IMG/VR virus record: IMGVR_UViG_3300017991_005548
Coordinates: 124,001-188,000 of that record
DNA: 64,000 bases
Reading direction: 5' to 3' (one strand)
Shown here: one piece after another, positions 1-64,000 of the stretch
How the letters are laid out: the number at the start of each line of letters is the position of its first letter
How positions within the stretch are numbered: position 1 is the first letter of the stretch
The notes under the pieces: model-generated
The model's database searches: none
What the model was told of the DNA's origin: nothing
The model's input: the letters and a program-made list of their open reading frames with translations, nothing else
Program-made: the position numbers and the translations under genes

Positions 1-1
1 A

Positions 2-793
2 CTCATTGGCAGACCCGATAAGCTGATGGAAGTTCCCGACATTTTTAATGAAGATGTTGCTGATCTCTTCAAAGGTCCAACCAAGTTTCAAAAACCTTTT
101 GATAGCAAAAAGAAAAGCGTCTCTATGTGCTTGTGGTGCATCTTCGGCATAATCGCCAAAAACAGAAGGGTCAAAGAAGTATTCCCGATAACCATTCAGG
201 ATATGCCATTCCTTTTCTGGGGCTGATGGTTGAGGATCGCTACCGATATTAATTAAAATAAAGGGAGCCTTCTGAGAGAGAAGATTCTCAGGCTTATCCC
301 GCTTACGTCCATCAATGTCTATCTCTTCATAAAAATTAATCCCTTTGGTATCATGTGGAGAGACATAGCCCCCAAGAACAGTACCTTCTCGATCATCCTG
401 GGTTCTCATTTTTAAGTGGGGAGGGAGGGCCTTCGCAACAGATGGCATACGATTGAGATTAACCTCAATGATTGGAATCCTGTCAACGTTTTCTCCACCA
501 AGATCTTTATGGATTAGATCCTTGATATTTTTGAAGCCATCAAGATACCGTACTCTTAAAGATGAGAAGGGCGATCCATAAATGATAGGTTCTTTTGAGT
601 AAGTTCCAAAAGTCTCAACGACCTTATCTTTGATCTTGTCAAAGAGTTCTTCAAACTGATAGTTAGTGAAATAATCTTTGTTGATAACATAGAACCTTCC
701 AGAGTCGATATCATAACAGACCTGTAGAAGGTGTTTGGCATCGAATCCCTTGAACTGCTCCTTAAGAAGCTCCAAGGCGGTTTTTGCATTCAT
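2..793 (-). CDS. Hypothetical protein, 3' end runs off the window (not in the supplied ORF track)
   Basis: Manual translation from ATG at 793 gives MNAKTALELLKEQFKGFDAKHLLQVCYDIDSGRF...GNFHQLIGSANE, 264 open codons with no stop before position 1. It is co-oriented with all other genes. Confidence 0.85.
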   Translation of the reverse strand, partial: MNAKTALELLKEQFKGFDAKHLLQVCYDIDSGRFYVINKDYFTNYQFEELFDKIKDKVVETFGTYSKEPIIYGSPFSSLRVRYLDGFKNIKDLIHKDLGGENVDRIPIIEVNLNRMPSVAKALPPHLKMRTQDDREGTVLGGYVSPHDTKGINFYEEIDIDGRKRDKPENLLSQKAPFILINIGSDPQPSAPEKEWHILNGYREYFFDPSVFGDYAEDAPQAHRDAFLFAIKRFLKLGWTFEEISNIFIKNVGNFHQLIGSANE

Positions 794-854
794 GCTGACA
801 GGAGCACGAAAAATTCTGGATTTGTGGTTTTTAGTTGGTAATGACGCAAAATAA

Positions 855-2966
855 CTAACGATTTGGTTTCTTAGATTCGAGGTAGTCTGTTGCTTCGATG
901 TCATATTCAATTCTCGCTTTGAACTCGCCCAAATTCCACGAATCTGGATCAACGGGTTCGTATGTTTTGCCGTTAAGTATCAACTTATAGTTGAATATTG
1001 CTATCGTTGTTGGCCAACTCTTTCCATTGTACTGATTACACATTCCAAGACCATGAATCCAAGCGGAAGCTTCTGGTTCGTTGTATCCCTGGTCCATTAA
1101 ACCTGAGAATCCAACAGCATAACAGCCGAATCGGATTGATGGATAATGTATATGCCCAATAAATGTGTTATGACCTAACGATCTTGACGCTTTCTCCAAT
1201 TTGTTTCCATTTTGGTTGTAAAAGGTCATGTCGCCATGTATGAACTTGGCGCTACCTATTTCCAGTACATTCTTAAGATAAGTTATCTCGTATCCAGAAT
1301 TTGTCAAGTCGCAAATGAACTCAACATTGAGAATTGAGTTCAATTGAGGGTATTTTTTTATGAAATCCTGGGCAAATCGCTCATGGTTACCTGTAATCGC
1401 ATGGCGTTCCTTTGCCCATTTTGCCATTCGTTTCATAATATAGCTGGTTCTTGCCCCTTCGTTCAAATAATCACCAAAAATTACATGTCCTTTGTCCAGA
1501 TCATGGTGGTTAATTGCCTTGGCATCAAAAAAGTCTCCAACATTAACTAATACATCTGGTTTGTAATCTTTACATACTTGTTCCTGGAGATCAAGCACAT
1601 TAGCGTCATGACTTGGAGCATGCATGTCAGCCGTCACAAAAATCTTTTTACTTGGTTCATGTACGCCTTTTGAAGAAATGATTTTGTCGAAATACGAAGT
1701 GTAGTATTCGCCATTTATTTGCTGAACCAAACATGGTACAACAGTATGATCCCCATCTTCATTTACATGAACAATCAGAATCCCCTGATTCCAAATCTCA
1801 TATTTATGCTTTTGCTTTCTATACTTAGAAAACCCATCATGATAGGCGACTTTCACAGTCCTTCTGTCTTGAAAGTCAATCTGTTTGATAGTTCTAATTA
1901 TGTGTTTCTCGCATAATGATCCAGGAGACATGAAGAAATGGGAAGATCCATCAGATGCGGCTTTAGAAACAACCTCTTGTCGATGACAGTTCACAATCAT
2001 CTTGCCTGCAAAAATCTCGTTATCAAGGTTTTTAATAGAGGTTGAGACATAATCAGTGATCATATCCTGATTACTTACGGTCAGGTCATGTCCTAAATTA
2101 ATATCTTCTCTAATAATTTTATAGCTAAAGTTATGGGAGAACCTTTTCTTATGAACAAACTTGAGTTCTTCTGTTTTAGCAAGAACAATTAAGTTCTCCA
2201 CATCTCCCCACTTAAAGCTAATCTCATTATCGTCATCTAGAATATGACCTATGTGAATGACATTGTCTGCGTCAAAGAAATCGTTGACATTATTAATTAG
2301 ATCAAGCATCTTTCTCTTAGTATGCTTGCCATGAGAGTCACCAACAACGATATAGGTTCCTTCATCAAGTTGGATCGATTCCTCATTTCCCAACCCATAT
2401 TCATCAAGGTCTTGAGTTGCGAGGTCTTTAATCTCTGTAAAACAGATGGGAAGGTCTTTTTCTTGAAGGTTGATCCTTTCCAAAAAGTCGTCTTTTCTCA
2501 TCTCTTTAATTCGACAGTAATTATGTCTACTCAAAGAGACCATCGCATTAACTAGATGCTGAATCAGTTCTTCATTACTTTTGGCTTCCTCATCCTCACC
2601 TTTTTCATTAGCATGGAAAGTTGCCGCATGCCATGCTTTCCAGTCTGTATTCTGTGCTTTCCTTTCAACAGAAGAGACAGTTCTCTCCATCTTCTCTGCT
2701 ATAAAAGGGTATGATTTTTCAGAATCTAGATACGTATGGAGACGCAACATATCCTGTTGACTCCATACGCTTCGTCTATTTATGGGGTCGGTATTTTCTT
2801 CAGTATCATCGAAGAAATGTTTCCAATTTACTCTACTAAATTTTCTTCTGGCCGCATCACCACTACATCTCAGTTCCTCCCCGATCTCTGGCCATGTTTT
2901 TCCTTGATTAACTCTCAGTTCATACAATTGTTCGGTGTTGTCATTAGTCCAAAAAGACACGCTCAT
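855..2966 (-). CDS. Two Myb/HTH-like repeats fused to tandem calcineurin-like metallophosphoesterase domains (first degenerate, second intact)
   Basis: N-terminal repeats WTNDNTEQL..KTWPEIGEELRCSGDAARRKF and WSQQDMLRL..KSYPFIAEKMERTVSSVERK. Domain 1 has GDSHG, GHILD and NCHRQ. Domain 2 has ADMH, GDFFD, GNHE, HGD and GHIH. GGAG RBS. Confidence 0.85.
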   Translation of the reverse strand: MSVSFWTNDNTEQLYELRVNQGKTWPEIGEELRCSGDAARRKFSRVNWKHFFDDTEENTDPINRRSVWSQQDMLRLHTYLDSEKSYPFIAEKMERTVSSVERKAQNTDWKAWHAATFHANEKGEDEEAKSNEELIQHLVNAMVSLSRHNYCRIKEMRKDDFLERINLQEKDLPICFTEIKDLATQDLDEYGLGNEESIQLDEGTYIVVGDSHGKHTKRKMLDLINNVNDFFDADNVIHIGHILDDDNEISFKWGDVENLIVLAKTEELKFVHKKRFSHNFSYKIIREDINLGHDLTVSNQDMITDYVSTSIKNLDNEIFAGKMIVNCHRQEVVSKAASDGSSHFFMSPGSLCEKHIIRTIKQIDFQDRRTVKVAYHDGFSKYRKQKHKYEIWNQGILIVHVNEDGDHTVVPCLVQQINGEYYTSYFDKIISSKGVHEPSKKIFVTADMHAPSHDANVLDLQEQVCKDYKPDVLVNVGDFFDAKAINHHDLDKGHVIFGDYLNEGARTSYIMKRMAKWAKERHAITGNHERFAQDFIKKYPQLNSILNVEFICDLTNSGYEITYLKNVLEIGSAKFIHGDMTFYNQNGNKLEKASRSLGHNTFIGHIHYPSIRFGCYAVGFSGLMDQGYNEPEASAWIHGLGMCNQYNGKSWPTTIAIFNYKLILNGKTYEPVDPDSWNLGEFKARIEYDIEATDYLESKKPNR

Positions 2967-2998
2967 ATAAATTTCTCCACAAGAAATGATATACTATA

Positions 2999-3026
2999 AT
3001 TATAGCCAGCAATCCGCCGACTACAA
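2999..3026 (-). promoter_or_regulatory. Possible sigma70-type promoter for the phosphoesterase gene
   Basis: Minus strand reads TTGTAG-N16-TATAAT just upstream of the RBS/ATG at 2966. Confidence 0.4.
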
Positions 3027-3674
3027 GCAAAAATACGAAAATTCAACAAAACCCATTTCCTCAGGTACATTTTCATATCTAACAACAAACCCATTTTCGA
3101 GCAATTCATAGACATAAAGTCTTGGAAAATCGAATGGGCCTGGATACTCGTTTGAAGTTGTGCTACTGTCACTACTTAAAGATTGGCTTGAACTACTGGA
3201 TGAGTCTTTTGAGCTAGAACTGGACGTACTGTCTGAACTAGGAGTATCTTCGCTACTGGTGCTGGAAGAATCTAATGAGCTTGAACTAGAGGAATACTCT
3301 TGTGAGCTTGAACTAGGAGATCCTAAGCTACTTGAAGAAGATTCGCTTGCCTCTGTTGAGCTACTACTGCTTGATGAGTCTTTTGAGCTTGAAGAACTGG
3401 ATTCAGTAGAAAGTGAAATTGAAGTAAGACTGGATTCAGAAGTTGGGCTTGATGAGCTTGATGAAGATATTCCCCCTATTGATAAACTTGATTCACTAGA
3501 AGAACTATATTCAATAGCTGGATTATAAATAGGTATAGAGGCCCATGTGATAATGGCACTCGTTATAGGATAACCAGTTATGATAGTAATATATCCATCT
3601 CCTGAACCAGCGTAAGCCTTCTTTCCTGTCAGGGGATAGTTATCAGATCTTCTTAAATCGTATCGTCTTATCAT
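3021..3674 (-). CDS. Small putative virion protein: beta-rich domain interrupted by a ~120-aa Ser-rich tract
   Basis: ATGA overlap with the upstream giant gene. Beta-strand-like N- and C-terminal parts (YITIITGYPITSAIITW / LYVYELLENGFVVRY..FSYFC) flank a poly-Ser tract. Confidence 0.75.
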   Translation of the reverse strand: MIRRYDLRRSDNYPLTGKKAYAGSGDGYITIITGYPITSAIITWASIPIYNPAIEYSSSSESSLSIGGISSSSSSSPTSESSLTSISLSTESSSSSSKDSSSSSSSTEASESSSSSLGSPSSSSQEYSSSSSSLDSSSTSSEDTPSSDSTSSSSSKDSSSSSSQSLSSDSSTTSNEYPGPFDFPRLYVYELLENGFVVRYENVPEEMGFVEFSYFCL

Positions 3675-6600
3675 TCTGGTAGCCTTTTGCTTATTGGAAC
3701 GTTTATAATAGTTCCATCACTTGACCTCGGAATCCTTTTGGAAATATTATACATTACTCCAATATGATGGATAACTGCGACCTCATCAGTGAAATTTGTT
3801 ACTCTTGTTGCGACTCTGAATGATGACGCAAAGAACAAATCCATAAATATAGTTGTCGATGGGTCCTGTGGAGCCAAGAATGTAATCGTCCCTTCAATAT
3901 TATTGGCCGCGTATTCTGAAGAATCAATCAAAGTCCCTTGAGTCTCATCCAGTCCAAGTCTATAAACATTCAGTGTAAAGTTTGCATTCCATCGACCATT
4001 AACAGCCGTATAAGTTTTGAAATCTTCTGTTTGTAATAATTCATTAAACCTTGTGGGCAATATCGTATGTTGATCTGGAATGATGTTATAGTACTCTTCT
4101 GGTCTCAAGGATTCACTTTGAGTCATAAGGTATTCTACAGTAGAGTTCTCTGGGACATCTGCTTCGCTAGTTATATGAATTGAAGAAATGTATTCGTCAT
4201 CGTCCAAGTTCACTGAGATTGGTTTGAAGAAAATAACGAATTCTCTTGGGTTGTAATAATCAACTTCTACTCCACCGTTAATTACTGGGGTTTGGAAATC
4301 AGAGTTTCCAACGAGTTTGATCTCATATTGAATATATTTCTGCAAAGCATCAATTGACTTGTCATGTTCATAAGGAATTGAATAGTCAATGAAGTCAGTC
4401 CAGTCAGAATATGTAATCCCATCTACACTAGTTCTTATTCTGTAGGTTACTTCTGCTCCTGTAGGAACGGTAACTCCCGCTATTACAGTAGTGTCTGGGA
4501 TATTGGGATTCTCAAAGACAATCGTCCCAGTAAGAGTTGTTGTGTTAATTTGTAAATTATTCCCTGATGCGATCTCATTACAAATACTATTTATTTGGGC
4601 TGAAGTGCTGTTATCTAAGTAGAATACAGACGATCCTCCCTCCTCTCCATATTTCTCAAGCAAGATAGAGTCAGATGCATGGGGTTGCCCTAATTGAATC
4701 GGAATTATCTGAACTTCACCCTCTCCATCAACAAAGTTGACAGTTTGTACAGCTTGATTTAAAGAATTCTCGGATGTATTCTCGTCGCCATCTGTGACAA
4801 TGATTACAAATTTCTTATAGTCTTTGTAATCTTCGTTATTTGTTTGATATTGGACCAATTGCTCTGCGGCTCTTTTTACTGCATCATGCAATTGACTTGC
4901 ACCAAAGAAACCAAATGAATCGATTGCAGAGGCCAAGTAGATATCATCACTTGTTAACTCTGGGACTCTATGTCTAATGGATGGATACCATTGTTGAATA
5001 CTGGCCACATTGATGATGAATTGTCTTTCGGAAAGATAACCATCAGACGTTGCAGAAACTCTGGCCTTAATATGCATGTAATCTCTTTTTACTCCTGCTC
5101 CCATTACCAAGAATCCAGGATCAGTTCCTTCTTCGTCTTCTGGTGGTTTGTATGGAAGTAGTTCAACAGTAATACGAGATCCATCAGTTACAATCTCTTC
5201 TGGTACGACAATTACATTCCCGATATCGTCAACGTACTGATACTCAGGGAACTTCGCATAAACACGAATATCAAAACCTCTTTCAGTTTCTTCGATATCG
5301 GTAGCAGTATAGAATGTTGCGGACGTATCTTCACTTCCAGCAGGGCCAGCAACTCCTGATTGAGATGAAGCTTCTTCTTCGTCCTCATAATCTAATATAA
5401 AGATTGGTTCACCATTATTAAGGTCGTTCCCCAATTCTATCTTAGTAGCAAGTCGTCTTGCCAATTCAGTTCCAGCAGGCACTTCGAGCGTAGCAAACAT
5501 CATTCTGTTGCCTTCTGGATTCACAGGTTCATTTTCATATGGTTGCGAATTTGTGGGATCGTATCTAACTGTTCCATTTACAACAAAGTCTGTATCAATA
5601 TTCTTTGTTGGAAGAATGTTCGTCATGGCAACACATCTGACATTATGAGAGTGACTTAACTGCTCATCTGATTCATAGCTGGTAAACGTATGAGTATGAT
5701 TGCCAATTGAGCCGAACAAATTAATCGTACTTGTCGTAGTGCCATTCCCATTGATATCTAAGCTAATTACATGAGTGTGACTGCTTACTACTTCACCTCC
5801 GCTATCTTCGTCATATACGTCTGAACGAATTAAACCAGACTGAACAGAATAGTCAGACAAAGAAATGTCTTGGTTGGGACCGACAATCAAACAACCATCA
5901 ATCAGGTTTCTTGTATCCTTCATCTGAGGTAACTGTCCACCAGAAGCATTACTCTCTTCGCAAATTCCACTTTCAAATGTCACTTTTGGCAATGGATACT
6001 CTATTACTGACTCAAAATCGGTTCCCTCATTAATTGTGAGTTGATTGAGAATTGGTTGGCCTTTCCAAGTCAATTCAGCATAGATTCTTGCAGTAGTAAC
6101 TCCATCTCTGACAAAATTAGTCTCATATTTTAGCTCAATACCAAGGGGTTCCACATATTGTTGTAGTGGTTTTGGAATTCTAATGCCACCACCAGGAGTG
6201 GGGAGTGGCCTTCCATTGGCGATTTCTCCTCTTCTGTATCCCCCTTCTTCCTTTCTGTAAGAGGTATATGCTTCAACCTGACTTAACCAAGGCTCTCTAA
6301 AGATCTCACGTTCTCCAAGAGGTTGCTGATGTCCAATATTTTTGTTTTTAGGAATGGCTGTTAACTCAAGCCTATCTGTTTGCCAAGTGGACCTTCTAGG
6401 GTTTGAATTGAATGTTGTTAAAGTTCTTGGTAAATCATTCGGTTGTCCCAAACCTCTAAGCCTTTTTACACCATCCTCTCCAACGAAAATGTCAGTTGGG
6501 TTGAAGTCATCTTGTAAATCCACTACAATTTTTGCGTTTGGATTACTTTCTCCATCAGCGTAGATAGGTGTCAGAGCGTCTTTTGCATAAAAAATGAATG

Positions 6601-9600
6601 AATCATCCTCATCTCCAAAGTTCTGACCAGTCAAGCTAACGATCCTTCTAACTTTTCTTACATATCCAGATGGATGGAAAACTTCAATATCTACATTAAC
6701 ATCCACAATTGGAGGGCAAAGTTCTGCCGCCGCCGCACCCGCTTCCCTTGGTTCAACTGGCTCTATTGGCCCAATGAATACCCCTCCAGCCCAACCATTA
6801 TCAGTAACACTTGAGCTTGGCTCAACATTAAATTGTTTGGCTGATCTAAAAGAGAAGTTTACTTGGACGTTATCTTCAACAACTTCACTAGCGTCAAGAT
6901 ATTCCACGCCAGTCCCTATCTCATAAACTTCATTTTCAGCAGGGACCAAAACGCCTGGATTTACAGAAGTTATAGTAACTGGATTCGCTATGAAGAACAT
7001 ATCTGCTAATATTTGCTCATGTTGATCTCTGTCCCCAAACGATACAGAAGCTTCGATAAATAACAAGGAAACAATATCACTCGTTGGTATTGTTATAGAG
7101 GCTTTGCCATTAACTATTTCTAAAGAGAATTGATACTGCTCAAACTGTTTGGCATATGTCCATTCTGCTGGATCTTGATAGAAAAGTCCGCTTTCTTCCT
7201 CAGTATCTTGTTGAACAGATCCACCAACAAGTTCAATGTATTGATTAATGATGTCATTTGCGTTAGTAGATCTGAGTCCAGTTCCAGAACTTGCACTTGG
7301 TGCGCTATCCGTCTCATTAACAGATTCAAGAACTTCTTCGAACGGATTGTTTTGAACTATTTCTCTCCATTGATCGATAGCTGTTTTGGGTGTTTCCACA
7401 GGCTCCCCATTTTCATCAACAGCCACATTTTCCAATGGTCTTATATTAGCAAATTGTTGAGTTGTTGGATATGAAGAATCTTTATAAACAACATTTGATG
7501 CTGTTGCATCCAAATCAATCACTCTATTTGTATACAGAGTTATATTAATGAATTGATCGTTAGCTAAAACAAACTCATCAGCCACAATATAATTAAGAGT
7601 AATTGTACTGCCATCAGAAGCATGATATCCTCTAACATACCTTTTCTCATATCGTGGAAAACAATCTAAGCTATCTTCATCTTTTGGAGCGGCTAGATAA
7701 TATTGGACCCGATCTGATTCAACATAAGTACTGTCAATAACAATAGGGGAAATAAAAGAAACTTCAAATGGATCTAGATACAATCTAGCAAGAGTCCTCC
7801 CAGTTTCACCCATAAAATCGGCATATGCGAAAATCTCATAATCTTTCGAGAAGAATAAAGGATTTTCTATGCCAGGGATATTCAGCCCTTCAAAAGTTTT
7901 CTCCTCATATTCAGTGGCAAAACTCTGCATAGATGACGTAGCCAAACCATTAGAGGTATATATTGGAGTTTCGATTACATAATCGACATCTTCTTCTGTG
8001 GCATCAGTTTCTTCAGCAGTTGGTAATTCTGTGGCCGTTTCTTGATCCCCATCATTTTGCTCTAATTGAGCTACAATATCCGTTTCAGGAGAGTATCTGA
8101 GTAATCGACTTAAATCTTCTTCTTTGTCTTTTACTGTTTCCAATATATCTTCAACAATAGGAAGTACCCTTGCACAAACGTTACCATCAACAGTTGGCAT
8201 ATCAAGAGTTTGCCTCTGAGTAAATTTTTCTGCAAGATTCAAATCTTCATAAGGAGTTGATGGTGGAACTCTGTCGATATCATATGGTTTTAATAATGAT
8301 GGATCAACATCTTTGTCATTAACAATTGGAGTCACATCAACGCTAAGTATCTCTGTCGCAAGAATATTATCTGTTGGAGTTAACTTCTCATCTGACGATT
8401 CGTTAAGTCTTATGGTTGTTCCCAATTCAGCAGAAACATCAAACAAAAGTGGATCGACAATATCAATGTATGGCCCAAGATTTGGATCAGTTCCAATCTC
8501 ATCAATTTTGGTTGTTTGGATGTTACCTGATTTATCTAGAATATCAATAATACTTTCTCTGAAATACCCCTCAGTAGATTGTACATAAATTCTTTTTTGG
8601 CCAGCAAACGATGGGTATGTTACAAAGGCTGATTCTATTTTGTCTTTTGCAAAAATGTCTGGCTCTTTATCAACTAACAAATTGACTTCTGTTCCGTCAG
8701 GGAACGGAGTTCCATCTTTCTCAAAGAAACTCATTGGAAGAAGGGCTGTCTGCCCAAAGAAGAAGATGTTATAACTCACCCATTCACTAAATGCTTCGAA
8801 ATCCCACTCTAAATAGTAACCATCTGAATTCTGCAAATAAAAGACGACATCTCTTGAGACCTTAGTATCTCTAACAAGGATGTTTGCGGTTGATCCGTTA
8901 ATGTTTGTTATTTTGTTATAAGAACTGTCTTGAACAATACTGCCAGCTAAACTATTATTTGTGACAGCGAGGCGCACACCAGGATCGAAGGTTATTGTAT
9001 TACTATCAATCTCTGTGATTGTATGGCCAATATTAGCGGCATCCCCTTGTAAGATATCTATTACATCTCCAACTTCAAAATCAGAAGCGTCTTCAACTGT
9101 TACAGTTGTGTCTCCAACATACAAAATGCTAGTAATATTGCTTTGCGTTATTCCTGCATTTGTTAGTAGCTTTCTGGAGATAAGATTTGTAGATGCAACG
9201 ATATCTATGGACTCTTCATTATTTGGGGCATTATTCCCAAGAGTAATTGAAGGAGATTCACTGCCAGGATAAAATAACTGCCAATTAGTAAGATTTACAT
9301 CACTAATAACATTGAAGTCAACTTTGAAATCTCCAATATTGTATGTATGGTTATTTTCAAGAGTCTTAAATCCATAAGCAATCATGGGATCTTCAACAGA
9401 AACAGCAGTAACTGATGAGAAATCTATTGTCGCATCACCAGTTCCAGAAACCAGATTCAAAGTCCCACTATCAATTGGACTAGTGTTACCATATGTAATT
9501 AAAGAAATCTGATCACTTTTTAGCTTATGTTGAACCGTAAACTCAGCACCATTATTCTCATAAACAGCGTCAACATCAGCCTGAGAACCCGAAACATCAA

Positions 9601-11587
9601 AGATGTAAGTTGTTCTACTTGGGTTATTCAGGTCTAGGTTAATCGTTGCGAATGTCCCAAGTCCTGCTGTAATAGTGGATACATCAACATCAGAACCCCC
9701 GAAGGTGAACATATCAAACTTTATGTCAGACGGATAGTAGGTTTTAAATCTATTTACTAAGCACTCAACGATGTTTTGTCGGTTGTTGTATCTGTCCATC
9801 ATCCCCATACTTCCAGAACTATCTACAACAAATGAGAGTATTGCATCAGAGTACTCAATTTCACCATCAACAATGTCATCTTCAATGGTTATCGGGTCTG
9901 TGGCAGGAGGTGTTGTTATAGTACTGTTTCCTGGATCGAAAGGGTCAAAGTTACCAACAACTCTTAAAGCAAAAACGGAATTGTAAAGGTCTTCCCAAGT
10001 AGTCTCATCTTTACTTGTCCATGCAAAAGTGTCTGAATCAGCATTTTTCTCATCATATGCCCATAATACAAAATTATCTTCATCTCCATTGTGGCGCAAT
10101 GTGATGGAAAGATATCCATTACTAGGAGTTGTTTCATCCATTAAATCGAAATCGAACGCATACCAATCGTCTTTAACAATTGTTGAGGCATGAAGTGAGG
10201 CCAAATGGAGTTCGCTTTTAGGAGTCCCATCATCATAACAGTCAGATATGGACATCCTTATCCAATAATTTGATGTTCCTCTTGCCCTGTACAAGAATAC
10301 ATAAACCTTACCAATACTGTATTCCGAATCATAGACTTTGAATGTTTGTGCAAGTCTATTTCTTATGTTTGGGTTGGCCGCAGAAGACAAACCTAATAGC
10401 AATGGTTTTGTTTGGTTCCAAAAGAGACCCGAACTAGAAGAGCTTGAGGAAACATTTGCTTCACTTTCACTACTGGTACTGGAAGAATCAATACTTGAAC
10501 TACTAGAGGTTGAATTACTTGTTGGACTGGATGAAGAAGAGTTTGACTGTGAACTTTCCGATTGAGAACTATGCCCAAGGCTTGAAGAAGATGAGCTTGA
10601 ATCAAGAGAACTTGAACTAGAAGAGCTACTTGTTGTAACTGTGCTGGATGAGTAACCACCCGAATCAGAAGAGCTTGAATCAAGAGAACTTGAACTACTG
10701 CTAGAACTTGAGCTAAATTGGTTACAAGATAGGGCTAAGGTATTCGGAAATGGCAATAGGGTTCCATCCCAGTCAACTGTACCAGATAATCCACTATTGT
10801 TTTGTTCAATAAGAGTTATTGTTCCTGCGCCAGTCCTTTGACCGACAGCTATTAAGTTGATTAAGCCAACCTCCCTATAAACTCTGACCTGTTGAATTGC
10901 TCCTTGGACAAACAAACCAACATACATATTGCAATTGGTAGTGTTTCCATCTCCCATCCCTGAAAAAGTCCAGTTTGTGAAGTAAGCACAATTGCCCCCT
11001 TCGCAGAATGGACTTGTACAACATTGGGAGCTACTTGAGCTTGGAGATTGAGTCGATTGACTGCTTGTACTTGAAGAATCAATAGAGCTAGACGAACTAG
11101 AGGTGCTTCTGTCGATACAATATATTATGCCTGAATAAGAGAAGTCAAGTGGAGTCCCATCCCAATTTACTTGTCCAGTTATCCCGCTATTATCTCTTTC
11201 TTCAAGATCTATATCTGAGGCTACCAATGAAGTAACTTGCCCCAAAGCTATGATATTAAAATATGTTGGGTCTTGGTATAGTTCAACCTGCTGAGTGTTA
11301 GTTGCTGGGAAGAACACCGTTCTTACATAAATAATTTCATAATCAAGACTTACCCCAATAAGATTCCACCCAGTTAGATGAGCACAAGCAGTTCCTTCGC
11401 ATTCTGGGTATTGACAGTATCCCGAACTACTAGAGCTTGAGGAAGAGTCTATACTCGAAGATGAGCTACTAGAAGTAGAAGAAGAATCTATACTCGAAGA
11501 TGAGCTACTAGAAGTAGAAGAAGAATCTATGCTCGAACTCGAACTTGAACTTTCGCTATATTGAAAACTTGAACTTGAACTTGACAT
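3671..11587 (-). CDS. Giant (2638 aa) tail appendage/adhesin-like structural protein with Ser-rich N-terminus, two Cys modules, a split vWA (MIDAS) domain and an HxH triad
   Basis: vWA motifs FVVDSSGSM (~aa 588) and GASQLHDAV...VIIVTDGDEN (~aa 2230-2270). Duplicated C..P.CEG..CA..T.W...QQV..Y...IA.GQ...NSG..G.V.WDG module. HTH/HTH/HSH triad. Lies within the tail-gene block. Confidence 0.8.
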   Translation of the reverse strand: MSSSSSSFQYSESSSSSSSIDSSSTSSSSSSSIDSSSTSSSSSSSIDSSSSSSSSGYCQYPECEGTACAHLTGWNLIGVSLDYEIIYVRTVFFPATNTQQVELYQDPTYFNIIALGQVTSLVASDIDLEERDNSGITGQVNWDGTPLDFSYSGIIYCIDRSTSSSSSSIDSSSTSSQSTQSPSSSSSQCCTSPFCEGGNCAYFTNWTFSGMGDGNTTNCNMYVGLFVQGAIQQVRVYREVGLINLIAVGQRTGAGTITLIEQNNSGLSGTVDWDGTLLPFPNTLALSCNQFSSSSSSSSSSLDSSSSDSGGYSSSTVTTSSSSSSSSLDSSSSSSSLGHSSQSESSQSNSSSSSPTSNSTSSSSSIDSSSTSSESEANVSSSSSSSGLFWNQTKPLLLGLSSAANPNIRNRLAQTFKVYDSEYSIGKVYVFLYRARGTSNYWIRMSISDCYDDGTPKSELHLASLHASTIVKDDWYAFDFDLMDETTPSNGYLSITLRHNGDEDNFVLWAYDEKNADSDTFAWTSKDETTWEDLYNSVFALRVVGNFDPFDPGNSTITTPPATDPITIEDDIVDGEIEYSDAILSFVVDSSGSMGMMDRYNNRQNIVECLVNRFKTYYPSDIKFDMFTFGGSDVDVSTITAGLGTFATINLDLNNPSRTTYIFDVSGSQADVDAVYENNGAEFTVQHKLKSDQISLITYGNTSPIDSGTLNLVSGTGDATIDFSSVTAVSVEDPMIAYGFKTLENNHTYNIGDFKVDFNVISDVNLTNWQLFYPGSESPSITLGNNAPNNEESIDIVASTNLISRKLLTNAGITQSNITSILYVGDTTVTVEDASDFEVGDVIDILQGDAANIGHTITEIDSNTITFDPGVRLAVTNNSLAGSIVQDSSYNKITNINGSTANILVRDTKVSRDVVFYLQNSDGYYLEWDFEAFSEWVSYNIFFFGQTALLPMSFFEKDGTPFPDGTEVNLLVDKEPDIFAKDKIESAFVTYPSFAGQKRIYVQSTEGYFRESIIDILDKSGNIQTTKIDEIGTDPNLGPYIDIVDPLLFDVSAELGTTIRLNESSDEKLTPTDNILATEILSVDVTPIVNDKDVDPSLLKPYDIDRVPPSTPYEDLNLAEKFTQRQTLDMPTVDGNVCARVLPIVEDILETVKDKEEDLSRLLRYSPETDIVAQLEQNDGDQETATELPTAEETDATEEDVDYVIETPIYTSNGLATSSMQSFATEYEEKTFEGLNIPGIENPLFFSKDYEIFAYADFMGETGRTLARLYLDPFEVSFISPIVIDSTYVESDRVQYYLAAPKDEDSLDCFPRYEKRYVRGYHASDGSTITLNYIVADEFVLANDQFINITLYTNRVIDLDATASNVVYKDSSYPTTQQFANIRPLENVAVDENGEPVETPKTAIDQWREIVQNNPFEEVLESVNETDSAPSASSGTGLRSTNANDIINQYIELVGGSVQQDTEEESGLFYQDPAEWTYAKQFEQYQFSLEIVNGKASITIPTSDIVSLLFIEASVSFGDRDQHEQILADMFFIANPVTITSVNPGVLVPAENEVYEIGTGVEYLDASEVVEDNVQVNFSFRSAKQFNVEPSSSVTDNGWAGGVFIGPIEPVEPREAGAAAAELCPPIVDVNVDIEVFHPSGYVRKVRRIVSLTGQNFGDEDDSFIFYAKDALTPIYADGESNPNAKIVVDLQDDFNPTDIFVGEDGVKRLRGLGQPNDLPRTLTTFNSNPRRSTWQTDRLELTAIPKNKNIGHQQPLGEREIFREPWLSQVEAYTSYRKEEGGYRRGEIANGRPLPTPGGGIRIPKPLQQYVEPLGIELKYETNFVRDGVTTARIYAELTWKGQPILNQLTINEGTDFESVIEYPLPKVTFESGICEESNASGGQLPQMKDTRNLIDGCLIVGPNQDISLSDYSVQSGLIRSDVYDEDSGGEVVSSHTHVISLDINGNGTTTSTINLFGSIGNHTHTFTSYESDEQLSHSHNVRCVAMTNILPTKNIDTDFVVNGTVRYDPTNSQPYENEPVNPEGNRMMFATLEVPAGTELARRLATKIELGNDLNNGEPIFILDYEDEEEASSQSGVAGPAGSEDTSATFYTATDIEETERGFDIRVYAKFPEYQYVDDIGNVIVVPEEIVTDGSRITVELLPYKPPEDEEGTDPGFLVMGAGVKRDYMHIKARVSATSDGYLSERQFIINVASIQQWYPSIRHRVPELTSDDIYLASAIDSFGFFGASQLHDAVKRAAEQLVQYQTNNEDYKDYKKFVIIVTDGDENTSENSLNQAVQTVNFVDGEGEVQIIPIQLGQPHASDSILLEKYGEEGGSSVFYLDNSTSAQINSICNEIASGNNLQINTTTLTGTIVFENPNIPDTTVIAGVTVPTGAEVTYRIRTSVDGITYSDWTDFIDYSIPYEHDKSIDALQKYIQYEIKLVGNSDFQTPVINGGVEVDYYNPREFVIFFKPISVNLDDDEYISSIHITSEADVPENSTVEYLMTQSESLRPEEYYNIIPDQHTILPTRFNELLQTEDFKTYTAVNGRWNANFTLNVYRLGLDETQGTLIDSSEYAANNIEGTITFLAPQDPSTTIFMDLFFASSFRVATRVTNFTDEVAVIHHIGVMYNISKRIPRSSDGTIINVPISKRLPE
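11448..11525. repeat. Perfect 39-bp tandem duplication (codes SSTSSSSSSSIDS-type unit)
   Basis: tctatactcgaagatgagctactagaagtagaagaagaa occurs at 11448-11486 and 11487-11525. Confidence 0.9.
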
Positions 11588-11589
11588 CT

Positions 11590-14500
11590 TTAATTAACTT
11601 CTGGCTGAATCAGAGGTAAAATCTCTGAACTTCCTTTCTTTGTAGAGAAGATTTCTCCACCTGTTGTACCTGCTACTGTTTGTCCTGACGCAGATTCAAC
11701 TCTTACTATACCATTGACTTCTAAGTTGCCTTCAACGAAGTCATTTAGGTCAGCTATATTCTCCCAGGTATTCCCATCATCCTCACTATTATAAATGAAA
11801 CTGCTTGAACCCACGACCAGAATATTATTTTGGTCTTTTTTCATATCGGAAACGACATCGATTAATGCAGTGTTTCTGTGAGTATGTTGAGAAGGCAACC
11901 CTCTAATCAGATAATCTTCCACCTGGATTGTTTCAACTTGATTGTTGCGTACCATGTGCTCATGTGTATTCGAAAATTCGTCTCTCAAAACCTTTACCTG
12001 AACAGTATTCGCAACAAAATAAGCGTTACTTGCAACGATCTCTAGTTTTATGGTTGTCGAGTCGATTACTGATTTGATAAAATTGGTTTCTGATTTATTC
12101 GCAGAAGATATGATAGTAATCTTATCTCCATTAACCATATTAGTTGTATCCTCAACCTTAATCGTTGAGTCTCCCAACTCAATATCTTCTGTGACAACAT
12201 GTGTACTTGTTACAAAGTCATCATAATATATATTCTTTGTATAGCCATAATTAGTGGCGTTGATTTCCCAACTCCAAGTCTCAGAAATTTTGATATTGTT
12301 GTATTCGGTGAAGTCCCAATTAGTATTGTTGAGTAACTTAACGGTCATTGTTGTCGCTGTATGCTGAACTACCTCACTAAAATATTCAACTCCAATTTCC
12401 AATGGGTTCCAGAATCGAATTCTTGCATCTTTGAAAAGAGTTCCATCTTTTTGAACCAATGCATTGTTAAACAAGCTTGTATCAGAGACTTCAAACTTAA
12501 CAGTGGCATTTAGAACCTGTTCAAAAGAAGCTATCGATCCACTAACAAATCCACCAACCAAATCCAAATCATGATAATGGGATGAATCCGTAGAAGTAAT
12601 TTTGTTATTGAAAGAAGATAATGGTTGGTAAATCGGACCAGTTAATCTAAATACATCGTCAGACCCTATAATCAACCCCACAGGAGTTGTTATTATTTCA
12701 GTATTAATTAAGCTAGAGAAGTCATTTAGTATGATCTTATTCCTAGAATTCTGATAAACTGTCATGCCTTCTATCAACGCGGCATCACTATCACCATTGG
12801 TAACTTGGAAATCAAAATCAACCAAGAAATTATCAACAACATTTTGGGTAAAAACTACGTCAAGGTTAACTTTTCCACTACTGTCAATCCCTACGAATGA
12901 TTGCCCAGGTATGATATCTTCATTAGTAGAATCTGGAGTCTCAGCATTGTAGGGGGTGATAGTTCCGTCAATGATTATCTGATTTGACGTATTAGAAACA
13001 ACTGTGTACTCTTTGCCAAGATTTCCATTTTGATCAGTTGATACGTAAATTTTTCCGTTAGCCAATTGATTGTTTTGCGTGAGGAAGTCAAAATCAACAT
13101 CAAGAACTGACCTATCTCCAACAAATTTTATTCTCTTGCCAACATACGTTAACCAAATAGCTACGAATTCAGTTTCCAGTTCTACAGTTATTTCTCCACC
13201 AATTGTCCTAGAAGAGTTTTCCGCGATAGTGTACCCAGCTACAATAGGCAAGTCTACAACATAAAGTGTTCTTCCTTTGTATTGATTTGCTGAAATAGTA
13301 TCTGACGCTTCAATTGACAGAACTACCGCATTATTAACAGGGTTGACAGAAATCGATTTTATTAAGCCAGATACATCGATATTAGTTACCTGTCCTGGGA
13401 ATCCAACAGACCAAATCTGACCATCATAAGGGAACTCACCTGTTGTAGTTTGACTATCTTCGTAAACTCCGATATCTGTACCAAATAATATATTTCCATT
13501 GTCAGCTTCTACCATATCGTTTACAACAACTGGGTAAACTTCAAATGCCAAATTACCACTCTGGCTTTGGATAGTTTCATTAGCCTCTCTGCCAAGAACT
13601 ACAATAGATGAATCAAATCCTGAGTTGAAAATCACCCTACCACTGAAGATAGGAGTGTCGTTCCCTTCGGCAAAAATGGAGATGTTGCGTTTGTCCAATT
13701 CTCCGTCTGCATATCTAAAGTCATTTGGATATGTATAGGATACTGACATAATGGTATGTCCAAAGGTTGAAACTTTGGATGACTGAATTGTTCCCCTAAC
13801 TTCTTCAAACTTCCTATACGTACTCCATACCTTACCCAAGTCGGAACTTCTAAGAATATAGTGAATCACATTACTCAGGTCCGTTCCTGCGGCACTAGCG
13901 AGAATCCCACCAGTTGATATCGGCAAAAAGTTTACGATGTTTACGTTTTCAACTGTAGCATCAAACAATCCAGAGGTCCATACAAAATCACCAAGGTATG
14001 GGGTGTAAGCAATTTTATTCTTCCCTCCAACTAGCAAAGTATTGGTCAGGTCAACGTTACCAAGGTTTTCCTCTCCATCAAACTGTTGCCACCAAGACCC
14101 CATAGTTAATCTAACACTTGCGATTGTTTCTGGATCTTCTTCAAAAGGAGGAGAAACCTGGATAGAGTTTGGAGTAGCTTTTACAATAACATAACTTGTG
14201 TTATTTTTAGGGTTCGATGGATCACTTATAGTTTCTATCTTAACTGCTCTATTTGGTACTAACTCTGAGTAAATTCCCCCAGCCGCTTTGATAATACCAA
14301 CTGTTGGATCTCCCTCAATATTTTTAAATGAAGCTTCATGAGGTGGAATAACAACAAAACTATCTTCAGGCCATCTTAAGGACATAGAGAGTGCAGGGAA
14401 TCTGACGGCTTCCTGATCTTGAAGCGTCCATGTGATCATATCCTGAGTCAAATAAACCCCGTTATCAGTTGCAACTAACAGATTCTCATCCCCAAAGACA

Positions 14501-17500
14501 CTCATATCATAAACAGGTCTTTTCAACCCCCAAACATAGAACCAGTTCGCGTTTACATTGTCGTTTCTTCGCGCCCAGAAAACTCCGATATCAGTTCCAA
14601 CAATAATATTACCAGAGAATGTACCTGTTCCAATAAGGATCTTGTTGATTGACGTTGCTCCCTTAGCTTCAAATGGGCTTTGGAAGTTAACTAAACTGTA
14701 TGCTTCGCTATTCTCAATGTCTATGTAATTCCCATAATAGTTTTCATCCGCAGGATTTTCAGAATAATGGAAGTCATAGAAAAGGCTCTGAATCATCTCA
14801 GAATCGATTTCGGGGTAGACATACCTTACAGCTTGAGTCAACTGTAAAAGGTTGCTCAGATAGGCGTTATTTAGCTCATATGGCCTTTGATCGCTTTCAT
14901 ACGACAGCCGATCTTCTATTTCTTCATGAGTGTTGGTGCCAATGTTGGTTAAGAAACTATCATATATGTTCAATCGGATAGCCGAACTTGCATCTAAATT
15001 AGGCAATTTATAAACAGTGGCAGGAGTATCTATTTTTATTGTTGATCTCGGAGAGAATGAAATTATGTTATCTGAAACAGATGTGATTGTTCTATAAAGA
15101 TAAGATGTCTCAACTTCTCTCTCTTCAACCGATCTTTGAGCTTCAGCTTCTGCGGCTTGTTCCGCACTTGCGCCACTTTCTCCTCCAGCCACAACAGTTT
15201 CTGTTGGTGGAGGAAGCTCATCTTTCCGAATCGAAATGCGATCTCCAGCCTGAAACTGACTTGCGTCCTCAACTTCAATGAAATTATCATAAACAGATAA
15301 ACCGTTGGTCAAACTTGATGTTCCACTGAAGTCTACCAATCCTAATGTCGGATCAACTGTGAAACTCCATCCTCTAGATGCTCTATTATCGATATCTGTT
15401 TTGGTTGAGTAAATAAGTTTACTGTTAATATAGATATCATATGGCACATCTGTTGGCCATCCTCCACTCTCGGCATACCACTTATCGAAATTAACGAGAG
15501 TTGTAATAGTTTGATCAGTTACAGTAATCTCTTTTAAATAGAATGTTTTGCTTCTATTCCCATAAGCGTAATCGAAATATACATTTTCTCCGTTAAGAGT
15601 TAGTGATGGCAGTGGAGATCCAGAAAAACTAAACTTACTTGTAAACGATGAAGAATATTCATAGACTTCATTAACTGAGCCAACAAAGAATGATTCTAAA
15701 TCATATGACACTTGGAAAGAATATGCAACAATATCACTAATTTTATTCCACCCCCCAGAGTATCTATAAATGCCGTCTGGTTTAGAAAGATACATAATAC
15801 CATCATATGCAAAGAACTTGCCATTCTCACCTTCTTCTGGAAGATTGCAAATAAAATTCCATGTCTCTCCACTATCTTTTGATCTATAAACCTTTGTATT
15901 TGATACGGCATAGAGAGTTATGACTAAGCTATGGGTATGGCCATTGGCACTTTGAACAGTCCAATCGGTTACGTCATGAGTATGCCCATCTTCCAATTCA
16001 AGAGTTCCATTCCCATTAATGTTAACATCAAGAGTATGAGTGTGACCAAGCTTAGTTGTAACTTTCATAGACTTAAAATCTTGTTCAATCTGGTTGTAGT
16101 TACCTTCGAGTTTCTCAACCCAGGTCTTTCCTTGGTCTTCTGTTTTGAAAATTCCATCAGAGGCACAATATACGTTATTACTTGTGAAAACCAGTATGTC
16201 ATTAATGTTGGGAGATTCTCCTGGCCTTGTTGTATTAGAAAGTATTGTACTTCTATTGTGAGATCTGAGAACCAGAACTCCATTATTTGAAGCAACCCAA
16301 ACACTTCCTTCTTCATCTTGTTCTGCATTTTTGAACACCCCTACATTTGATGGAGTATTTGGGGCTTCCCAACTAAGATAGAAGTTATCTTGTAAGTTGA
16401 CATTTGTTGCAACGATATCTTTTCCCACAGTCAAGATTTTATCTGTTGTAACACCATTTCTTGTAATTTCTTGAACCTCGATTGATATCGCTGGGATACC
16501 ATCAAGATATCTCTCGACCTTGGCGACTGTTTTAACTGAGCCTGGATTCTCAGCAATCCTTTCTTGAACTTCTTCACTTTCTGGATCTAACAACTCATTT
16601 GTCTCTACGTCTCTAAGTTGAACCGCTATTAATGTCTCGTCATCTCCAACTTCATCAAAATCTTTAAGGTCAGTTATTTTGTAGTTTGGAACTGGAATAT
16701 ATGAAAGTTTTTGAATCATTGTTTGATCGGCATCACTATTTGATTCAGATTTCCCTACAATAAGATATGAATCTCCAGTTTCTGTAAGAGTTTCTTCCGC
16801 TAAAGCAATTTGCAGTGTGTAGATATCACTTGTAATCTTCAACGGAGTGCCAGTTTCTATCTCATAATTTTGCTTTGCTTTTTCGAACATTTCTAATAGA
16901 TCTGTTCCTGTCTCATAAAAAGGCAGATCGTTAATAACAAAAACAAACGCATCATCATTTGGGATCATGATTAAATCATCGGATGTTCCAACATATAGAT
17001 TACCGAATCGATCTTCAAACATAGAGTATGCAACTTTAACATCTCCAATAACTGATTGAATGATTTCATGAGTGTGAGAAGAATCCGTTTCAGTAGTTTC
17101 GTTTATGTCATTCTGCCAATCAAGCAATCCCTGACTCTCTGCATCCTCAACAACCCCATCTTGTACTGAGTGCAAATGGGCAACCAAATACGTTTCGTCA
17201 TCCTGCCCTACAGCATAGTATACAGGCTCGTCGTTGATGTATGTTTGTTCAGTAAGACCTGTATTCTCTTCATTTACCAATAAATTATGGTAATGGTCTA
17301 ATGTATTTTCTGTTACTGATGGTGTTACCAAGAAATTTATACCATCATTACTGATTACGGGATAGTTAAATGGTGAGAATGGTTCGTCTGTTCTTCCAAC
17401 ATGAGACAAGAATGGGATCTGAGAAATCTCAAATACTCCAGATGCGATTTTCTGAGCATTGACAAAAAAGATATTCTCATTCCTGATAACTCCTGTTACC

Positions 17501-19131
17501 TCTGAATTCCCAAGGATTTCAATCGTAACATGATCTGCCTCTAATCCTACCGTCTTTTGATAGTCGAGTAAAGTAACTTCAATATTTCTTGCCGCGTCAG
17601 GAGTGAAAACAAACGTGTCGTCTTTATCTCTTAACAATGCCTCGGCAGTTACACTTTGACTTTTCAAATCTGCAAATCCAGCAATGGACTGAGTTTCTTC
17701 ATCAAAGAATACAAATGGATTCGTGTTAATATCAACGCTTGCAAAAGAAGCATTGAATTCTGTTATCATGTTTAACATGAATCTATAAACACTACTTTGC
17801 TGTTCAGAATATTGGAATCTTGTTCCCTCATATTCAAAGTCAACACCATAAGTTTTGGTTATCCCTCCAATTATTCCTGTAAGAGAAATCGTCTTGGTTG
17901 TTGGGTCGGCAGTAATATCGTCAGATGTCTCGTCACCAACTGGGATGTTGTTTACATAAACTATGTATTGGCTTGATTCATCCCATACAAAATTTGAGAT
18001 ATCTGGGAGAACGTGAGTGTGGTCTTCAACAGTCCCAGTTGTAAACTCCTGAGTTTGCATTTCGTTCTCAACTATCTTATGATAGTGATTGTCAGCCGTT
18101 CCAACAATACCAACTGTTTGACCGTTACCATCAGTATCTATTGTAAATGTATGTCGATGTCCTTCGACAGTATCTGTTAGCTGACTTTCTGTTATGCTGA
18201 AATTTCCTCTTCTGCTTTCTGGGTTATAAGAGGTAAGAACTGCGTTTCTGAAATCTGTTTCAAGATTGATTCTTGCAGGATCGTATGATGCAGACCCACC
18301 ATGGTGATGGGCGGCAACAATTTGATTTGCATAACTGGTGATTGTAGATTCAAGATTCTTCAAAGTATTAACATCAGAAGTGTCAATAGAAACAACCTCA
18401 TTTCCTCTTGTTGTTACCAAACCTAAGAGTACTTTAGCTGGGGCCGCAGAAAAGTTTGGTGCTGAGTTAAAAGTAACTTCAGTAAAATGATTCGCAGAGT
18501 CATCTCTAAACTGATATGAGTATATCGCATCCATTTGAGTGTCGTAAGCTTCTTTTGCAACAATATAGTCATTAAAATCGTTGTAATCATTGACTGACGG
18601 TTCGGGGATCAAATATGGAGGGTAATCAGCCAAAGGCGGATAGAAATTAGAATATTTTCTAGTAACCCAAATATAAGTATCTGCATTGTTGTTTAAAGTT
18701 ATGACTTCTGGTATGACAACTTTTACGTAGGCATTTTCAATTGGTTTTGTTGGATTGAATGTTGGGTCATATTCTTGAACGACTGCGATATAGGCATCTG
18801 CTTCTGCATCAGTCATATCTTCTTCTGGGGCTTCTTGAAGTTTTACGACTTCAACTTCTCGATCTCCGCTAACCATACTTGATCTTTGTTTGACTGTATA
18901 TGGGCTTTCAGCGAAGTATCCATTAATAATTCCTCTACCTGGAAGTATTTGAACTGTTGTATCTGTTAGATGTTCTATTTCCCATCCTTCAATGACACCA
19001 ACACCAACGACTCCAACATATGACTCCATATTGTAGTCAACTGTGACGAATCTCTGGTATTCTGACTGAGCAGAATATGCTCCCCCTCTTGGGAAGTATT
19101 CTAATTTGAATCTTGGTGCAATTTTAGGCAT
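11590..19131 (-). CDS. Giant (2513 aa) tail fibre/appendage protein with Asp-box (BNR) beta-propellers and multiple HxH clusters; paralog of 39010-43377
   Basis: Asp-box-like motifs FKTEDQGKTW, YRSKDSGETW, YLTQDMITW, LRSSDLGKVW and YNSEDDGNTW. At least 12 HxH motifs. Its N-terminus aligns with that of the 1455-aa protein. Confidence 0.8.
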   Translation of the reverse strand: MPKIAPRFKLEYFPRGGAYSAQSEYQRFVTVDYNMESYVGVVGVGVIEGWEIEHLTDTTVQILPGRGIINGYFAESPYTVKQRSSMVSGDREVEVVKLQEAPEEDMTDAEADAYIAVVQEYDPTFNPTKPIENAYVKVVIPEVITLNNNADTYIWVTRKYSNFYPPLADYPPYLIPEPSVNDYNDFNDYIVAKEAYDTQMDAIYSYQFRDDSANHFTEVTFNSAPNFSAAPAKVLLGLVTTRGNEVVSIDTSDVNTLKNLESTITSYANQIVAAHHHGGSASYDPARINLETDFRNAVLTSYNPESRRGNFSITESQLTDTVEGHRHTFTIDTDGNGQTVGIVGTADNHYHKIVENEMQTQEFTTGTVEDHTHVLPDISNFVWDESSQYIVYVNNIPVGDETSDDITADPTTKTISLTGIIGGITKTYGVDFEYEGTRFQYSEQQSSVYRFMLNMITEFNASFASVDINTNPFVFFDEETQSIAGFADLKSQSVTAEALLRDKDDTFVFTPDAARNIEVTLLDYQKTVGLEADHVTIEILGNSEVTGVIRNENIFFVNAQKIASGVFEISQIPFLSHVGRTDEPFSPFNYPVISNDGINFLVTPSVTENTLDHYHNLLVNEENTGLTEQTYINDEPVYYAVGQDDETYLVAHLHSVQDGVVEDAESQGLLDWQNDINETTETDSSHTHEIIQSVIGDVKVAYSMFEDRFGNLYVGTSDDLIMIPNDDAFVFVINDLPFYETGTDLLEMFEKAKQNYEIETGTPLKITSDIYTLQIALAEETLTETGDSYLIVGKSESNSDADQTMIQKLSYIPVPNYKITDLKDFDEVGDDETLIAVQLRDVETNELLDPESEEVQERIAENPGSVKTVAKVERYLDGIPAISIEVQEITRNGVTTDKILTVGKDIVATNVNLQDNFYLSWEAPNTPSNVGVFKNAEQDEEGSVWVASNNGVLVLRSHNRSTILSNTTRPGESPNINDILVFTSNNVYCASDGIFKTEDQGKTWVEKLEGNYNQIEQDFKSMKVTTKLGHTHTLDVNINGNGTLELEDGHTHDVTDWTVQSANGHTHSLVITLYAVSNTKVYRSKDSGETWNFICNLPEEGENGKFFAYDGIMYLSKPDGIYRYSGGWNKISDIVAYSFQVSYDLESFFVGSVNEVYEYSSSFTSKFSFSGSPLPSLTLNGENVYFDYAYGNRSKTFYLKEITVTDQTITTLVNFDKWYAESGGWPTDVPYDIYINSKLIYSTKTDIDNRASRGWSFTVDPTLGLVDFSGTSSLTNGLSVYDNFIEVEDASQFQAGDRISIRKDELPPPTETVVAGGESGASAEQAAEAEAQRSVEEREVETSYLYRTITSVSDNIISFSPRSTIKIDTPATVYKLPNLDASSAIRLNIYDSFLTNIGTNTHEEIEDRLSYESDQRPYELNNAYLSNLLQLTQAVRYVYPEIDSEMIQSLFYDFHYSENPADENYYGNYIDIENSEAYSLVNFQSPFEAKGATSINKILIGTGTFSGNIIVGTDIGVFWARRNDNVNANWFYVWGLKRPVYDMSVFGDENLLVATDNGVYLTQDMITWTLQDQEAVRFPALSMSLRWPEDSFVVIPPHEASFKNIEGDPTVGIIKAAGGIYSELVPNRAVKIETISDPSNPKNNTSYVIVKATPNSIQVSPPFEEDPETIASVRLTMGSWWQQFDGEENLGNVDLTNTLLVGGKNKIAYTPYLGDFVWTSGLFDATVENVNIVNFLPISTGGILASAAGTDLSNVIHYILRSSDLGKVWSTYRKFEEVRGTIQSSKVSTFGHTIMSVSYTYPNDFRYADGELDKRNISIFAEGNDTPIFSGRVIFNSGFDSSIVVLGREANETIQSQSGNLAFEVYPVVVNDMVEADNGNILFGTDIGVYEDSQTTTGEFPYDGQIWSVGFPGQVTNIDVSGLIKSISVNPVNNAVVLSIEASDTISANQYKGRTLYVVDLPIVAGYTIAENSSRTIGGEITVELETEFVAIWLTYVGKRIKFVGDRSVLDVDFDFLTQNNQLANGKIYVSTDQNGNLGKEYTVVSNTSNQIIIDGTITPYNAETPDSTNEDIIPGQSFVGIDSSGKVNLDVVFTQNVVDNFLVDFDFQVTNGDSDAALIEGMTVYQNSRNKIILNDFSSLINTEIITTPVGLIIGSDDVFRLTGPIYQPLSSFNNKITSTDSSHYHDLDLVGGFVSGSIASFEQVLNATVKFEVSDTSLFNNALVQKDGTLFKDARIRFWNPLEIGVEYFSEVVQHTATTMTVKLLNNTNWDFTEYNNIKISETWSWEINATNYGYTKNIYYDDFVTSTHVVTEDIELGDSTIKVEDTTNMVNGDKITIISSANKSETNFIKSVIDSTTIKLEIVASNAYFVANTVQVKVLRDEFSNTHEHMVRNNQVETIQVEDYLIRGLPSQHTHRNTALIDVVSDMKKDQNNILVVGSSSFIYNSEDDGNTWENIADLNDFVEGNLEVNGIVRVESASGQTVAGTTGGEIFSTKKGSSEILPLIQPEVN

Positions 19132-19140
19132 AATTTATCC

Positions 19141-22100
19141 TTAATCGGTTGTTACTGTCCATCCTTTTCCTTGAAGGTTTGATTTTGCTGTTAGTCCTGC
19201 TCCAGTTGGGGCAGTATTCCCTAACGTATTAACGATTCCATTACTCAACCCATTCCCATCCAAGTCTATCAATATATTATTAACTGCTGTAGCAGAGAAA
19301 CTATTATTTCTACAGTCTACATCATCCAAGGATGTGTTACTTGACAAATCCAACGTTGTTAATGAGTTATTCCTACATTCCAAATCTTCTAGCACTGTGC
19401 AATTTGATACATCTAACGTTGTCAACGAATTATTTGAGCAATGGAGGATTTCCAAATCAACTAACAGAGATAAATCAAGCGAAGATATCGAATTGCTCCC
19501 ACAGTTTAATTGGAAAAGATCAGGGTGATCTTCAACAGCCAATGAAGTCAAACCATTAGACGGAACTGAAAGTACAAACAGACTTTGGTTAGTAAGATCA
19601 AGACTTGTTAGGAGAGGGTTGCTAGTGATACTAACATTATTTACACTAGTAAGTTGTGAAATGTCTATGGAAGTAATGTCTGAGTCATTTACAACAACCT
19701 GAGTTGGAGACGTTGGCGATATTCCTGAGGCAAATGCAGTATGAGATGGCTCACCATCCGTATAAGTGTGAGTTACGCTGGAAGTATCGAAGTATTTTGT
19801 CTCATCATCCATGTCCCAGTCAGTATTCCCCACTGCTCCACCACCTCCCAACGCGAAGAAGATACTATCTGGACTTGCAGATTCCGTAACAATCGTCATA
19901 ATTGGGTGACCAATGCCAGATGAAGAGCTAGAATATTCTTCGGAAGAAGTACTTGAACTTTCTGAATAACCTTCTGAACTTGAACTTTCGCTTTCTGAAC
20001 TACTTGATTCACTTTCTGAACTACTTGATTCACTTTCTGAACTACTTGATTCTGAATATTCTTCGGAACTACTACTTGATTCAGATTCTGAACTGCTTGA
20101 TTCGCTTTCTGAACTGCTTGATTCGCTTTCTGAACTGCTTGATTCGCTTTCTGAACTTTCACTCTGTGATGAGGACGATTCAGACTGAGAACTACTGGAT
20201 TCTGACTTGGACGAACTTGATTCACTTTGAGAACTAGAACTCTCTGACTGAGAACTAGAACTCTCTGACTGAGAACTACTAGATTCACTTTGAGAGCTTG
20301 AACTCTCTGAGTAGCCTGCCGAAGAAGTACTAGAACTTTCAGAGTATCCTCCTGAACTAGAAGAACTCTCTGATTGGGAACTACTAGATTCACTCTGAGA
20401 GCTTGAGCTTAAGCTTTGACTACTTTCTGATTGAGAGCTACTGGATTCACTCTGAGAGCTTGACGATTCAGAATATCCTTCTGAACTAGAAGAACTATCG
20501 GACTGTGAACTATTTGATTGACTACTGGAACTTTCTGAGACTCCTCCTGAACTGACAGAACTTTCTGAATAACCAAAAGAAGAGCTAGAGCTTGACGACT
20601 CCCCTAAACTCGAAGAACTACTTGAATCAAGAGAACTGGATGAACTATCGGAACTACTGGTATATTTAAGAACTGCGCTACAATCTTCGGTTCCTCGCCC
20701 CATGTTCCACATACCTTCCCTTTCGATGCTGTTAACAACTTTGTCAACAATCAGAAAGTTATCTAATACTCCATGGAACCAATTCCCTACACTTGATGAA
20801 CCCATATAAAATTCACTATTCGAATTGGCCATTGTTACATATCCAACGTCCACTTGAGAGCCAGAGATATCTACGTTCCTCAAATAAATTTTGATATCAG
20901 AAGTGTCATAAGTTACTACAAGATAGTTCCATTTGCCTTTTAGTAACGATTGGGAAGAACTTATTGATCTTGTGTTGATCCCATTGATCAAATCAAATTT
21001 TACTATTCCGTTCTCAACATATAAATCCCAAACCCCATCTTTAGAAGCGATATACTGTGTTCCTGTAATACTGTATGGCTTTACCCAACAAACTATTGAG
21101 AAGCTTTGATCACTGACTCCATCAGTAAAGTTTAGTTTGGTTCCAGCAGGAACCTCAATGTTCTGTTGAAGTAAGTTATCAAGAACAATAGCGTTGTTTA
21201 CTTTTCCAACAACAGACCTGGTTGAAGTATTTATTGCCACTCCATTCTGTTGCAAAGTTCCAATTTGAGAAAAGTCACCAGAAGAGTCCCACAAAAATGA
21301 GTTCCCATAATTCTCATTCAATTTCCAATATCCAACAATATTGTCACAGAGATCCCATTCTGTCTCCTCTATGGTACTGGATGAACTAGATGAAGATGAA
21401 GAACTGGAACTGAATAAGACGTTTTCTCCTTCTACTAGAGTAACCAACCCATCTTTCATACCAACAACAAAACTCATTCCAAATTCTTGAATAGAACTAT
21501 TGTCATAATCAAATTGAGCTAAGGTGTCTTCATCATCGACAGGAATAGTTATCGTTTCGATATTGGATTTCAAAATCTCCCAAGTTGATGGAACGTTTGC
21601 TTGTTCAATCTCCATCATAAAAGATGAGGAGAAGTTAGCTGTGTAAAGATCGCTATTGAAACCAGCCGCTGTCCAGAATGCAAGATCATATGTTGGTCTT
21701 TGGACCGAAGAAACTTCAATTGAGTCAATTGATGACAGAATCTCTATTTCTCCTTCTTCATCTGGAGATTCAAGAATCAATCCACCTCCATCAGCAACAT
21801 GCTCTTCTAAAATGTCAGGAATCTCTTCTGCGAAATCATCTGGAAGACCAATAAAATAGATAACATCAAATTCGTCAGCCCCAAATGTTTTAATATACTC
21901 TGTATCTATTTCTCTATAGGTTACTCCTTCAATTGAATCTATGTAGTTTTCGTAATATGTTTCAATGCTTTTAACAACACCAACATGCACTACTTCTCTT
22001 GGCAATTTCTGCCCAGCCCACTTGAGGAATGTTCTCCAAAAAGTTATTGGAGTTGTTCCATGGCCTGTTCGGAAACCTCCCAAACGGTCAGTAGTTATGG

Positions 22101-22146
22101 CAACTCTGCCATTAATATGTTCTTTTGTTATTAATGCTACATACAT
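19141..22146 (-). CDS. Modular structural protein: GATase/ThuA-like fold, LamG domain, ~245-aa Ser tract, PKD-like domain and leucine-rich repeats
   Basis: FDVIYFIG..LEEHVADGGGLILE; LamG motifs IVGYWKLNE, FSIVCWVKP, WNYLVVTYD, FHGVLDNF; LRRs L..L.C.NN.LTTLD(V/L)S; C-cap NLQGKGWTV. Confidence 0.85.
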   Translation of the reverse strand: MYVALITKEHINGRVAITTDRLGGFRTGHGTTPITFWRTFLKWAGQKLPREVVHVGVVKSIETYYENYIDSIEGVTYREIDTEYIKTFGADEFDVIYFIGLPDDFAEEIPDILEEHVADGGGLILESPDEEGEIEILSSIDSIEVSSVQRPTYDLAFWTAAGFNSDLYTANFSSSFMMEIEQANVPSTWEILKSNIETITIPVDDEDTLAQFDYDNSSIQEFGMSFVVGMKDGLVTLVEGENVLFSSSSSSSSSSSSTIEETEWDLCDNIVGYWKLNENYGNSFLWDSSGDFSQIGTLQQNGVAINTSTRSVVGKVNNAIVLDNLLQQNIEVPAGTKLNFTDGVSDQSFSIVCWVKPYSITGTQYIASKDGVWDLYVENGIVKFDLINGINTRSISSSQSLLKGKWNYLVVTYDTSDIKIYLRNVDISGSQVDVGYVTMANSNSEFYMGSSSVGNWFHGVLDNFLIVDKVVNSIEREGMWNMGRGTEDCSAVLKYTSSSDSSSSSLDSSSSSSLGESSSSSSSFGYSESSVSSGGVSESSSSQSNSSQSDSSSSSEGYSESSSSQSESSSSQSESSQSLSSSSQSESSSSQSESSSSSGGYSESSSTSSAGYSESSSSQSESSSSQSESSSSQSESSSSQSESSSSKSESSSSQSESSSSQSESSESESSSSESESSSSESESSSSESESSSSSEEYSESSSSESESSSSESESSSSESESSSSEGYSESSSTSSEEYSSSSSGIGHPIMTIVTESASPDSIFFALGGGGAVGNTDWDMDDETKYFDTSSVTHTYTDGEPSHTAFASGISPTSPTQVVVNDSDITSIDISQLTSVNNVSITSNPLLTSLDLTNQSLFVLSVPSNGLTSLAVEDHPDLFQLNCGSNSISSLDLSLLVDLEILHCSNNSLTTLDVSNCTVLEDLECRNNSLTTLDLSSNTSLDDVDCRNNSFSATAVNNILIDLDGNGLSNGIVNTLGNTAPTGAGLTAKSNLQGKGWTVTTD
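19920..20660. repeat. Ser-rich low-complexity tract built largely from 21-bp (7-aa SESSSSQ/SESSSSE) units
   Basis: ttctgaactgcttgattcgct x3 at ~20086-20148, related ttctgaactacttgattcact copies at ~19992-20050, and actgagaactagaactctctg copies at ~20230-20270. Confidence 0.9.
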
Positions 22147-24585
22147 TTATTGATTTACCAAATTGATTTTATCACCACTAAACATCAAAGCAAACTCATC
22201 CACAACAGGTAAGCTTGTATCATATGAAACCATCCTGATACCAACTCTTATATTGTCAATTTCTGGCATTTCGAAAAACTCATCAGGATTTATAATTGTG
22301 TAATCATCCCAGTCAGTTGAATTATCTGCATTATACCCAAATGTTATCTCAGTATTTGTTGGTTGAGTAATTGTCCCTGTCAACAAACCTTTCTTGATAT
22401 CAGATTCATTCTCAAGTGAGAACTTAACGGTATAGAAGTACTGTGCTCTTTTGGTTGAATATACCAAATTCACACTTGTAACTTTTGGAGTGAGGTCGTT
22501 GGAATTTGTTTCCATTAGAACCTGGAATTGAGCAAACTGCCCTTCAAGACGAACGTTGTTTAAATCCCTTACAATTGGATTAGCTTCACCATTATTTGAA
22601 TTGTAACAAGTTCCCCAAGGTGTTTGGCGCATCTCAGAGATAGAGTTTCCAGTTCTTATACATATCGTTATTTTAGTATTGTCTGGTTTATCTTCAGACC
22701 AAATGAGTTGCTTCCAGAAACCAATGTCTTCTTGAACTTGAAGGACGGGACTAACAAAAACAGCGGTCACCCTCTCAACTGGAATTGCAGTTGCGTCTTC
22801 CATATATTTCCATTTTTCTATCTCTTTGTCCTCATTGATTTCAATAATTCTTTTATATAAAGCATACATAAAGGTTTCAGCGGTTGTTTCGGAAGGATTG
22901 CCAAACCCATTTGTGACATCAGCATAAACCAACCTTTCCCCCGTTCTGTAGGCATTTAAAGTAGCCTCATCTGCATATAAGATTCTGCCGAAAGATGTTG
23001 CAAACAACACTCCACCATTTTGGGTATCTTTGGTCATGAAAGTAATCTCTTCACCATTATTAAAATGTATTATTGGAATTCCTCTGCTTTGACTGGTATC
23101 TGGTACACCTTCAGGCTCTGGTTCTGCTTCTGTATCAGTTGTTTCTGGTATACTAAACAACAATGAGAAGTCAGCATCACTTAAATCATAATCAGTCTCT
23201 GCTGGGGTTTCAGAAGCTGACAACCATTCGATGTACATTTGATAGTCCGTTCCATCCGCTAGTGACAATGGTATGTTCCACTCAAAAGTACCATCATTAG
23301 AAGTTTTCGGAGTTATTTCCAAGACCTCTGCTCCACTTTTATACAAAGCGAGTTTGACAGCATCGTTTACTCCTCTTGTTGAAGACCAAGTAATATCAAC
23401 AGTATCTCCAATTAGCCAAACCTCACCGCCATTTGGAGATGTCATGACTACTGTTTTCCCTGCATTAGGATCTTCCTCTGGTTCAGTTGGAGTCTCCTCT
23501 TCTGCTGGAGTAATATCTCCACAATGAACTAGATACAGTTTGTCTCCCATGGCCGCTAAATTGGCTCCTGTGTCAATATTCAGGAGTTGTTGTACCCCTT
23601 CTGCGTCAGTATCGAAGATGGGAGTGAGATTTCCTTGATAGTAGTTAAAAACTCTACCCCAGTTTCCACCCCCCACAGTGACTGTAGAACCATCTTGAGC
23701 AAAACTACCGATCCCAACCAATCTGTTATATGGGAATATATCAAGGATATCTTCATTTGACAACCCATCGGTTTTTATGATATCTTTTGTATTTATAAAT
23801 TCGTATGTTGTATGAGAGAAGACATTCTTAGAAACCCTTCTGGTTGTTGCAACATTATCTGGCTGTGATATTTCAATCTGCCAATTACTTCCGTCATATG
23901 AAACTACATTTTGAGCGTCCATTGCCAGGTAGATTTTGTTATCAAATGACGACATCTGGTTAATTGACGTTCCATAAGGTCTATAGAAAACAACCCATGC
24001 TTGATTTACAGCATCAAACCTATAGACAATTGCAGGTCTAGACGTTGCCGCATAAATTTCCCCATTATAGGATACAAAATTAACTACTTCTCCATTGGAA
24101 GTTTGATCAAGTGTAACCGCATTTGTTGTTAGATTTATCCTATAAATTAAACCATTAGGAGAAGTCCCTGCGAAAAGAGTTGATCCATTGACAAGCAATG
24201 CTGTGACAAGCTGATCGTCTAGTTGATAAAAGTTCTCCCATATGTATCTATCTTTACTCCTAATGATCATTCCGTCATTGCTGGTTCCAGCATAAGCATA
24301 TGTCGAATCGAATGTGATTGACCAAATAGATTTCTCAGAACTCTTTTCATAGATGAATGGCAATAGTCTCTCATCTTGGTAGTCGAGATAAGAAGAGCTA
24401 GAACTAGAACTGGAATCGATAGAACTACTAGATGAGCTAGATTCGGATTGAGAACTAGAACTAATGCCAAAACTCGAACTAGATGAACTACTAGTTGAGC
24501 TTGTACTCGATTCAGAAGAATACAAGTAACTAGAGCTAGAACTAGAGTCTAGTGAACTTGATGAACTAGATGAGTTATTGGCCAT
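22147..24585 (-). CDS. Structural protein: N-terminal Ser tract, beta-propeller, Ig-like (Kre9/KNH-N-like, SPNGGE) domain, C-terminal beta-sandwich
   Basis: Propeller blades (YAYAGT, LFAGTSPNGLIY, EIYAAT); MTSPNGGEVW...VKLALYK...GTFEWNIP; W..L.W...P..T.I.I.IR...QF.Q..V......P.V..V module. Confidence 0.8.
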   Translation of the reverse strand: MANNSSSSSSSLDSSSSSSYLYSSESSTSSTSSSSSSSFGISSSSQSESSSSSSSIDSSSSSSSSYLDYQDERLLPFIYEKSSEKSIWSITFDSTYAYAGTSNDGMIIRSKDRYIWENFYQLDDQLVTALLVNGSTLFAGTSPNGLIYRINLTTNAVTLDQTSNGEVVNFVSYNGEIYAATSRPAIVYRFDAVNQAWVVFYRPYGTSINQMSSFDNKIYLAMDAQNVVSYDGSNWQIEISQPDNVATTRRVSKNVFSHTTYEFINTKDIIKTDGLSNEDILDIFPYNRLVGIGSFAQDGSTVTVGGGNWGRVFNYYQGNLTPIFDTDAEGVQQLLNIDTGANLAAMGDKLYLVHCGDITPAEEETPTEPEEDPNAGKTVVMTSPNGGEVWLIGDTVDITWSSTRGVNDAVKLALYKSGAEVLEITPKTSNDGTFEWNIPLSLADGTDYQMYIEWLSASETPAETDYDLSDADFSLLFSIPETTDTEAEPEPEGVPDTSQSRGIPIIHFNNGEEITFMTKDTQNGGVLFATSFGRILYADEATLNAYRTGERLVYADVTNGFGNPSETTAETFMYALYKRIIEINEDKEIEKWKYMEDATAIPVERVTAVFVSPVLQVQEDIGFWKQLIWSEDKPDNTKITICIRTGNSISEMRQTPWGTCYNSNNGEANPIVRDLNNVRLEGQFAQFQVLMETNSNDLTPKVTSVNLVYSTKRAQYFYTVKFSLENESDIKKGLLTGTITQPTNTEITFGYNADNSTDWDDYTIINPDEFFEMPEIDNIRVGIRMVSYDTSLPVVDEFALMFSGDKINLVNQ

Positions 24586-24932
24586 TATTCTTTACCTTTT
24601 AATTCTACGAAACCTGGAGGGAGATCGACAGGAACACTAGGTTTATGATCCTTAAAATCTTTATTCCCCGAATCCTGTTCTCTATCCTTGATCATAACGT
24701 CATTTGGTCCTTGAGCAGTCATATCAACTTTTTCTCTTATGACAACACAAAAATCAAGATCTTCTATCTCTGGGATTTGACAATTTGTTCCAGAAATGAC
24801 AAACTCGATTTCCCCCTCATCTGTTTTAATAACATCTGCAAAATGATCAATTGTCATTGCTTCAGAAACCTCAACCTCTTCTGAATCAATTAATGATAGA
24901 GATTTATTAAATTTTATGATAGTTATCGCCAT
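24585..24932 (-). CDS. Small hypothetical protein in the tail cluster (likely start MAITIIKF)
   Basis: ATG at 24932 has a GGAG RBS and lies just after the upstream stop. Its TAA overlaps the next ATG. Confidence 0.65.
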   Translation of the reverse strand: MAITIIKFNKSLSLIDSEEVEVSEAMTIDHFADVIKTDEGEIEFVISGTNCQIPEIEDLDFCVVIREKVDMTAQGPNDVMIKDREQDSGNKDFKDHKPSVPVDLPPGFVELKGKE

Positions 24933-24934
24933 AA

Positions 24935-27900
24935 TTATCTCCAAACATCTCCATTTGAATCATGTGCCCTGATATATTTTAAGCTACCCTCACTTTGATA
25001 TGCAATTGCTGGACGACCATTGGTTTCTCTTAAAGTGAGATAAGAAGCGTTTGTATCTATTATTTGAGGCGTATCTGTCCAACTAGTTCCTCCAGTATTG
25101 TCTGCTCTAATGTACTTAAGTATCCCCCCAGTTATGATATATGCTATAGCTGGGCGACCATTTATTGAGTAGACAGATACTTGTTCAATATCCACTAAAG
25201 ATCCTTCGTCACTAGCGTCATATGTATTCCATGATAAAGACCCTATAGAAAATTTCAAGATATTATTCCCAATAGATGGGTGATATCCGAAAGCGACACC
25301 ATAAGATGCCCCAATTATTGCCACAGAAACAGAGTTATTATATCCAGTTGATGGGAAGCTATATACAGTGCTATATGGATTCCAAAAGCCAGCAGTTCCC
25401 CCAGTTACAGTCCCAATCTCATCCTTATTCGGATTAAAATATACCATCCTGGTACTTCCAATGGCATCCATATATTGAGTCACTTCTGATGTAACTAATA
25501 AAGGGGATTCTGCCCCCCAGCTAGACCCATCTGCATTATCAGCTTGTAATGAGTACATGGAAAATCCGCCTTGTGAGTATACCGCTATTGGTTTTGAACC
25601 ATAAGTTAACTTAAGTGGATATTCATAAAGTGCGCCACCTCCACTTAAAATATCAGCAGGAGTATCCGTCCAAGAAGTACCGAAAGCATCGTCTGATTGG
25701 ATATATTGTGTAACATAAGGGAAGCTGTCTCCTTTACAATATAAAACGGCTGGCTTAAAGTTTACTTCAGCTAATGAAGGTGGATAGGTTTCATCTTCTA
25801 TTCCAAATGTGCCAATTGTAGCTGGGTTATCCCATTCATCCCCTGAAGTATCTGATGCCATAAGGAATCTCATCTCACCAGAGTTGTTGTCATAATAGGC
25901 AATTGCAGGTCTACTATTTATTATTTCCATAGAAGCATATTTTGCGTCTTGAGCCAAGACTTCATATGGAGCACTGCTAGATGATGAGCTTTCTGAATAT
26001 CCCCCCGAACTTAAACTGCTGGAGCTATCACTAGACTCAGAACTAGAACTGGAACTGGAATTCTCAGAGTACATCTCGGAACTGGAGCTTTCACTAAAAG
26101 AATCTGAACTCTCTGACCAAAACTCATTATCGCAATTATAAATATATACAAATGTTCCGTCAGAAGCGGCAACCTGACTATTGTTTAAATCAACCCCCTG
26201 CCAGAAGGAAAATGTTGGTACAAACAATATCTGGATATTTTCCCAATTCTCATCAATTTTTGTGTTTACATAAATAGGAAAAGAAACGCCTACAACATGA
26301 CTGTCTTTGTAAAGTCTTGATATGTTACCTGTATTTGTTCCAAATGAACCTTGATATACCCATGATGTTCCATTAAATTCATAGACAAGACCACCATTAA
26401 CAATCAAAGTATTATCATATATTGCAACAGTCAATCCGAATTGTGTTGTAAGGCTGGGCAAAGTCTGGAACTCTGACCAAGATGAACCATTCCACCGATA
26501 AATATAAACGACTCCATTATTTGAATCGTAGCTCTTGTCTCCAACCACAATCCAGTTTCCAAAAACATCAACGCCATCTCTGTTACCATAAGAAGGAGTG
26601 GCAGTAGTTGATCCTAAAGATGGAGTGATTTTCTGTATGAAATTCCAGCCACTAGAATAATGGTAAATATATATAGCGCCAAGAAATGAGCTATATACAG
26701 GTGCTCCGACCACTAATCTTCCGTTATGAAGCTTTATTGCAGAGCCAAAATAATCCCCGACATTTTCTCCTGCAAAAAGTGCTGTGCTGGACCAAGAGGC
26801 CCCAGTATTACGATAAACATAAACTAATCCAGTAGTTGAGAGAGACAACTGAGAAGAGCATGCTAAGTCTTTTTGTCCAGATTGACTGTCGTCTAAAGCA
26901 ACAATTCCACCAAACAAATCTCCATCCCCAGATCCATTAATTTGAGTGTCATAGCTCCATGAACCACCAGCATACTCATACAAATAAACACATCCTCTGT
27001 TGTTATTCCCAGACGTGTCATACGTTGGATTGCCAATAGCCATGTAATCATCTGTCATTGAAATGTCATCAACATTACCTCCCCCAGGATTTGGTGGTTC
27101 AAGTGTTTGGATGATTTCGCAACCAAAAGAGGAACTGGAACTTTCTGAGTCGGATTGAGAACTAGAACTGTTGGAATAATTCTCAGAACTTGAGGATTCT
27201 GAGAACCCCCCACTATCAGAACTTGAAGATTCTGAGAATCCCGCAGAACTAGGGCTAGATGTACTTGACGGATCTGAAAACATCTCTGAACTTGTTGAAC
27301 TGGAACTCTCAACAAAGAAGTATTTATTCTCATCCGATATTACATAAAATGTGTCAGAGGATGGATGCTGACTTGCTCTTAAAATATATGGGAAACTATC
27401 ACTTGTTGATAAAACACCCAAATAGGTTCCACTTGAATCGAATTTAACAATTCGGAGGCTTGACTGAGTACCTCCACCAACATAAAGATAATCTGTTGAG
27501 GTGTCAATATCAAAACAGCTAACTGATTTACCTGAGAAATATGAAGTAATATTATAGTCAATAGTTTTAACTAAATTCCCATTTATATCTGCAAACTTAA
27601 AGAGCTTATTCTCAGTTAAGATGAATAGATCCCCTTTTGAATTCGATAATGCTCCAAGAACATTACTATCAGTAAAAGATCCTGTTGCAATCATATCCCC
27701 ATCAGAATTAAAGCTTAGAAGACCCAGTATCTCGTCAACTACATAACAACCTCCACTATCATGGTTAGTACAAGCTATAGTTGGGGAACTTAAGTTGATT
27801 ATCTCAATGTCAATATTAAGATCTTTGTCTGTTTTGTAAACAGATGTTCCATCAACAACCCAACACCCTAAACATTCATTATTTGTAGGGTTCTCGTCTT

Positions 27901-28210
27901 CCATGGGAACTTGATACTGAATAACAGAGATGGAGTAAGGATAAGAAAGAGACAATGAATTTAGCTCATTACCTTCATAGTCCGACTTAATAACTAATCC
28001 ATTATTGGTATCTACTCTAAATATGTTCCCACTAGACCAGCAAGAGTCTACGGCCTGTTGAATGGAGAATTTAACAGGGGTATCATAAGATATTAAGGAC
28101 GAAACAAATGTAAATGAAGAATTGTATTGACTATATATCTGTTGATACCCGTCAAACCCAAAAGCCGTAACCCCTCTACTGCGTGATGTTTGTTGATTCG
28201 CAATATTCAC
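24935..28210 (-). CDS. Three-propeller structural/adhesin protein (N-terminal propeller, FG-GAP propeller, PAIAY-repeat propeller) separated by Ser tracts
   Basis: FG-GAP-like GDLFGGIVAL and GDYFGSAIKLHNGRLVVGAP; repeats INSRPAIAY, INGRPAIAY, TNGRPAIAY. The GTG start is uncertain. Confidence 0.8.
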   Translation of the reverse strand: MNIANQQTSRSRGVTAFGFDGYQQIYSQYNSSFTFVSSLISYDTPVKFSIQQAVDSCWSSGNIFRVDTNNGLVIKSDYEGNELNSLSLSYPYSISVIQYQVPMEDENPTNNECLGCWVVDGTSVYKTDKDLNIDIEIINLSSPTIACTNHDSGGCYVVDEILGLLSFNSDGDMIATGSFTDSNVLGALSNSKGDLFILTENKLFKFADINGNLVKTIDYNITSYFSGKSVSCFDIDTSTDYLYVGGGTQSSLRIVKFDSSGTYLGVLSTSDSFPYILRASQHPSSDTFYVISDENKYFFVESSSSTSSEMFSDPSSTSSPSSAGFSESSSSDSGGFSESSSSENYSNSSSSQSDSESSSSSFGCEIIQTLEPPNPGGGNVDDISMTDDYMAIGNPTYDTSGNNNRGCVYLYEYAGGSWSYDTQINGSGDGDLFGGIVALDDSQSGQKDLACSSQLSLSTTGLVYVYRNTGASWSSTALFAGENVGDYFGSAIKLHNGRLVVGAPVYSSFLGAIYIYHYSSGWNFIQKITPSLGSTTATPSYGNRDGVDVFGNWIVVGDKSYDSNNGVVYIYRWNGSSWSEFQTLPSLTTQFGLTVAIYDNTLIVNGGLVYEFNGTSWVYQGSFGTNTGNISRLYKDSHVVGVSFPIYVNTKIDENWENIQILFVPTFSFWQGVDLNNSQVAASDGTFVYIYNCDNEFWSESSDSFSESSSSEMYSENSSSSSSSESSDSSSSLSSGGYSESSSSSSAPYEVLAQDAKYASMEIINSRPAIAYYDNNSGEMRFLMASDTSGDEWDNPATIGTFGIEDETYPPSLAEVNFKPAVLYCKGDSFPYVTQYIQSDDAFGTSWTDTPADILSGGGALYEYPLKLTYGSKPIAVYSQGGFSMYSLQADNADGSSWGAESPLLVTSEVTQYMDAIGSTRMVYFNPNKDEIGTVTGGTAGFWNPYSTVYSFPSTGYNNSVSVAIIGASYGVAFGYHPSIGNNILKFSIGSLSWNTYDASDEGSLVDIEQVSVYSINGRPAIAYIITGGILKYIRADNTGGTSWTDTPQIIDTNASYLTLRETNGRPAIAYQSEGSLKYIRAHDSNGDVWR

Positions 28211-28256
28211 AAGTTACACTCATATGATCATAGAATATCTAAACATTCTTCAATTT

Positions 28257-29348
28257 TTACTGCTCGTTTTCCTCTAACCATTTTTTAGCAAGCAAAGCCT
28301 TCCAATGATTATTCTTGACACTTTCTTGTATAGAAATGTGATCTTCTAGAGGATTTGTTAAGCAATCAAACATACATGGTTCAAATTCCCATGCGATTTT
28401 CTTCTCTTCTGCCCTTTTCCGAAGGTTGTTAACAAGATCGCATGACTTTTTGCAGTTTATGCATTCATTGTATACCATTTGCTCCCTCAACCTAGTGCAG
28501 AAAGTTCTGACATTATCCCTAAAAATCATTTTTGCATTTTCTTCGTAGTAATCAATGATTTTCTGGTATTCTTGTTTTTTCATGAACTCATAAATTGTAT
28601 CAGCATATTCCCAAAGATGATTACCTATCTCTTCTGGATAACTCCTTTTGAGTTTCGGATCAATTTGATGTCGAGAGAAGTCCCCTTCTTCCAAGAAATT
28701 TTGAACCTTGCCTAATGTTTCATCAGGATACATGATAAGATCATCAAACGAAATAACCAGAATAGGTATGTCTGGGTTCGCTAAAAGCCATTTGCATGCC
28801 TGATATGTTACGTTAATAAACATTTCGGGAGTATGAATCCTTAACCCTGACTCAACTTCTTCTTCATGAGTCATAAAAGGAAATCGTTTTAATCTTTCCT
28901 GAGATTTAGCAACTTGCCTTGGATCTCTAAGCATATAGATGATTTTGTCAATATATTCAGGATTACTGTTAAAAAGACCCTGGCTAACGATCTTGCATAT
29001 TTGGCCATCAAGCTTAGGCATATTCATGTGCCACTTGATGCCTCTAACTGAGTATCGGCATTCCCAGAATCCGTTAGGATTCATGTCTTTGCTAATCTTA
29101 AAATCTCTTTCGGCATTTGGGGCAACTATTTCTCTTATATATTGCCTGGCCTCAAACTCTTCATCTGTTTCTTCATCGTGTTTTTGTAGTCCAATCGCGA
29201 TTCTTTGTTCCTGAGGAAATTTATGACCAATTATACGATCATCTCCAAAGGCTATGCGCAAGCAATCCATCATTAATGATGTGCCAGAACGAGGACACCC
29301 AGAAACAGTAATCAGACCTTTATTTTGTTGGTCAGAAGGAACATCCAT
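28257..29348 (-). CDS. PAPS-dependent sulfotransferase (P-loop sulfotransferase family) with C-terminal 6-Cys region
   Basis: 5'-phosphosulfate-binding loop ITVSGCPRSGTSLMM, NPNGFWE, 3'-phosphate-binding IIYMLRDPRQVAKS, and ILVISFDDLI..P motif. GGAG RBS. Confidence 0.88.
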   Translation of the reverse strand: MDVPSDQQNKGLITVSGCPRSGTSLMMDCLRIAFGDDRIIGHKFPQEQRIAIGLQKHDEETDEEFEARQYIREIVAPNAERDFKISKDMNPNGFWECRYSVRGIKWHMNMPKLDGQICKIVSQGLFNSNPEYIDKIIYMLRDPRQVAKSQERLKRFPFMTHEEEVESGLRIHTPEMFINVTYQACKWLLANPDIPILVISFDDLIMYPDETLGKVQNFLEEGDFSRHQIDPKLKRSYPEEIGNHLWEYADTIYEFMKKQEYQKIIDYYEENAKMIFRDNVRTFCTRLREQMVYNECINCKKSCDLVNNLRKRAEEKKIAWEFEPCMFDCLTNPLEDHISIQESVKNNHWKALLAKKWLEENEQ

Positions 29349-29384
29349 AATAATTCTCCATGTTATGCTAATAAATCCTTAAAC

Positions 29385-29392
29385 ATTATACA
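29385..29392 (-). promoter_or_regulatory. TGTATAAT -10-like element upstream of the sulfotransferase
   Basis: The same octamer lies in the intergenic gaps at 50605-50612 and 59330-59337. Confidence 0.45.
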
Positions 29393-29409
29393 TGAAGGGC
29401 TAGGTCAGA

Positions 29410-30147
29410 TTAATCAAAATAAGCAGGAATTGAGTTTTCTATCATAATCCTGCTTACTGAACACTGGAGGTTGTTTAGATTATAAACATTGTCCAGTATC
29501 TGGAAAGGGATATCTTCAAAAACACTTGAACCTGAAGGGGCAGTTTGGCCAATGGCTGTATAGAAGGCGCTATTGACATCAAGATCATCAATAATTGGAA
29601 CCCCACCACCAACAATATCTTGATCGTCAACTCGAATAACCATAGTTACATCATTACCTATATAAGAAATCTCATCTTTATCCCAGAAAAATTCAATTTC
29701 AAAGCTAGTGTTTTTTGATATTGTGGTTTCGTCGTCTATCAATGAGTAACTGCCAGCGGAAGTTTTGACTCTAAATTCTATTCCATCTTTTGTAAAAAAC
29801 GCTCCAATCCCTGGAGATTCAATATCTGTTTCGCCCATATTGACTCCCCAAAGCATATATTCCTTTTCTGAAAATCTAGCTGGGTGGATGACTCCATTCT
29901 GCAAATTAAATGGGAAAGACATGATTAATCCGACATATCCAGTTGATATAGAGAAAAGCTTGGATGCATCATCACAGAAGATTCTACCCTGATTATGCAA
30001 AGTTTTCTTTATTGATGACGCGAAATGAGGGGTTTCGTTATCCTCCACGACCTCAAAGAAACCAGAATGACGCATTTCAGCCGCATTATCAATCAAAGGG
30101 TTGTGAATGCTTTTTAGGTCTTTTGTGTCGCTATAGTAAGTGATCAT
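29410..30147 (-). CDS. Hypothetical beta-sandwich (possibly LamG/ConA-like) structural protein
   Basis: 245-aa acidic, beta-rich ORF with an AGGAG RBS in the tail cluster. Confidence 0.65.
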   Translation of the reverse strand: MITYYSDTKDLKSIHNPLIDNAAEMRHSGFFEVVEDNETPHFASSIKKTLHNQGRIFCDDASKLFSISTGYVGLIMSFPFNLQNGVIHPARFSEKEYMLWGVNMGETDIESPGIGAFFTKDGIEFRVKTSAGSYSLIDDETTISKNTSFEIEFFWDKDEISYIGNDVTMVIRVDDQDIVGGGVPIIDDLDVNSAFYTAIGQTAPSGSSVFEDIPFQILDNVYNLNNLQCSVSRIMIENSIPAYFD

Positions 30148-30158
30148 TTGATTACTCC

Positions 30159-30599
30159 TTATGAATAGTCAAAGAACACCTTATATGCTCCATTTCCCGT
30201 TTCAAGATTAGTCGATCCAATCTCAATATCAAGATAGATGTAGTCAGATACAGCAGAACTTTTGTTCCCTATATCTTCATTGTTTGCGTCTCCAGATGTT
30301 CCTGTCGTGTTGAGTCCAGAAAAGTGGTTAGACAATGGGGAAGATGCTACTGAGGAACTAAAATCTGGTGATGTTTCGATACCGAAATGGCCATCGTCCC
30401 CAGAAGTTACACTAATTCCGCCATTTGATATGACCCCCAGTTTGATATTTCCTACTGCGGAAACATCATCAAACGCTATGTCGATGACCTTAACTCTACT
30501 ATGAGTTCCAGAAGTTATTCTCCCAAAATCCAAAATAGAGACGTTGCCTAACAGAGCGCCACTCTCATTATGATACTCCCTAACTGTAATACTAGGCAT
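30159..30599 (-). CDS. Small beta-rich structural protein (likely start MPSITVREY)
   Basis: AAGGAG RBS before ATG at 30599. The longer track start overlaps the upstream gene. Confidence 0.7.
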   Translation of the reverse strand: MPSITVREYHNESGALLGNVSILDFGRITSGTHSRVKVIDIAFDDVSAVGNIKLGVISNGGISVTSGDDGHFGIETSPDFSSSVASSPLSNHFSGLNTTGTSGDANNEDIGNKSSAVSDYIYLDIEIGSTNLETGNGAYKVFFDYS

Positions 30600-30609
30600 A
30601 GTTTTCTCC

Positions 30610-33600
30610 TTATTTTTTAGGCATAATCCATTTTTTGGTTTGGACTTCGCTCCAGCCACTATCGGCTGAGTAAACCTGAATATTTACATAATATAGTTCT
30701 CCAGGAGTCAAGTTATCTCCTCCACCATAATAGATTGAGTTCAAGTCTGTTTCAATTATACCAGAGTCCCACTTGTCGCTCAAATATGGCTGAGAACCAA
30801 CAAAAATTCTTACTTTTTCAACTGTTCCGATTTCTTTGATATGTTCGTTTTTAACAACCATGGCCGTATATTCAGTGACCCCACTGTCTACCCAACCTTG
30901 GAAAGTAAAGTCTTCGAAACTCAAGAACCCAACTAACCCACTTTGAAGAACGATAACCATTTGATTATTCTGCTCGTCATAATCAACTCCAATTGATCCA
31001 AAGAAATCGATCTCCGTTTCACTTGAAGAAGGATAAATATCAACCATACTAAAATCAGCATCTGAGAAATCTTCGTTCGCATCATTGACTTCTGCGGCAA
31101 GCCATTCCATTCTTATTTTGTAATCTGAAGCTATTTCCAAGGTTGCTGGAACATTCCAAGCAAACACTCCAGTGTTCGGAGTTGATGAAGTTATGGTTCT
31201 CAAAAATACATCTTCTTTATATAACTCAATCTTGACAGAATCATTAATGGACTTGTTAGATTTCCATAATATCTCGACTTCTCCACCAATTAAAACATTC
31301 TCACCACCATTAGGATATTCAATCTCTACAGGTTGTGTTGCTGGAGTCGGATTATCTTCCTCATCGGGCTTAAACAAAACATTAGGAGACGTTGTAACAT
31401 TGTATTCTCCGTTCAATGTATTGTAAGCGTGATGTTGAGCGACAAACTGATCTCCCCCAGCATCAATCTCAGACAATCCATATAAGAAGTTGTTAGAACA
31501 GAACTTACAATATCTAGCCTGACCGTTGGTGAATCTTTCATTAATCAATAATCTAAAGAAGTCTCTATCAAGAACTCTCAAATAACTATCATCGGACCCA
31601 TTTAATGCAATCATAAGTTGACCGTTACTTGAAATGTCGAAATCTGAGATTTCATATCCCTCAATTCCATAGATTGCTGTGATTGATCCGTCATACTTCC
31701 AAAGAACATTCGTCCCAGCAACAAATGTTGAATTGTAATAATCGGATTGTACGATTTTAAACGGAGCATCGAACCCATCAACTTCACTAACAGTTGTCAA
31801 AGCATCTGGGTCGAGTTCTTGAATCTTTCCTAACTCTGGCAGTGCTGTCCATATGTTAGTATCATACCACGACATAATTTGATAAACATTATCAACAGAT
31901 GTATTCTCAGTTACAAAAAGTTGAGGTTGATCAGAGTTGTCAATGAAATGTTCAATTGTATATTTCTTAAGTTTCTCATCTGTAGTGACATACATTTGTT
32001 GCCCTTCAGGATTAACAATAATGTTCTTAATTGTACCGTCCTCAGAGGTACTAAATGCTGATGCGGCTACATTTGAGTTATATTCGATTTTATAAAGTCT
32101 GTCGTCCGAAGTTCCAGCCCAAAATGATCCTGTTGAATCTTCTAATGGATTGTAAGAAACATTTGATGAAATTGCATCAGTAATTAAGTCTTGATTCCAA
32201 GTGAATTTAGGTATGATAAATGAGTATTTTACTTGTTCGTCTTTATATTTTTCTTCCTGAATCCTAACACTGATATTTTTAACAGGAGAGTCTTTGACAA
32301 TTAGATCCACATAAAAAATGGGTTCATGTTTAATGTTGACATCATCATCTTCTGGAACATAACAATTGCTTGCTCCAGCGATTTCCTCAACATCTGGAGG
32401 ATTCAGTAGATTGTCGTAATTGAAAAATTCATTATTAACAGTTCTAAACGAGAATTGTATTTGTTGAGTGTCGTCATCTGAATCAAATCCACTTTGTGGA
32501 GTATAGGTAAATGGAATTAAGTTGTCTGGGTTATTTCCAGCAATGATCTGGTTTAATACTTCTGTGAACTCATCTGGTAAGCTTGAAAAAGAAGATTCAG
32601 AAGAGGAGTTCACATCCCATTCGTCTCCGTCAACATCCTCGGATATTGCAAACATTAAAGAGCCATTATAAGCAATCGCTGGTCTTCCATCTACAACAGT
32701 TAAAGAAGTCCCCTCAGTATTGTTTGTCAATGAAGAGACAACCACTGGTGTTGGCCAATTCGTGCCATTTATATCTTCAGAACGAATATATCTTAATTGA
32801 GTGTCTACAGAAGCTTGATAACTAATCGCAGGATGTCCATTCACAATGGCTAGGGAGTTCCAAACCCCGACATAGCCACTATCAACATCTTTTATGTTCC
32901 CCGCCGACCAATTTAACCCATCAGCATCGTCTGCGATAGTGTATTTTAGCTTAAAGCCATGGACATCATAATAGCTTACACAAGGCTTGCCATTGGTGAT
33001 GGCTATAGACATATATCTATAACTTCCCGAATCAATTAAAAATCTATTTGTAGAGGTCCAGCTAGACCCATTAGCATCATCTGCCTGAAGATAAGATAAA
33101 AATGAGCTTTTTCTGTATACTACTGCTGGCTTGCCATTTACCTCTGCTAAAGAAGATTCCCTAATGAAGTCTGGAGTATTGTCAACTTGCTTGACATTTC
33201 CTGCTGACCAATTTGATCCATCAGCGTCATCTGCTATTGCATATTTGATATATTGATTAGTCTCATCCCAATATGATATTGCTGGCTTACCATTAATTAT
33301 TGCCAAAGATGGATTGTGCCCCACGTCACCAAATGAATCTACTGTTTGGTAATTCGACCAACTTGAACCATCAGCATCATCTGATTGAATATAAATGAGG
33401 TTTTCTACAACAGAGTCATAATATGCTATCGCAGGTTTTCCGTTTACAGAGGATAATGAAACCTCAAAACTAGAAGCCCCACCAGAAGAAATAGTTTTTA
33501 TATTGCTGGATGGCCAGAAAAGGCCCTCTATATCACTGGCAATGACATACTTTAATTGTGAATTGTCATCATCATAATATGCAATAGCTGGCTTGCCATT

Positions 33601-33663
33601 AATAACCGACAAGCTGGAGCTTGTCATGGTTGTTCCGCCAGAATCTACTGTTATAATTGCCAT
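30610..33663 (-). CDS. Structural protein: PAIAY-repeat beta-propeller, second propeller and Ig-like (YPNGGE) domain
   Basis: Seven (I/V)NG(K/H/R)PA(I/V)(A/S)Y-type blades in the first ~350 aa. The Ig-like domain is homologous to the one in 22147-24585. Confidence 0.8.
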   Translation of the reverse strand: MAIITVDSGGTTMTSSSLSVINGKPAIAYYDDDNSQLKYVIASDIEGLFWPSSNIKTISSGGASSFEVSLSSVNGKPAIAYYDSVVENLIYIQSDDADGSSWSNYQTVDSFGDVGHNPSLAIINGKPAISYWDETNQYIKYAIADDADGSNWSAGNVKQVDNTPDFIRESSLAEVNGKPAVVYRKSSFLSYLQADDANGSSWTSTNRFLIDSGSYRYMSIAITNGKPCVSYYDVHGFKLKYTIADDADGLNWSAGNIKDVDSGYVGVWNSLAIVNGHPAISYQASVDTQLRYIRSEDINGTNWPTPVVVSSLTNNTEGTSLTVVDGRPAIAYNGSLMFAISEDVDGDEWDVNSSSESSFSSLPDEFTEVLNQIIAGNNPDNLIPFTYTPQSGFDSDDDTQQIQFSFRTVNNEFFNYDNLLNPPDVEEIAGASNCYVPEDDDVNIKHEPIFYVDLIVKDSPVKNISVRIQEEKYKDEQVKYSFIIPKFTWNQDLITDAISSNVSYNPLEDSTGSFWAGTSDDRLYKIEYNSNVAASAFSTSEDGTIKNIIVNPEGQQMYVTTDEKLKKYTIEHFIDNSDQPQLFVTENTSVDNVYQIMSWYDTNIWTALPELGKIQELDPDALTTVSEVDGFDAPFKIVQSDYYNSTFVAGTNVLWKYDGSITAIYGIEGYEISDFDISSNGQLMIALNGSDDSYLRVLDRDFFRLLINERFTNGQARYCKFCSNNFLYGLSEIDAGGDQFVAQHHAYNTLNGEYNVTTSPNVLFKPDEEDNPTPATQPVEIEYPNGGENVLIGGEVEILWKSNKSINDSVKIELYKEDVFLRTITSSTPNTGVFAWNVPATLEIASDYKIRMEWLAAEVNDANEDFSDADFSMVDIYPSSSETEIDFFGSIGVDYDEQNNQMVIVLQSGLVGFLSFEDFTFQGWVDSGVTEYTAMVVKNEHIKEIGTVEKVRIFVGSQPYLSDKWDSGIIETDLNSIYYGGGDNLTPGELYYVNIQVYSADSGWSEVQTKKWIMPKK

Positions 33664-33671
33664 TCTTTACC

Positions 33672-34493
33672 TCAAGGAATCGGCTGTTCTTCTAAGTAAG
33701 CCGTACCTAATAATTTATTATTATCTCTAAAAATCTGTTGTATGTAGTAATTGACAGTATCATTTATTATAACAAAAGCATTCCCAGAACTTCTATCTAT
33801 ACTGACACAAGTTAAATTCTCTAATCTCTCGTCCTTCAAATCGTTCTCAATGATCTGCTGAGTATCAAAATCAACCATATAAAGAACCGAATCTGCGACA
33901 AACCATAAACGATTCAAATTAGTGTCATAATCCATCGTGAAATTCTTAGGAAGCGTTGATAGATACGGCTTCTCATATTCAATTGTGGTTGAAGGGATTG
34001 TTCCAGGAAATTCAAACTCAAACAACGTTTCGCCAATATTATTTAATTGAGTCACTTTCTGAGTTGAAGCGTCAACAAAACTCTTTACAAAAATCGTTCG
34101 ATTATTCCTGTTAAGAATAATTGAATGTGGCAAAGTGAATCCTTCAATTGAACGAATAAAAGAATTGTCAACAGAACTTAAAGACAAAACATTCCCATTA
34201 CCCGCATCGGCTATCCAATATCTTCTATTAAATGGATTCCAAGCCGTATCTAGAGGAAAATTAAGGTCCCCATAGTCCGTTATGGATTTGATCGTTGTTG
34301 CGCTATAATCATCGTTATTTGGGTTCTGAGGGTATAGTATGACGGTTCCATCATCTAACAATGGGTAACAGGTCAAAAACGTTCCATTAATAGGGTGAAT
34401 TTTAATAGATTGAACTTCATCAATATTCTCGACTGTTCTAGTTTCGAGAAGACTGATTTCTCCTAAATTAATTGTATTGATTCTATCTGACAT
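33672..34493 (-). CDS. NHL/YncE-like beta-propeller protein
   Basis: LNFPLDTAWNP..RRYWIADAGNGNV and FTLPHSI blades. Confidence 0.7.
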   Translation of the reverse strand: MSDRINTINLGEISLLETRTVENIDEVQSIKIHPINGTFLTCYPLLDDGTVILYPQNPNNDDYSATTIKSITDYGDLNFPLDTAWNPFNRRYWIADAGNGNVLSLSSVDNSFIRSIEGFTLPHSIILNRNNRTIFVKSFVDASTQKVTQLNNIGETLFEFEFPGTIPSTTIEYEKPYLSTLPKNFTMDYDTNLNRLWFVADSVLYMVDFDTQQIIENDLKDERLENLTCVSIDRSSGNAFVIINDTVNYYIQQIFRDNNKLLGTAYLEEQPIP

Positions 34494-36632
34494 TTAGCAC
34501 CCCCAATCTCCATTTCCTCTTTCCCATTTAATAGTTACTCCATCAGTTGTCAGAATATATCCAAATTGCCCATTAGCTATCTCTGATCCTAATGTCCATG
34601 TAGCAGGGTTTATATTGTCATTAGATAAGTTTATTGGATTTTGCCAAGTTCCTGAGTAATATCCAACGTATCTATTCCAGTCACCTCCATGACCATTGTT
34701 ATCATAACGAACATTAAGGTACATCCATGTACTAGTATATCCAGTATAATATATTGACACAAAGGCATTCATATTAATTCTGTCGTCACCTTCAGTTTGC
34801 CGCCAATATTCTCCACCAGGAGGGCCAGGATTACAATTATAATTATCTGGGCAAACTTCCTGAGGTTTCCCATTTGCAAATTGGCATCCAAGGAAACTTC
34901 TTTCTGTAGGTGTCTCTCCAGACCAAGATAAAGTAACAAATATTGTTGGACCTGTATCTCCAGGACAATTGCACTGAGGAAGTCCAGACGAACTTGAGCT
35001 AGAGGTAATTCCGAGAGAGCTATCACTACTTGAGGAATCCAAAGAACTAGAAGAACTACTTGATGTACTAGAGGAACTACCCTCTCTTGCACCAGTACAT
35101 TCATACATATATGCTTTCCCAGGATTTCCATCATTATAGATATATGAACCAATCCCTATATAATCTCCATTAACTGCAACCTCATTATATGTTTGGTTAC
35201 TTGGGTTTGGTTCTGTAAAATTCTGATAAAATATCCAAGAATCATCAATCCATCTATATAGATTTTGTCCGATTAATAGTTGATCTCCATCTATAGAAGT
35301 CTGAAATGAAGTGGAACCTAAAGAAAATCCCTGAACATAATCCCATGAATCTCCATTCCACTCATATGCATAAACATATCTTGGATTGTTTTGGGAAATT
35401 GTCATTCTATCCCCATTAATCCTTACGAGATAACCAAGCCCATCATTTGGAGTTGGCCCAGTGAAAGTTTGAATATGTTTCCATTTGCCATTTATTCTTT
35501 CATAAGCGTATGCCCTACCCCTTTCGCCATATTCTCTACGAGCACCAACAATTGCATGATCTCCATAAATAGATACTGCGTTTCCAAAATACCCATTAGA
35601 TTCTGCGTTGGGAGATGAGAGTCTTTTCTCTAGATACCATGTGCTCCCACTTCTTGCATAAATATAAGCCAACCCACCATTTGTTTCATAAGTACCTTGA
35701 TATGCTCCAATAATAATCCTATCCCCACTCATATAGCATGATACGCCAAAATAATCATCAATATTAGGATCTTGTATAATTTGATGCTGAACCCATGATG
35801 ATCCATTCCATCTATAAATAAATAGATATCCCTCTTCCCTTTCTGTGGTTATAGCACAATAATTTCCTCCATCATATGCAACCTGCCATCCGAAATGCCG
35901 ATACAGAGAACTATCTGCTTCGATCATTTGCTTTTGAGTCCAAGAACCATTTTCCAATTCATAATAAAAAACTTTCCCATATGAGTCCAAACTGTCATAA
36001 TGACTAGCCCCAACAAACATTTTTTTACCAGAGATCTTTATTTGTGTACCATATCTGTCACCGTTTATTGGCCCCTCAATGGCTTGTTTGTATTCGAAAC
36101 ACCCATCATTAAAACTTGATGACGAACTATTTGGAAGACAGGCATGTTCACAAACTTCAATTGTTTGCCCCTTCTCGTATTTAGAACTTGCGCTGAGATT
36201 GTCAAGGGTAATAACATCCTCTGCACCTTTGTTTACATAAGTTCCTTGATCAACTCCATCTATACAAACAGTTCCTTCAGGTATTACCCCCAAAAATGGA
36301 GGTGGAGAGAACCACATAGTGCCGTGAGATTGCGAAATGTTTCCGATTGCTGTTGTTACACAAATAAGAGAGCTAGAAGAAGAAATATTCTCCAAAGATT
36401 CCGAAGATGAAGATTCCCCACCAATAGATTCAGAGCTTTCTGAAATTGAGCTTGGCATGAAGCTATCAGATGACGAACTAACAAGTTCACATTCCAAACA
36501 GGTTGAGAAAGTTCCCTCAATACTTAATGGATCAGTATCGACAGGGTCATAGGTTCTCTCAGTGTACGTATAGCACGTCCCCTCTATCCTAACTGTCTTC
36601 CCCTGATATTCTTCAAATACTATATGTCCCAT
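34494..36632 (-). CDS. Putative receptor-binding/adhesin protein: Cys/Ser-rich N-terminus, FG-GAP propeller, Ser tract, Cys-bracketed tip domain
   Basis: DYFGVSCYMSGDRIIIGA and GYFGNAVSIYGDHAIVGA. Its C-terminal domain is shared with 36646-39003. Confidence 0.8.
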   Translation of the reverse strand: MGHIVFEEYQGKTVRIEGTCYTYTERTYDPVDTDPLSIEGTFSTCLECELVSSSSDSFMPSSISESSESIGGESSSSESLENISSSSSLICVTTAIGNISQSHGTMWFSPPPFLGVIPEGTVCIDGVDQGTYVNKGAEDVITLDNLSASSKYEKGQTIEVCEHACLPNSSSSSFNDGCFEYKQAIEGPINGDRYGTQIKISGKKMFVGASHYDSLDSYGKVFYYELENGSWTQKQMIEADSSLYRHFGWQVAYDGGNYCAITTEREEGYLFIYRWNGSSWVQHQIIQDPNIDDYFGVSCYMSGDRIIIGAYQGTYETNGGLAYIYARSGSTWYLEKRLSSPNAESNGYFGNAVSIYGDHAIVGARREYGERGRAYAYERINGKWKHIQTFTGPTPNDGLGYLVRINGDRMTISQNNPRYVYAYEWNGDSWDYVQGFSLGSTSFQTSIDGDQLLIGQNLYRWIDDSWIFYQNFTEPNPSNQTYNEVAVNGDYIGIGSYIYNDGNPGKAYMYECTGAREGSSSSTSSSSSSSLDSSSSDSSLGITSSSSSSGLPQCNCPGDTGPTIFVTLSWSGETPTERSFLGCQFANGKPQEVCPDNYNCNPGPPGGEYWRQTEGDDRINMNAFVSIYYTGYTSTWMYLNVRYDNNGHGGDWNRYVGYYSGTWQNPINLSNDNINPATWTLGSEIANGQFGYILTTDGVTIKWERGNGDWGC

Positions 36633-36645
36633 TATTCACTCCTAC

Positions 36646-39003
36646 TTATGGACAGTTCTCATTTCCTGTTGTTGGAACGTAATTCAAAGAGCCATTTTTC
36701 CAACTACCCCAAGGTTGTCCTGATCCCGAAATTGGCTCCCACTTAATAGTAACTCCCTCTAAGTGACCCGACGTAACAGTACATTTCCCAAACATGATGT
36801 CTCTAATGTCAGTGTAAGCCGAAGCGCTACTCCCCCAAACCCCACACAATGTTGTTGGAGATACGTTAATCATATTGTCTACATTAAAGTGAGGATTGCA
36901 ACCAGTTGTTGTACCATATCCTCCACCTTCATTATAGTTCAAACCTACATAAAACTGGGCTTGGTTATTTCTTATTATAACTGCTATGTCTGCTTCTCCT
37001 GGGCTATATCCACTTCCTTGGTCTACACTGAGTCGAACTGAGTCATCTATGGCTATTCTCCAAACTTCTCTGCCTGAAGTCCAGTAATTGCTTGGACAAA
37101 TTATTTTACTCTCCCCATTTTCCCACTCTTCTCTTAAGAAAACCCTAAGACCTGGACCACTCCAACAAAGTGTCATTTTTACTCTTGGATCGGAATTCCC
37201 CTCACAATTTATCTGATCTAACGCATCGCTTTCAGAACTAGAAGAGCTAATAGAACTACTGCCCAAACTGCTCTCACTTGAGTCAGAACTGAACAAGAGA
37301 CTGCTTTTACTTGATTCAGATGAAGATGTATTTCCAATACTTTCTGAGGAACTACTAATTGATTCACTAATTGAACTGATACTTTCAGTAAATAGCTCGC
37401 ATGCATCATATCGCCAATTTAAGAAACCTGATGAATCTGATGAAGAAGACGGAGGATCAAAACTAGAACTCGATTCAGAAATGGTTATACTTGATTCACT
37501 TGAACTTGAATCAGATCCGACAACCCCAGAACTTGACGACTCAGAATTTCCTAAGGAACTTGACTCGGATTGTGAACTGGAAGATTGTGAAATCGAACTT
37601 GATGACTCAGAATAATTCTCACTTGAGGAGCTAGACGAAGGACTAGATAAACTTGAACCACTCAGAGTTGACTCACTTTGGGTTGACTGACTTTGGGTTG
37701 ACTGGCTTGTGGAAGATACAGCGCTTACTTCTGATATACTACTAGTAGAATATCTATCACTAGAGCTACTGGATGAGTCAAGAGATGATGAACTTGACGA
37801 TTGAGAACTCGAACTTGAGCTTTGATCTAGGTCAGCCTCTCCATAAACGGCTCGATACCTGAAAGCTGTATGAGAGGGCATTGTTTGACTAGCAAGATCA
37901 ATGGCAATTGTGTCATCATTTATCGGCAATCTTTTGAATTCAACTCCTTCGTCTCTCAAACAAGTAACTAAACCTCCACCAGAATAAATTACAGAAGAAT
38001 CGTTTCCTCTAGCCTTCAAAAAACCTTGATTCCCAGGAATAATTCTTGCTGACCACTCTTCAGTATAGGGAATAGAAAACTTAACTGCATCGTCCAAACC
38101 TTCGTCTATTAGATAAAAAACATCCATATCACCACTAATATTGGTGACATTAGTTCTGCCAGTCGCCAAATATGTCTCATCTAATGTCCCTGAATCAAAC
38201 CTGCCAAGATATTGATTTCCGAACACAACAAAATAACCGGAATTGCCTTTGCCTATATCTAGAATAAGATTGGCAGACGTATCAGATGATACAGAGTCAG
38301 AGTAATAATCCAATTCAAAAATTTCATACCCTGATAAAGTTTGAGCAGAAATGACTACATTACCATTTCTTTTGTTTAAGAACTTTCTAACATTACCCGA
38401 GATAGAAGATCCTAATAAATACTTCTCCAATACCTTGGCATTCTCTAAAGACCTCTTGAGTACTTGGGTCTTCTGAACCTGCCAGAAAACGCCTCGACTC
38501 CCATCAACGATAATCTCTAAGGCTTCAGATCCCAGATTAAATGATTTCTTGATTCGAATAGTGTCGGCAGTACCAAAGCAAAATAGTGTTTTGTCATAAT
38601 AAGAATAGACATTGTTGGTTTTATTGTCTACTGAGAGCATTGACAGGTCAACACCTGTATCAAATCTCTCAATAATATGGGTGCAATCTCCTGTTAAACG
38701 ATAAATAATTCCATCGCTAACAGCGAAAACATTCTCACGCATCGCGTTAACTATTTTAACGCGCATTGTGTAGTCAGTATAGAATTTTACGCCTTCTTCG
38801 CCTAAAGGAAAATCAATAAAATTAACGCCATCAAAGCTGTAAAATATTGACCCTTTTACTGCATTCTCCCTAAAAGTCGAGAGATTGTACAGCACAGAGC
38901 CTTCATTGAGTCTGTAGAACTCAAATTCATAACCAACTGGAACCCCAACTTGATCTGGATTTATATTGACATCCCATTCGAAAAATTTTGCTTTGTATGA
39001 CAT
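36646..39003 (-). CDS. Putative receptor-binding/adhesin protein: beta-propeller, ~200-aa Ser tract, Cys-bracketed tip domain
   Basis: Propeller-like N-terminal half, long Ser tract, and C-terminal C.G...P....L.WSG...CP.NY...E.WR...GVTIKWE domain. Confidence 0.78.
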   Translation of the reverse strand: MSYKAKFFEWDVNINPDQVGVPVGYEFEFYRLNEGSVLYNLSTFRENAVKGSIFYSFDGVNFIDFPLGEEGVKFYTDYTMRVKIVNAMRENVFAVSDGIIYRLTGDCTHIIERFDTGVDLSMLSVDNKTNNVYSYYDKTLFCFGTADTIRIKKSFNLGSEALEIIVDGSRGVFWQVQKTQVLKRSLENAKVLEKYLLGSSISGNVRKFLNKRNGNVVISAQTLSGYEIFELDYYSDSVSSDTSANLILDIGKGNSGYFVVFGNQYLGRFDSGTLDETYLATGRTNVTNISGDMDVFYLIDEGLDDAVKFSIPYTEEWSARIIPGNQGFLKARGNDSSVIYSGGGLVTCLRDEGVEFKRLPINDDTIAIDLASQTMPSHTAFRYRAVYGEADLDQSSSSSSQSSSSSSLDSSSSSSDRYSTSSISEVSAVSSTSQSTQSQSTQSESTLSGSSLSSPSSSSSSENYSESSSSISQSSSSQSESSSLGNSESSSSGVVGSDSSSSESSITISESSSSFDPPSSSSDSSGFLNWRYDACELFTESISSISESISSSSESIGNTSSSESSKSSLLFSSDSSESSLGSSSISSSSSESDALDQINCEGNSDPRVKMTLCWSGPGLRVFLREEWENGESKIICPSNYWTSGREVWRIAIDDSVRLSVDQGSGYSPGEADIAVIIRNNQAQFYVGLNYNEGGGYGTTTGCNPHFNVDNMINVSPTTLCGVWGSSASAYTDIRDIMFGKCTVTSGHLEGVTIKWEPISGSGQPWGSWKNGSLNYVPTTGNENCP

Positions 39004-39009
39004 ATTCCA

Positions 39010-42000
39010 TTATGTACTTAGTAAGACATTACCACTTATCATTGGTCTAACATCTCTTGGCTTAACCAAGTAATTCTCTCCGAAAGACCATAATATATTT
39101 CCCCAAGAATCGACTTTTATCAATCTACTGGTAAAAGGTGACTCCAACCCATCGCTCTCCAATATATAATACAAATCTCTTGACGATAATCTTTGTCTTG
39201 TGACGTTTATTTTGCCAGTCAGGATATCTGGATATACAAACCAGTCAAATTCTCCATCATCAATGAACTCAAACGAGTAAGTTTCTCCTGGGTCTAATAC
39301 AGGAGATGTAAACACCGTACCATACAAAGTGAGGTCTGGGTCTTGTTGGAATAAATCATAGGTAGTTGTTCCAGAATAAATGGTAATAGGAGAAGAACTG
39401 CTATTTCTCCAAACAACAGTAGTACCCTGTCTGACAAATATGTTATTCTCACTAACAGAATCATTGTATATGTCGATAACTCTTTGCTCCTGAGGAACTA
39501 TATGGAAATCTGGTATGTATTTATCTGAGTCAAACTGCCATTCAATTTCTGGAGTCTGAGTTTCTAGGTCAGTATAAATAATAATGGCTCTCTGCCTTAT
39601 CGAATCACCAATCAACAACTCATATGCTCCGATCTTTTCGGCACTACCCAAGATTACTTTGGCCCTTTCCTTGCTTTCTGCAAATCTTGCGGCATTATTT
39701 GAGAATACTGTGTCTCCACTCTCATCTAACTGAACAACACTATGGCCATTCAAATATTTCGTTCCGAAAATTAACTGATTCGTTGGGACATCTGCCAAAT
39801 CTGGGTTAGGAGTTAAAAGATCTAGCCCACTCGCTTCTCTTGCAATATTTTCTAATCGTAAGGCGAATTCGTCTGCGTTTTCTTGTCCTGCAAGTCCATC
39901 AAGCCAAGAAGGAGATCTTAGTTTAGCAACAAGTATAGATAATTCCCCTCCTGCTAAACCACTTGTATCATCTGGAATGATTTGCAAATCTATTGGAGAA
40001 TAGATATTCTGTATGAATACATTTGCGACATCAGTATTTGTTCTAGAAGTTTCAACACTCCTGTCGTCTTCACTAACGATAGCTCCCCTGTTCATATAAA
40101 GTTTCAGAAGAGCATTGGAATTTAACCCAACAATAAACTCAGAAGTTATATCACCATGGTCATAAACCAATTGGTTTCCATCAGCATCAACAGTATAGAT
40201 TCTGATTGTATGTTTACCTGGGTCTAAATCTTCAAGAGTAATTGGTTCTGTAGAATAATAATCGATTGCTGGATCACTATCAATTTGATATTGAACATGC
40301 TGACCCGTTGGAACAACAGGAAAATTCTCAGATGTGAATTCGACAACGACAGGGTTATTAGAGTAAGTTTGATTTGGTCGGGGGTATTGTATGCTTAGAT
40401 ATGGGTTGGTGTATGTAGATCTACGAACGAAATTTAATGTTGCAGATGCCTCGTCATTTGTTTGCTCAACATCATTATAATCCACCAAGATAATATCAAC
40501 TTCATGATCTCCAGTACTCAATCCAGAAAATGTATAATTATCCTCATAGATAATAAAACTAGTACCACCATCAATAGACAACTTAATTCCATACTCCCCT
40601 TCATCACTCCCTAATTCTGCATTTCTCAATAAAAAATTCACCTTAACAGAACTGCTAGACGTTCTGAAGTTCTGATATGGTGCTCCAACAGCAATTGCTG
40701 GATCTGTTTGACTCAAAACGTTATTAAGAGCCGTTTTGTCTGCTCCCTGTAGTGTGATTTTCAGAACATGAGACTTGAACGAGAAATGACTTGAGAATAT
40801 CGCTTCTTCATCTGTTGACGTTGATAAATCTCCCCAAATTTCATATTTCGCTTGAGGGATGCCAACCAATTCAGTTGTAGAGTCCGATAAATTGAATCTG
40901 TGCGCTCCAACCTTTAAATAGATCTTGTCCATGTCAAATGTTGCCGAAGCGTTATAGATATTCGTTAAATTACTGTCAAATACTATGTAAAGTATCCCCT
41001 GCTCTTCATTATATATACTATGAAGAACTGTCATGTCATCTTCAGTCGTTTCTGCTGTCTCTTCAGTTTCTTCAGTTGTCTCTGTTGTATTAGATCCTGG
41101 GCCGTTCTCTTCAAATCCATAAGGATCATTTGGAGCTTCCAAGAAACTTCCATAAAAACCAATTTCCAAATTTCCATATCTATCCACTTTCACAATTCTA
41201 TCGTTGTCAGTATCTGCCAACCATAATGAACCTGCGTCCCCTCTTGCAACTCCAGATAAATAGCCGAATGAAGGAGTAATGTCGTTCATTGCTTGATAAG
41301 TCGTTGTTGGTAATGTTGATCCTCCAAAGGCGAAAGCAACATCAAAATCACTCTCTAGCTGACCTGCACTTCCATCTGTCGCAAAGTAATAGGTCCCGAT
41401 ATCATCGACATCTGCAACCTGTATTGATCCTGGATCTGTAGTTGTGTCTATGTTGAAGAGCTTGCCCGTTTCCCAATCTGTTTGAGAAGTAAACTCAAAT
41501 TCAGCATCTTCATCACTAACATAGAAGTCTAGATAAAGCTTCTTCATACAAGCGGTCCTACTATTTGTAATAGAGGACTCAAAATATGCTTCGATCTCAA
41601 TATACTTATAAAGTGTTCCGCTTGTAGGGATAGTTGTTCCGCTAACAGTCGTATATTCTGACCATTCAGCTACAGCCAACCCAGCTTCTGTATTAGAAAC
41701 TCTACTTCTAACTTTGAAGGCCACTCCAGTTGACGATGTGTCTGTAGGAATTACTGTATTCCATCTCAGTCTCCAGTAATCGACTAGCAAATCGTTCCCG
41801 TAAATAACTCTTACATAACCATCATCTTCATAGAAATTTCCAGTACTTAAGATAAAGTCATCAATATTAAGGTCGAATGGTTTTGAATTATCCCAACCAA
41901 GTTGGGTAGAGGTATATATTGCCATTTGATTTACAGATGATCGAATATACCCTCTTAAATCAACTCTAACTTCCTGCCAACCATTTTCTAAAGTATCAAC

Positions 42001-43377
42001 ATTAATGGTTGGAGTGTTTCTTTCAAGAGCCAAGAAATAAGAATTCTGAATACCTGCAACTGAATCGCTAAAGTAGAAAACCCAGTCTCCATGTTCAACA
42101 TCTTCTGTCTTCAAATAGAAGGTAAGGAAATCGTAGTCACTCCAGTCTTGAGCATCGAAATCTTTTCTAATAACCAAAGCCATCTCGGTTTCTTCATTAG
42201 TAACGTCTATTTTCCCACTTGTTGGAGCAGAGACATACTCTGAACTATCCAGAGACAAATTCCCAGTTGTAGTTGAGCTAAGATCTTCTGTGAATACGGT
42301 CCATTCATCAATATTATTAAATTCATCTAGGACTAACTCATTGTTAGTTGTGGCAAGACAAACTGAATCTCCGTCAATAAATACATTACTGTTGGTACTG
42401 TCACTAAAATCATCTTCAGTATCCCAAATTCTTGTGTATGTAGTGAATCCAGCGATTGGAGTCATCGTTATAGTGTGTTCACCACCCTCGGAAAATGTTC
42501 TATAATCAACTTCAGCAGTTGTATTGATCATGTCAACGAAATCATCTGGGCTGATACCTGGAATAAAAGCAATCTCATTTACCAAATACTCATCAATATC
42601 TGGATAAACGTGTTTCAGAGCCAATATGAGTTGCAACAAATTGATTGTGGAGACCTCTCCCATCTTTTTGTTGTCAGTAATATTAAGAGTCTCTACAAAC
42701 GCATCTAATTGAGCATGAGTTAATGTTCCCTGTTCTGTTAATCCTTCGATATGGTCAATCTTTGGTATTCTATTCTCATCAAGAACCCCAGTTTTGATTT
42801 TACTTGCGTCTAAATCTGGAATGTTTTGTTGATTTAAAACTCCTTGGACTTCACTTGAAAGATCAATTGGAGATGGATTACCAGTACCACCGATATGCCT
42901 ATGTTCTTCAACAGCTTGATTGATTAGGGCTTGGAATCCAAGAACTTCTCGTCCATCTGTTGATATAGCTGTTACAGAAACATCATCAGTTGTGACAGAT
43001 CCAAGGTAAAGACTTTCATCATCTGTCTCATGGAAGGACAAATATGCAGAAAAGTTAACATTTTGACTCCAATAACTATCTTCTTGAATCTCAGCGTAGA
43101 CATACATTGTTGTATTTTGATTCAATCCTTCAATAGTAAATGAATCAGTTGATTCTACAGCTACAAAAGCCACATGTCCTGATCCTGGGCCAACTGTAAT
43201 ATTAAGACCCTCGGATACGGTAAGGCCCCATCCTGTTTTTATTCCGTTACCCAGTACATCGAACACTGCAAAAAGCTGAGCATCTAGAGATTCCCATCTC
43301 TGCATCTCAGTTGCGGCATCGGTAGTATCATCTTGTTCGAAATACGATAACTGATATTTATTAGTTCTTCTACTCAT
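39010..43377 (-). CDS. Tail fibre/baseplate-associated protein (1455 aa) with attachment domain, CBM-like sandwich, NHL blade, Ig-like pair and cupredoxin-like fold
   Basis: N-terminal GNGIKTGW....LNITVGPGSG fibre-attachment-like motif; QDWSDYDFLTFYLK...GWQEVRVDL; LWLADTDNDRIV; GTTVVWRN...SPVLDPGETYSFEF..GEFDW. Confidence 0.78.
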   Translation of the reverse strand: MSRRTNKYQLSYFEQDDTTDAATEMQRWESLDAQLFAVFDVLGNGIKTGWGLTVSEGLNITVGPGSGHVAFVAVESTDSFTIEGLNQNTTMYVYAEIQEDSYWSQNVNFSAYLSFHETDDESLYLGSVTTDDVSVTAISTDGREVLGFQALINQAVEEHRHIGGTGNPSPIDLSSEVQGVLNQQNIPDLDASKIKTGVLDENRIPKIDHIEGLTEQGTLTHAQLDAFVETLNITDNKKMGEVSTINLLQLILALKHVYPDIDEYLVNEIAFIPGISPDDFVDMINTTAEVDYRTFSEGGEHTITMTPIAGFTTYTRIWDTEDDFSDSTNSNVFIDGDSVCLATTNNELVLDEFNNIDEWTVFTEDLSSTTTGNLSLDSSEYVSAPTSGKIDVTNEETEMALVIRKDFDAQDWSDYDFLTFYLKTEDVEHGDWVFYFSDSVAGIQNSYFLALERNTPTINVDTLENGWQEVRVDLRGYIRSSVNQMAIYTSTQLGWDNSKPFDLNIDDFILSTGNFYEDDGYVRVIYGNDLLVDYWRLRWNTVIPTDTSSTGVAFKVRSRVSNTEAGLAVAEWSEYTTVSGTTIPTSGTLYKYIEIEAYFESSITNSRTACMKKLYLDFYVSDEDAEFEFTSQTDWETGKLFNIDTTTDPGSIQVADVDDIGTYYFATDGSAGQLESDFDVAFAFGGSTLPTTTYQAMNDITPSFGYLSGVARGDAGSLWLADTDNDRIVKVDRYGNLEIGFYGSFLEAPNDPYGFEENGPGSNTTETTEETEETAETTEDDMTVLHSIYNEEQGILYIVFDSNLTNIYNASATFDMDKIYLKVGAHRFNLSDSTTELVGIPQAKYEIWGDLSTSTDEEAIFSSHFSFKSHVLKITLQGADKTALNNVLSQTDPAIAVGAPYQNFRTSSSSVKVNFLLRNAELGSDEGEYGIKLSIDGGTSFIIYEDNYTFSGLSTGDHEVDIILVDYNDVEQTNDEASATLNFVRRSTYTNPYLSIQYPRPNQTYSNNPVVVEFTSENFPVVPTGQHVQYQIDSDPAIDYYSTEPITLEDLDPGKHTIRIYTVDADGNQLVYDHGDITSEFIVGLNSNALLKLYMNRGAIVSEDDRSVETSRTNTDVANVFIQNIYSPIDLQIIPDDTSGLAGGELSILVAKLRSPSWLDGLAGQENADEFALRLENIAREASGLDLLTPNPDLADVPTNQLIFGTKYLNGHSVVQLDESGDTVFSNNAARFAESKERAKVILGSAEKIGAYELLIGDSIRQRAIIIYTDLETQTPEIEWQFDSDKYIPDFHIVPQEQRVIDIYNDSVSENNIFVRQGTTVVWRNSSSSPITIYSGTTTYDLFQQDPDLTLYGTVFTSPVLDPGETYSFEFIDDGEFDWFVYPDILTGKINVTRQRLSSRDLYYILESDGLESPFTSRLIKVDSWGNILWSFGENYLVKPRDVRPMISGNVLLST

Positions 43378-43595
43378 TCTGCAACCACATCATTTTGTCC
43401 CCATTGACTTGCGCCAATGATAAAGACATCTTCATTAAGTTTAGCGTCCGTTACATTACCTTGTGATAAATCAGATATAGGGTGATCATAAAAAGTCAAT
43501 GAGCCAGTATCAATGGTCTGTCCAAAGCCACCACCATCGAATGCTTGTTGCCCTTGCCTGATTGTAGTTACTAAATTTTGCCAATTAACATTCAT
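43374..43595 (-). CDS. Small hypothetical tail-tip protein
   Basis: 73-aa ORF that fills the gap exactly, with an ATGA overlap to the next gene. Confidence 0.65.
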   Translation of the reverse strand: MNVNWQNLVTTIRQGQQAFDGGGFGQTIDTGSLTFYDHPISDLSQGNVTDAKLNEDVFIIGASQWGQNDVVAE

Positions 43596-43598
43596 AAT

Positions 43599-46301
43599 TT
43601 AACCATTTAACCATCTTGCTTCATATTCTTGTGAGAAGTCATTGCTATCTGCATTGTAGTTTCTTCTCACTGATGTCAACCTATAAGGTAGATCATCCAC
43701 ATCTATAAACTGCAATGGGGTCGCTATTTCTTGCTGAACTCCAACAGTCTTAAAACTTATTCCTCGAATTGGTTGAAAAACTCTTTCTGCCAATCGATAC
43801 ATATGTGCTCTTGCAACATCAATATCCCCATACGCAGGCTGATCTATCATAATTGGTTTCTTAAATAAGATCTTATTGTCTTTGTTCTTAGGTATAGTTG
43901 AAACCGCTATAAGATTTCTGGTATCTCTGTCCAAAGTAAATATACTAATTAAGTTCGCCGTACTATCAAAAGTAACCTCAATATCTCTTTGGTCTAGAAT
44001 TGTCGTTTTGTTAACATCTGTAGGATCAGAAGAGAAGTAATGATCTATCACACCAGGTCCAAATGTGGCCTTATCATATCCGAGTAACCCTCCAGGCAAT
44101 CTATCAATATGCATTGTACCATCAGCGTCAAAATATGTAAAAGCCTCAAATCTTTTCACGATTGTCATTATGCAGTCGAAAATTTTATCAGTTGATTTAA
44201 ACCTCATCCTTGGGCTAGTAAAAGAATACCCTGAGGGTAAAAAGTATTCTTCAATATTAGGAACCCAATCTTTTTGAAAGGAGCCGATCCCTGCTCTTTT
44301 AGCGAGATCTCTAACTGCATGATACCCAACCATTCCATCATAAAATGGACTGTTAACAACTGGAGTGTTTTGCAAAATATAGTTATAATCCTCACAAACA
44401 AGTGTTATTGTCTCTTTTCCTGGAACTTCATTTGTGCTAGTAGATACAATAACCCCAGTAAATGTTTTTGTGAAATCTTTTGCCGTAGATGTATTGTCAG
44501 CATTCCACGTCCATCTTATATCTATGCCATACTGCCTTTGTTTTAAAGCATCATATTTTCCATTCTCATTATAGAGAACAACAGTAGCACTTTTCTTTAT
44601 GTGGAAGAAGTCTGGTGCGGATGCTTCTTCTGTAATGTCTATTAAATCTTCAGTAACTCCAACTGGGGAAAGTTTTCTAGGTTTCCTTGCTTGGACATCA
44701 ACTCCTTTAAGTCTGAAGAAATATGGGGTTGCAGAATATCTAAGAGTTGTATTGTCCCAAACTTTATCATCTGGACGCATAAACAGAAGAAAGAAGTCAG
44801 TACCTTTCAAATTACCAATTGCTGGATCACCATATTTCTTAGCAAATTCTTTCACGCTAATAAACAATGCACGACCTTCACGATGTAATCCAAATGCCGT
44901 AGGTGGTATATTATTGACAGTTTTGTTTATTCCCTCATCTCGGAAAGACTCTGCATCAATGCCATATTGCTGTTCTTTAGTTATATTTTGTGGACCAGAT
45001 GGCAGAAGACTTGTCGCCTCGCCAGTTGGATCACCAGTTTCATCTGCGGCTGAATATTGAATAATTTCAATTTTGGGATTGTTGGGATCGCCAAGAACAG
45101 GAGTCTCTTTTCTATCAACTATTGGGAAGGCCATCGCACTAAGTCTGGCAAAAGTCATTGGATAAGCGTAAACACTTGCCCTCATATTAGATCCATAAAC
45201 TCTAATTTTGCCTTTGGCAATATTACATGGTTTTAATTTCCCCTTGTCATCCTTATTGCCAGTTCTAACAATTCTGGTGTAAATATAGTTGAAGTTATTT
45301 ATTGTGACTACTAACCTCCCACCAATAGTCATAAACCCAACGTCGATTCTCTTGTCGGTTGTTACCAAACGAGTAGACTCATGATCAATTACTCTACCTT
45401 GAACAGGAAACGCATTATTCCCGTAGTAGTCCATTAATCTAGGCAGTTCGTTAAGGCTCAAAACTAAATCAAATCGATCTTGATTGTTGTTCGAATCCAC
45501 TCCCAAACTAATAATCCAGAATGTTTCATATTGAGCAGGATATGGGGGCCTTTCGCTCGTCTCTATTGTCACCCAGAATGGCATATTTTCTGTAAGGAAG
45601 TCGTCTGACTCCAACCCCCACCACAAACCATCTTGCACTTTACTTTGATGGGGACAATCAAGAGTTCTTTTCTCTGGGGGTTGTTCATCAGTGCCAGTTT
45701 CGTCTGGTTGGCCAGGAGGTATGGGTTTAGCTGGAAATGAAGCGCCAAAATTTTGTAGGAATTCTTTGATTTCTGCGTCATCTGTTGTTCCATCTGTTTT
45801 CGCTTCTTTGTAGTTAGACATATTCCAGATTGGACCAACATATGTTGACCCAGGCTCTGTATCTGGATCAATAGGCTCTCTATAAAGTGTATTATTTTTA
45901 TTAGTGATATCTGTATAGTATGATGGAAAGTTTTGAGAATCCAATTTTTCTTCAATCGCCCCTGGAGTTTTTACTCCTTTTAAACTACATGGAGTCCAAC
46001 TGATACGTCCATCTGCACTTGGAAGTGATGACCCAGCACTTGATGAACCTGGAGTAATGTTGCTAAGATAATTGTCCACAAAGAATTTCTTTCTAGCTGG
46101 GAAACAAGCGGCAAAATCACTATTGTTGTCTTGAACCTGTTCCGTCAACAATGGCTCAACATAAGGAGATTTATTAATAGCAGGCCAATGACGAGCAGTA
46201 ATGTCAAAATTATACACTTGAGATTCCTGCACGACTTTGGGAAGCCTATGCAATATTCTTACTAGTGGTGTTGCTATACCATAATTTTTGTTGTCAGCCA
46301 T
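43599..46301 (-). CDS. Baseplate hub / tail-tip (gp27/Tal-like) protein with large N-terminal extension
   Basis: C-terminal hub-like pattern FTGVIVSTS..ITLVCEDY..L, F.YFDADGTMHI, YRLTSVRRNY. Third gene after the tape measure. Confidence 0.6.
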   Translation of the reverse strand: MADNKNYGIATPLVRILHRLPKVVQESQVYNFDITARHWPAINKSPYVEPLLTEQVQDNNSDFAACFPARKKFFVDNYLSNITPGSSSAGSSLPSADGRISWTPCSLKGVKTPGAIEEKLDSQNFPSYYTDITNKNNTLYREPIDPDTEPGSTYVGPIWNMSNYKEAKTDGTTDDAEIKEFLQNFGASFPAKPIPPGQPDETGTDEQPPEKRTLDCPHQSKVQDGLWWGLESDDFLTENMPFWVTIETSERPPYPAQYETFWIISLGVDSNNNQDRFDLVLSLNELPRLMDYYGNNAFPVQGRVIDHESTRLVTTDKRIDVGFMTIGGRLVVTINNFNYIYTRIVRTGNKDDKGKLKPCNIAKGKIRVYGSNMRASVYAYPMTFARLSAMAFPIVDRKETPVLGDPNNPKIEIIQYSAADETGDPTGEATSLLPSGPQNITKEQQYGIDAESFRDEGINKTVNNIPPTAFGLHREGRALFISVKEFAKKYGDPAIGNLKGTDFFLLFMRPDDKVWDNTTLRYSATPYFFRLKGVDVQARKPRKLSPVGVTEDLIDITEEASAPDFFHIKKSATVVLYNENGKYDALKQRQYGIDIRWTWNADNTSTAKDFTKTFTGVIVSTSTNEVPGKETITLVCEDYNYILQNTPVVNSPFYDGMVGYHAVRDLAKRAGIGSFQKDWVPNIEEYFLPSGYSFTSPRMRFKSTDKIFDCIMTIVKRFEAFTYFDADGTMHIDRLPGGLLGYDKATFGPGVIDHYFSSDPTDVNKTTILDQRDIEVTFDSTANLISIFTLDRDTRNLIAVSTIPKNKDNKILFKKPIMIDQPAYGDIDVARAHMYRLAERVFQPIRGISFKTVGVQQEIATPLQFIDVDDLPYRLTSVRRNYNADSNDFSQEYEARWLNG

Positions 46302-46309
46302 AATAACTC

Positions 46310-49033
46310 CTAGAAATTGTTACTCACCATCCAAGTTTGATTTGTGCCTTCGGATGAGCAAATCTTTCCATCATCGTCGTAATAAAAAATTCGGAAAACA
46401 CCTGTATCATCTTCGTGAGCAGTTAATTTCTGCTTCTGTACTGGACCTGTATTTAGAGGTGTTGTTATTTGAGTATCAAACGTCTCTTGGATTAATTCTA
46501 TAAAATTAGCGTCACTACCTGCTGTCGCACTCATAGCTTCATTTAATAATGTCTCTGTTACAATCTTTGCTTGTATCCCTGTTTCAGTAATATAAAACAA
46601 CAATCCGCCATCATATATCGCCGCCTCTCCATCTTTAGCAACAATTATCTCAGATGAACCCCACTCTTCACCAGAAACCCTTGAAAAAATCATCCTTACT
46701 CCATCTAAAGAGTCGTAGAAAACGACGATAGAACCATCAGCAAGACGTTTCGAAGAAACAACACCAAAGTCCTCAATATTGTCTACAGTAAATTGAGCGA
46801 CTCCAGTTGATTCTGAAACTATTGGGATGATCTTGTCTTCAAAGAACCAATCAGAAAACTTAAAAGTAAAATTATCAACTACAGGATTTGGGTTGTAAGT
46901 TGGATTTTCAATTGCTGGTGGCCTCCAAAGAAAATCTTGCCTACTATCTTCAGGAACACATGCAAAATTCTGATAACTCAAAGTCAATATATTAACAATA
47001 AAGACCCCAAGATATCGGCTTCCATTATCATAGCTAACGAAGAAAATATACATCTTCTCAGAAAGTTCGTCGTAAATAGAACAACAATATAGAGCGTTAT
47101 CTAAAATCAATAATCCATATTGGTTATCTTTGTTAGTTTCGACTTTATCGCTCAACTGTGGATTCCCCCAAAAATATCCACCATTCTTTGATCCAATAAC
47201 GAATACTCCATTTTTTTCTGGCCACTCGGTTGCTCCAGAGTTACTAACTGTTGATACAGAATTCTGAACAGTAAACCCCCTAAAACCCCTGCCCATAAAA
47301 ATCATAAGCTCTTCATCACTAATAGAAAAGATATCAAAGAGTCTAGCATTATCAATCACTTGGTTATTGTTGATATAGTCTATGTTAGCAGAATTAATTA
47401 ATGGTCCCACATTTACATTAGGATTACTTATAATAATTGGGCCATCTCCTGTAGCGGCACTAATCATTACTCTTCTAGAATCAGTTCTTGAATATCTGCC
47501 AGTCATATATTCGTAAATAGGAGAAACAAGATTACCATCATAAGTATATAAATCTTTATTTTGTGTAACTCCTCCACCTCTCTCAAATCCTATGAGATTC
47601 ATTTCACCATCTCCACATATGGTAGTCCCATAGTATTCTCCTTGAGATCCCAAAGAAAATAATAACACATCATTTCCAGGAGGAATCTCTACCTCTAATA
47701 ACTTTACTCTATCTTGCCCTGTGTCGAGAGCTATTGTAGAGTTAGTACCTTTCGAGATAGAAGCTGTTGCAACCCAAGCAGATTCTCCAATAGAAATGTC
47801 ATAATGTTTGGGGTATTCAGTATAACCTAAAGTTCCTCGTCTTATCGCTACATTTTTGCTCTCATAATCATAATAGAGAAGTAAATCTTCATTCGATAGG
47901 TAATAGTATGCTGATGAAATTCCAAAGATACCCTCAACAGTTCTCATGAATATGATCGCGTTATCATTATCTGGGGCTTGATCTCCCAGCCCCCAATATC
48001 TACCCCCACATAATCCGAGTCTAGTTCCACTAGGGATATCTACTTTAAATTCAGGGGCCAACCAATAACCATCCAAACAAATTCTTACGTTGGTATCTCC
48101 TGGAGGAGGTGGTATGTCACTAACGTCAACAGAGTATATTCCATTTAGCGCCGTCCTTCTCTCTACAGGAGTTCTACTAAAAGTGGCGTAAACAGTATCT
48201 CCTACGTTAAAGTTTGTAGGCTCTTCAGTAAATCGGATTATTGCTTCATATGACTCACCCTGAGTCCTATTTTGCACTCCAATCCTCTCAATTGGATAAC
48301 TATCTCCATTTGAATTATGTATATACCAACCTTTATATTTGGAATAGAGTTTCCTGGGGTTACTATTTATGTCATGGGAATATTGATTCATAAACCTGTC
48401 ATAGAAACTAATAAATTCTCTAGATCCCATGTTAAAATAACCTTGTCCATAAGTGGTTGCTATGTTTTCTCCAGTAACCTGAATTCTGATGGATTTTGAG
48501 CTTAGGTTTATTGCATTAATCTCTCCACCAAGGAACTGGGTCCGACTGTCTGACATGTACCACTCAACCGCTTTCCATGCCTTTTGTTGAGGGATTATAT
48601 AATCTGGATCAGCATCTGGGTTGAATACATATGTCTTAGTAATATCATTAATGTACACATCTATAATATGCCCTCCCTCCTGACCTATGATCTCAAAATA
48701 TCTGTTATTTTGAACCACAAAACTACCAACCAATGCATCATCATGGAAGTTCGTTCTTGTTGATCTGCCACCTTGACTTATTTCCATTTTTATGTAAGAA
48801 GTATCTTCATCAAGCAGAAATTCATTATAGTCAGACTTATCTGCCGTATCCATTGGAACCTCTTCTAAGGAAACAGTTCCCTCATCAACAGTCCTAACAA
48901 TGACATATCGATTATTGTCACTATATATTTCACTCTGACTTGTTCCTGTTGTAATTGGATAGAACTCCCAATAATGACTCTCAGTAACGGCCATATCTGT
49001 ATCAGGACTAGGCATGTCAATTGGATTTGGCAT
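46310..49033 (-). CDS. Tail-tip/baseplate structural protein (907 aa)
   Basis: Acidic, beta-rich, with propeller-like C-terminal half. Downstream of the tape measure and coupled by a TAATG overlap. Confidence 0.65.
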   Translation of the reverse strand: MPNPIDMPSPDTDMAVTESHYWEFYPITTGTSQSEIYSDNNRYVIVRTVDEGTVSLEEVPMDTADKSDYNEFLLDEDTSYIKMEISQGGRSTRTNFHDDALVGSFVVQNNRYFEIIGQEGGHIIDVYINDITKTYVFNPDADPDYIIPQQKAWKAVEWYMSDSRTQFLGGEINAINLSSKSIRIQVTGENIATTYGQGYFNMGSREFISFYDRFMNQYSHDINSNPRKLYSKYKGWYIHNSNGDSYPIERIGVQNRTQGESYEAIIRFTEEPTNFNVGDTVYATFSRTPVERRTALNGIYSVDVSDIPPPPGDTNVRICLDGYWLAPEFKVDIPSGTRLGLCGGRYWGLGDQAPDNDNAIIFMRTVEGIFGISSAYYYLSNEDLLLYYDYESKNVAIRRGTLGYTEYPKHYDISIGESAWVATASISKGTNSTIALDTGQDRVKLLEVEIPPGNDVLLFSLGSQGEYYGTTICGDGEMNLIGFERGGGVTQNKDLYTYDGNLVSPIYEYMTGRYSRTDSRRVMISAATGDGPIIISNPNVNVGPLINSANIDYINNNQVIDNARLFDIFSISDEELMIFMGRGFRGFTVQNSVSTVSNSGATEWPEKNGVFVIGSKNGGYFWGNPQLSDKVETNKDNQYGLLILDNALYCCSIYDELSEKMYIFFVSYDNGSRYLGVFIVNILTLSYQNFACVPEDSRQDFLWRPPAIENPTYNPNPVVDNFTFKFSDWFFEDKIIPIVSESTGVAQFTVDNIEDFGVVSSKRLADGSIVVFYDSLDGVRMIFSRVSGEEWGSSEIIVAKDGEAAIYDGGLLFYITETGIQAKIVTETLLNEAMSATAGSDANFIELIQETFDTQITTPLNTGPVQKQKLTAHEDDTGVFRIFYYDDDGKICSSEGTNQTWMVSNNF

Positions 49034-50571
49034 TATTGTAAATCCTCTTCTATTCTATCAATTGGATCATTAGGTGTTGTTCCAATAGGATCGTCAACAG
49101 GAATAGTTGGTGTTGTTCCAATAGGATCGTCAACAGGAGTAGTATTTGCAGGAGGATCAAATACTGCATCTGGGTTATTTGGGGAGAAGTATTCATCGTT
49201 TATTTGGTCAAAATCAAATGGATCATCACTAATCGGATCTTGTTCAAAGTCCGACCTTCTATTTGGAGAGTCAATAGTCTCAGAGATAACTCTTATTGGA
49301 TCTATTACTTGGACTTCATCAGGTTGATCTTCCTGCTGTCTATCATCAACAACAAACACCTCATCAACAGATATATTTCTGCCAACTTCACCATTATTGA
49401 ACTCAATATCTACAACTTCCACTACAAAAAACTGTGGTGGCTGAGTTTCCTCTTCAGGAGCATCGGGATTTTCGGGACTATCTTGGTTTGGAACATCTTC
49501 GTCATTACCTGACTGATCAGTTGCATTTGAGGTAGATGCCGCACTCGAAGCTGTTGTATTTGAGCTAGATGGGCTTGATCCATTAACCGCCGTAACTGTG
49601 CCAGTTTTCCCACTTGACACAACACTATCTCCAACAGCTATATTTCTTCTTCTAATATATACTCCTGTTGCAGAACCCTCTGATAATTGAGAGTTTTGAT
49701 CAGTTCGGAATATGGTTTGAGAACCTGTTGGTAAAGCTCCAGTTGAGATTCTATTCATCACTCCATCTAACAAATATGGATCTTGTATCCACCAAGATCT
49801 TGACAAAACAAAAAAATCACTTGCTTGAAAGTTTGGGTCTGCTGTCCCTTGGAACTCTACGTCGATTTCTATAGATCCAGTTACTCCCCTTACTTCATTA
49901 ATGGAAAATGCCATAGAGCTACCATCGTTTCTACTATAGAGAGTAATAGTATCGTTTACACTAGAGAAATTTATGGTCCCAACAGATGTCGTTTCTGCTT
50001 TAGTGTCGATTGTAACTGTATAGGTTTTCTTAGCCGCATCCAGAACAGTAAATGATCTAATGATCCCATGATTTAAGTAAAACTGTTCGAATTTCGATCT
50101 AAAGATTAGATCTTCTGTGCTCGAACCTAAGAAATCTATGTTGAGGATATTTTGGGCGGTTATTTCAGAGTAGACTTTTTCCTTAAAAAGCGTCCCTACA
50201 CAATATCCCAATTCAGGCCCTACATACTCTCGTCCAAGTCCATAATTTGCAGAAGACTTTTGAGCGAATGCTTGTTCGACCTGATTTATGCCACTTAAGG
50301 CTCCAATGACACTTCCAGGGGCTGAATTGGCTGTTCGTATAAAGTCGGTCCAAGGGTCGTTAAAACCGCCCCAAGGGGCTATTATGGTACATGTAGTTGT
50401 TTCTGCGGCATACTGAGACAGAGATGCAGGAAGAAGTTCGTCTGGCATTTCTGCATAAGGAATTGAACGAGCAGTATCTAGGACATCACTTCTTAGTAGA
50501 GGAACCCACCTCCATCTTGAATATCCGAGGTCGTTTTCAACTTGTGTTGCAGTAATAACATTAATAGCCAT
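49033..50571 (-). CDS. First gene after the tape measure (distal-tail position), with acidic Pro/Asp-rich C-terminus
   Basis: Synteny; PVDDPIGTTP duplicated (ccaataggatcgtcaacagga x2 at ~49082-49140). Confidence 0.6.
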   Translation of the reverse strand: MAINVITATQVENDLGYSRWRWVPLLRSDVLDTARSIPYAEMPDELLPASLSQYAAETTTCTIIAPWGGFNDPWTDFIRTANSAPGSVIGALSGINQVEQAFAQKSSANYGLGREYVGPELGYCVGTLFKEKVYSEITAQNILNIDFLGSSTEDLIFRSKFEQFYLNHGIIRSFTVLDAAKKTYTVTIDTKAETTSVGTINFSSVNDTITLYSRNDGSSMAFSINEVRGVTGSIEIDVEFQGTADPNFQASDFFVLSRSWWIQDPYLLDGVMNRISTGALPTGSQTIFRTDQNSQLSEGSATGVYIRRRNIAVGDSVVSSGKTGTVTAVNGSSPSSSNTTASSAASTSNATDQSGNDEDVPNQDSPENPDAPEEETQPPQFFVVEVVDIEFNNGEVGRNISVDEVFVVDDRQQEDQPDEVQVIDPIRVISETIDSPNRRSDFEQDPISDDPFDFDQINDEYFSPNNPDAVFDPPANTTPVDDPIGTTPTIPVDDPIGTTPNDPIDRIEEDLQ

Positions 50572-50604
50572 GACATTTGTTCTGTGTTATTGGTTGGTAA
50601 AAGT

Positions 50605-50612
50605 ATTATACA
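50605..50612 (-). promoter_or_regulatory. TGTATAAT -10-like element upstream of the tail-tip block
   Basis: Intergenic octamer shared with 29385-29392 and 59330-59337. Confidence 0.45.
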
Positions 50613-50626
50613 TTCGAACAGAAGGA

Positions 50627-53600
50627 TTAGGCCATTTTTTCGAAAGACATTCTTAGCCTACTATTCTTTGTCATTTCGGCATCAATTTTATCACTGAGTG
50701 TTATTTTAAGCTCACCTAAAACTTCTTTCCCGCCACTTTCACTTGGGCCTCCATCGAGTCCAGCCATCTCTCTTCCCGAAGATCTTCTGTATTCTGCTTG
50801 TGTTGCCGCATCTGATACAATATCGCTTCTTACAACGCCACCCTTCCCTTTGCCTACTGCTCTAGGAGTTTGGGGTTTAGCTTTACCCCCTCTGTGAACA
50901 ATAATACCTTGATTTCCACCAAGTGCTGTTGGGACTCTACCTCCAGTACTTTCTGGGGCATTCGCTCTAGCATCGGCATAAGCCTTTTCTCTTTCTTTTA
51001 CTCTAGCGGCTTCGGCTTCGGCTTCAGCTTGTCGATCTGGGTCATATCGCACATGTCCACCTAGTGCAGTTGAACCCCACTTAAGTGCAGATTTATCTGC
51101 CCCTTTCAATTTTTCTAATTCGGATCTAGCGGCGGCTCTCTCTGCTGATGTAGCATCACGATCAAGAGCTTTGCTTTGGAGTTCTTTCATTCGAGTTATG
51201 TTTTGGCTATATGGTGTTGCAGGCAGTTTTTTATTAACCTTTGGCATACTAAGATAGTTAACACCTTCTCCCGCTGGCCTTGTATCTCGTCCTGCCCTAC
51301 TTTTTGCAAGTCCCTTTCTAGCAATTTCTCTTGCTTCCTCATCCGACATTACTTTTTGGCCAATTGACGCTGTTGGGATTTTTGGAACACCCATCTTTTC
51401 GATTGGTCCTGTAAGATCCACTGTCCCAATGTCTTCTGGAACTGAAGCGTATCTGTCCAATACTGGAGTAGGTGTTGGAGTAGGTGTTGGAGTAGGTGTT
51501 GGAGCTTTGGAAGAAGGTCTAGTGGCTTTAGTGGATTTAGGTAAAACGTTCTTCTTGACTTCTTCTGGAATCGCTTCCTTTCCCATTTGCCTGGCAGTTG
51601 CAAGTCTAATCCCTTTTGAACGAGAAAGTTTCCCTTTTTCAGCTTTGGTCAGGAAGTCCTCCCATTCTATTCCTTTCTTGAATTGAGGTCCTTGAGCCTG
51701 TTTGGCAGGTTCCTTCTTAACCCTTCTAGATTGTTGACTTCCTGGCTCTGGAATGCCTTTTCGTTTTCTATATTCGGCATCCACCTTATCCATATACTCT
51801 TCCTCTCTTCTTATGGCTTCAGCACTAGCTTTCTTCCTTTTTTCGGCTCGATCTTGTCTGTTTTTTCGGATAATTTTCGACACTTTGGCTTTCCCATGAG
51901 CGATAGCTTCTTTATCATCAGTATATCCCATAACAGATGCCATTATGTCTCTAAATTCAGCTTCCTGTTCTTTAAGGCTTTTACTTCTGAAAACCTCTTC
52001 TTTCATCAATTCTTCAAAGACATACTCAGCTTGTGCCGCAATAGCGCTTCTTTTATCTTGTCCTTCTCCTTTTTGTAGGAGAACATGCATCCTTTCTTGT
52101 GCCGTGCCAACAAGCGATCCTCTTTTTATAGATAGTGCCTCCCCCATGCGAATAGCTTTGCTCATATCCTCTTGTTTCTTAGAACCAGAGGACATACTTA
52201 CTGCAACCTCTTTATGGGCTTTCATCAACTCTGTCGCATTTTCACTTACGGCATGGACTTTTTTAATAATTTCATCCTCTGTCATCCCTAAAGATTTGGC
52301 AAGTCTTTCTGTACTTTTCGATATTGTGTAAGCATTAAGGTTACCTTCTTTAATTAAATTGTCAAGGTGATTCATCTCCTCCTTGACTATTTGAGATTGT
52401 ATTGTCTCTGCCATTCTACTATCACGTTTGCGCAATTCTTTTATAGCAGTTCCCATACTATATTCAAGTCCCATCATCTCATAAGAATTTTCTTCAGCAT
52501 TCTTCATGGAGCTTTGGATATTCATGGCCAAACTAGCAATGGCTTGAGCCTCTACCCCCTTAAATTCGTTCATCCTTGCATCAAGTTGATTCCACGACTC
52601 AATCTGAGTACTCATTATGTATTCCTGCTCTCTGGAAAGCTTCTTTATTTCTGATGTCGCAGTAGCAGTTCCCCCTTTAGGAGTGGCTCCTCCAGTTACA
52701 GGTTTTGCGGCTGGTTTTCTAGTAGGTCCTGTCGCAGGTGCAGGAGCGCCTTCCATTGGTCCTCTATGTCCTCCCCATGACAAGAATTGTTTTACATCTA
52801 CTCCCCAATGCATTGATCCATCTGAAAGCGTTTGACTCGCGCCAGAAAATCCTTTAGCAATATCTCTTTGCCTTCTAACAATTGCCTTGCTAACTTTGAC
52901 CTGTTCCTTCTGAAGAGATTTGAGTGTTTTAGAATCGTTTCTCCCAGAATCGTTAAGCTCTGTCATCTTATTGGAGATCTCTTGGCTATATTTGAGAAGT
53001 CCCTGCATTTTTGGATCTTTCTGCATCTGTCTCAACATAACTGGAGGTATGCCCATTGGACCTGGAGCGGCAGATGGCGCAAAAACATTTGTAGCTTCTG
53101 GAGTCGTTCCACGAGATCCACCTGCGACCGCTCCTGCAAAAGCAGTTACCGTATTTGCCCCTCTTCTAGTCCTTCTTTCTTGACCTGGAGCACCTTTACC
53201 ACCTTCTCCTGTTCTTACATCGATCTTAACGGATTGGAGGTTATTGCCACCACCAGACCAAGTATGAAGTGCTCGACTGAACTCACTTTCCATAAACCCT
53301 TGTTTATTGATGTTTTGTTCTAAAATTGCTCCTTTTGTATTCTCATGCTCTCTATTATCACCTATGTATCCAGCAGTTGGAGCGGCACCTTTGCCCATCA
53401 TATGTTGTTGGAAAGCCTGGGCAGATCTTCCATAACCAAAGATGTCATCAACTTGAGCACCAGCAAATGCTCCCGCTTGGAATCCGCCAATGGTGTATTT
53501 TGAAGGTGCGGCCATTCTAGCTTTTGAAGCCTCAGACCCTTGAATAGTATATCCACCAAGAGCCATCGTATTAAGAAAGTCAATCCCTGTTACGCCTTTT

Positions 53601-56600
53601 ACAGAATCCATTAACTGAGTTACACCCATCTCCTGGGTTCCGATGATAGCCTCAAACTCCCCAGCACCGAACGACATCTCTCTCAAAGCGTCAAGATAAC
53701 CTTCACGTATATCTTTTGTTAGTTCATAGATTTTATTTTGAGCGCTTAAAGATTTTTGTTGCAAGTCATTGAAGTCACCTATTTGTTTATTAAGGATACC
53801 ATGAATCATTCGACGTTTATTATCTGTGACACCCATTTCTTTAAGAGTAGCCAGCCCTTGGCCAAGAGCCGCTTGTATACCTTCTGTGGTGTCTTGATTC
53901 TTTGCGGCATTAAACGTAGAGAGCATGATCATCTTAGCCCTTTCTCGCTCTTCCTTCGTTAAGCCTTTCATGATCTTTTCATCTGAGACTTCGATGGCAA
54001 CTCGTTGATCCTGAAGCTGTATTTGTTCTTGAATCGCTTTAATATTATCGTATGACAAATTTACTTGTTTCTGCATCATCTGAATTGATGCACCCATACC
54101 AAATTGAGCATTTTCCATCAAAGTTCTTTCAGTATCCAACCTGGATTCCAATACTGAATTCATTTTCAAATGCTCGTCAACCGCTCCTCTAATAACTTTA
54201 CTAACTGCGTCTGCCGCTGTTTTCTGATTATCGATAACTGTCTTCTGTTGCTCTGCTATTTTAAGAACTTCTGTTGTTAGACTTCGACGCATGAGTTCGT
54301 TAGCATTCAACTCATCCATCTTCTTCTTGACAGCATCTAAGTCATTAATCTGTTTCGCCGCTTGAACATCAAGCTCTAACTGAATACCTTCTTCTCCAAG
54401 TTGTCGGATTCTATCCTCGATAGCTGAAACAGCTTCATCCAGAGTCCCTAGACGATTTTTATCAACTCCAAGGCCAATCATAATTTCTCTTCTGGCCCCT
54501 AATACTTCATCCAAGTATCTCTGTGCTTCTTCTGTTTCTTTTAAAATAACTTGGAATGCTTCACTATATGCCTCTGATGCTTGTTTGGAAGTCATAACAA
54601 ACATTTCGTTTAATGCGTCGATTTGTGAGTAAATAACATCCCTCTGAGAAGCTAACAATTTGAGGTTTGCTTCATGAGTTTTCTTAATTCTTTCCCATCT
54701 TTTGAGCATTTCTCCAAGAGTATCTGACTCATCTTTGATCCCTGTGAGTGAACCAGTTCTGAATTTTTTTCTACTTCGTTGATCAGCCTCCTCATTCTTC
54801 TTTTTTTCTAGTTCTTCTCTATTAATGGCTTCTGAAATCTTTTGACCAACAATACCGCCAATAGTAGCTCCAATCATTGTCCCCGCTGGGCCAGCCAAAG
54901 ATCCAAGCAATCCACCAACAATAGCCCCACCGCCAGCGCCGACACCAGAAACAGCACTTCTTCTTAAGGAATCCCCTTTGTCAAACCCTGCACTTCTAGA
55001 TCTTGAATATTCCCCCATCCCACTCATGACAGCCCCAATCACTGCCATTGGGATGGCCATCTTCATTCCTGCCATCATTTGAGAGCCTGCACCCCCTGCG
55101 CTTCCCGCTCTCATTCCAGCGCCTGCTTCTTGCCCACCTCTTCTTAGAGCGGATCTGACATATTCCGAATTTCTTCTATCTGCGATCCTTCTGCCTCTAT
55201 TGGCAATTTGATCACCCCTTATTCGTCTATTGGCCCCTTGCTCAATGGTGTCTGTCCATCTTCTTGCAGACTCTTCAAAGGCATCTGCTCTACTTCTAGT
55301 TGCAGAGGCTACCGCAGAAGCGGCTCTCCCAGCCCCTCCTCTTCCTCTACCAGCAGAAGCGACACCTTCACCAGCCCTTCCTATGGCATCACTTACATCT
55401 TCTGTCTTATCTCTTATTTTTTCTAATGAATCAAGCCAAATCTCAAATCTTTTGGGCACTTTACCAATCTGACTAGCGATGCCTGTTCCCATAAGTGTGG
55501 TCAATGCTTGGAACGCACCAACAACCAGAAATACCTTTTCTGGCAGACTATTCATATATTCCAGTACTTTGGACATACCCTCTGCAATGGTTTTTATATG
55601 AGGTTCAAGAGCTTGCCCCATCTTCAATACAGCATCTGCACTTTGTTGTTGTACTTTGGCTACTGACTTATTGGTTTGTAGAAGATCTTGCTCTTTTTGG
55701 TTGGTTTCTGTAGTATATTTTAAGAGACGTTCTCTTTGTTGAGCACTCATGTTCCCATATTCACCAGCAACCGCCAATGACGTTCTTAGAACCTTCAACC
55801 TTTCTCTTGCTCCTGCGGCCTCATCTTTATCACCAGTTCTGATCTCCTCCATAACCTTACTGACTTCCATCATAGCATCTAAAGCAGGAGGATAGCTCTC
55901 AAAAACACCTAACAAATCTTGAGCGACTTCTTTGGCAACTTTTACATTAGGTCCGAACTGTGTTTGAAGGATCTTCGCGAATTGAGCTATCTGTTGAACA
56001 GTAGGAGTCATTCCAACATAACCAGAAGCAACACTTTGAGCAAAATCAACGAATTCTTTTTTGGAGAAACTTGTCTCTTTGCTGACATATCGCATGGTGT
56101 CGGCCATATTTTTATTGCCAACCCCGAATACTTTATATGTCCTTTCCAAATCATAAAGAGACTGGTTGTACTCAAGAACACTATTCATTGCATTCCCGAT
56201 AGAGAATGTCTGAGCGCCAAATGCTCCAAGGAATTTATTAAACTCCGCGCCAGCGGCCCTCATTGCACTTTGCATTTTGTGAAGTGCTTTTATGTTGTCT
56301 TTAATTTTCTCAGAATAAGTTCTAGATTCTTTGGCTATTTTTTCTTTTGCTAAGGCATGCCTTTTTTCTTCAATCCTTGCTTCTTTGGTTTTCTTAATGC
56401 TTTCTTTGATAGCATTGAGTTCTTTTATAATACTTTCCCGACTTCTATCAGTGAGTTGGCTATTTCTTCCTTTTTCTTCAGCCTCTTTTCTTATAGCTTT
56501 GATAGCTTTGTCAATATTACCAGACATACGTCCGTAACTAATCAAAGTGTCTTCAACAGTCTTGTGTAATTCATTTTGAGCTTCGGCACTTTTCTTGGAT

Positions 56601-56860
56601 TGAGATCTAATAGACTCCAGGGCTTCTTTGTATTTTTTGAAAGCACTATCTACATCTTTTACGGACTTGATGAAGTCTTTGAGTTTATCTTCACTCATAC
56701 CGAGAGATTTTGCAAAATCCTTAAGATTTTTTTCGGCCTCTTTAGTGTTTAAGGAAAGACTGGCGGCTCTTTTAAGAGCTTCAATAAAGTTATTCAACTG
56801 AGTCATTTGCTCAGGAGTAACAACCAAATCTTCTATAAAATCTCGTGAAATGTCTGCCAT
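50627..56860 (-). CDS. Tape measure protein (2077 aa)
   Basis: Long helical/coiled-coil composition; Gly-zipper hydrophobic segment GAGGGAIVGGLLGSLAGPAGTMIGATIGGIVG; downstream of the tail tube and frameshifting chaperone. Confidence 0.88.
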   Translation of the reverse strand: MADISRDFIEDLVVTPEQMTQLNNFIEALKRAASLSLNTKEAEKNLKDFAKSLGMSEDKLKDFIKSVKDVDSAFKKYKEALESIRSQSKKSAEAQNELHKTVEDTLISYGRMSGNIDKAIKAIRKEAEEKGRNSQLTDRSRESIIKELNAIKESIKKTKEARIEEKRHALAKEKIAKESRTYSEKIKDNIKALHKMQSAMRAAGAEFNKFLGAFGAQTFSIGNAMNSVLEYNQSLYDLERTYKVFGVGNKNMADTMRYVSKETSFSKKEFVDFAQSVASGYVGMTPTVQQIAQFAKILQTQFGPNVKVAKEVAQDLLGVFESYPPALDAMMEVSKVMEEIRTGDKDEAAGARERLKVLRTSLAVAGEYGNMSAQQRERLLKYTTETNQKEQDLLQTNKSVAKVQQQSADAVLKMGQALEPHIKTIAEGMSKVLEYMNSLPEKVFLVVGAFQALTTLMGTGIASQIGKVPKRFEIWLDSLEKIRDKTEDVSDAIGRAGEGVASAGRGRGGAGRAASAVASATRSRADAFEESARRWTDTIEQGANRRIRGDQIANRGRRIADRRNSEYVRSALRRGGQEAGAGMRAGSAGGAGSQMMAGMKMAIPMAVIGAVMSGMGEYSRSRSAGFDKGDSLRRSAVSGVGAGGGAIVGGLLGSLAGPAGTMIGATIGGIVGQKISEAINREELEKKKNEEADQRSRKKFRTGSLTGIKDESDTLGEMLKRWERIKKTHEANLKLLASQRDVIYSQIDALNEMFVMTSKQASEAYSEAFQVILKETEEAQRYLDEVLGARREIMIGLGVDKNRLGTLDEAVSAIEDRIRQLGEEGIQLELDVQAAKQINDLDAVKKKMDELNANELMRRSLTTEVLKIAEQQKTVIDNQKTAADAVSKVIRGAVDEHLKMNSVLESRLDTERTLMENAQFGMGASIQMMQKQVNLSYDNIKAIQEQIQLQDQRVAIEVSDEKIMKGLTKEERERAKMIMLSTFNAAKNQDTTEGIQAALGQGLATLKEMGVTDNKRRMIHGILNKQIGDFNDLQQKSLSAQNKIYELTKDIREGYLDALREMSFGAGEFEAIIGTQEMGVTQLMDSVKGVTGIDFLNTMALGGYTIQGSEASKARMAAPSKYTIGGFQAGAFAGAQVDDIFGYGRSAQAFQQHMMGKGAAPTAGYIGDNREHENTKGAILEQNINKQGFMESEFSRALHTWSGGGNNLQSVKIDVRTGEGGKGAPGQERRTRRGANTVTAFAGAVAGGSRGTTPEATNVFAPSAAPGPMGIPPVMLRQMQKDPKMQGLLKYSQEISNKMTELNDSGRNDSKTLKSLQKEQVKVSKAIVRRQRDIAKGFSGASQTLSDGSMHWGVDVKQFLSWGGHRGPMEGAPAPATGPTRKPAAKPVTGGATPKGGTATATSEIKKLSREQEYIMSTQIESWNQLDARMNEFKGVEAQAIASLAMNIQSSMKNAEENSYEMMGLEYSMGTAIKELRKRDSRMAETIQSQIVKEEMNHLDNLIKEGNLNAYTISKSTERLAKSLGMTEDEIIKKVHAVSENATELMKAHKEVAVSMSSGSKKQEDMSKAIRMGEALSIKRGSLVGTAQERMHVLLQKGEGQDKRSAIAAQAEYVFEELMKEEVFRSKSLKEQEAEFRDIMASVMGYTDDKEAIAHGKAKVSKIIRKNRQDRAEKRKKASAEAIRREEEYMDKVDAEYRKRKGIPEPGSQQSRRVKKEPAKQAQGPQFKKGIEWEDFLTKAEKGKLSRSKGIRLATARQMGKEAIPEEVKKNVLPKSTKATRPSSKAPTPTPTPTPTPTPVLDRYASVPEDIGTVDLTGPIEKMGVPKIPTASIGQKVMSDEEAREIARKGLAKSRAGRDTRPAGEGVNYLSMPKVNKKLPATPYSQNITRMKELQSKALDRDATSAERAAARSELEKLKGADKSALKWGSTALGGHVRYDPDRQAEAEAEAARVKEREKAYADARANAPESTGGRVPTALGGNQGIIVHRGGKAKPQTPRAVGKGKGGVVRSDIVSDAATQAEYRRSSGREMAGLDGGPSESGGKEVLGELKITLSDKIDAEMTKNSRLRMSFEKMA
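51464..51503. repeat. 12-bp tandem repeat encoding a Pro-Thr linker in the tape measure protein
   Basis: tggagtaggtgt x3, giving PTPTPTPTPTP. Confidence 0.85.
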
Positions 56861-56863
56861 TTA

Positions 56864-57967
56864 TTAAACCGTACTTTTTTCCAAAATACCTTGCTCTAAT
56901 TTTGCCAATAAGAGTGATACTGATAATATGTATCCTGCATGGACGATAGAATTCTCACTAAATTCCATCATTACATTTGGAGGTTCTTCTGTTTCTGGGA
57001 TTTCAGGATATCCCATATCCCCAAACTCACCTTTTGCTTTATTGTAAGCATCATAATCCAGTTTTGTTCGTTCGTATTCCATCTCAGAATCTGTCTTTGA
57101 AAAGGTTGACAAGTCTAAATTCTCAAGAATCTCTCTTCTGGCATTATTAAATGCCCCAACAAGCCCCCCTTTGTTTAGATAAGTTCCACTAATAACACCA
57201 TTGTATATCTTGTAAACTACTTGATCGACTTTATTCAAACGTGGTATATAAGGTAACGCATTCAGCATTTCCGCATAATCAGAGAGTTCGTTCGATCTTA
57301 TCAATGCTTTTGTTTTGTCCCAATATTCTTGGTCTCCTAATGCACCTAGAATCTCGTTTGAGAAATGATGCAGGAAGAAACTAAATGTGTTATGAAGTCT
57401 TTCTCTTCTTTCTTTCTCTCTCTTGCCCTTCTCTTTTTGTAAGAATTCTTTAGCTCCCCAATGACTTTCTAAATCTTTTGTCTCTTGAACATATTTGCTT
57501 TCATAAGCATTTACCATTTTTCCCATAGACGTTGCTATGGCATTCTCTTCTGCTTCTGAAGATTCGACTGAGTCAAATGCTGATAGATATGTTGCGTAAT
57601 TAGATAGATATTCGCGATATTGCCCTCTAGCTAATAATGTAGACAATGTTTTATAAATGAAGGGATATTGCCTGAATTTTGCCGTGTTATTCATTAATGA
57701 ACCCAACACACTAGAATAAAATTCTGAGACATTGTCAGATCGAGGGTTCGGTCTTCTAGAGAAAGATTTCCCTGCATTTTCAAAAAGGTAAACTAAAGCT
57801 TGAGGGACTTCTTTGACAGACAACTCTCTTGTAGGAAACGTCTTTACAAAGTCATGGAAATCTTTTTCTTGACCTTCTGCCAATTTGAGAAAAAGATCTT
57901 CAATTTTCTTATTCTTGGAGGTACAAGCTAACTTATTTAGGTCCTGGAGTAATTCATAGGGGATCAT
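56864..57967 (-). CDS. Hypothetical alpha-helical protein between the chaperones and the tape measure
   Basis: 367-aa ORF preceded by the AAAGG-N19-GAATA motif. No recognisable family. Confidence 0.75.
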   Translation of the reverse strand: MIPYELLQDLNKLACTSKNKKIEDLFLKLAEGQEKDFHDFVKTFPTRELSVKEVPQALVYLFENAGKSFSRRPNPRSDNVSEFYSSVLGSLMNNTAKFRQYPFIYKTLSTLLARGQYREYLSNYATYLSAFDSVESSEAEENAIATSMGKMVNAYESKYVQETKDLESHWGAKEFLQKEKGKREKERRERLHNTFSFFLHHFSNEILGALGDQEYWDKTKALIRSNELSDYAEMLNALPYIPRLNKVDQVVYKIYNGVISGTYLNKGGLVGAFNNARREILENLDLSTFSKTDSEMEYERTKLDYDAYNKAKGEFGDMGYPEIPETEEPPNVMMEFSENSIVHAGYILSVSLLLAKLEQGILEKSTV

Positions 57968-58000
57968 AACACAACACCGACAAAAGATTATTTAATCTTT

Positions 58001-58029
58001 TATTCAAATAAATGAATCACAAGACCTTT
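58001..58029 (-). promoter_or_regulatory. Putative late promoter AAAGG-N19-GAATA
   Basis: AAAGGtcttgtgattcatttatttGAATA, with identical boxes and spacing at 60431-60459 and 61450-61478. Confidence 0.65.
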
Positions 58030-58558
58030 AGAAAAGTCCGTTGCCAGCGATTTTTTCAGATACCTTTGCTCTCAAAGCCTTGACAATTTTCGGATGTAGT
58101 TGAGCCATATCTGTAAGTGGTCTCTCCATAGTCCATGATCTAACCAATGTCATGAGCCTAACATTTTCAAGCTCTATGAAGTCAGCAAATTGAGCATCTT
58201 CAATACTTTGAATGGGCCTGGAGTTCATGATATACTCAGTGTCTTTTTGACTAGGGTATTTAAAAGTCATATTGAAAGAATGAGTTTTCTTGTCAGTACC
58301 TTCATACTCTTCGTCAAAATCTTTGATCACTGGTTCTCTTAGATCATCAAGATAATACTCAACATCTATCTCGAAAGTGTCACTTTCTGTAATGAAGATG
58401 TCGTCATTGTTATCAACCTTAGGCTTTTCAACTTTTGGCTTTTCGGCCTTAACTTCCTCGACCTTTGGTTCTTCAACCTTTGGTTCTTCAACTTTAACTT
58501 CCTCAACCTTTGGTTCTTCAACCTTTGGCTTTTCAACTGTAGGTTTTTGCTCGTCCAT
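58028..58558 (-). CDS. Second tail assembly chaperone-like protein (paralog of 58866-59297) with N-terminal KVEEP repeats
   Basis: FITESDTFEIDVEYY vs FIKEDSTVDVIIYY; RLMTLVRSW vs RLVQLIHSW; LHPKIVKAL vs LAPEIAETI. Start is probably MDEQ (AGGA RBS); the alternative is ATG at 58594. Confidence 0.65.
   Translation of the reverse strand: MDEQKPTVEKPKVEEPKVEEVKVEEPKVEEPKVEEVKAEKPKVEKPKVDNNDDIFITESDTFEIDVEYYLDDLREPVIKDFDEEYEGTDKKTHSFNMTFKYPSQKDTEYIMNSRPIQSIEDAQFADFIELENVRLMTLVRSWTMERPLTDMAQLHPKIVKALRAKVSEKIAGNGLF
58414..58535. repeat. 15-bp degenerate tandem repeat (KVEEP/KVEEV/KVEKP)
   Basis: aacctttggttcttc-type units. Confidence 0.85.
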
Positions 58559-58590
58559 TTTTTTCTTTCCTTTTTGTCTTCTGCGCCTTC

Positions 58591-58869
58591 TCATATTTCT
58601 CTCATCATTTTTGTTCCAGGCTTCATTGTTGACCTGGCCTCAGATTTGAATTTTTGTGCTTGCGCCTTAGCGTCCAATGCGGCATTCTTTACCCTTTTCA
58701 TGTAATTATGTTTTTGAATCCATTTATAAGGTAAAGATGCAATATACGTGGGAGTCCAGCCATATTCTTCAATAAAGCTGAGTTCCACAAGGTCTCTCAT
58801 AATATCAGGATCTACAGCAGTTGTTATGGACCCCGTGCTCATAAAATAGCCTAACAACTGCTCATCTAT
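58591..58869 (-). CDS. C-terminal (T) portion of the frameshifted tail assembly chaperone (gpGT-like)
   Basis: The -1 frame is open across the upstream stop (ATA GAT GAG CAG TTG TTA GGC...). YGWTP..I..LP motif is typical of the T segment. It has no clear RBS of its own. Confidence 0.8.
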   Translation of the reverse strand: MDEQLLGYFMSTGSITTAVDPDIMRDLVELSFIEEYGWTPTYIASLPYKWIQKHNYMKRVKNAALDAKAQAQKFKSEARSTMKPGTKMMREI

Positions 58870-59297
58870 TTTTTTTCCTCTTCCTCGCTCAAATAAGTTA
58901 TCTCATCATAGGCGTTGAGGATAGTTTCGGCAATCTCTGGAGCCAAACTTTTAATAGATTTCTCTGTCACTCTAACAGGGACTTGATTACCTTTGTTGTC
59001 GGTTGCTGTCGCATCCCAACTATGAATCAATTGGACAAGTCGGTTCTCTTTGTATAACTTATAATTGAATCGACGGTTTCCTTCCCCGTCCAATTCAATC
59101 CCACCTTCTTGTAAGTCATTGTAAAGCCCCCAAGTCAACTGTTTCATTTTAACAGTAATCTTCTTCAGCTTTTCCTTATCTTCATCTGTTAGGTCTTCAG
59201 AAGTTTTGAACTCTTGTTCTGAGTAGGATTGATAATGCAGTCCTATTTTTTTGTAGTAGATAATGACATCTACTGTGCTGTCTTCTTTGATAAACAT
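58866..59297 (-). CDS. Tail assembly chaperone (gpG-like)
   Basis: Immediately after the tail tube; ends EEEEKK* on the slippery GAA AAA AAA TAG; AGGAG RBS. Confidence 0.82.
   Translation of the reverse strand: MFIKEDSTVDVIIYYKKIGLHYQSYSEQEFKTSEDLTDEDKEKLKKITVKMKQLTWGLYNDLQEGGIELDGEGNRRFNYKLYKENRLVQLIHSWDATATDNKGNQVPVRVTEKSIKSLAPEIAETILNAYDEITYLSEEEEKK
58869..58875 (-). other. Programmed -1 ribosomal frameshift site A AAA AAA
   Basis: The A8 run at 58869-58876 forms an X XXY YYZ heptamer in frame just before TAG. A -1 slip enters the 58591-58857 ORF. Confidence 0.85.
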
Positions 59298-59329
59298 AGC
59301 ACAACTTTCTCCTATTGTTATGTGTTGGT

Positions 59330-59337
59330 ATTATACA
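59330..59337 (-). promoter_or_regulatory. TGTATAAT -10-like element upstream of the chaperone
   Basis: Directly follows the terminator U-tract. Shared octamer with 29385-29392 and 50605-50612. Confidence 0.45.
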
Positions 59338-59338
59338 G

Positions 59339-59366
59339 AAAAAAGCCCTCTAAAAGATAGAGGGCT
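59339..59366 (-). terminator. Rho-independent terminator after the tail tube gene
   Basis: AGCCCTCTA-TCTTT-TAGAGGGCT 9-bp stem followed by TTTTT on the minus strand. Confidence 0.8.
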
Positions 59367-59379
59367 AGAAATAGAAGGT

Positions 59380-59402
59380 GGTCCCTTTTTATTAAAGGGA
59401 CC
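59380..59402. other. Second perfect hairpin in the tail tube 3' UTR
   Basis: GGTCCCTTT-TTATT-AAAGGGACC 9-bp stem, without a clean U-tract. Confidence 0.7.
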
Positions 59403-59433
59403 TTGATAAATTGTGCAAATGAGTAACTTGGTA

Positions 59434-60363
59434 TTATGGGGAAGCAGAAAGATCCCAAGGGAATCCAGTCTGATGGGTAACTCCCGTAAATCCAACTGTT
59501 GAAATGACAGGACCCGTATTCAAGGTAGGTTCTACCCTGTGGAATCTAACTTTCATTTCGGTTGTTGAAGATCCACCCGTACAATTACTGCTCAATCCAA
59601 ACTGGAGGGTATGTACTCCGTCTGCACAATAATCTTCGAATGTTTCAGCCCCGTTAAAGTCTGGTGCATTGTAAACAGAAAGCGTTCCAGAGATCTGTCT
59701 GATACCAGGAACAATATCGAATGGGAACAAGTCAGCTTGACCCAAACCATATACTGTTTCAATGTTGTTGTTCACGGTGAATTCGAAATTACTGAATTTA
59801 ATATCAGTCAAAACGGCAGGGATGTCGTTATTTACTGGGTCAGTTGCACCGCCAGCAATGATTGTGACGTTGACTTTATCCCAAGTAAGCAACTTTTCCG
59901 CATCAGTGAAGTGAGGTGGAGGATTGGAACCAAACGCATTTGCGCTTGTACCAATAACATCCAAAGAAAACTGAGCAACTTCACCAGCCGCTACTGAAAA
60001 ATTGAAAGTATTTACAAAGAGGTTTTCAAACAATCTGTCTCTGCTACAGAAGTAATAAAGCTGGATATCTTTAGTACTGAGACCACCACAAGCATCGCCT
60101 GCGTCATCTCTACCAGCGGCCCATTGGATCACGCTGTCTGTTCCAGATAGAAATGTTTCGGTGACGGGTCCGCTAATGCTTCCGCCAACCTCGATTTTAC
60201 CGTATACGTAGGCATCCCTGTCCCAGTCACCTGAAACAAGGTCGGGTGCCTCGATTTCTTGTCTTGCAGTGATATTAGCATCGGAGAATCGGAGTTGAGT
60301 ACCACCGATATCTGCAATACCTCTATAACCTGCATTTACTAAACCATTAGCTCCTATTGACAT
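59434..60363 (-). CDS. Major tail (tube) protein, siphovirus-type
   Basis: VGGSISGP, FNFSVAAGEVAQFSLDVIG and FSNFEFTVNNNIE...GIRQISGTLSV patterns. Strong AAGGAGA RBS, own promoter motif and terminator. Precedes the chaperone and tape measure. Confidence 0.8.
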   Translation of the reverse strand: MSIGANGLVNAGYRGIADIGGTQLRFSDANITARQEIEAPDLVSGDWDRDAYVYGKIEVGGSISGPVTETFLSGTDSVIQWAAGRDDAGDACGGLSTKDIQLYYFCSRDRLFENLFVNTFNFSVAAGEVAQFSLDVIGTSANAFGSNPPPHFTDAEKLLTWDKVNVTIIAGGATDPVNNDIPAVLTDIKFSNFEFTVNNNIETVYGLGQADLFPFDIVPGIRQISGTLSVYNAPDFNGAETFEDYCADGVHTLQFGLSSNCTGGSSTTEMKVRFHRVEPTLNTGPVISTVGFTGVTHQTGFPWDLSASP

Positions 60364-60430
60364 ATCATTTATCTCCTTCTTGTCGCAATTGATTTAAGGT
60401 TTCTCCCTAAATCTGCACCAATATTAATTA

Positions 60431-60459
60431 TATTCTCTAACTTTTTACAAAATCCCTTT
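60431..60459 (-). promoter_or_regulatory. Putative late promoter AAAGG-N19-GAATA (tail tube)
   Basis: AAAGGgattttgtaaaaagttagaGAATA, also followed by TATAAT. Confidence 0.65.
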
Positions 60460-60468
60460 GTTACGATA

Positions 60469-60822
60469 CTAAAATGCCATAGGTGCCCTGTACGACACTC
60501 CACTGCTGTATAAATCGGCGGCGTGACCATTGACATAATCGTACAAATAGTCCTCTATCATATCATTAATATCTGTATACGCAGAGGCCGTATCGGTTCT
60601 TCTCTGCTTAACACCATTCAAGACCAATTCATCCAAACTCATAACCAAAAGTTCAGGAAGATTAACTCCATCAGTATCTCTTGCGCTTGTTCTAATCCTG
60701 AAGTAATAGCTTACCTCAGAAATAAAAGTACCAGCACTTTGTGCGAGAATATTACCTAAGAAATCAACATTAATCGTTCTGGTGTTGTTAGCTGTCTCAT
60801 CATATATTCTAAATGTGGCCAT
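60469..60822 (-). CDS. Small putative virion protein, paralog of 60835-61416
   Basis: MATFRIYDE..TRTINV..IL..Y..IRTS.R..DG...P aligns with MATVQIFHE..TSTVSV..IL..Y..ISTS.R..DG...P. AGGAGG RBS. Confidence 0.75.
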   Translation of the reverse strand: MATFRIYDETANNTRTINVDFLGNILAQSAGTFISEVSYYFRIRTSARDTDGVNLPELLVMSLDELVLNGVKQRRTDTASAYTDINDMIEDYLYDYVNGHAADLYSSGVSYRAPMAF

Positions 60823-60834
60823 TCTCTTTCCTCC

Positions 60835-61416
60835 TTAAGCAGACGAACTGCTTGACTCAGATTGAGAACTCATACTCTGAGAACTCATACTCTGAGAACT
60901 ATCACTTTGAGAACTATCAGACTGAGAACTCATACTCTGAGAGCTACTAGATTCACTTTGTGAACTTTCAGATTTTGAACTCATACTCTGCGAACTCATA
61001 CTCTGCGAACTCATGCTTTGAGTACTTGAGCTATTACTTTGTGAGCTTCCAGATACTCCACCAGAACTACTTGAACTTTCTGAGTAATTTTCAGATGAAG
61101 TCGAGCTTTCTGATTGACTGGATGAACTATCACTTGAAGACTGACCATATTCTGCTTGATCAACAAAATATTCAATCCAACCATTAACCAACTCTGTGAA
61201 GTCAGCGGCAGGTGAGGAGGCTCCAGGAGCCACATCAGCCAAATCTTTAATTAAATAGGTAGGAAACGTAGATCCATCAACCTTCCTGATACTCGTAGAT
61301 ATAAGAAGATATGAATCTCTCGTCATCAAACCATCAGACAATATGGCAGTCTGCAAATTTACAGATACTGTCGAAGTACTGCCATCTTCTTCATGAAATA
61401 TTTGAACAGTTGCCAT
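60835..61416 (-). CDS. Small putative virion protein with a free ~100-aa C-terminal Ser tract
   Basis: Folded ~90-aa N-terminal domain followed by a Ser tract that runs to the stop codon. Confidence 0.8.
   Translation of the reverse strand: MATVQIFHEEDGSTSTVSVNLQTAILSDGLMTRDSYLLISTSIRKVDGSTFPTYLIKDLADVAPGASSPAADFTELVNGWIEYFVDQAEYGQSSSDSSSSQSESSTSSENYSESSSSSGGVSGSSQSNSSSTQSMSSQSMSSQSMSSKSESSQSESSSSQSMSSQSDSSQSDSSQSMSSQSMSSQSESSSSSA
60863..61015. repeat. 15-bp tandem repeats (SQSMS/SQSDS)
   Basis: tgagaactcatactc and tgcgaactcatactc units. Confidence 0.85.
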
Positions 61417-61449
61417 GTTTACAACCCCTAAATATAAAGTTTTAAGTCT

Positions 61450-61478
61450 TATTCTATATCAAATTGCCGAAACCCTTT
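61450..61478 (-). promoter_or_regulatory. Putative late promoter AAAGG-N19-GAATA
   Basis: AAAGGgtttcggcaatttgatataGAATA. Confidence 0.65.
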
Positions 61479-61501
61479 CAACAATTTGTTATTTTTCCCC
61501 T

Positions 61502-62524
61502 TTAATCACTTGAGCTAGAACATTCGCAATCATCGTCAGGATCAAAGCAAATAACCTTACGATCATGCTGTGGAAATTCAAGTTCGTTGACTTCCTTACC
61601 GAACCAACTAAGTTCTGATGCCCTAAGGACTGCGCTACCCTTTTGCTTAACCCCAAATGTGACATTGTCTACACGGGCATCATAATAATATCTCTTCATC
61701 CTGATTGCTACAGCAAATTCAGACAAAGAAAAATCTGCTTCAAATTCATGATCAACTTCCAAACGGATCTCACAATCTATGATATCCCTGTTGATAATCT
61801 CGTATCGAGAACACCTTGGAGTCTCATTATCTTGAAAAGAATAATTCTGACTTTCTGTAGTAATGACAAAGTTCTCTCGATTCTCTTCTGTATCACATAC
61901 ATAAAAGTAAACGTCACCCTCCGATACTGGCCTAGTCATAGGTGCTTGATAATCATTTATGTTAATGTGCAAACTATAATTGAGTACATCATATACTGCT
62001 TTTGAATATTTACTGAGGATTCTCATGCCCTCTTCCGTTTCAACTGATTGCCCATAAACAGTAACTGTTATTCTGGACTCTTCTGATAATCCACCTTGAA
62101 GGTAAATCCATTCATTCGAAATACTGACAGGTTCAACAGTAATTGCTACAGCATCTGTTGGAATAACTTCTCTATCCCCAAAAAGAACATTCTCTTCATA
62201 AAGAGGATCATGACCTATTGTCTTCTGTATAAAAGCTCCATCAGAAACCAACCAATTATCGATAACATCAGTTGTTAACGTAATCGTTGTCGTATCAACA
62301 ATCTCTTTAATAACCGCATACTCAAATCTTTGATAATGAGGAGATGTTTCGTCATTGTAACCATAGTCAATAAGAACTATCTCTTGATTAGGATGGAAGT
62401 GAAAAGAGTTCTCTACACTAAGAGTAGTATCGCCAGTTGTCGCATCTGTTGTTAACTTAGTTTTGGCGATCAATTCTTCTTTGATCAAATCAATTATAGC
62501 ATCAACTACTCCAGTAATTTCCAT
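61502..62524 (-). CDS. Probable tail terminator/neck protein with two inserted beta domains (likely start MEITGV)
   Basis: Terminator-like core (VVDAIIDLIKEEL, AITVEP, ITVTVYG, KAVYDVL). Position between adaptor and tube. TAATG overlap at 62524. Confidence 0.6.
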   Translation of the reverse strand: MEITGVVDAIIDLIKEELIAKTKLTTDATTGDTTLSVENSFHFHPNQEIVLIDYGYNDETSPHYQRFEYAVIKEIVDTTTITLTTDVIDNWLVSDGAFIQKTIGHDPLYEENVLFGDREVIPTDAVAITVEPVSISNEWIYLQGGLSEESRITVTVYGQSVETEEGMRILSKYSKAVYDVLNYSLHININDYQAPMTRPVSEGDVYFYVCDTEENRENFVITTESQNYSFQDNETPRCSRYEIINRDIIDCEIRLEVDHEFEADFSLSEFAVAIRMKRYYYDARVDNVTFGVKQKGSAVLRASELSWFGKEVNELEFPQHDRKVICFDPDDDCECSSSSD

Positions 62525-62739
62525 TATCCAGAATATCCCGTTTTTATATCGCGATACCAATCGCCAAGTCGCAATTCCATATCACCACTTTTCTCTTTTT
62601 CAATCTCTTCCATGTTTTTTCTAAGTCTAGACATTGGTTTCAAACGCCCCTGATCCAATGTATCAAAAGATCCATTGACACAAGATTTGTAAATTTCCAT
62701 TTTTCTAGCATATCTAGCGAATCTGTTCTTTATCCTCAT
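62524..62739 (-). CDS. Small basic hypothetical protein
   Basis: 71 aa, with ATGA and TAATG overlaps on the two sides. Confidence 0.65.
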   Translation of the reverse strand: MRIKNRFARYARKMEIYKSCVNGSFDTLDQGRLKPMSRLRKNMEEIEKEKSGDMELRLGDWYRDIKTGYSG

Positions 62740-63434
62740 GGAGACTCCCTTCCAAATTGAATATCATCAGTAGGTGTTTTGTAAGAATCAAATAAACTAT
62801 GTCTTGCGAATCTCTTGCCAACATGTTCTTGACCCATCAAGATCACATTTCCAGTAATAATACTGTCCATAGAAAACATAGCAAGCTTTCTTTGCTCTGT
62901 TCCGTACTGAGAGACATCTGGAGACTGTTCTGCGGCAAATAGGCGGTCATACGCATACGATACGGCCAATCTAGCTGTAACCAAAGGAATAGGATCTGGA
63001 TATTCCAATATGCTGATTAAACTATCAGCGTCATAACTGGAAGTAACTGAGTTCAGAATCAATTGATCTAAATTAGGAATTGATTCAATAACCGCTTCTT
63101 CATAATCACATTCACTTTGAAGTCTAACTAACTGACCTTTGGCGAATGGCCCAGTATCATGAACTGAAACTTTTACATTTGTTCCAGAAGAAACATTATT
63201 GAGGATCTCTGTTTCATGGATTTTGATTCGCCTCAATGGACATACATATATTGGGCGAAGTCTTGCGTCAACTTCCTGTTGGGCAAACTTAATGAATTCG
63301 CAAATCTGATCTGGAGTAAATTTACTCCTATTTGTATTATCACATTTGCCAGGAACAGGAGTTCCTATGTTTCTGTCGCCAACTGTAACATTCTCAGGTA
63401 GTAATGTGATGGCATTTTGAACTGTACAATACAT
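62736..63434 (-). CDS. Mu gp36-like (DUF1320) head-tail adaptor with an inserted beta domain
   Basis: MYCTVQN, IKFAQQEVDARLRPIYVCPL, then after ~70 aa PDPIPLVTARLAVSYAY...MDSIITGNVIL. Confidence 0.75.
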   Translation of the reverse strand: MYCTVQNAITLLPENVTVGDRNIGTPVPGKCDNTNRSKFTPDQICEFIKFAQQEVDARLRPIYVCPLRRIKIHETEILNNVSSGTNVKVSVHDTGPFAKGQLVRLQSECDYEEAVIESIPNLDQLILNSVTSSYDADSLISILEYPDPIPLVTARLAVSYAYDRLFAAEQSPDVSQYGTEQRKLAMFSMDSIITGNVILMGQEHVGKRFARHSLFDSYKTPTDDIQFGRESP

Positions 63435-63444
63435 ACTTCACTCC

Positions 63445-63490
63445 AAAAAAAAGCACTCTTGTTATTTATTTCAATAACAGGAGTGCTTTT
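63445..63490 (-). terminator. Long-stem intrinsic terminator (possibly bidirectional)
   Basis: AAAAGCACTC(C)TGTTATT-loop-AATAACA(A)GAGTGCTTTT with one mismatch, ending in a T8 run on the minus strand. Confidence 0.8.
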
Positions 63491-63514
63491 CCCTATGGAG
63501 CTAGGTCTATAGTT

Positions 63515-63730
63515 TTATAGATCGTACAGATAATCCCCGATATTTATGAACTCAAAAGCTACATCATTTACTCTGTTCACTTTATCGGTTGTTTCTGAAT
63601 TCCTTTCACTACATTCACAAATTCCATCATACCAAGGAAAAGTACATTGCGTACATAATCCATTCGCTTTTGCCCAAGCGATATGATCTTTAAGATACTT
63701 TCGTTTCTCTTTCCGTTCTTGTTTAGTCAT
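63515..63730 (-). CDS. Small hypothetical protein with a CxxC...CxC zinc-finger-like motif
   Basis: LCTQCTFPWYDGICEC; TAATG overlap with the upstream gene. Confidence 0.65.
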   Translation of the reverse strand: MTKQERKEKRKYLKDHIAWAKANGLCTQCTFPWYDGICECSERNSETTDKVNRVNDVAFEFINIGDYLYDL

Positions 63731-63963
63731 TATTTGTTTTTCTTTTGGAAATCTGCTTGCGCTCTAATGCAAGAACCCTGAGAAACAGAATAAAATGGAC
63801 TTTTGGAATGCCTTACTTGCCAGACATCAAATGGAAACTCAGAATCGTCCAAGCATTCCTTAAACATCTTACAATATCCCTTAGGCATCGAAGTCCCCCC
63901 AGAAATTACAATTTCAATTTCACCATCAATCTCTGCGTCTTTGGACCTAAATTCCTGAGACAT
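63730..63963 (-). CDS. Small hypothetical protein
   Basis: 77-aa ORF coupled to the next gene. Confidence 0.55.
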   Translation of the reverse strand: MSQEFRSKDAEIDGEIEIVISGGTSMPKGYCKMFKECLDDSEFPFDVWQVRHSKSPFYSVSQGSCIRAQADFQKKNK

Positions 63964-64000
63964 ATGATGGATAATACGATTGATTGTCTCTTGGTAGTAA

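What the first reader, a model, noticed from the sequence alone, without database searches (positions are those of the whole stretch)
14780..19131. Paralogous fibre scaffold is contiguous in one gene but exploded by nested insertions in the other
The first ~270 aa of the 1455-aa protein (42570-43377) map in order onto five separated blocks spread over ~1450 aa of the 2513-aa protein: YQLSYF..GNGIKTGW/FKLEYF..GVGVIEGW; LGSVTT..HRHIGG..PIDL/LGLVTT..HHHGG..RINL; ASKIKTGV..RIPKIDH/AQKIASGV..QIPFLSH; LTEQGTLTHAQLD/LTNIGTNTHEEIE; NLLQLILALKHVYPDID/NLLQLTQAVRYVYPEID. Propellers and HxH modules were inserted between them. The two proteins may co-assemble as a hetero-oligomer through this scaffold.
Basis: partly seen in the sequence, partly recalled or inferred. 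Interest (0 to 1): 0.65.

Follow-up and report, generated by a model that had tools for sequence, protein, structure and literature searches.

The report
Split and unsplit phage fibre anchors
Two giant tail-fibre genes of a huge uncultured phage share one ancient N-terminal baseplate-anchor module, unbroken in one gene and cut into ordered pieces by about 1,170 inserted residues in the other; this is a real and widespread pattern, but a variant of known phage modularity.

Summary
The first ~270 residues of the 1455-aa protein (P0002, window 39010-43377, minus strand) map in order, each piece once, onto residues 1-75, 204-296, 542-578 and 1393-1450 of the 2513-aa protein (P0001, 11590-19131, minus strand). 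Family profiles give hhalign E 1e-23, 2e-8 and 5e-8.

The shared module starts with a beta-sandwich 'shoulder' domain of the kind that anchors trimeric receptor-binding proteins to baseplates (phage p2 and 1358 RBPs, cyanophage A-1(L) long fibre, Mtd, TssK). An HxH motif, a doublet of a common short fibre repeat and a helical segment follow. A predicted homotrimer of the P0002 module scores 0.75 against 0.00 for controls.

At least 1274 protein clusters in metagenomes match the module profile. Among the best 150 it is an unbroken N-terminal unit in nearly all. The split form lies on one side of a single tree branch. It occurs together with an unbroken paralogue in all 8 related phage records long enough to judge, and the two lineages give matching trees. 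This points to an old duplication, with insertions accumulating in one copy.

The hetero-oligomer idea was not tested and has no direct support. Two separate homotrimers docked on the same baseplate are more likely. This is a new variant of a known kind, of moderate interest.

The parts
11590..19131 (-). P0001, 2513-aa fibre protein with the split anchor module
   Evidence: ORF, translation. The family has 45 clusters, nearly all 2450-2640 aa.
39010..43377 (-). P0002, 1455-aa fibre protein with the unbroken anchor module
   Evidence: ORF, translation. 198 relatives; the N-terminal 300 aa are 47-82% identical among the 120 listed.
42904..43377 (-). P0002 residues 1-158: N-terminal strand, helix and beta-sandwich shoulder domain
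   Evidence: AF2 pLDDT is about 90 over residues 50-140. The top 13 VIA hits are all RBP, Mtd or TssK shoulders, Z 5.8-9.7, followed by a drop to Z 3.7. Foldseek PDB and BFVD searches agree.
42742..42903 (-). P0002 residues 159-212: invariant HxH plus a doublet of the short fibre repeat (neck)
   Evidence: H159, H161 and G163 are invariant. The monomer model has low confidence here, but this is the best-defined interface of the predicted trimer, residues 146-207. The repeat nature is shown.
42493..42741 (-).
   Evidence: Helices at 221-231 and 237-263. Profile matches end at about 294 in most relatives.
18907..19131 (-). P0001 residues 1-75: first piece of the shoulder (block 1)
   Evidence: HMM piece 1; hhalign hit 1.
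18712..18894 (-). P0001 residues 80-140: insertion a, inside the shoulder
   Evidence: Gap in hhalign hit 1. Confidently modelled strands and helix 108-119.
18487..18651 (-). P0001 residues 161-215: insertion b, inside the shoulder
   Evidence: Gap in hhalign hit 1; helix 186-205. The same loop carries a ~630-aa insertion in relatives L022, L023 and L025.
18244..18522 (-). P0001 residues 204-296: last shoulder strands, helix and shared HxH (block 2)
   Evidence: HMM piece 2. H275, H277 and G279 are invariant. The fold spans 49..255 with 81 residues aligned to 8kec, Z 10.0.
17512..18237 (-). P0001 residues 299-540: insertion c, three invariant HxH motifs and an interrupted beta-sandwich
   Evidence: HxH at 325, 349 and 371. 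Confident model over 293-540. Beta-sandwich matches span 283..546, and a separate set of matches covers 424-523.
17398..17508 (-). P0001 residues 542-578: neck repeat doublet (block 3)
   Evidence: HMM piece 3; hhalign hit 2, E 2.3e-8. A local conservation peak of 0.68-0.71, against a mean of 0.53.
14959..17385 (-). P0001 residues 583-1391: insertion d, three HxH motifs, propeller-like region with three more HxH motifs, and further domains
   Evidence: HxH at 613, 652, 686, 1030, 1050 and 1065. Reg_prop at 701-717. Weak PDB hits, all propellers.
14782..14955 (-). P0001 residues 1393-1450: helical piece (blocks 4 and 5)
   Evidence: HMM piece 4; hhalign hit 3, E 4.9e-8. Residues 1421-1440 are the most conserved 20-residue window of the first 1500 residues, 0.84.
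50627..56860 (-). Tape measure protein (2077 aa); sets the context, as the fibre genes lie downstream of it
   Evidence: phrog_167, E 6e-18.

Best explanation
P0001 and P0002 are ancient paralogues. Both begin with the same baseplate-anchoring module: an N-terminal beta-sandwich shoulder domain of the phage RBP / TssK kind, then elements that run along a three-fold axis. These elements are a helix, an invariant HxH motif, a doublet of a common short fibre repeat and a helical segment.

Each protein most likely forms its own homotrimer. Its shoulder ring would be gripped by a loop or arm of a baseplate protein, so the virion carries two different fibre types on one adhesion device.

After the duplication, one copy (the P0001 lineage) accepted insertions at loops of the shoulder and at the joints between the axial elements. 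In this phage they add about 60, 55, 240 and 810 residues and bring in HxH clusters, beta-sandwiches and propeller-like domains. The other copy stayed compact.

Shown: the homology, the collinearity, the shoulder fold, the single-clade status of the split form, and the pairing across genomes.

Inferred: trimer state, docking mode, metal binding at HxH, and the direction of change (insertion rather than deletion).
For: Homology and order.

Shoulder fold in both proteins, from independent models:
- P0002: Z 9.7 (1yu0), 9.7 (8kec), 9.6 (4l92), 9.2 (2wzp), 8.1 (TssK 5y0e), then a drop to 3.7.
- P0001: Z 10.0 (8kec), 8.2 (2wzp), 8.1 (1yu0), 6.5 (TssK). The aligned core is spread over residues 49..255.
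- Foldseek PDB and BFVD searches agree.

Homotrimer of P0002 1-300: ipSAE 0.75 against a best control of 0.00. The runs share at least 49% of their contacts, partner pLDDT is at least 69, and the interface covers residues 5-42 and 146-207. The mark was reached by 20 of 30 solved pairs and 1 of 23 single chains; these counts hold only roughly here because three copies and my own alignment were used.

The unbroken form is the common one: 1274 clusters match at E <= 1e-3, and nearly all of the best 150 carry profile positions 1-294 in one stretch at the N-terminus.

Single origin and old age of the split form:
- It lies on one side of a branch with SH-aLRT 100 and a stem of about 2 changes per column.
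- With the distant split forms added, the support is 92.
- The same phage groups appear on both sides of that branch: G002 with this phage, and G005, G008, G009 and G010 in a separate clade on each side.

Pairing: both types occur in 8 of 14 related records, including all 3 that are at least 90% complete (one of them a second copy of this phage). The other 6 records are 8-23% fragments. The two genes are adjacent in L021-L024 and share contigs.

Insertion rather than deletion: insertion sites and sizes differ between split subtypes. The loop at profile positions ~100-110 holds 55 aa here and about 630 aa in L022, L023 and L025, and the insertion at positions 77-92 is absent there. Solved shoulders are compact.

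The scaffold pieces are conservation peaks within the P0001 family.

Literature: shoulders of p2 and 1358 RBP trimers receive a Dit 'hand', and TssK trimers are held by TssG loops (PMC7291167). The shoulder (residues 1-155) of the A-1(L) long fibre anchors to the baseplate wedge (PMC10966104).
Against: - No sequence family (Pfam, PHROGs) names the module, so the shoulder assignment rests on predicted structures only.
- The AF2 monomer models have low confidence for residues 160-300 of P0002 and for 271-291 and 543-604 of P0001.
- A pass in the trimer prediction can reflect memory of solved shoulder trimers.
- No docking partner was identified. The three genes between the tape measure and P0002 gave no PDB sequence match.
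- Whether P0001's insertions loop out of a compact scaffold or lengthen the fibre was not resolved.
- Block 3 is a generic repeat, so its positional orthology is less certain than that of the other pieces.
- Residues shared by the two families are not enriched at the predicted trimer interface.
Confidence: 0.75

Rival explanations
1. One reading: the two proteins co-assemble into mixed (2:1 or 1:2) trimers through the shared scaffold.
For: The two paralogues occur together in every sufficiently long related record and are adjacent genes in four of them. 66 of 300 module positions keep the same consensus residue in both families.
Against: - Identity is only 27.5%, across a stem of about 2 changes per column.
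- P0002's module is predicted to trimerise on its own.
- P0001 carries 12 further HxH motifs, 6 of them (in insertions c and d) invariant in its family. In solved fibres such motifs need three like chains around an axis (own knowledge of T4 gp37; see also PMC6116203). A partner that lacks these modules could not complete them.
- Shared residues are not enriched at the predicted interface.
- The solved shoulder-domain proteins that matched (p2 and 1358 RBPs, A-1(L) gp34, TssK) are homotrimers (PMC7291167, PMC10966104).
- The idea was not tested directly.
Confidence: 0.05
2. The two proteins form separate homotrimers that touch each other. They would sit as a fixed pair on one two-socket adaptor of the baseplate, as two TssK trimers sit on one TssG, or as the A-1(L) long and short fibres lie pairwise.
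For: Conserved pairing, matching trees and adjacency of the two genes. Precedents are in PMC7291167 (TssG loops hold two TssK trimers) and PMC10966104 (the short-fibre stem runs along the groove of the long-fibre shoulder trimer).
Against: There is no direct evidence of contact. No TssF/TssG-like Baseplate_J protein and no sheath was found in this genome, so the T6SS and myophage precedents may not transfer. In this phage the two genes lie about 20 kb apart with eleven called ORFs between them.
Confidence: 0.15
3. The similarity is a mosaic of common fibre motifs (HxH, the short neck repeat, a helical tag) that were acquired separately, not one ancestral module split by insertions.
For: Block 3 is a copy of a repeat that forms arrays of 14-28 matched stretches in unrelated giant proteins. 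HxH motifs are widespread in fibres.
Against: - The shoulder part alone gives E 1e-23.
- All pieces occur once and in the same order, and together they cover 251 of 300 profile positions.
- The same four-piece order recurs in distant split proteins.
- No other ORF in the genome carries any piece.
Confidence: 0.05

Closest known systems
Receptor-binding proteins of lactococcal phages p2 (ORF18; 2bsd, 2wzp) and 1358 (4l92)
   Same: An N-terminal beta-sandwich shoulder followed by a trimeric neck. Model matches: Z 9.2 and 9.6 for P0002, Z 8.2 and 8.0 for P0001. The gene lies downstream of the tape measure in a phage without detectable sheath genes.
   Different: There is no detectable sequence similarity. 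Those proteins have 260-390 residues against 1455 and 2513 here. The neck here has an HxH motif and a repeat doublet instead of a beta-prism. Nothing in p2 or 1358 resembles the large insertions.
Long tail fibre gp34 of Anabaena myophage A-1(L) (8kec)
   Same: The best structural match of both models (Z 9.7 and 10.0). Its shoulder (residues 1-155) anchors the trimer to the baseplate and is followed by a T4 gp37-like arm (PMC10966104). That phage also carries two fibre types side by side.
   Different: gp34 has 379 residues and an uninterrupted shoulder. [quoted passage not shown] A-1(L) is a myophage with wedge proteins, which were not found here.
TssK of the type VI secretion baseplate (5y0e, 6n38, 5m30) and IglD (8dql)
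   Same: The shoulder fold (Z 8.1-5.8). TssK forms trimers that are held by loops of a baseplate protein, two trimers per TssG (PMC7291167).
   Different: TssK is a bacterial secretion-system component with helical neck and head domains that bind the membrane complex. Here there is no sequence similarity to it and no TssF/TssG-like partner.
Major tropism determinant Mtd of Bordetella phage BPP-1 (1yu0)
   Same: The N-terminal beta-sandwich matches at Z 9.7 with rmsd 2.4 over 94 residues. BFVD hits labelled 'Mtd N-terminal domain' agree.
   Different: No Pfam family, Mtd_N included, reached E <= 1 on all or most of the 35 module sequences. Neither P0001 nor P0002 gave a Pfam match to a C-type lectin domain.
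HxH metal sites of trimeric fibres (T4 gp37 tip, R-type pyocin fibres, P2 spike apex)
   Same: Clustered, family-invariant HxH motifs: 13 in P0001 and one in the shared module. See PMC6116203 and PMC11705849.
   Different: Metal binding and axial placement are inferred here, not shown. The motifs come in groups of three per chain, inside otherwise unrelated domains.
'Evolved' Dit and Tal proteins of siphophages with inserted carbohydrate-binding modules (own knowledge; the theme of modular adhesion devices is reviewed in PMC7291167)
   Same: A conserved baseplate fold that tolerates whole domains inserted into its loops.
   Different: The host of the insertions here is the fibre's own anchor module, not Dit or Tal. 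The insertions are far larger (up to about 630 residues inside a shoulder of about 150 residues, and about 810 between axial elements), and an uninterrupted paralogue is kept alongside.

Membership tests
Phage RBP / TssK / Mtd 'shoulder' domain fold | A beta-sandwich at the extreme N-terminus, structurally superposable on solved shoulders | tested here: met
   Predicted models only. P0002: Z 9.7-5.8 for 13 shoulder-type chains, then 3.7. P0001: Z 10.0-4.9 for the same set, apart from three spore-appendage (F-ENA-type) chains at Z 5.8-4.8 that match the inserted beta-sandwich instead. Foldseek E-values are 4e-4 against PDB and 1e-6 against BFVD.
Phage RBP / TssK / Mtd 'shoulder' domain fold | Homotrimer with the shoulders forming a ring | tested here: inconclusive
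   The prediction supports it: ipSAE 0.75 against a best control of 0.00, at least 49% of contacts shared between runs, partner pLDDT at least 69. The mark was reached by 20 of 30 solved pairs and 1 of 23 single chains, counts that hold only roughly here. A model is not a measurement and may reflect memory of solved shoulder trimers.
Phage RBP / TssK / Mtd 'shoulder' domain fold | A loop or arm of a baseplate protein (Dit hand, TssG foot, wedge insertion) inserts into the shoulder trimer | not tested
   No partner was identified.
Phage RBP / TssK / Mtd 'shoulder' domain fold | Membership of a curated sequence family (for example Pfam Mtd_N, or PHROG RBP families) | tested here: not met
   No Pfam or PHROG family matches the module. 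The resemblance is at fold level only.
HxH metal-binding trimeric fibre modules | Recurrent HxH motifs, conserved across the family | tested here: met
   13 motifs against 0.6 expected by chance. H275/277, 325/327, 349/351, 371/373, 613/615, 652/654 and 686/688 are invariant in 30 sequences. H159/161 are invariant in 35 sequences.
HxH metal-binding trimeric fibre modules | Six histidines from three chains coordinate an ion on the three-fold axis | not testable with these tools
   This needs a trimer structure or a metal analysis.
Nested domain insertion (parent fold kept around an inserted domain) | The parent domain still folds as one unit with the insert looped out | tested here: met
   Met for the shoulder only. 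81-119 residues spread over P0001 10..262 align to compact shoulders, with confident structure in the inserted stretches.
Nested domain insertion (parent fold kept around an inserted domain) | The axial pieces (blocks 3-5) rejoin in space despite the 240- and 810-residue insertions | not tested
   A P0001 1-1500 trimer exceeds the size limits. The monomer model has low confidence at 271-291 and 543-604.

The most novel reading that the evidence does not exclude
The unbroken and the split paralogue are obligate physical partners. Their shoulder trimers would dock side by side on one adaptor, or, less likely, mix within one trimer. This would form a conserved two-fibre unit that a large clade of huge, apparently non-contractile-tailed phages has kept since an ancient duplication. 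The split copy would serve as a platform into which new binding domains are inserted without disturbing the anchor.
Probability: 0.2. Interest if true: 0.65.

Novelty: new variant of a known kind. Interest (0 to 1): 0.45.

Why it matters
The work defines an unannotated N-terminal anchor module that is widespread: at least 1274 clusters at 50% identity match its profile, and no Pfam or PHROG family names it. This gives a handle for recognising fibre and receptor-binding genes in huge uncultured phages.

The paired architecture shows where a fibre anchor tolerates whole-domain insertions: two shoulder loops and two joints along the axis. That is useful for reading phage host-range evolution and for choosing insertion points when engineering receptor-binding proteins in laboratory phages. 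It is also an unusually large example of domain insertion, with hundreds of residues inside a beta-sandwich of about 150 residues.

Tried and rejected
- GenBank phage collection: megablast of the P0002 gene and tblastn of P0002 1-300 found nothing.
- Pfam and PHROGs: no family for the module. Only Reg_prop and sub-threshold BNR and DUF matches lie elsewhere in the proteins.
- PDB by sequence with the A1 profile: one spurious hit, AKAP13, driven by a His tag-like end.
- First statistic tried: the summed score of collinear HSP chains at E <= 50 was not discriminating (real 128.5; shuffles 77 +/- 19, maximum 158.7). I replaced it by counting strong HSPs. One search timed out.
- ESM Atlas feature search: all scores were below 0.8, so they are leads only.
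- Test of whether residues shared by the two families concentrate at the predicted trimer interface: they do not (odds ratio 1.17, p 0.66). Numbering may be off by one after residue 53.
- PDB sequence searches for a docking partner among the three genes after the tape measure: nothing usable.
- Sheath (PF04984, PF17482) and Baseplate_J (PF04865) searches of the genome: no match. This is absence of these families only, not proof of a non-contractile tail.
The single complex job went to the homotrimer, and the scaffold of P0001 exists only as separated pieces; joining them would have meant handing in an altered sequence.
- Recent duplication within this phage lineage: rejected by the trees.
Full report
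**Setting.** The window is bases 124001-188000 of a 296,327-base IMG/VR virus record. All large ORFs lie on the minus strand. A tail tube gene (59434-60363; Pfam Phage_tube_2) and a 2077-aa tape measure gene (50627-56860; phrog_167) are followed by about 50 kb of very large genes. Their few recognisable domains are adhesion-type: Laminin_G_3, FG-GAP, Kre9/KNH Ig-like and BNR. The finding concerns two of these genes. P0002 (1455 aa, 39010-43377) is the fourth gene after the tape measure. P0001 (2513 aa, 11590-19131) has its start codon 19.9 kb below the stop of P0002.

- With the 290-residue N-terminus as query, the three HSPs score 35.0, 33.9 and 26.9 bits. Among 1000 shuffled queries, none had two HSPs at 25 bits or more, and none reached 33 bits.
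- Both proteins have many relatives. The word search found 198 for P0002, with the N-terminal 300 residues 47-82% identical among the 120 listed. It found 45 for P0001, nearly all 2450-2640 aa.
- Profile-profile comparison of the two families gives E 1e-23 (probability 99.6) for module positions 1-181 against P0001 1-298. Alternative alignments have cores at 170-213 with 541-582 (E 2.3e-8) and at 211-270 with 1392-1453 (E 4.9e-8).
- An HMM of the P0002-family module, run over all 1206 ORFs of the genome, hits only these two proteins. On P0001 it gives E 3e-27 in four ordered pieces, each used once: residues 1-75, 204-296, 542-578 and 1393-1450.
- Identity is 69 of 251 aligned positions, 27.5%.

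**What the module is.**
- An AlphaFold2 model of P0002 1-300 is confident for residues 1-150: a helix at 21-42, a beta-sandwich at 45-139 and a helix at 147-158. From residue 160 onward it is poor as a monomer.
- An exhaustive structural comparison lists 13 chains at Z 5.8-9.7, followed by a drop to Z 3.7. All 13 are baseplate-attached or baseplate proteins. They include Mtd (1yu0), the A-1(L) long fibre (8kec), the RBPs of phages 1358 and p2, the HFTV1 fibre, TssK, SPP1 gp22, a phi812 baseplate chain, an Anabaena CIS baseplate chain and IglD. Foldseek against PDB and against viral models agrees.
- An independent model of P0001 1-620 finds the same set (8kec Z 10.0, p2 8.2, Mtd 8.1, TssK 6.5). 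The 81-119 aligned residues are spread over positions 10..262, so the same fold is present with material looped out.
- In solved systems this 'shoulder' domain is the part by which a trimeric receptor-binding protein is held on the baseplate. The Dit 'hand' enters the shoulder trimer in p2 and 1358, and TssG loops hold TssK trimers (PMC7291167). The A-1(L) long-fibre shoulder (residues 1-155) binds the wedge (PMC10966104).
- No Pfam or PHROG family matches, so this is a fold-level assignment.

**The rest of the module lies on a trimer axis.**
- Three copies of P0002 1-300 are predicted to form a trimer: ipSAE 0.75 (runs 0.74-0.78) against a best control of 0.00. At least 49% of contacts are shared between runs and partner pLDDT is at least 69. 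The mark was reached by 20 of 30 solved pairs and 1 of 23 single chains in the calibration, which holds only roughly here.
- The interface is made of residues 5-42 and 146-207. The best-defined contacts lie within residues 161-197, most of them in 170-197, exactly the stretch that the monomer model could not place.
- This stretch holds the invariant H159-x-H161-x-G163 and a doublet of a 16-18-residue repeat.
- The large profile search showed that this repeat forms arrays of 14-28 matched stretches in other giant proteins, one of which ends in an endosialidase-type chaperone domain.
- Block 3 of the finding is therefore one doublet of a generic fibre repeat. Its position in the order is conserved, but it is the weakest piece as evidence of common descent.

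**What was inserted in P0001.**
- Insertions a and b (about 60 and 55 residues) sit in two loops of the shoulder.
- Insertion c (299-540) holds three invariant HxH motifs and a confidently modelled beta-rich unit. Its beta-sandwich matches span 283..546 with only about 80-90 residues aligned, and a separate set of matches covers 424-523. This suggests an insertion within the insertion.
- Insertion d (583-1391) begins with three more invariant HxH motifs. It then has a Reg_prop match above the Pfam cut-off, BNR-like motifs and a third HxH triplet between two of them. Its only PDB sequence hits, all weak, are beta-propellers.
- Altogether P0001 has 13 HxH motifs where 0.6 are expected; P0002 has one, the shared one.
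- Within the P0001 family the four scaffold pieces are local conservation peaks. Residues 1421-1440 are the most conserved window of the first 1500 residues (0.84 against a mean of 0.53).

**How general is it, and which form is older?**
- A profile search of 1.84 billion representatives finds 1274 clusters at E <= 1e-3 (196 at 1e-30). Among the best 150, nearly all carry positions 1-294 in a single stretch at the N-terminus of proteins up to 1684 residues long.
- On a tree of 102 modules, the P0001 family is one side of a branch with SH-aLRT 100 and a stem of about 2 changes per column. P0002's family is nested among the other unbroken modules. The two genes are therefore not a recent duplicate pair.
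- Scanning IMG/VR gave 15 loci with the unbroken module. Searching their 14 records with the P0001-family profile showed a split-type gene as well in 8 of them. These include all three records that are at least 90% complete, one of which is a second copy of this phage. The six records without one are 8-23% fragments.
- In four records, a 536-546-aa unbroken gene lies directly upstream of an 1809-1877-aa split gene. Two further contigs carry both types.
- These distant split genes keep the order of the pieces but differ in where the extra material sits. They have no insertion at profile positions 77-92. They carry about 630 residues in the loop at positions ~100-110, where P0001 has 55. They have about 75 residues between pieces 2 and 3 and about 570 between pieces 3 and 4. 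Apart from one extra motif in L023, their only HxH is the shared one.
- With them added, all split modules lie on one side of a branch (SH-aLRT 92) and all 50 unbroken ones on the other. The same grouping of phages appears on both sides: G002 with this phage, and G005, G008, G009 and G010 apart from them.
- The simplest reading is one old duplication, joint inheritance of both copies, and stepwise gain of insertions in one copy. The tree is unrooted, so the direction rests on two points: the differing insertion sites, and the compact shoulders of all solved relatives.

**Interpretation of function.**
- I take both proteins to be homotrimeric fibres or receptor-binding proteins, held on the tail tip by their shoulder rings. 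The unbroken copy is a conventional anchor-plus-variable-tail protein. The split copy is a version whose anchor has become a platform for added domains.
- No sheath or Baseplate_J family was found in the genome. Together with the gene order after the tape measure, this makes siphophage-type docking (p2 or 1358) the nearer analogy. This is absence of three families only.
- The conserved pairing leaves open a weaker form of partnership, in which two different trimers sit side by side on one adaptor.

**Limits.**
- All structural statements rest on predictions.
- Residues 208-300 of the module were not placed confidently in any model.
- The docking partner is unknown.
- Only the best 150 of the 1274 clusters could be inspected.
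- The two trees used a short search with SH-aLRT support only.

**Verdict.** The insertion reading is supported. The hetero-oligomer reading is unsupported. This is a new variant of a known kind (shoulder-anchored phage receptor-binding proteins with modular additions), of moderate interest.

Noticed in passing
window 50627-56860 (-): The tape measure protein has 2077 residues. At the usual ~1.5 A per residue (own knowledge) this implies a tail of about 300 nm. The gene also stands out in composition: GC 0.425 against ~0.38 elsewhere, and AT skew about -0.2.
   Followed up: no
whole record G000; also G001 and the contig lengths: The record is classed as a 296-kb 'provirus'. Yet identical P0001 and P0002 also lie on a 476,248-base IMG/VR record and on a 524,692-base contig, and relatives sit on contigs of 470-512 kb. 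The true genome may be a phage of about 0.5 Mb trimmed by the provirus caller, rather than a prophage.
   Followed up: partly
whole record G000: No sheath (PF04984, PF17482) or Baseplate_J (PF04865) match was found in a genome of this size, although tube and tape measure genes are present. This may be a huge phage with a non-contractile tail, which would be unusual.
   Followed up: partly
window 28257-29348 (-): A sulfotransferase-domain protein (Pfam Sulfotransfer_1 and Sulfotransfer_3, E ~1e-6) is encoded in the middle of the fibre gene block.
   Followed up: no
window 22147-39003 (-): A second set of paralogies links the fibre genes: 24935-28210 with 30610-33663 and with 34494-36632, 22147-24585 with 30610-33663, and 34494-36632 with 36646-39003 (BLASTP E 1e-9 to 1e-24). 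They share FG-GAP and Kre9/KNH Ig-like domains.
   Followed up: no
window 3671-11587 (-): A 2638-aa ORF directly downstream of P0001 has no Pfam match at all. The P0001-family profile touches it weakly at its HxH/propeller region (G001 341989-342147).
   Followed up: no
window 855-2966 (-): A 703-aa protein at the end of the block has a calcineurin-like phosphoesterase domain (Metallophos, E 1.6e-9).
   Followed up: no
proteins P0196, P0215, P0243, P0244, P0260, P0286, P0303, P0308: Giant metagenomic proteins (1011-3752 aa) carry 14-28 matched stretches of the 16-18-residue repeat that forms the neck doublet of the module. The 3 of these 8 proteins that were scanned against Pfam gave no match covering the repeat. 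P0196 ends in a Peptidase_S74 chaperone domain.
   Followed up: partly
P0001 residues 325-373, 613-688, 1030-1067, 2185-2418: The HxH motifs come in four groups of three per chain, plus the single shared one at residue 275. It was not resolved whether each triplet gives three stacked axial sites or one site within a chain.
   Followed up: no
P0002 C-terminal region; relatives P0087, P0114, P0119: Some database sources name relatives of P0002 'plastocyanin', which hints at a cupredoxin-like domain near the C-terminus. This was not examined.
   Followed up: no

What the first reader, a model, noticed from the sequence alone, without database searches (positions are those of the whole stretch)
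58001..61478. Recurrent AAAGG-N19-GAATA promoter-like motif (sigmaH-like)
Exactly the same boxes and 19-nt spacer occur in three intergenic regions on the coding strand: 58001-58029, 60431-60459 and 61450-61478. Degenerate AGG-N19-GAA versions lie at ~28247-28275 (AGAGG..GAAGA) and ~63468-63496 (ATAGG..GAAAT, overlapping the terminator). The motif resembles the Bacillus sigmaH consensus (AGGA...GAAT), suggesting late transcription by a phage-encoded or host alternative sigma factor.
Basis: partly seen in the sequence, partly recalled or inferred. Interest (0 to 1): 0.6.

Follow-up and report, generated by a model that had tools for sequence, protein, structure and literature searches.

The report
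SigmaH-type late promoters of a megaphage
The repeated AAAGG-N19-GAATA motif is a real, evolutionarily conserved promoter class in front of the structural genes of an uncultured phage of more than 500 kb. The phage carries its own sigmaH-like sigma factor that most likely reads these promoters, which is an ordinary phage strategy in a new lineage.

Summary
AAAGG-N19-GAATA occurs exactly at window 58001-58029, 60431-60459 and 61450-61478 on the minus (coding) strand. A fourth exact copy lies inside a gene at 11967-11995. That makes 4 copies against 0.23 expected.

The core AGG-N19-GAA is the strongest spaced dyad in all upstream regions of the genome (49 against 6.9 expected, z 20.8). It is specific for a 19-nt spacer and for the coding strand. 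It sits about 30-37 nt before start codons, including those of the large terminase, a protease-like gene (possibly the prohead protease) and the tail tube gene.

In 13 diverged metagenomic relatives the boxes and spacing persist at the same syntenic intergenic positions while the spacers have changed.

The window belongs to a phage of at least 509 kb. The 296-kb record lacks any sigma gene, but the overlapping 476-kb contig encodes four. One of them, 280 aa, matches SigH models best and has a SigH structure as its only match among solved structures. The motif fits the published SigH architecture (AGGA, 17-18 nt, GAAT).

Best explanation: a late or structural promoter class read by host RNA polymerase carrying the phage's sigmaH-like factor.

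No RNA data exist, so transcription starts, timing and the pairing of sigma with promoter are inferred.

This is a new member of a known kind.

The parts
58001..58029 (-). L-class promoter site 1: AAAGG (58029-58025), 19-nt spacer, GAATA (58005-58001). It lies 34 nt before the ATG of the 367-aa gene 56864-57967, which precedes the 2077-aa gene. The AAAGG box overlaps the stop codon of the upstream gene.
   Evidence: matrix score 24.2. The syntenic site is conserved in L086, L091 and L092. No significant RNA fold.
60431..60459 (-). L-class promoter site 2, 68 nt before the ATG of the tail tube gene.
   Evidence: AGG-N18/19-GAA is conserved upstream of the tube orthologue in 14 loci whose tube proteins are 42-100% identical.
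59434..60363 (-). Tail tube protein gene (309 aa), the gene driven by site 2. Two tandem intrinsic terminators follow it at 59402-59380 and 59366-59344.
   Evidence: Pfam Phage_tube_2, 45.2 bits against a cut-off of 27. PHROG 290 minor tail protein. Terminators.
61450..61478 (-). L-class promoter site 3, 34 nt before the ATG of the 193-aa gene 60835-61416. A hairpin (z -4.8) includes the AAAGG box.
   Evidence: score 22.5. The syntenic site is conserved in L086, L091, L089, L095 and L096. Fold.
63468..63496 (-). L-class promoter site 4 (ATAGG-N19-GAAAT) before the 232-aa gene 62736-63434. It is embedded in a -33 kcal/mol hairpin followed by U8 (63430-63515), the terminator of the upstream gene, and the -10 box lies in the loop.
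   Evidence: score 23.3; z -6.8. The syntenic site is conserved in L086, L091, L089, L092 and L095.
28247..28275 (-). Weak candidate L-class site (AGAGG-N19-GAAGA) before the 1091-aa gene 24935-28210. Uncertain.
   Evidence: Matrix score 12.1, the lowest kept. The AGG lies in the last codons of ORF 28257-29348.
11967..11995 (-). Exact AAAGG-N19-GAATA inside the 2513-aa ORF, 380 nt before the next gene. Probably a chance match or an internal promoter; not resolved.
   Evidence: score 15.5.
3702..3741 (-). 40-nt weight-matrix window holding an AGG-N19-GAAC site (matrix score 19.3) at the end of the 2638-aa ORF, about 28 nt before the 217-aa gene 3021-3674. Candidate only.

Best explanation
The motif is the -35 box (A-AGG) and -10 box (GAAT-A/T-A) of one class of phage promoters. 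I call it class L; its consensus is T-N3-R-N-AGG-N19-GAA(T/A)(T/A)A. There are about 45 copies in a megaphage genome of at least 509 kb. They are concentrated in the virion-structure and packaging half of the genome, and each sits about 30-37 nt upstream of a start codon.

Host core RNA polymerase is directed to these promoters by a phage-encoded sigma factor of the SigH family (280 aa; G001 163344-164186). That gene is transcribed with the phage's replication genes, in the order topoisomerase I, clamp loader, sigma, beta clamp. The operon lies behind a different promoter type (GTATAAT). This gives a cascade from replication-phase genes to the sigmaH-like factor to the structural genes.

Shown here: the motif is real, depends on spacer and strand, is intergenic, and is conserved in position in relatives. 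The phage has a SigH-like sigma gene, and the motif matches the SigH architecture.

For: Enrichment in this genome:
- The window holds 4 exact copies against 0.23 expected.
- The count peaks at a 19-nt spacer on the coding strand only.
- An unbiased dyad scan of 305 upstream regions of the composite genome ranks AGG-N19-GAA first, with 49 against 6.9 expected, z 20.8.
- AGG-N19-GAA[ATC][AT]A occurs 85 times, 44 of them in the 7.3% of the genome that is intergenic, against 3-7 intergenic for spacers 17, 18, 20 and 21.
- Distances to the start codon cluster at 29-37 nt, and A is enriched 10-11 nt after GAA.

Downstream genes:
- They include the large terminase and a protease-like gene and the tail tube protein.

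Conservation in relatives:
- AGG-N18/19-GAA lies upstream of the tube gene in 14 loci whose tube proteins are 42-100% identical, and the spacers differ.
- All four window sites recur at syntenic gaps in L086, L091, L092, L095 and L089.
- Across 13 relatives' loci there are 26 intergenic hits at N19 and 9 at N18, against 0-3 at other spacers, while coding hits stay flat at 2-6.
- Upstream of the protease-like gene in a relative about 69% identical in DNA, the boxes and the 19-nt spacing are kept although the spacer sequence is unrelated.

The sigma factor:
- No sigma gene and no RNA polymerase beta or beta' gene lies in the 296-kb record.
- The same phage's 476-kb contig overlaps the record and encodes four sigma-70-family proteins.
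- For one of them the five best NCBIfam hits all belong to the SigH group: three SigH models and two sibling PRK08295 models that NCBI names only 'factor sigma-70', with E from 2e-25 to 2e-17.
- Its family profile finds only 3MZY, 'RNA polymerase sigma-H factor', among solved structures (E 5e-16), with a near-identical region 4.2 helix.
- Four relatives that carry this sigma at 50-57% identity also show the N19 peak.

Match to published SigH promoters:
- The published architecture is AGGA, 17-18 nt, GAAT (PMC12456013).

Other local evidence:
- The sigma operon is preceded by a GTATAAT-type promoter, not an L site.
- Sigma-70-type promoters are not enriched around the window sites, 20 against 22.6 expected.
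Against: - No transcript data exist. Only DNA runs from sediment and seawater hold this phage.
- The sigma scores far below the SigH model cut-offs (89.5 bits against 212), so its specificity cannot be assumed from homology.
- Three other phage sigma factors and an unknown host's own sigma factors are alternative readers.
- Some L sites precede non-structural genes, such as an endonuclease, and a few lie in the replication half of the genome, so 'late' is only approximate.
- Gene calls were made with a simple longest-ORF rule, so some intergenic or coding labels may be wrong.
Confidence: 0.66

Rival explanations
1. The sites are promoters, but they are read by the host's own sigmaH or another host alternative sigma. 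The phage's SigH-like protein would then have another role, such as manipulating the host's stationary-phase or sporulation programme.
For: The motif equals the cellular SigH architecture. Phage-borne homologues of sporulation sigma factors that act on host genes, and are dispensable for lytic growth, are documented (10.1101/2021.11.12.468384).
Against: About 45 promoters in front of essential virion genes would then depend on a sigma that the host makes only in the transition state. The phage sigma and the motif co-occur in five diverged phage lineages. The sigma is fixed inside the replication operon in all of them. The host is unknown.
Confidence: 0.12
2. The sites are promoters read by one of the three other phage sigma factors (the 276-aa RpoD-like one, or the tandem pair of 282 and 271 aa that resemble RpoS and RpoH), not by the SigH-like one.
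For: The phage encodes four sigma factors and shows at least three promoter-like classes, L, GTATAAT and cTTGACA-N12/13-TGCTATGTT. Pairing by homology alone can mislead.
Against: Those three sigma factors match RpoD, RpoS and RpoH models over regions 2 and 4, which predicts boxes of the TTGACA and TATAAT type. Only the SigH-like factor belongs to a family whose consensus has both the AGG(A) and GAAT boxes at this spacing.
Confidence: 0.1
3. Sigma appropriation as at T4 middle promoters. Host sigmaA would read a -10 box such as TAGAAT or TTGAAT, and a phage activator bound at the AAAGG box would replace -35 recognition.
For: T(A/T)GAAT resembles TAnnnT. Site 3 has TAGAAT, and site 2 overlaps a perfect TATAAT.
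Against: The position that would be A-11 is A in 19 sites and T in 18 of 45. The position that would be T-7 is T in 20, A in 15 and C in 7. Those two are the most conserved bases for sigma-70 family group 1. After AGG, the matrix's conserved bases are the G, A and A of GAA, as expected for SigH. No activator candidate was identified.
Confidence: 0.06
4. The motif is not a promoter. It would be a DNA or RNA element of another kind, such as an operator for a repressor, part of terminators, a processing site, or a repeat spread by recombination.
For: Two of the four window sites overlap stable hairpins: 63430-63515 with z -6.8 and 61434-61494 with z -4.8.
Against: Sites 1 and 2 have no significant fold. 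The spacers differ among copies and among orthologues, so the copies are not a spread repeat. The two-box structure with a fixed spacer, the strand bias and the fixed distance to start codons are properties of promoters. Rfam gave nothing above its gathering thresholds.
Confidence: 0.05

Closest known systems
SigH (Spo0H) promoters and sigma factor of Bacillota: -35 AGGA, 17-18 nt, -10 GAAT
   Same: The boxes (AGG[A], GAAT) and spacing are the same. The phage sigma's best family matches and its only match among solved structures are SigH. The region 4.2 helix is nearly identical to that of 3MZY: KAVDNALLRIRKK against KSIDNTIQRIRKK.
   Different: The sigma is encoded by a phage. It scores well below the SigH equivalog cut-offs. 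It has an N-terminal extension (the first ~75-80 residues fall outside every SigH model match) and a conserved C-terminal (D/E)(L/I)P(L/I/M)F tail that falls outside the part aligned to 3MZY. Its regulon is phage virion genes, not transition-state or sporulation genes. In this phage the base after AGG is A, G or T rather than A.
Bacillus phage SPO1 gp28 (middle) and gp33/gp34 (late) sigma factors
   Same: Phage-encoded sigma factors redirect host core polymerase to phage-specific two-box promoters in a temporal cascade. gp28 groups with SigH, SigD and SigI in phylogeny. From my own knowledge, the gp28 -35 box is AGGAGA.
   Different: The -10 boxes differ (from my own knowledge, TTTnTTT for gp28 and GATATT for gp34). 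No close homologue of this sigma exists among 50,697 GenBank phage records.
T4 late transcription (gp55, gp33 and the sliding clamp gp45)
   Same: A phage sigma controls the virion genes. Here the sigma gene lies between the clamp loader and clamp genes, and the protein ends in a conserved hydrophobic tail, as gp55 does (PMC2988020).
   Different: T4 late promoters have only a -10 box (TATAAATA), and gp55 is a minimal sigma. Here there is a full two-box promoter and a sigma with regions 2 and 4. Clamp binding is not shown.
Sporulation-like sigma factors (SigF/SigG type) of Bacillus phages SP10, Goe3 and Eldridge
   Same: They are homologues of alternative sigma factors of Bacillota carried by phages.
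   Different: Those factors act on host sporulation genes and appear dispensable for lytic growth. Here a matching promoter class lies in front of the phage's own structural genes.

Membership tests
SigH-type promoter (Bacillota) | -35 element AGGA | tested here: met
   The weight matrix's most conserved -35 bases are A, G, G, at 1.4-1.9 bits. In the dyad-selected sites (AGG fixed by the search) the next base is A in 17, G in 11 and T in 17 of 45 in this phage, and A in 27 of 35 in four relatives. The match is therefore AGG(A) rather than a strict AGGA.
SigH-type promoter (Bacillota) | -10 element GAAT | tested here: met
The weight matrix's most conserved -10 bases are G, A, A, at 2.2, 1.2 and 1.4 bits. 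In the dyad-selected sites (GAA fixed by the search) the next base is T in 20, A in 15 and C in 7 of 45, followed by (T/A) and A (A in 39 of 45).
SigH-type promoter (Bacillota) | 17-18 nt between AGGA and GAAT | tested here: met
   AGG-N19-GAA equals AGGN-N18-GAA. There is a sharp peak at N19 with a minor one at N18.
SigH-type promoter (Bacillota) | Transcription starts a few nt downstream and depends on the SigH holoenzyme | not testable with these tools
   No RNA run holds this phage, and the phage is uncultured.
SigH sigma factor (NCBIfam TIGR02859, NF006145-8) | The best-scoring family models are SigH models | tested here: met
   The top five hits are NF006147, NF006148, NF006145, TIGR02859 and NF006146, with E from 2e-25 to 2e-17. 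Three are named SigH; NF006147 and NF006146 are sibling PRK08295 models that NCBI names only 'factor sigma-70'. The next hits are the general sigma-70 model and SigI, at 3e-8 or weaker. The only PDB hit is 3MZY, a sigma-H factor.
SigH sigma factor (NCBIfam TIGR02859, NF006145-8) | The score reaches the curated equivalog cut-off | tested here: not met
   89.5 bits against 212 for NF006147, and 68.7 against 294.8 for TIGR02859. The protein is SigH-like, not an equivalog.
Sigma-70 family | Region 2 and region 4 domains | tested here: inconclusive
   Pfam Sigma70_r2 scores 25.4 bits against a cut-off of 24, so region 2 is met. Region 4 is not found by Pfam, but it aligns to region 4 of 3MZY and is covered by the SigH models.
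Phage late (structural-gene) promoter class | Enriched upstream of virion and packaging genes, on the coding strand | tested here: met
   The sites lie upstream of the large terminase, a protease-like gene, the tube gene and tail genes. 37 of 45 sites lie in the half of the composite genome that corresponds to G000, mostly at 380-509 kb.
Phage late (structural-gene) promoter class | Active late in infection | not testable with these tools
   There are no expression data.
T4-type clamp-activated late transcription | The sigma factor binds the sliding clamp through its C-terminal tail | tested here: inconclusive
   The conserved tail and conserved synteny with the clamp loader and clamp are suggestive. 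The complex-prediction job gave no verdict. No other phage protein has the same tail.

The most novel reading that the evidence does not exclude
The sigmaH-like factor is tethered to the phage's own beta sliding clamp through its conserved C-terminal (D/E)(L/I)P(L/I/M)F tail. Its gene lies between the clamp loader and clamp genes in all five lineages examined. Transcription from the AGG-N19-GAAT promoters would then be coupled to phage DNA replication, as in T4 (gp55, gp33, gp45) and as recently reported for Mu. Here, though, the factor is a complete two-box sigma of a cellular family and the clamp is of the bacterial beta type.
Probability: 0.2. Interest if true: 0.8.

Novelty: new member of a known kind. 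Interest (0 to 1): 0.48.

Why it matters
Uncultured phages of more than 500 kb are known almost only as gene lists, and how they schedule hundreds of genes is unknown. This work gives a concrete, testable regulon of about 45 promoters with a defined consensus, a candidate sigma factor and a plausible three-tier cascade:

- cTTGACA...TGCTATGTT promoters at one genome end;
- GTATAAT promoters in the replication and tRNA region;
- AGG-N19-GAAT promoters in the virion region.

The motif can be used to annotate operons and late genes in this whole metagenomic clade. It also shows that a sigma lineage known for stationary-phase and sporulation entry in Bacillota has been taken over as a phage developmental switch.

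The conserved gene order of clamp loader, sigma and clamp, together with the C-terminal tail, makes replication-coupled late transcription outside the T4 family directly testable.

Tried and rejected
- Sigma and polymerase genes: I searched the 296-kb record for Sigma70_r2, Sigma70_r4, Sigma70_r4_2 and TIGR02937, and for RNA polymerase beta and beta'. Nothing reached a cut-off. One weak r4_2 hit at G000 90106-90165 is an N-terminal helix-turn-helix of a 254-aa protein in the tRNA region, not a sigma factor. This would have wrongly suggested 'no phage sigma' had the overlapping 476-kb contig not been found.
- DNA search: a megablast of 8 kb against GenBank phages found no match.
- Finding relatives: single-protein searches of viral contigs with the sigma and with the tube protein found only the phage itself. 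An alignment query and the metagenome scan were needed.
- RNA evidence: only DNA runs were found, so no transcription starts could be mapped.
- Clamp binding: complex prediction with the phage beta clamp and the last 40 residues of the sigma gave no verdict (score 0.00, controls not run). This is evidence neither for nor against binding.
- Tail motif elsewhere: I looked for the same C-terminal LPLF-type tail on other phage proteins, as T4 polymerase shares the gp55 tail. None was convincing.
- Known RNA families: an Rfam scan of 56.5-64 kb gave only two chance-level hits far below gathering scores.
- Sigma-70 promoters: the consensus scan of the region found no enrichment.
- Distant terminase relatives: upstream of the terminase gene in relatives 54-56% identical there is no orthologous site, because gene order differs there. 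In one pairwise alignment, indels hid a conserved site, which I recovered by counting.

Full report
OBSERVATION

The exact pattern AAAGG-N19-GAATA occurs four times in the window, all on the minus strand: at 58001-58029, 60431-60459, 61450-61478 and 11967-11995. The expectation is 0.23, and none of 100 shuffles reached four.

All long ORFs of the window are on the minus strand. They lie 34, 68 and 34 nt before the start codons of genes 56864-57967, 59434-60363 and 60835-61416. The copy at 11967-11995 lies inside the 2513-aa ORF.

GENOME CONTEXT

The window is bases 124001-188000 of a 296,327-bp IMG/VR record, G000. It is 38.5% G+C, and about 80% of its genes are on the minus strand.

This record is only part of the phage. 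An IMG/VR contig of 476,248 bp (G001) carries an identical terminase gene. It overlaps G000 so that G000:1 equals G001:212354, while the last 3 kb of G000 have no match in G001, whose end corresponds to about G000:263,895. Composition and skew are uniform across the join.

The genome is therefore at least 509 kb. Metagenome contigs of 524,692 and 523,871 bp carry the same genes. The phage comes from sediment and seawater metagenomes, and no RNA run holds it. It has no close relative among GenBank phages.

IS THE MOTIF MORE THAN CHANCE?

- G000 has 9 exact copies, all on the minus strand, and 7 of them lie directly upstream of genes.
- With relaxed boxes the count peaks sharply at a 19-nt spacer and only on the coding strand. 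AGG-N19-GAATA occurs 25 times on the minus strand and 0 times on the plus strand, against 4-13 for other spacers.
- A dyad scan that was not seeded with the motif covered all trinucleotide pairs at spacings 10-24 in the 305 upstream gaps of the composite genome. It ranks AGG-N19-GAA first, with 49 regions against 6.9 expected, z 20.8.
- AGG-N19-GAA[ATC][AT]A occurs 85 times, and 44 of these are in the 7.3% of the genome that is intergenic. Spacers 17, 18, 20 and 21 give 3-7 intergenic hits.
- The aligned sites give the consensus T-N3-R-N-AGG-(A/T/G)-W-T ... T-T-T-N-T-W-GAA-(T/A)-(T/A)-A. The spacer carries little information.
- Distances from GAAN to the start codon cluster at 29-37 nt. A is enriched 10-11 nt after GAA, where a transcription start would be expected.

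WHAT LIES DOWNSTREAM

- In the window, site 2 drives the tail tube gene (Pfam Phage_tube_2, 45 bits against a cut-off of 27). Two tandem terminators follow that gene.
- Site 1 precedes a 367-aa gene and the 2077-aa gene behind it. From its size and position after the tube gene I take the 2077-aa gene for the tape measure; this is an inference that was not tested.
- Site 3 and the site at 63468-63496 precede small genes of the same tail and connector module.
- Elsewhere, L sites precede the large terminase (PHROG 2, E 5e-28), a protease-like gene (possibly the prohead protease), a beta-helix tail protein, genes of 1305 and 4276 aa, and also an endonuclease.
- 37 of 45 sites lie in the G000 half of the genome, mainly at composite 380-509 kb.

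CONSERVATION IN RELATIVES

A metagenome scan with the tube protein gave 20 loci.

- In 14 loci with upstream sequence, whose tube proteins are 42-100% identical, AGG-N18/19-GAA follows the stop codon of the conserved upstream gene, and the spacer sequences differ.
- In the longer loci (L086, L091, L092, L095, L089, L096) the motif recurs at the syntenic gaps of all four window sites.
- Pooled over 13 relatives (71.5 kb, of which 10.5 kb is intergenic), the sense strand has 26 intergenic hits at N19 and 9 at N18, against 0-3 at eleven other spacers. Coding hits stay at 2-6 throughout.
- Near the terminase gene of a relative about 69% identical in DNA, the terminase site is conserved. The site before the protease-like gene keeps AGG, the 19-nt spacing and GAAT around a spacer of unrelated sequence.

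This is the signature of selection on two boxes and their distance, which is what a promoter shows.

WHO READS IT

G000 contains no sigma gene and no RNA polymerase beta or beta' gene. The left 212 kb of G001 encode four sigma-70-family proteins.

Three of them match RpoD, RpoS and RpoH models. The fourth is 280 aa (G001 163344-164186). For it, the five best NCBIfam hits all belong to the SigH group: three SigH models and two sibling PRK08295 models that NCBI names only 'factor sigma-70', with E from 2e-25 to 2e-17, though all far below their cut-offs. A profile of 22 family members finds one solved structure only, 3MZY 'RNA polymerase sigma-H factor' (E 5e-16). The region 4.2 recognition helix is nearly the same in both.

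The published SigH architecture is -35 AGGA, 17-18 nt, -10 GAAT (PMC12456013). That is AGG-N18/19-GAAT, exactly what is found here.

The sigma family is large in metagenomes, with 441 hits, and JGI labels many of them a sporulation-specific sigma factor or sigma-H. It is absent from isolated phages: only 9 weak matches of 32% identity or less, on short unannotated records, among 50,697 GenBank phage records.

Four IMG/VR contigs carry orthologues at 50-57% identity. All four show the same N19, or N18/19, peak in their upstream regions, and there the -35 box reads AGGA(A/T)T, closer to the cellular consensus.

THE CASCADE

The sigma gene sits in an operon of topoisomerase I, a second tube-like gene, a 96-aa gene, the clamp loader gamma/tau, the sigma factor, the DNA polymerase III beta clamp and a 413-aa gene. 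This order is kept in all four relatives.

The operon is preceded by a GTATAAT-type promoter, not by an L site. GTATAAT occurs 110 times, 44 of them intergenic, mostly in the replication, nucleotide and tRNA region.

A third motif, cTTGACAt-N12/13-aTGCTATGTT, has 24 strict copies, 15 of which lie within the first 30 kb of G001.

The simplest reading is early, then middle, then late classes, with class L as the late one. This timing is inferred from gene content only.

RIVAL EXPLANATIONS

- Host SigH could read the sites, and the host is unknown. However, the sigma and the motif travel together in five phage lineages.
Homology argues for TTGACA and TATAAT-like specificity for those three.
- Sigma appropriation of the T4 MotA type is unlikely. 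The positions that would be A-11 and T-7 are not conserved, whereas G, A and A are.
- A non-promoter element is unlikely given the two boxes, fixed spacer, strand bias and fixed distance to start codons. Sites 1 and 2 have no significant fold, and Rfam gives nothing. Two sites do overlap hairpins. At 63430-63515 a terminator of -33 kcal/mol carries the -10 box in its loop, which is a compact arrangement of terminator and promoter.

A SPECULATIVE EXTENSION

All 22 aligned family members end in (D/E)(L/I)P(L/I/M)F(M/L/I), with P275 and F277 invariant. This tail lies outside the region aligned with cellular SigH. It resembles clamp-binding tails, in that T4 gp55 and gp33 use a conserved hydrophobic C-terminus to bind gp45 (PMC2988020).

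Together with the conserved gene order of clamp loader, sigma and clamp, this suggests replication-coupled late transcription. The complex prediction gave no verdict, and no other phage protein shares the tail. It stays a hypothesis, at about 0.2.

VERDICT

The kind of system, a phage sigma factor with a matching late promoter class, is well known from SPO1 and T4 and from jumbo phages that encode sigma factors (PMC7824862). This is a new member of that kind, in an uncultured megaphage clade and with a SigH-family factor.

Not shown: transcription starts, timing, and the pairing of sigma with promoter.

Noticed in passing
G001 (476-kb contig) about 2.5-30 kb, outside the window; loci L041-L042: A third promoter-like class, cTTGACAt-N12/13-aTGCTATGTTga. 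It has 24 strict copies, 22 of them on the minus strand, and 15 lie within the first 30 kb before small genes. This looks like an early region with sigmaA-type promoters that have an extended -10 box.
   Followed up: partly
Whole genome; in the window for example 59330-59336(-), 50605(-), 29385(-): A GTATAAT motif occurs 110 times, 44 of them intergenic, and mostly lacks a TTGACA box. It is concentrated in the replication and tRNA region. One copy precedes the operon that contains the sigmaH-like gene.
   Followed up: partly
window 63430-63515 (-): A very stable hairpin (-33.2 kcal/mol, z -6.8) followed by U8. It acts as terminator of the upstream gene. The AGG box of the L site lies at the foot of its 5' arm and the GAAAT box in its loop.
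   Followed up: partly
window 61434-61494 (-): An imperfect 13-bp inverted repeat (z -4.8) encloses the AAAGG box of site 3. No U-run follows it. It could be a binding site or a weak terminator.
   Followed up: no
G001 163344-164186 and alignment A1: Every member of the sigmaH-like family ends in (D/E)(L/I)P(L/I/M)F. The gene always lies between the clamp loader and beta clamp genes. The tail may be a clamp-binding motif.
   Followed up: partly
G001 165743-166795 (L049:5743-6795:-): A second Phage_tube_2-like gene (350 aa, 38 bits) lies inside the replication operon between the topoisomerase I and clamp loader genes, and it is conserved there in four relatives. This is an odd place for a tail tube homologue.
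   Followed up: no
G000 1-3000 (= G001 212354-215353) and G001 208-220, 356 and 475 kb: The 296-kb record starts inside a family of dispersed and tandem repeats (period about 369 bp, copies 68-96% identical). This probably explains why the assemblies break there and why IMG/VR labels the piece a provirus.
   Followed up: no
G000 89-106 kb (L008, L009): 26 tRNA genes lie in two clusters, including 4 Arg, 5 Ser, 5 Leu and duplicated Asp, Ile, Tyr and Cys. A 254-aa protein with an N-terminal helix-turn-helix lies among them.
   Followed up: no
window 3671-19131 and 50627-56860; G000 261791-274621: There are giant ORFs of 2638, 2513, 2077 and 4276 aa in the structural region. The 2077-aa gene has raised G+C (0.43) and strong AT skew.
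   Followed up: no
window 60835-61416 (-): The 193-aa protein downstream of site 3 is encoded by DNA with many near-tandem repeats of about 15 nt (for example GAGAACTCATACTCT) in its 3' half, which encode a Ser-rich tail.
   Followed up: no
window 58028-58857 (-): Two overlapping small ORFs (88 and 188 aa) lie between the tube gene and the presumed tape-measure region. The 188-aa one contains Lys/Pro/Glu/Val-rich repeats that give a weak tape-measure PHROG hit. They may be a pair of tail assembly chaperones.
   Followed up: no

What the first reader, a model, noticed from the sequence alone, without database searches (positions are those of the whole stretch)
60835..61145. Ser tracts at free termini argue they are displayed elements, not just linkers
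In this 193-aa protein the ~100-aa tract runs to the stop codon, and its tandem paralog (60469-60822) has the same core without the tract. The 2638-aa and 812-aa proteins begin with tracts (MSSSSSSFQYSESS, MANNSSSS). A linker needs a domain on both sides, so these look like appended modification or charge tags. This gene has its own promoter motif and sits just upstream of the tail tube gene, so it may be a high-copy tail decoration (inference).
Basis: partly seen in the sequence, partly recalled or inferred. Interest (0 to 1): 0.7.

Follow-up and report, generated by a model that had tools for sequence, protein, structure and literature searches.

The report
Free-ended polyserine tail on phage tail-module protein
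A small protein encoded beside the tail-tube gene of an uncultured, roughly half-megabase sediment phage ends in a 100-residue, almost pure serine tail that is kept in most of its relatives in huge-phage contigs, so it is most likely a flexible surface bristle or stalk rather than a leftover linker; where it sits on the virion and whether it is chemically modified are untested.

Summary
Gene 60835-61416 (-) encodes 193 aa. Residues 1-92 are confidently folded. Residues 93-193 are disordered, 62% Ser, net charge -8, and run to the stop. The next gene (60469-60822) is a true paralog without the tail (hhalign E 8e-12), and the tail tube gene (PF18906) follows.

The trio is conserved in every related contig long enough to show it, down to 30-40% identity, including 160-509 kb contigs from ocean water and sediment. 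In 69 of 97 family members the Ser tract runs to the stop (median 51 aa). Its composition is conserved (67% Ser, acidic:basic 11:1) but its sequence is not. This copy is therefore neither a truncation nor an artefact.

The contrast "displayed, not linker" is too sharp. Two orthologs at the same locus carry an extra domain after the tract. More distant core-bearing proteins carry a LamG lectin domain or an NHL propeller there. Most tracts in this genome are internal linkers between adhesin-like domains.

Best reading: an orphan-fold anchor carrying a flexible polyserine stalk, usually bare and sometimes tipped with a binding domain. Virion location, copy number and modification remain inference. 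I rate it a new variant of known kinds.

The parts
60835..61416 (-). Gene X (P0001), 193 aa: anchor core plus polyserine tail; stop TAA at 60835-60837
   Evidence: 82 cluster representatives at E<=1e-3 with the core always N-terminal
61141..61416 (-). Core domain, residues 1-92: four beta strands plus a C-terminal helix (73-88); orphan fold
   Evidence: pLDDT about 88. No fold match: Foldseek PDB nothing, VIA-align wide best Z 4.8, ESM Atlas nothing. No Pfam or PHROG hit
60838..61140 (-). Polyserine tail, residues 93-193: 62% Ser, net charge -8, predicted disordered, runs to the stop
   Evidence: conserved as a feature in 69 of 97 relatives
60863..61026 (-). Tandem 15-nt (SMSSQ-type) and 45-nt repeats inside the tail: recent local expansion
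61449..61477 (-). Promoter-like element AAGGGTTTC-N12-TATAGAATAA in the 85-nt gap upstream of gene X
   Evidence: Both halves are conserved upstream of the orthologous gene in the closest related contigs, and one half or the other is recognisable in more distant ones. The genome holds 8 matches to the pattern against 4.2 in shuffles, and 6 of the 8 are intergenic although only about 5% of the genome is intergenic. Not found by the sigma-70 scan. Function is inferred
60469..60822 (-). Gene Y (P0002), 117 aa: paralog of the core without a Ser tail, with a conserved C-terminal motif (DYxYDYxNGH...SSGV...PMxF) and a strong AAGGAGG ribosome-binding site
59434..60363 (-). Tail tube protein, 309 aa
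   Evidence: PF18906 Phage_tube_2 1.2e-11; phrog_290
59344..59402 (-). Two consecutive terminator-like hairpins directly after the tube gene, followed by a TGTATAAT promoter-like site; likely 3' end of the X-Y-tube transcription unit
61502..62524 (-). Upstream gene (P0004/P0140, 340 aa; 352 aa from the TTG at 62560): candidate tail terminator (lead only); ends in CECSSSSD
   Evidence: Protein-language-model neighbours are tail or neck terminator families at 0.77-0.88. No Pfam, PHROG, NCBIfam or PDB sequence match. Conserved directly upstream of X in contigs up to 509 kb
11411..11584 (-). N-terminal Ser tract (residues 2-59) of the 2638-aa ORF 3671..11587
24379..24579 (-). N-terminal Ser tract (residues 3-69) of the 812-aa ORF 22147..24585
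   Evidence: the protein also has a Kre9/KNH Ig-like domain

Best explanation
Gene X encodes an accessory protein of the tail module of a non-contractile-tailed huge phage. Its 92-residue orphan-fold N-terminal domain is an anchor, shared with the tail-less paralog Y encoded next to it. The two probably assemble together on or next to the tail tube. The C-terminal 100 residues are a disordered, strongly hydrated, anionic polyserine chain that starts where the last helix of the anchor ends and projects freely into solvent. It works as a flexible stalk. In most relatives the stalk is bare and acts as a bristle (a steric and hydration layer, or a weak multivalent contact surface). In a minority it carries a binding domain at its tip. 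Shown: the architecture, the disorder prediction, the paralogy, the conservation of the trio and of the tail as a feature, and the occasional distal domains. Inferred: virion incorporation, attachment site, copy number, what the bristle does, and whether the phage's glycosyltransferases modify it.
For: Architecture and disorder. Paralogy with Y. The X-Y-tube trio is present in every related locus long enough to show it: 13 of 22 metagenome loci show all three genes, 3 more show X and Y up to the contig end, and L004, L042-L044 and L045 also show the trio. Tail kept in 69 of 97 members, median 51 aa, 67.5% Ser, acidic:basic 257:23, sequence not conserved, and the Gly-Gln junction just before it nearly invariant. 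The C-terminus must point outward, because orthologs at the same locus add a domain after the tract (P0070, P0076) and more distant core-bearing proteins add Laminin_G_3 (9.6e-13) or an NHL/Vgb_lyase propeller. Ser tracts elsewhere in this genome sit in proteins carrying adhesin-type domains (LamG_3, FG-GAP, DUF285, LRR, Kre9 Ig-like), mostly as internal linkers. No sheath family was found in the 296-kb record, and the gene order tube, chaperone-like genes, 2077-aa tape-measure-sized ORF fits an exposed tube. The unit has a conserved promoter-like element upstream and twin terminators after the tube gene. Modification is possible but unshown: at least 7 glycosyltransferase genes, one (GT4, 553 aa) about 12 kb away in the structural region.
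Against: Nothing here shows that the protein is in virions or touches the tube. The core and the paralog match no known fold or family, so no attachment mode can be borrowed from a relative. Two distant core-bearing genes (L010, L011) are not followed by a Y-type gene, and L011 has no tube gene nearby, so the core is not strictly tied to the tube. The GT4 enzyme is generic: its best solved relative is chlorovirus B736L at 8.5e-7, and GtfA-type matches are marginal. No protein kinase domain was found. No RNA runs were listed, so the level and timing of expression are unknown.
Confidence: 0.5

Rival explanations
1. Neck or collar component rather than a high-copy tube decoration. X and Y form a low-copy ring (6-12 copies) at the head-proximal end of the tail, next to the terminator, and the Ser tails act like whiskers.
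For: X and Y lie between a terminator-like gene and the tube gene. Small proteins of about 100 aa in this position in siphophages are usually connector or completion proteins (established gene-order knowledge; inference here).
Against: Neither model resembles solved terminator, completion or adaptor folds (best Z 4.8 and 2.7). The terminator call for P0004 is only a language-model lead.
Confidence: 0.2
2. Non-virion assembly factor. X, perhaps with Y, is a chaperone for tube or tail assembly, and the acidic disordered tail is a solubility tag or entropic tag that is not built into the particle.
For: The best, non-significant, fold neighbours of the core are small secretion chaperones (Z 4.1-4.8). 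Acidic disordered tails are common in chaperone-like proteins (general knowledge).
Against: Chaperone-like genes already sit in the canonical place downstream of the tube (143, 88 and 188 aa, the last with a weak Phage_TAC_7 hit). A lectin-type or propeller domain at the end of the tract in relatives makes little sense for an intracellular chaperone. The Z values are below the tool's noise level.
Confidence: 0.15
3. Relic or artefact. The tract is a leftover linker after loss of a distal domain, a truncated gene or an assembly error, and has no function of its own.
For: Some orthologs do have a domain after the tract. Tract length and sequence drift freely.
Against: 69 of 97 members end in the tract, across identities down to about 30%, and the composition is maintained. 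The stop is followed 12 nt later by the paralog's start with its ribosome-binding site. The DNA is identical in independent assemblies and runs. A useless 50-100 aa tail would be lost quickly.
Confidence: 0.05
4. Modification tag. The main role of the free tracts is to be O-glycosylated (or phosphorylated), giving the tail a glycan or charge coat. The bare peptide is only the substrate.
For: At least 7 phage glycosyltransferases, one inside the structural region. There is precedent for glycans on C-termini of capsid and tail tube subunits of mycobacteriophages (Freeman et al. 2023, as cited in PMC12619734 and PMC11256854). Sugar-nucleotide-type enzymes lie near a related gene in L011.
Against: No specific link between any of these enzymes and protein substrates. 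Phage glycosyltransferases more often act on DNA or host envelope (PMC12619734). No Pkinase domain in the 296-kb record.
Confidence: 0.2

Closest known systems
Polyserine linkers (PSL) of marine and estuarine polysaccharide degraders (Saccharophagus degradans, Cellvibrio japonicus, Teredinibacter turnerae)
   Same: Long runs dominated by Ser that serve as flexible spacers in extracellular modular proteins (PMC2386152, citing Howard et al. 2004). Most tracts in this phage genome behave the same way, as internal linkers in proteins with lectin-like, propeller or LRR domains.
   Different: PSLs are defined as lying between two domains of secreted enzymes. Here the tract is at a free C-terminus of a phage tail-module protein, and that free end is the conserved state.
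Glycosylated C-termini of capsid and tail tube subunits in mycobacteriophages such as Che8 (Freeman et al. 2023)
   Same: A terminal extension on a siphophage virion protein that is displayed on the surface and modified by phage-encoded glycosyltransferases (as summarised in PMC12619734 and PMC11256854). This phage also encodes many glycosyltransferases.
   Different: There the extension is on the major capsid and tube subunits themselves, and glycosylation was measured. Here it is on a separate small protein, is far longer and nearly pure Ser, and no modification is shown. I could not read the primary paper.
Folded tail or capsid decoration domains: lambda gpV C-terminal Ig-like domain, T5 pb6 Ig-like domain, SPP1 gp17.1* FN3 extension, T4 Hoc (from my own knowledge)
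   Same: Non-essential, outward-facing additions to a phage tube or capsid, thought to give weak adherence to surfaces or glycans. Relatives of X with a LamG lectin or NHL propeller tip fit this logic.
   Different: Those are folded Ig-like or FN3 domains fused to the structural subunit. X is a separate protein whose displayed part is disordered polyserine, and it has no Ig or FN3 hit.
Serine-rich repeat glycoproteins of Gram-positive bacteria (GspB, Fap1, SraP), glycosylated by GT4 GtfA/GtfB (from my own knowledge)
   Same: Very long Ser-rich repeats that form an extended stalk projecting a binding region. The modifying enzymes are GT4 family, as is the phage enzyme in the structural region.
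   Different: Read directly from the sequence, X has no signal peptide, no LPXTG anchor and no strict SX dipeptide periodicity. The match to GtfA is marginal (E 8e-4 against a cut-off of 575 bits).

Membership tests
Polyserine linker (PSL) | Run of tens of residues dominated by Ser, encoded by a mix of Ser codons | tested here: met
   63 of 101 residues are Ser and all six codons are used
Polyserine linker (PSL) | Lies between two functional domains | tested here: not met
   In this copy the tract runs to the stop. The feature is met in a minority of relatives (P0070, P0076, P0105, P0124) and in most other tracts of the genome
Phage tail terminator / tail completion proteins (gpU-like, gp17-like, PF13554, PF23961 and similar) | Sequence or fold similarity to a terminator or completion family | tested here: not met
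   No Pfam or PHROG hit for X or Y. Fold searches: best Z 4.8 (X) and 2.7 (Y), with no terminator among the hits. The Y profile finds nothing in PDB sequences
Ig-like / FN3 tail decoration domains | Ig-like, FN3 or BIG domain detectable in the displayed part | tested here: not met
   No Pfam family in X at E<=0.1; the tail is predicted disordered
Glycosylated virion proteins (mycobacteriophage type) | Phage encodes glycosyltransferases | tested here: met
   Three PF00535 and four PF13692 matches in the 296-kb record; a GT4 gene at L006:12750-14411
Glycosylated virion proteins (mycobacteriophage type) | Glycan covalently attached to the terminal extension of a virion protein | not testable with these tools
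   Needs mass spectrometry or glycan staining of virions or co-expressed protein
Serine-rich repeat glycoprotein (SRRP) | Signal peptide, cell-wall anchor and SX dipeptide repeats | tested here: not met
   Direct reading of the sequence. The N-terminus MATVQIFHEEDG has no hydrophobic signal, the C-terminus is SSSSSA, and the repeats are SMSSQ or SDSSQ pentamers
Phage tail tube protein (for the neighbour at 59434-60363) | Match to a tube family above the curated cut-off | tested here: met
   PF18906, 45.2 bits against a cut-off of 27

The most novel reading that the evidence does not exclude
The free polyserine tails of X, and of the other terminal tracts in this genome, are substrates of the phage's own glycosyltransferases. 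The long non-contractile tail of a half-megabase phage would then carry a mucin-like glycan brush built on a dedicated anchor-plus-bristle protein. That would be a new kind of virion coat, serving as a shield against adsorption to sediment particles or as a multivalent adhesin.
Probability: 0.15. Interest if true: 0.8.

Novelty: new variant of a known kind. Interest (0 to 1): 0.5.

Why it matters
Disordered low-complexity tracts in phage structural proteins are usually dismissed as linkers. Here a free-ended polyserine tail is the conserved state of a protein family that sits in a fixed place in the tail module of related huge-phage contigs from sediments and ocean water. About 7% of all residues encoded by the 296-kb record of this phage lie in such tracts. 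If the tails are displayed, they are a simple and evolvable way to coat or extend a virion surface: bare as a hydrated brush, or tipped with lectin-like domains. They would also be an obvious candidate substrate for the many glycosyltransferases that huge phages carry. The anchor domain is a new small fold that could be used to find further displayed proteins.

Tried and rejected
1. Structure prediction of tube + Y + X core (complex prediction). The score was 0.21, under the mark of 0.32, so there was no verdict. It is not evidence for or against binding.
2. Fold searches of both models against PDB (Foldseek and VIA-align wide), BFVD, ESM Atlas and, for Y only, AlphaFold DB clusters. Nothing rose above noise. 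The secretion-chaperone-like hits at Z 4-4.8 are rejected as non-significant.
3. Pfam, PHROGs and NCBIfam on X, Y and P0004, and profile searches of Y and P0004 against PDB sequences. No family.
4. GenBank phage collection by DNA and protein. No relatives.
5. IMG/VR scan. It returned only the same phage on a 476-kb contig.
6. RNA runs to test the promoter and expression level: none was listed. DNA runs show no tract variation.
7. Phosphorylation idea (S-x-E motifs). No Pkinase domain in the 296-kb record, so it is left as unsupported.
8. Idea that the N-terminal tracts of the 2638-aa and 812-aa ORFs are artefacts of start-codon choice or hidden fusions. The tract follows the ATG at once and there is an in-frame stop upstream. 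For the 2638-aa ORF there is no other Met in the first 90 residues. Fusion to the upstream ORF by frameshift cannot be excluded but nothing suggests it.
9. Amber recoding as a way to extend X or Y. X stops at TAA, Y at TAG with a TAA 7 codons later (read), and TAG ends 38 of 296 ORFs. Rejected.
10. Search in this genome for the small G/Y/W-rich domain of P0076: nothing.
11. The primary papers Freeman 2023 and Howard 2004 are not held. They are cited through papers that summarise them.

Full report
**Where the window lies.** The window is bases 124001-188000 of a 296,327-bp IMG/VR record labelled 'provirus' (98% complete by CheckV, 38.5% G+C). The same genes stand on metagenome contigs of 523,871, 524,692 and 476,248 bp, so the record is probably a cut from a megaphage of about half a megabase. 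Public runs that hold the stretch are sediment and seawater metagenomes. Nothing similar is in the GenBank phage collection.

**The observation.** ORF 60835..61416 on the minus strand encodes 193 residues.
- Residues 93-193 contain 63 Ser, 12 Gln, 6 Glu, 6 Met, 3 Asp and a single Lys (net charge -8) and run to the TAA stop.
- Against the genome's 11% Ser this has a binomial probability of about 5e-35.
- All six Ser codons are used, which argues for selection on the residue. A 15-nt unit has also been amplified in tandem at 60863-61026.
- The tract DNA is identical in four assemblies, and contigs of three sequencing runs carry the stretch with no differences listed in the tract.
- AlphaFold2 with 13 homologs folds residues 1-90 confidently (pLDDT about 88: four strands and a C-terminal helix at 73-88) and leaves most of the tail below pLDDT 50.
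- The next gene, 60469..60822 (117 aa), is a paralog of the core. Whole-protein BLASTP missed it, tblastn gave E 6.5e-4, and profile-profile comparison gave 97.5% probability, E 8.4e-12 over 85 columns. In place of the Ser tract it has a conserved 20-residue C-terminus.
- The gene after that, 59434..60363, is a tail tube protein (PF18906, phrog_290).

**How common the tracts are.** In my ORF set for the 296-kb record, 34 of 297 proteins have Ser tracts, and 7% of all residues lie in them. One 4276-aa ORF is 52% Ser. In 27 of the 34 proteins all tracts are internal. Seven proteins have a tract at a terminus. The tract-bearing proteins that I scanned carry Laminin_G_3, FG-GAP, DUF285, LRR and Kre9-type Ig-like domains, plus a weak BclA_C match. 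These are the kinds of domains found on adhesins. Ser tracts are therefore this phage's general flexible spacer in what look like surface proteins. That matches the polyserine linkers described for marine polysaccharide degraders (PMC2386152).

**The family.** A profile of the core finds 82 cluster representatives (at most 50% identity to each other) among 1.84 billion proteins, always with the core at the N-terminus. Counting these and closer homologs gives 97 sequences:
- 69 have a Ser tract that runs to the stop. Lengths are 12-190 aa (median 51), with 67.5% Ser and 257 acidic against 23 basic residues.
- 10 have a tract followed by something else.
- 18 have no tract. Several of these are fragments or a subfamily with a short hydrophobic C-terminus.

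The tail sequence is not conserved: units such as SSSSEGYSE, SSSENYSE or SMSSQ, or forty consecutive Ser. The junction (Gly-Gln, then Ser) is nearly invariant. A feature that keeps its composition, charge and position while its sequence drifts, across identities down to about 30%, is under selection.

**The exceptions.** They show which way the tail points.
- P0070 (247 aa) and P0076 (202 aa) have core, tract, then about 90 non-Ser residues.
- Both are followed by a Y-type paralog (hhalign E 5e-35 and 2e-24), and P0070 is then followed by a PF18906 tube gene. They are orthologs at the same locus.
- The extra segment of P0070 is homologous to a repeated segment of P0109 (E 4e-4), so it is a real domain.
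- More distant proteins with the same core carry Laminin_G_3 (9.6e-13, above the cut-off) or an NHL/Vgb_lyase-type propeller after the tract. Those two genes are not followed by a Y-type gene, and the longer locus (L011) has no tube gene nearby.

So the core is an N-terminal anchor and the tract a stalk. Its far end is solvent-exposed and can carry a binding module. The bare stalk is simply the commonest form. The tail is a displayed element in its own right, but it is the same element that serves as a linker elsewhere.

**Genomic setting.** Of 22 related metagenome loci, every one long enough shows X (tailed), then Y (tail-less). The tube gene follows in all of them except L033 and L035, where my profile found no tube gene: 13 loci show all three genes and 3 more show X and Y up to the contig end. 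A distant relative from a Logan assembly shows the trio as well. A wider block is conserved in contigs of 160, 368 and 509 kb from Tara Oceans, JGI and NCBI: 67 aa, 126 aa, an actin-like Volactin homolog, 233 aa, 76 aa, a protein of about 340 aa, X, Y, tube, and three chaperone-sized genes. In each of these contigs X has a Ser tail to the stop.

The 340-aa protein upstream (61502-62524) has tail and neck terminator families as its language-model neighbours (0.77-0.88). That is a lead, not a finding, because sequence and profile searches give nothing. No sheath family is detectable in the 296-kb record. The order tube, chaperone-like genes, 2077-aa ORF fits a non-contractile tail, in which the tube surface would be exposed.

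**Regulation.** The 85-nt gap upstream of X contains AAGGGTTTC-N12-TATAGAATAA at 61449-61477.
- Both halves recur upstream of the orthologous gene in the closest related contigs. One half or the other is recognisable in more distant ones.
- In this genome the pattern occurs 8 times against 4.2 in shuffles, and 6 of the 8 are intergenic.
- It differs from the TGTATAAT motif that is most enriched in the genome's intergenic regions, and the sigma-70 scan missed it.
- Two strong hairpin terminators follow the tube gene.

No RNA data could be found to test this.

**What it most likely does.** I commit to this: an anchor-plus-bristle accessory protein of the tail module, probably assembled together with its paralog on or next to the exposed tube. 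Its polyserine chain projects outward as a hydrated, anionic, flexible stalk. The chain is bare in this phage and tipped with a binding domain in some relatives. The architecture and its conservation are shown. Attachment, copy number and effect are inferred. I put about 0.5 on this reading as a whole. The rivals are:
- about 0.2 on a low-copy neck location;
- about 0.15 on a non-virion assembly factor;
- about 0.05 on relic or artefact;
- about 0.2 that the tails are chiefly glycosylation substrates. This overlaps with the first two readings and is not exclusive of them.

For glycosylation, the phage has at least seven glycosyltransferase genes, one inside the structural region. There is precedent for glycans on the C-termini of capsid and tube subunits of mycobacteriophages (Freeman et al. 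2023, as summarised in PMC12619734 and PMC11256854). But the nearby enzyme is a generic GT4 whose best solved relative is a chlorovirus enzyme. The phage also encodes five tRNA-Ser genes covering all six Ser codons among its 46 tRNAs. That fits a heavy demand for Ser but is not specific evidence.

**Comparison with known systems.** The tract meets the compositional definition of a polyserine linker but not the positional one. X and Y are not members of any terminator, completion, Ig-like decoration or serine-rich-repeat glycoprotein family by the tests I could run. The closest functional analogies are decoration domains on phage tubes and capsids, and the glycosylated C-terminal extensions of mycobacteriophage virion proteins. 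The new points are a dedicated small anchor protein of an orphan fold, a free-ended polyserine tail as the conserved state, and its fixed place in the tail module across related huge-phage contigs. I rate it a new variant of known kinds, with interest about 0.5.

Noticed in passing
window 63730-64000, continuing to genome 187730-188818 (L006:1730-2818, minus strand): A 362-aa actin-like protein (PF25216 Volactin, 3.3e-63; weaker MreB_Mbl) sits in the structural block five genes upstream of X. It is conserved in the same place in related contigs of 160-509 kb. An actin homolog inside a phage tail/neck gene block is unusual.
   Followed up: partly
genome 261791-274621 (outside the window; L040): A 4276-aa ORF that is 52% serine, with tracts of up to about 1200 residues. 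An ORF at genome 1-3798 that runs off the end of the record is 50% Ser.
   Followed up: no
whole record: IMG/VR labels the 296-kb record a provirus, yet the same genes lie at about 440-450 kb on 524-kb contigs and at about 391-404 kb on a 476-kb contig. The record is probably a trimmed piece of a megaphage of about half a megabase.
   Followed up: partly
genome 197395-197469 (L006, minus strand): A tRNA with anticodon CUA (amber suppressor, called 'Pyl' by ARAGORN) lies in the structural region; the record holds 46 tRNA genes in all. TAG still ends 38 of 296 ORFs and coding density is 94.6% under table 11, so there is no sign of wholesale recoding.
   Followed up: partly
genome 14524-25516 and 79377-88307 (L036-L038): Two arrays of paralogous 190-490 aa proteins, each with an N-terminal module of about 50 residues, then a short Ser tract, then a variable domain (Laminin_G_3 or DUF285). 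They look like a diversified set of tethered binding proteins.
   Followed up: partly
window 58028-59297 (minus strand): Three small genes after the tube gene (143, 88 and 188 aa). The last two overlap by 4 nt, and the 188-aa product has a weak Phage_TAC_7 hit and a KPKVEEP repeat region. This could be a chaperone pair with a programmed frameshift.
   Followed up: no
window 59344-59402 and about 59310-59340 (minus strand): Twin terminator hairpins directly after the tube gene, followed at once by CTGTATAATA, the extended -10-like motif most enriched in this genome's intergenic regions.
   Followed up: partly
genome 32800-52000 and 198750-200411: A cluster of at least six glycosyltransferase genes (GT2 and GT1/GT4 types), plus one 553-aa GT4 inside the structural region whose best solved relative is chlorovirus B736L.
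   Followed up: partly
window 61505-61520 (minus strand), C-terminus of P0004: The candidate terminator protein ends in ...DDDCECSSSSD. The consensus of its homologs also ends in a short Ser-rich stretch.
   Followed up: no
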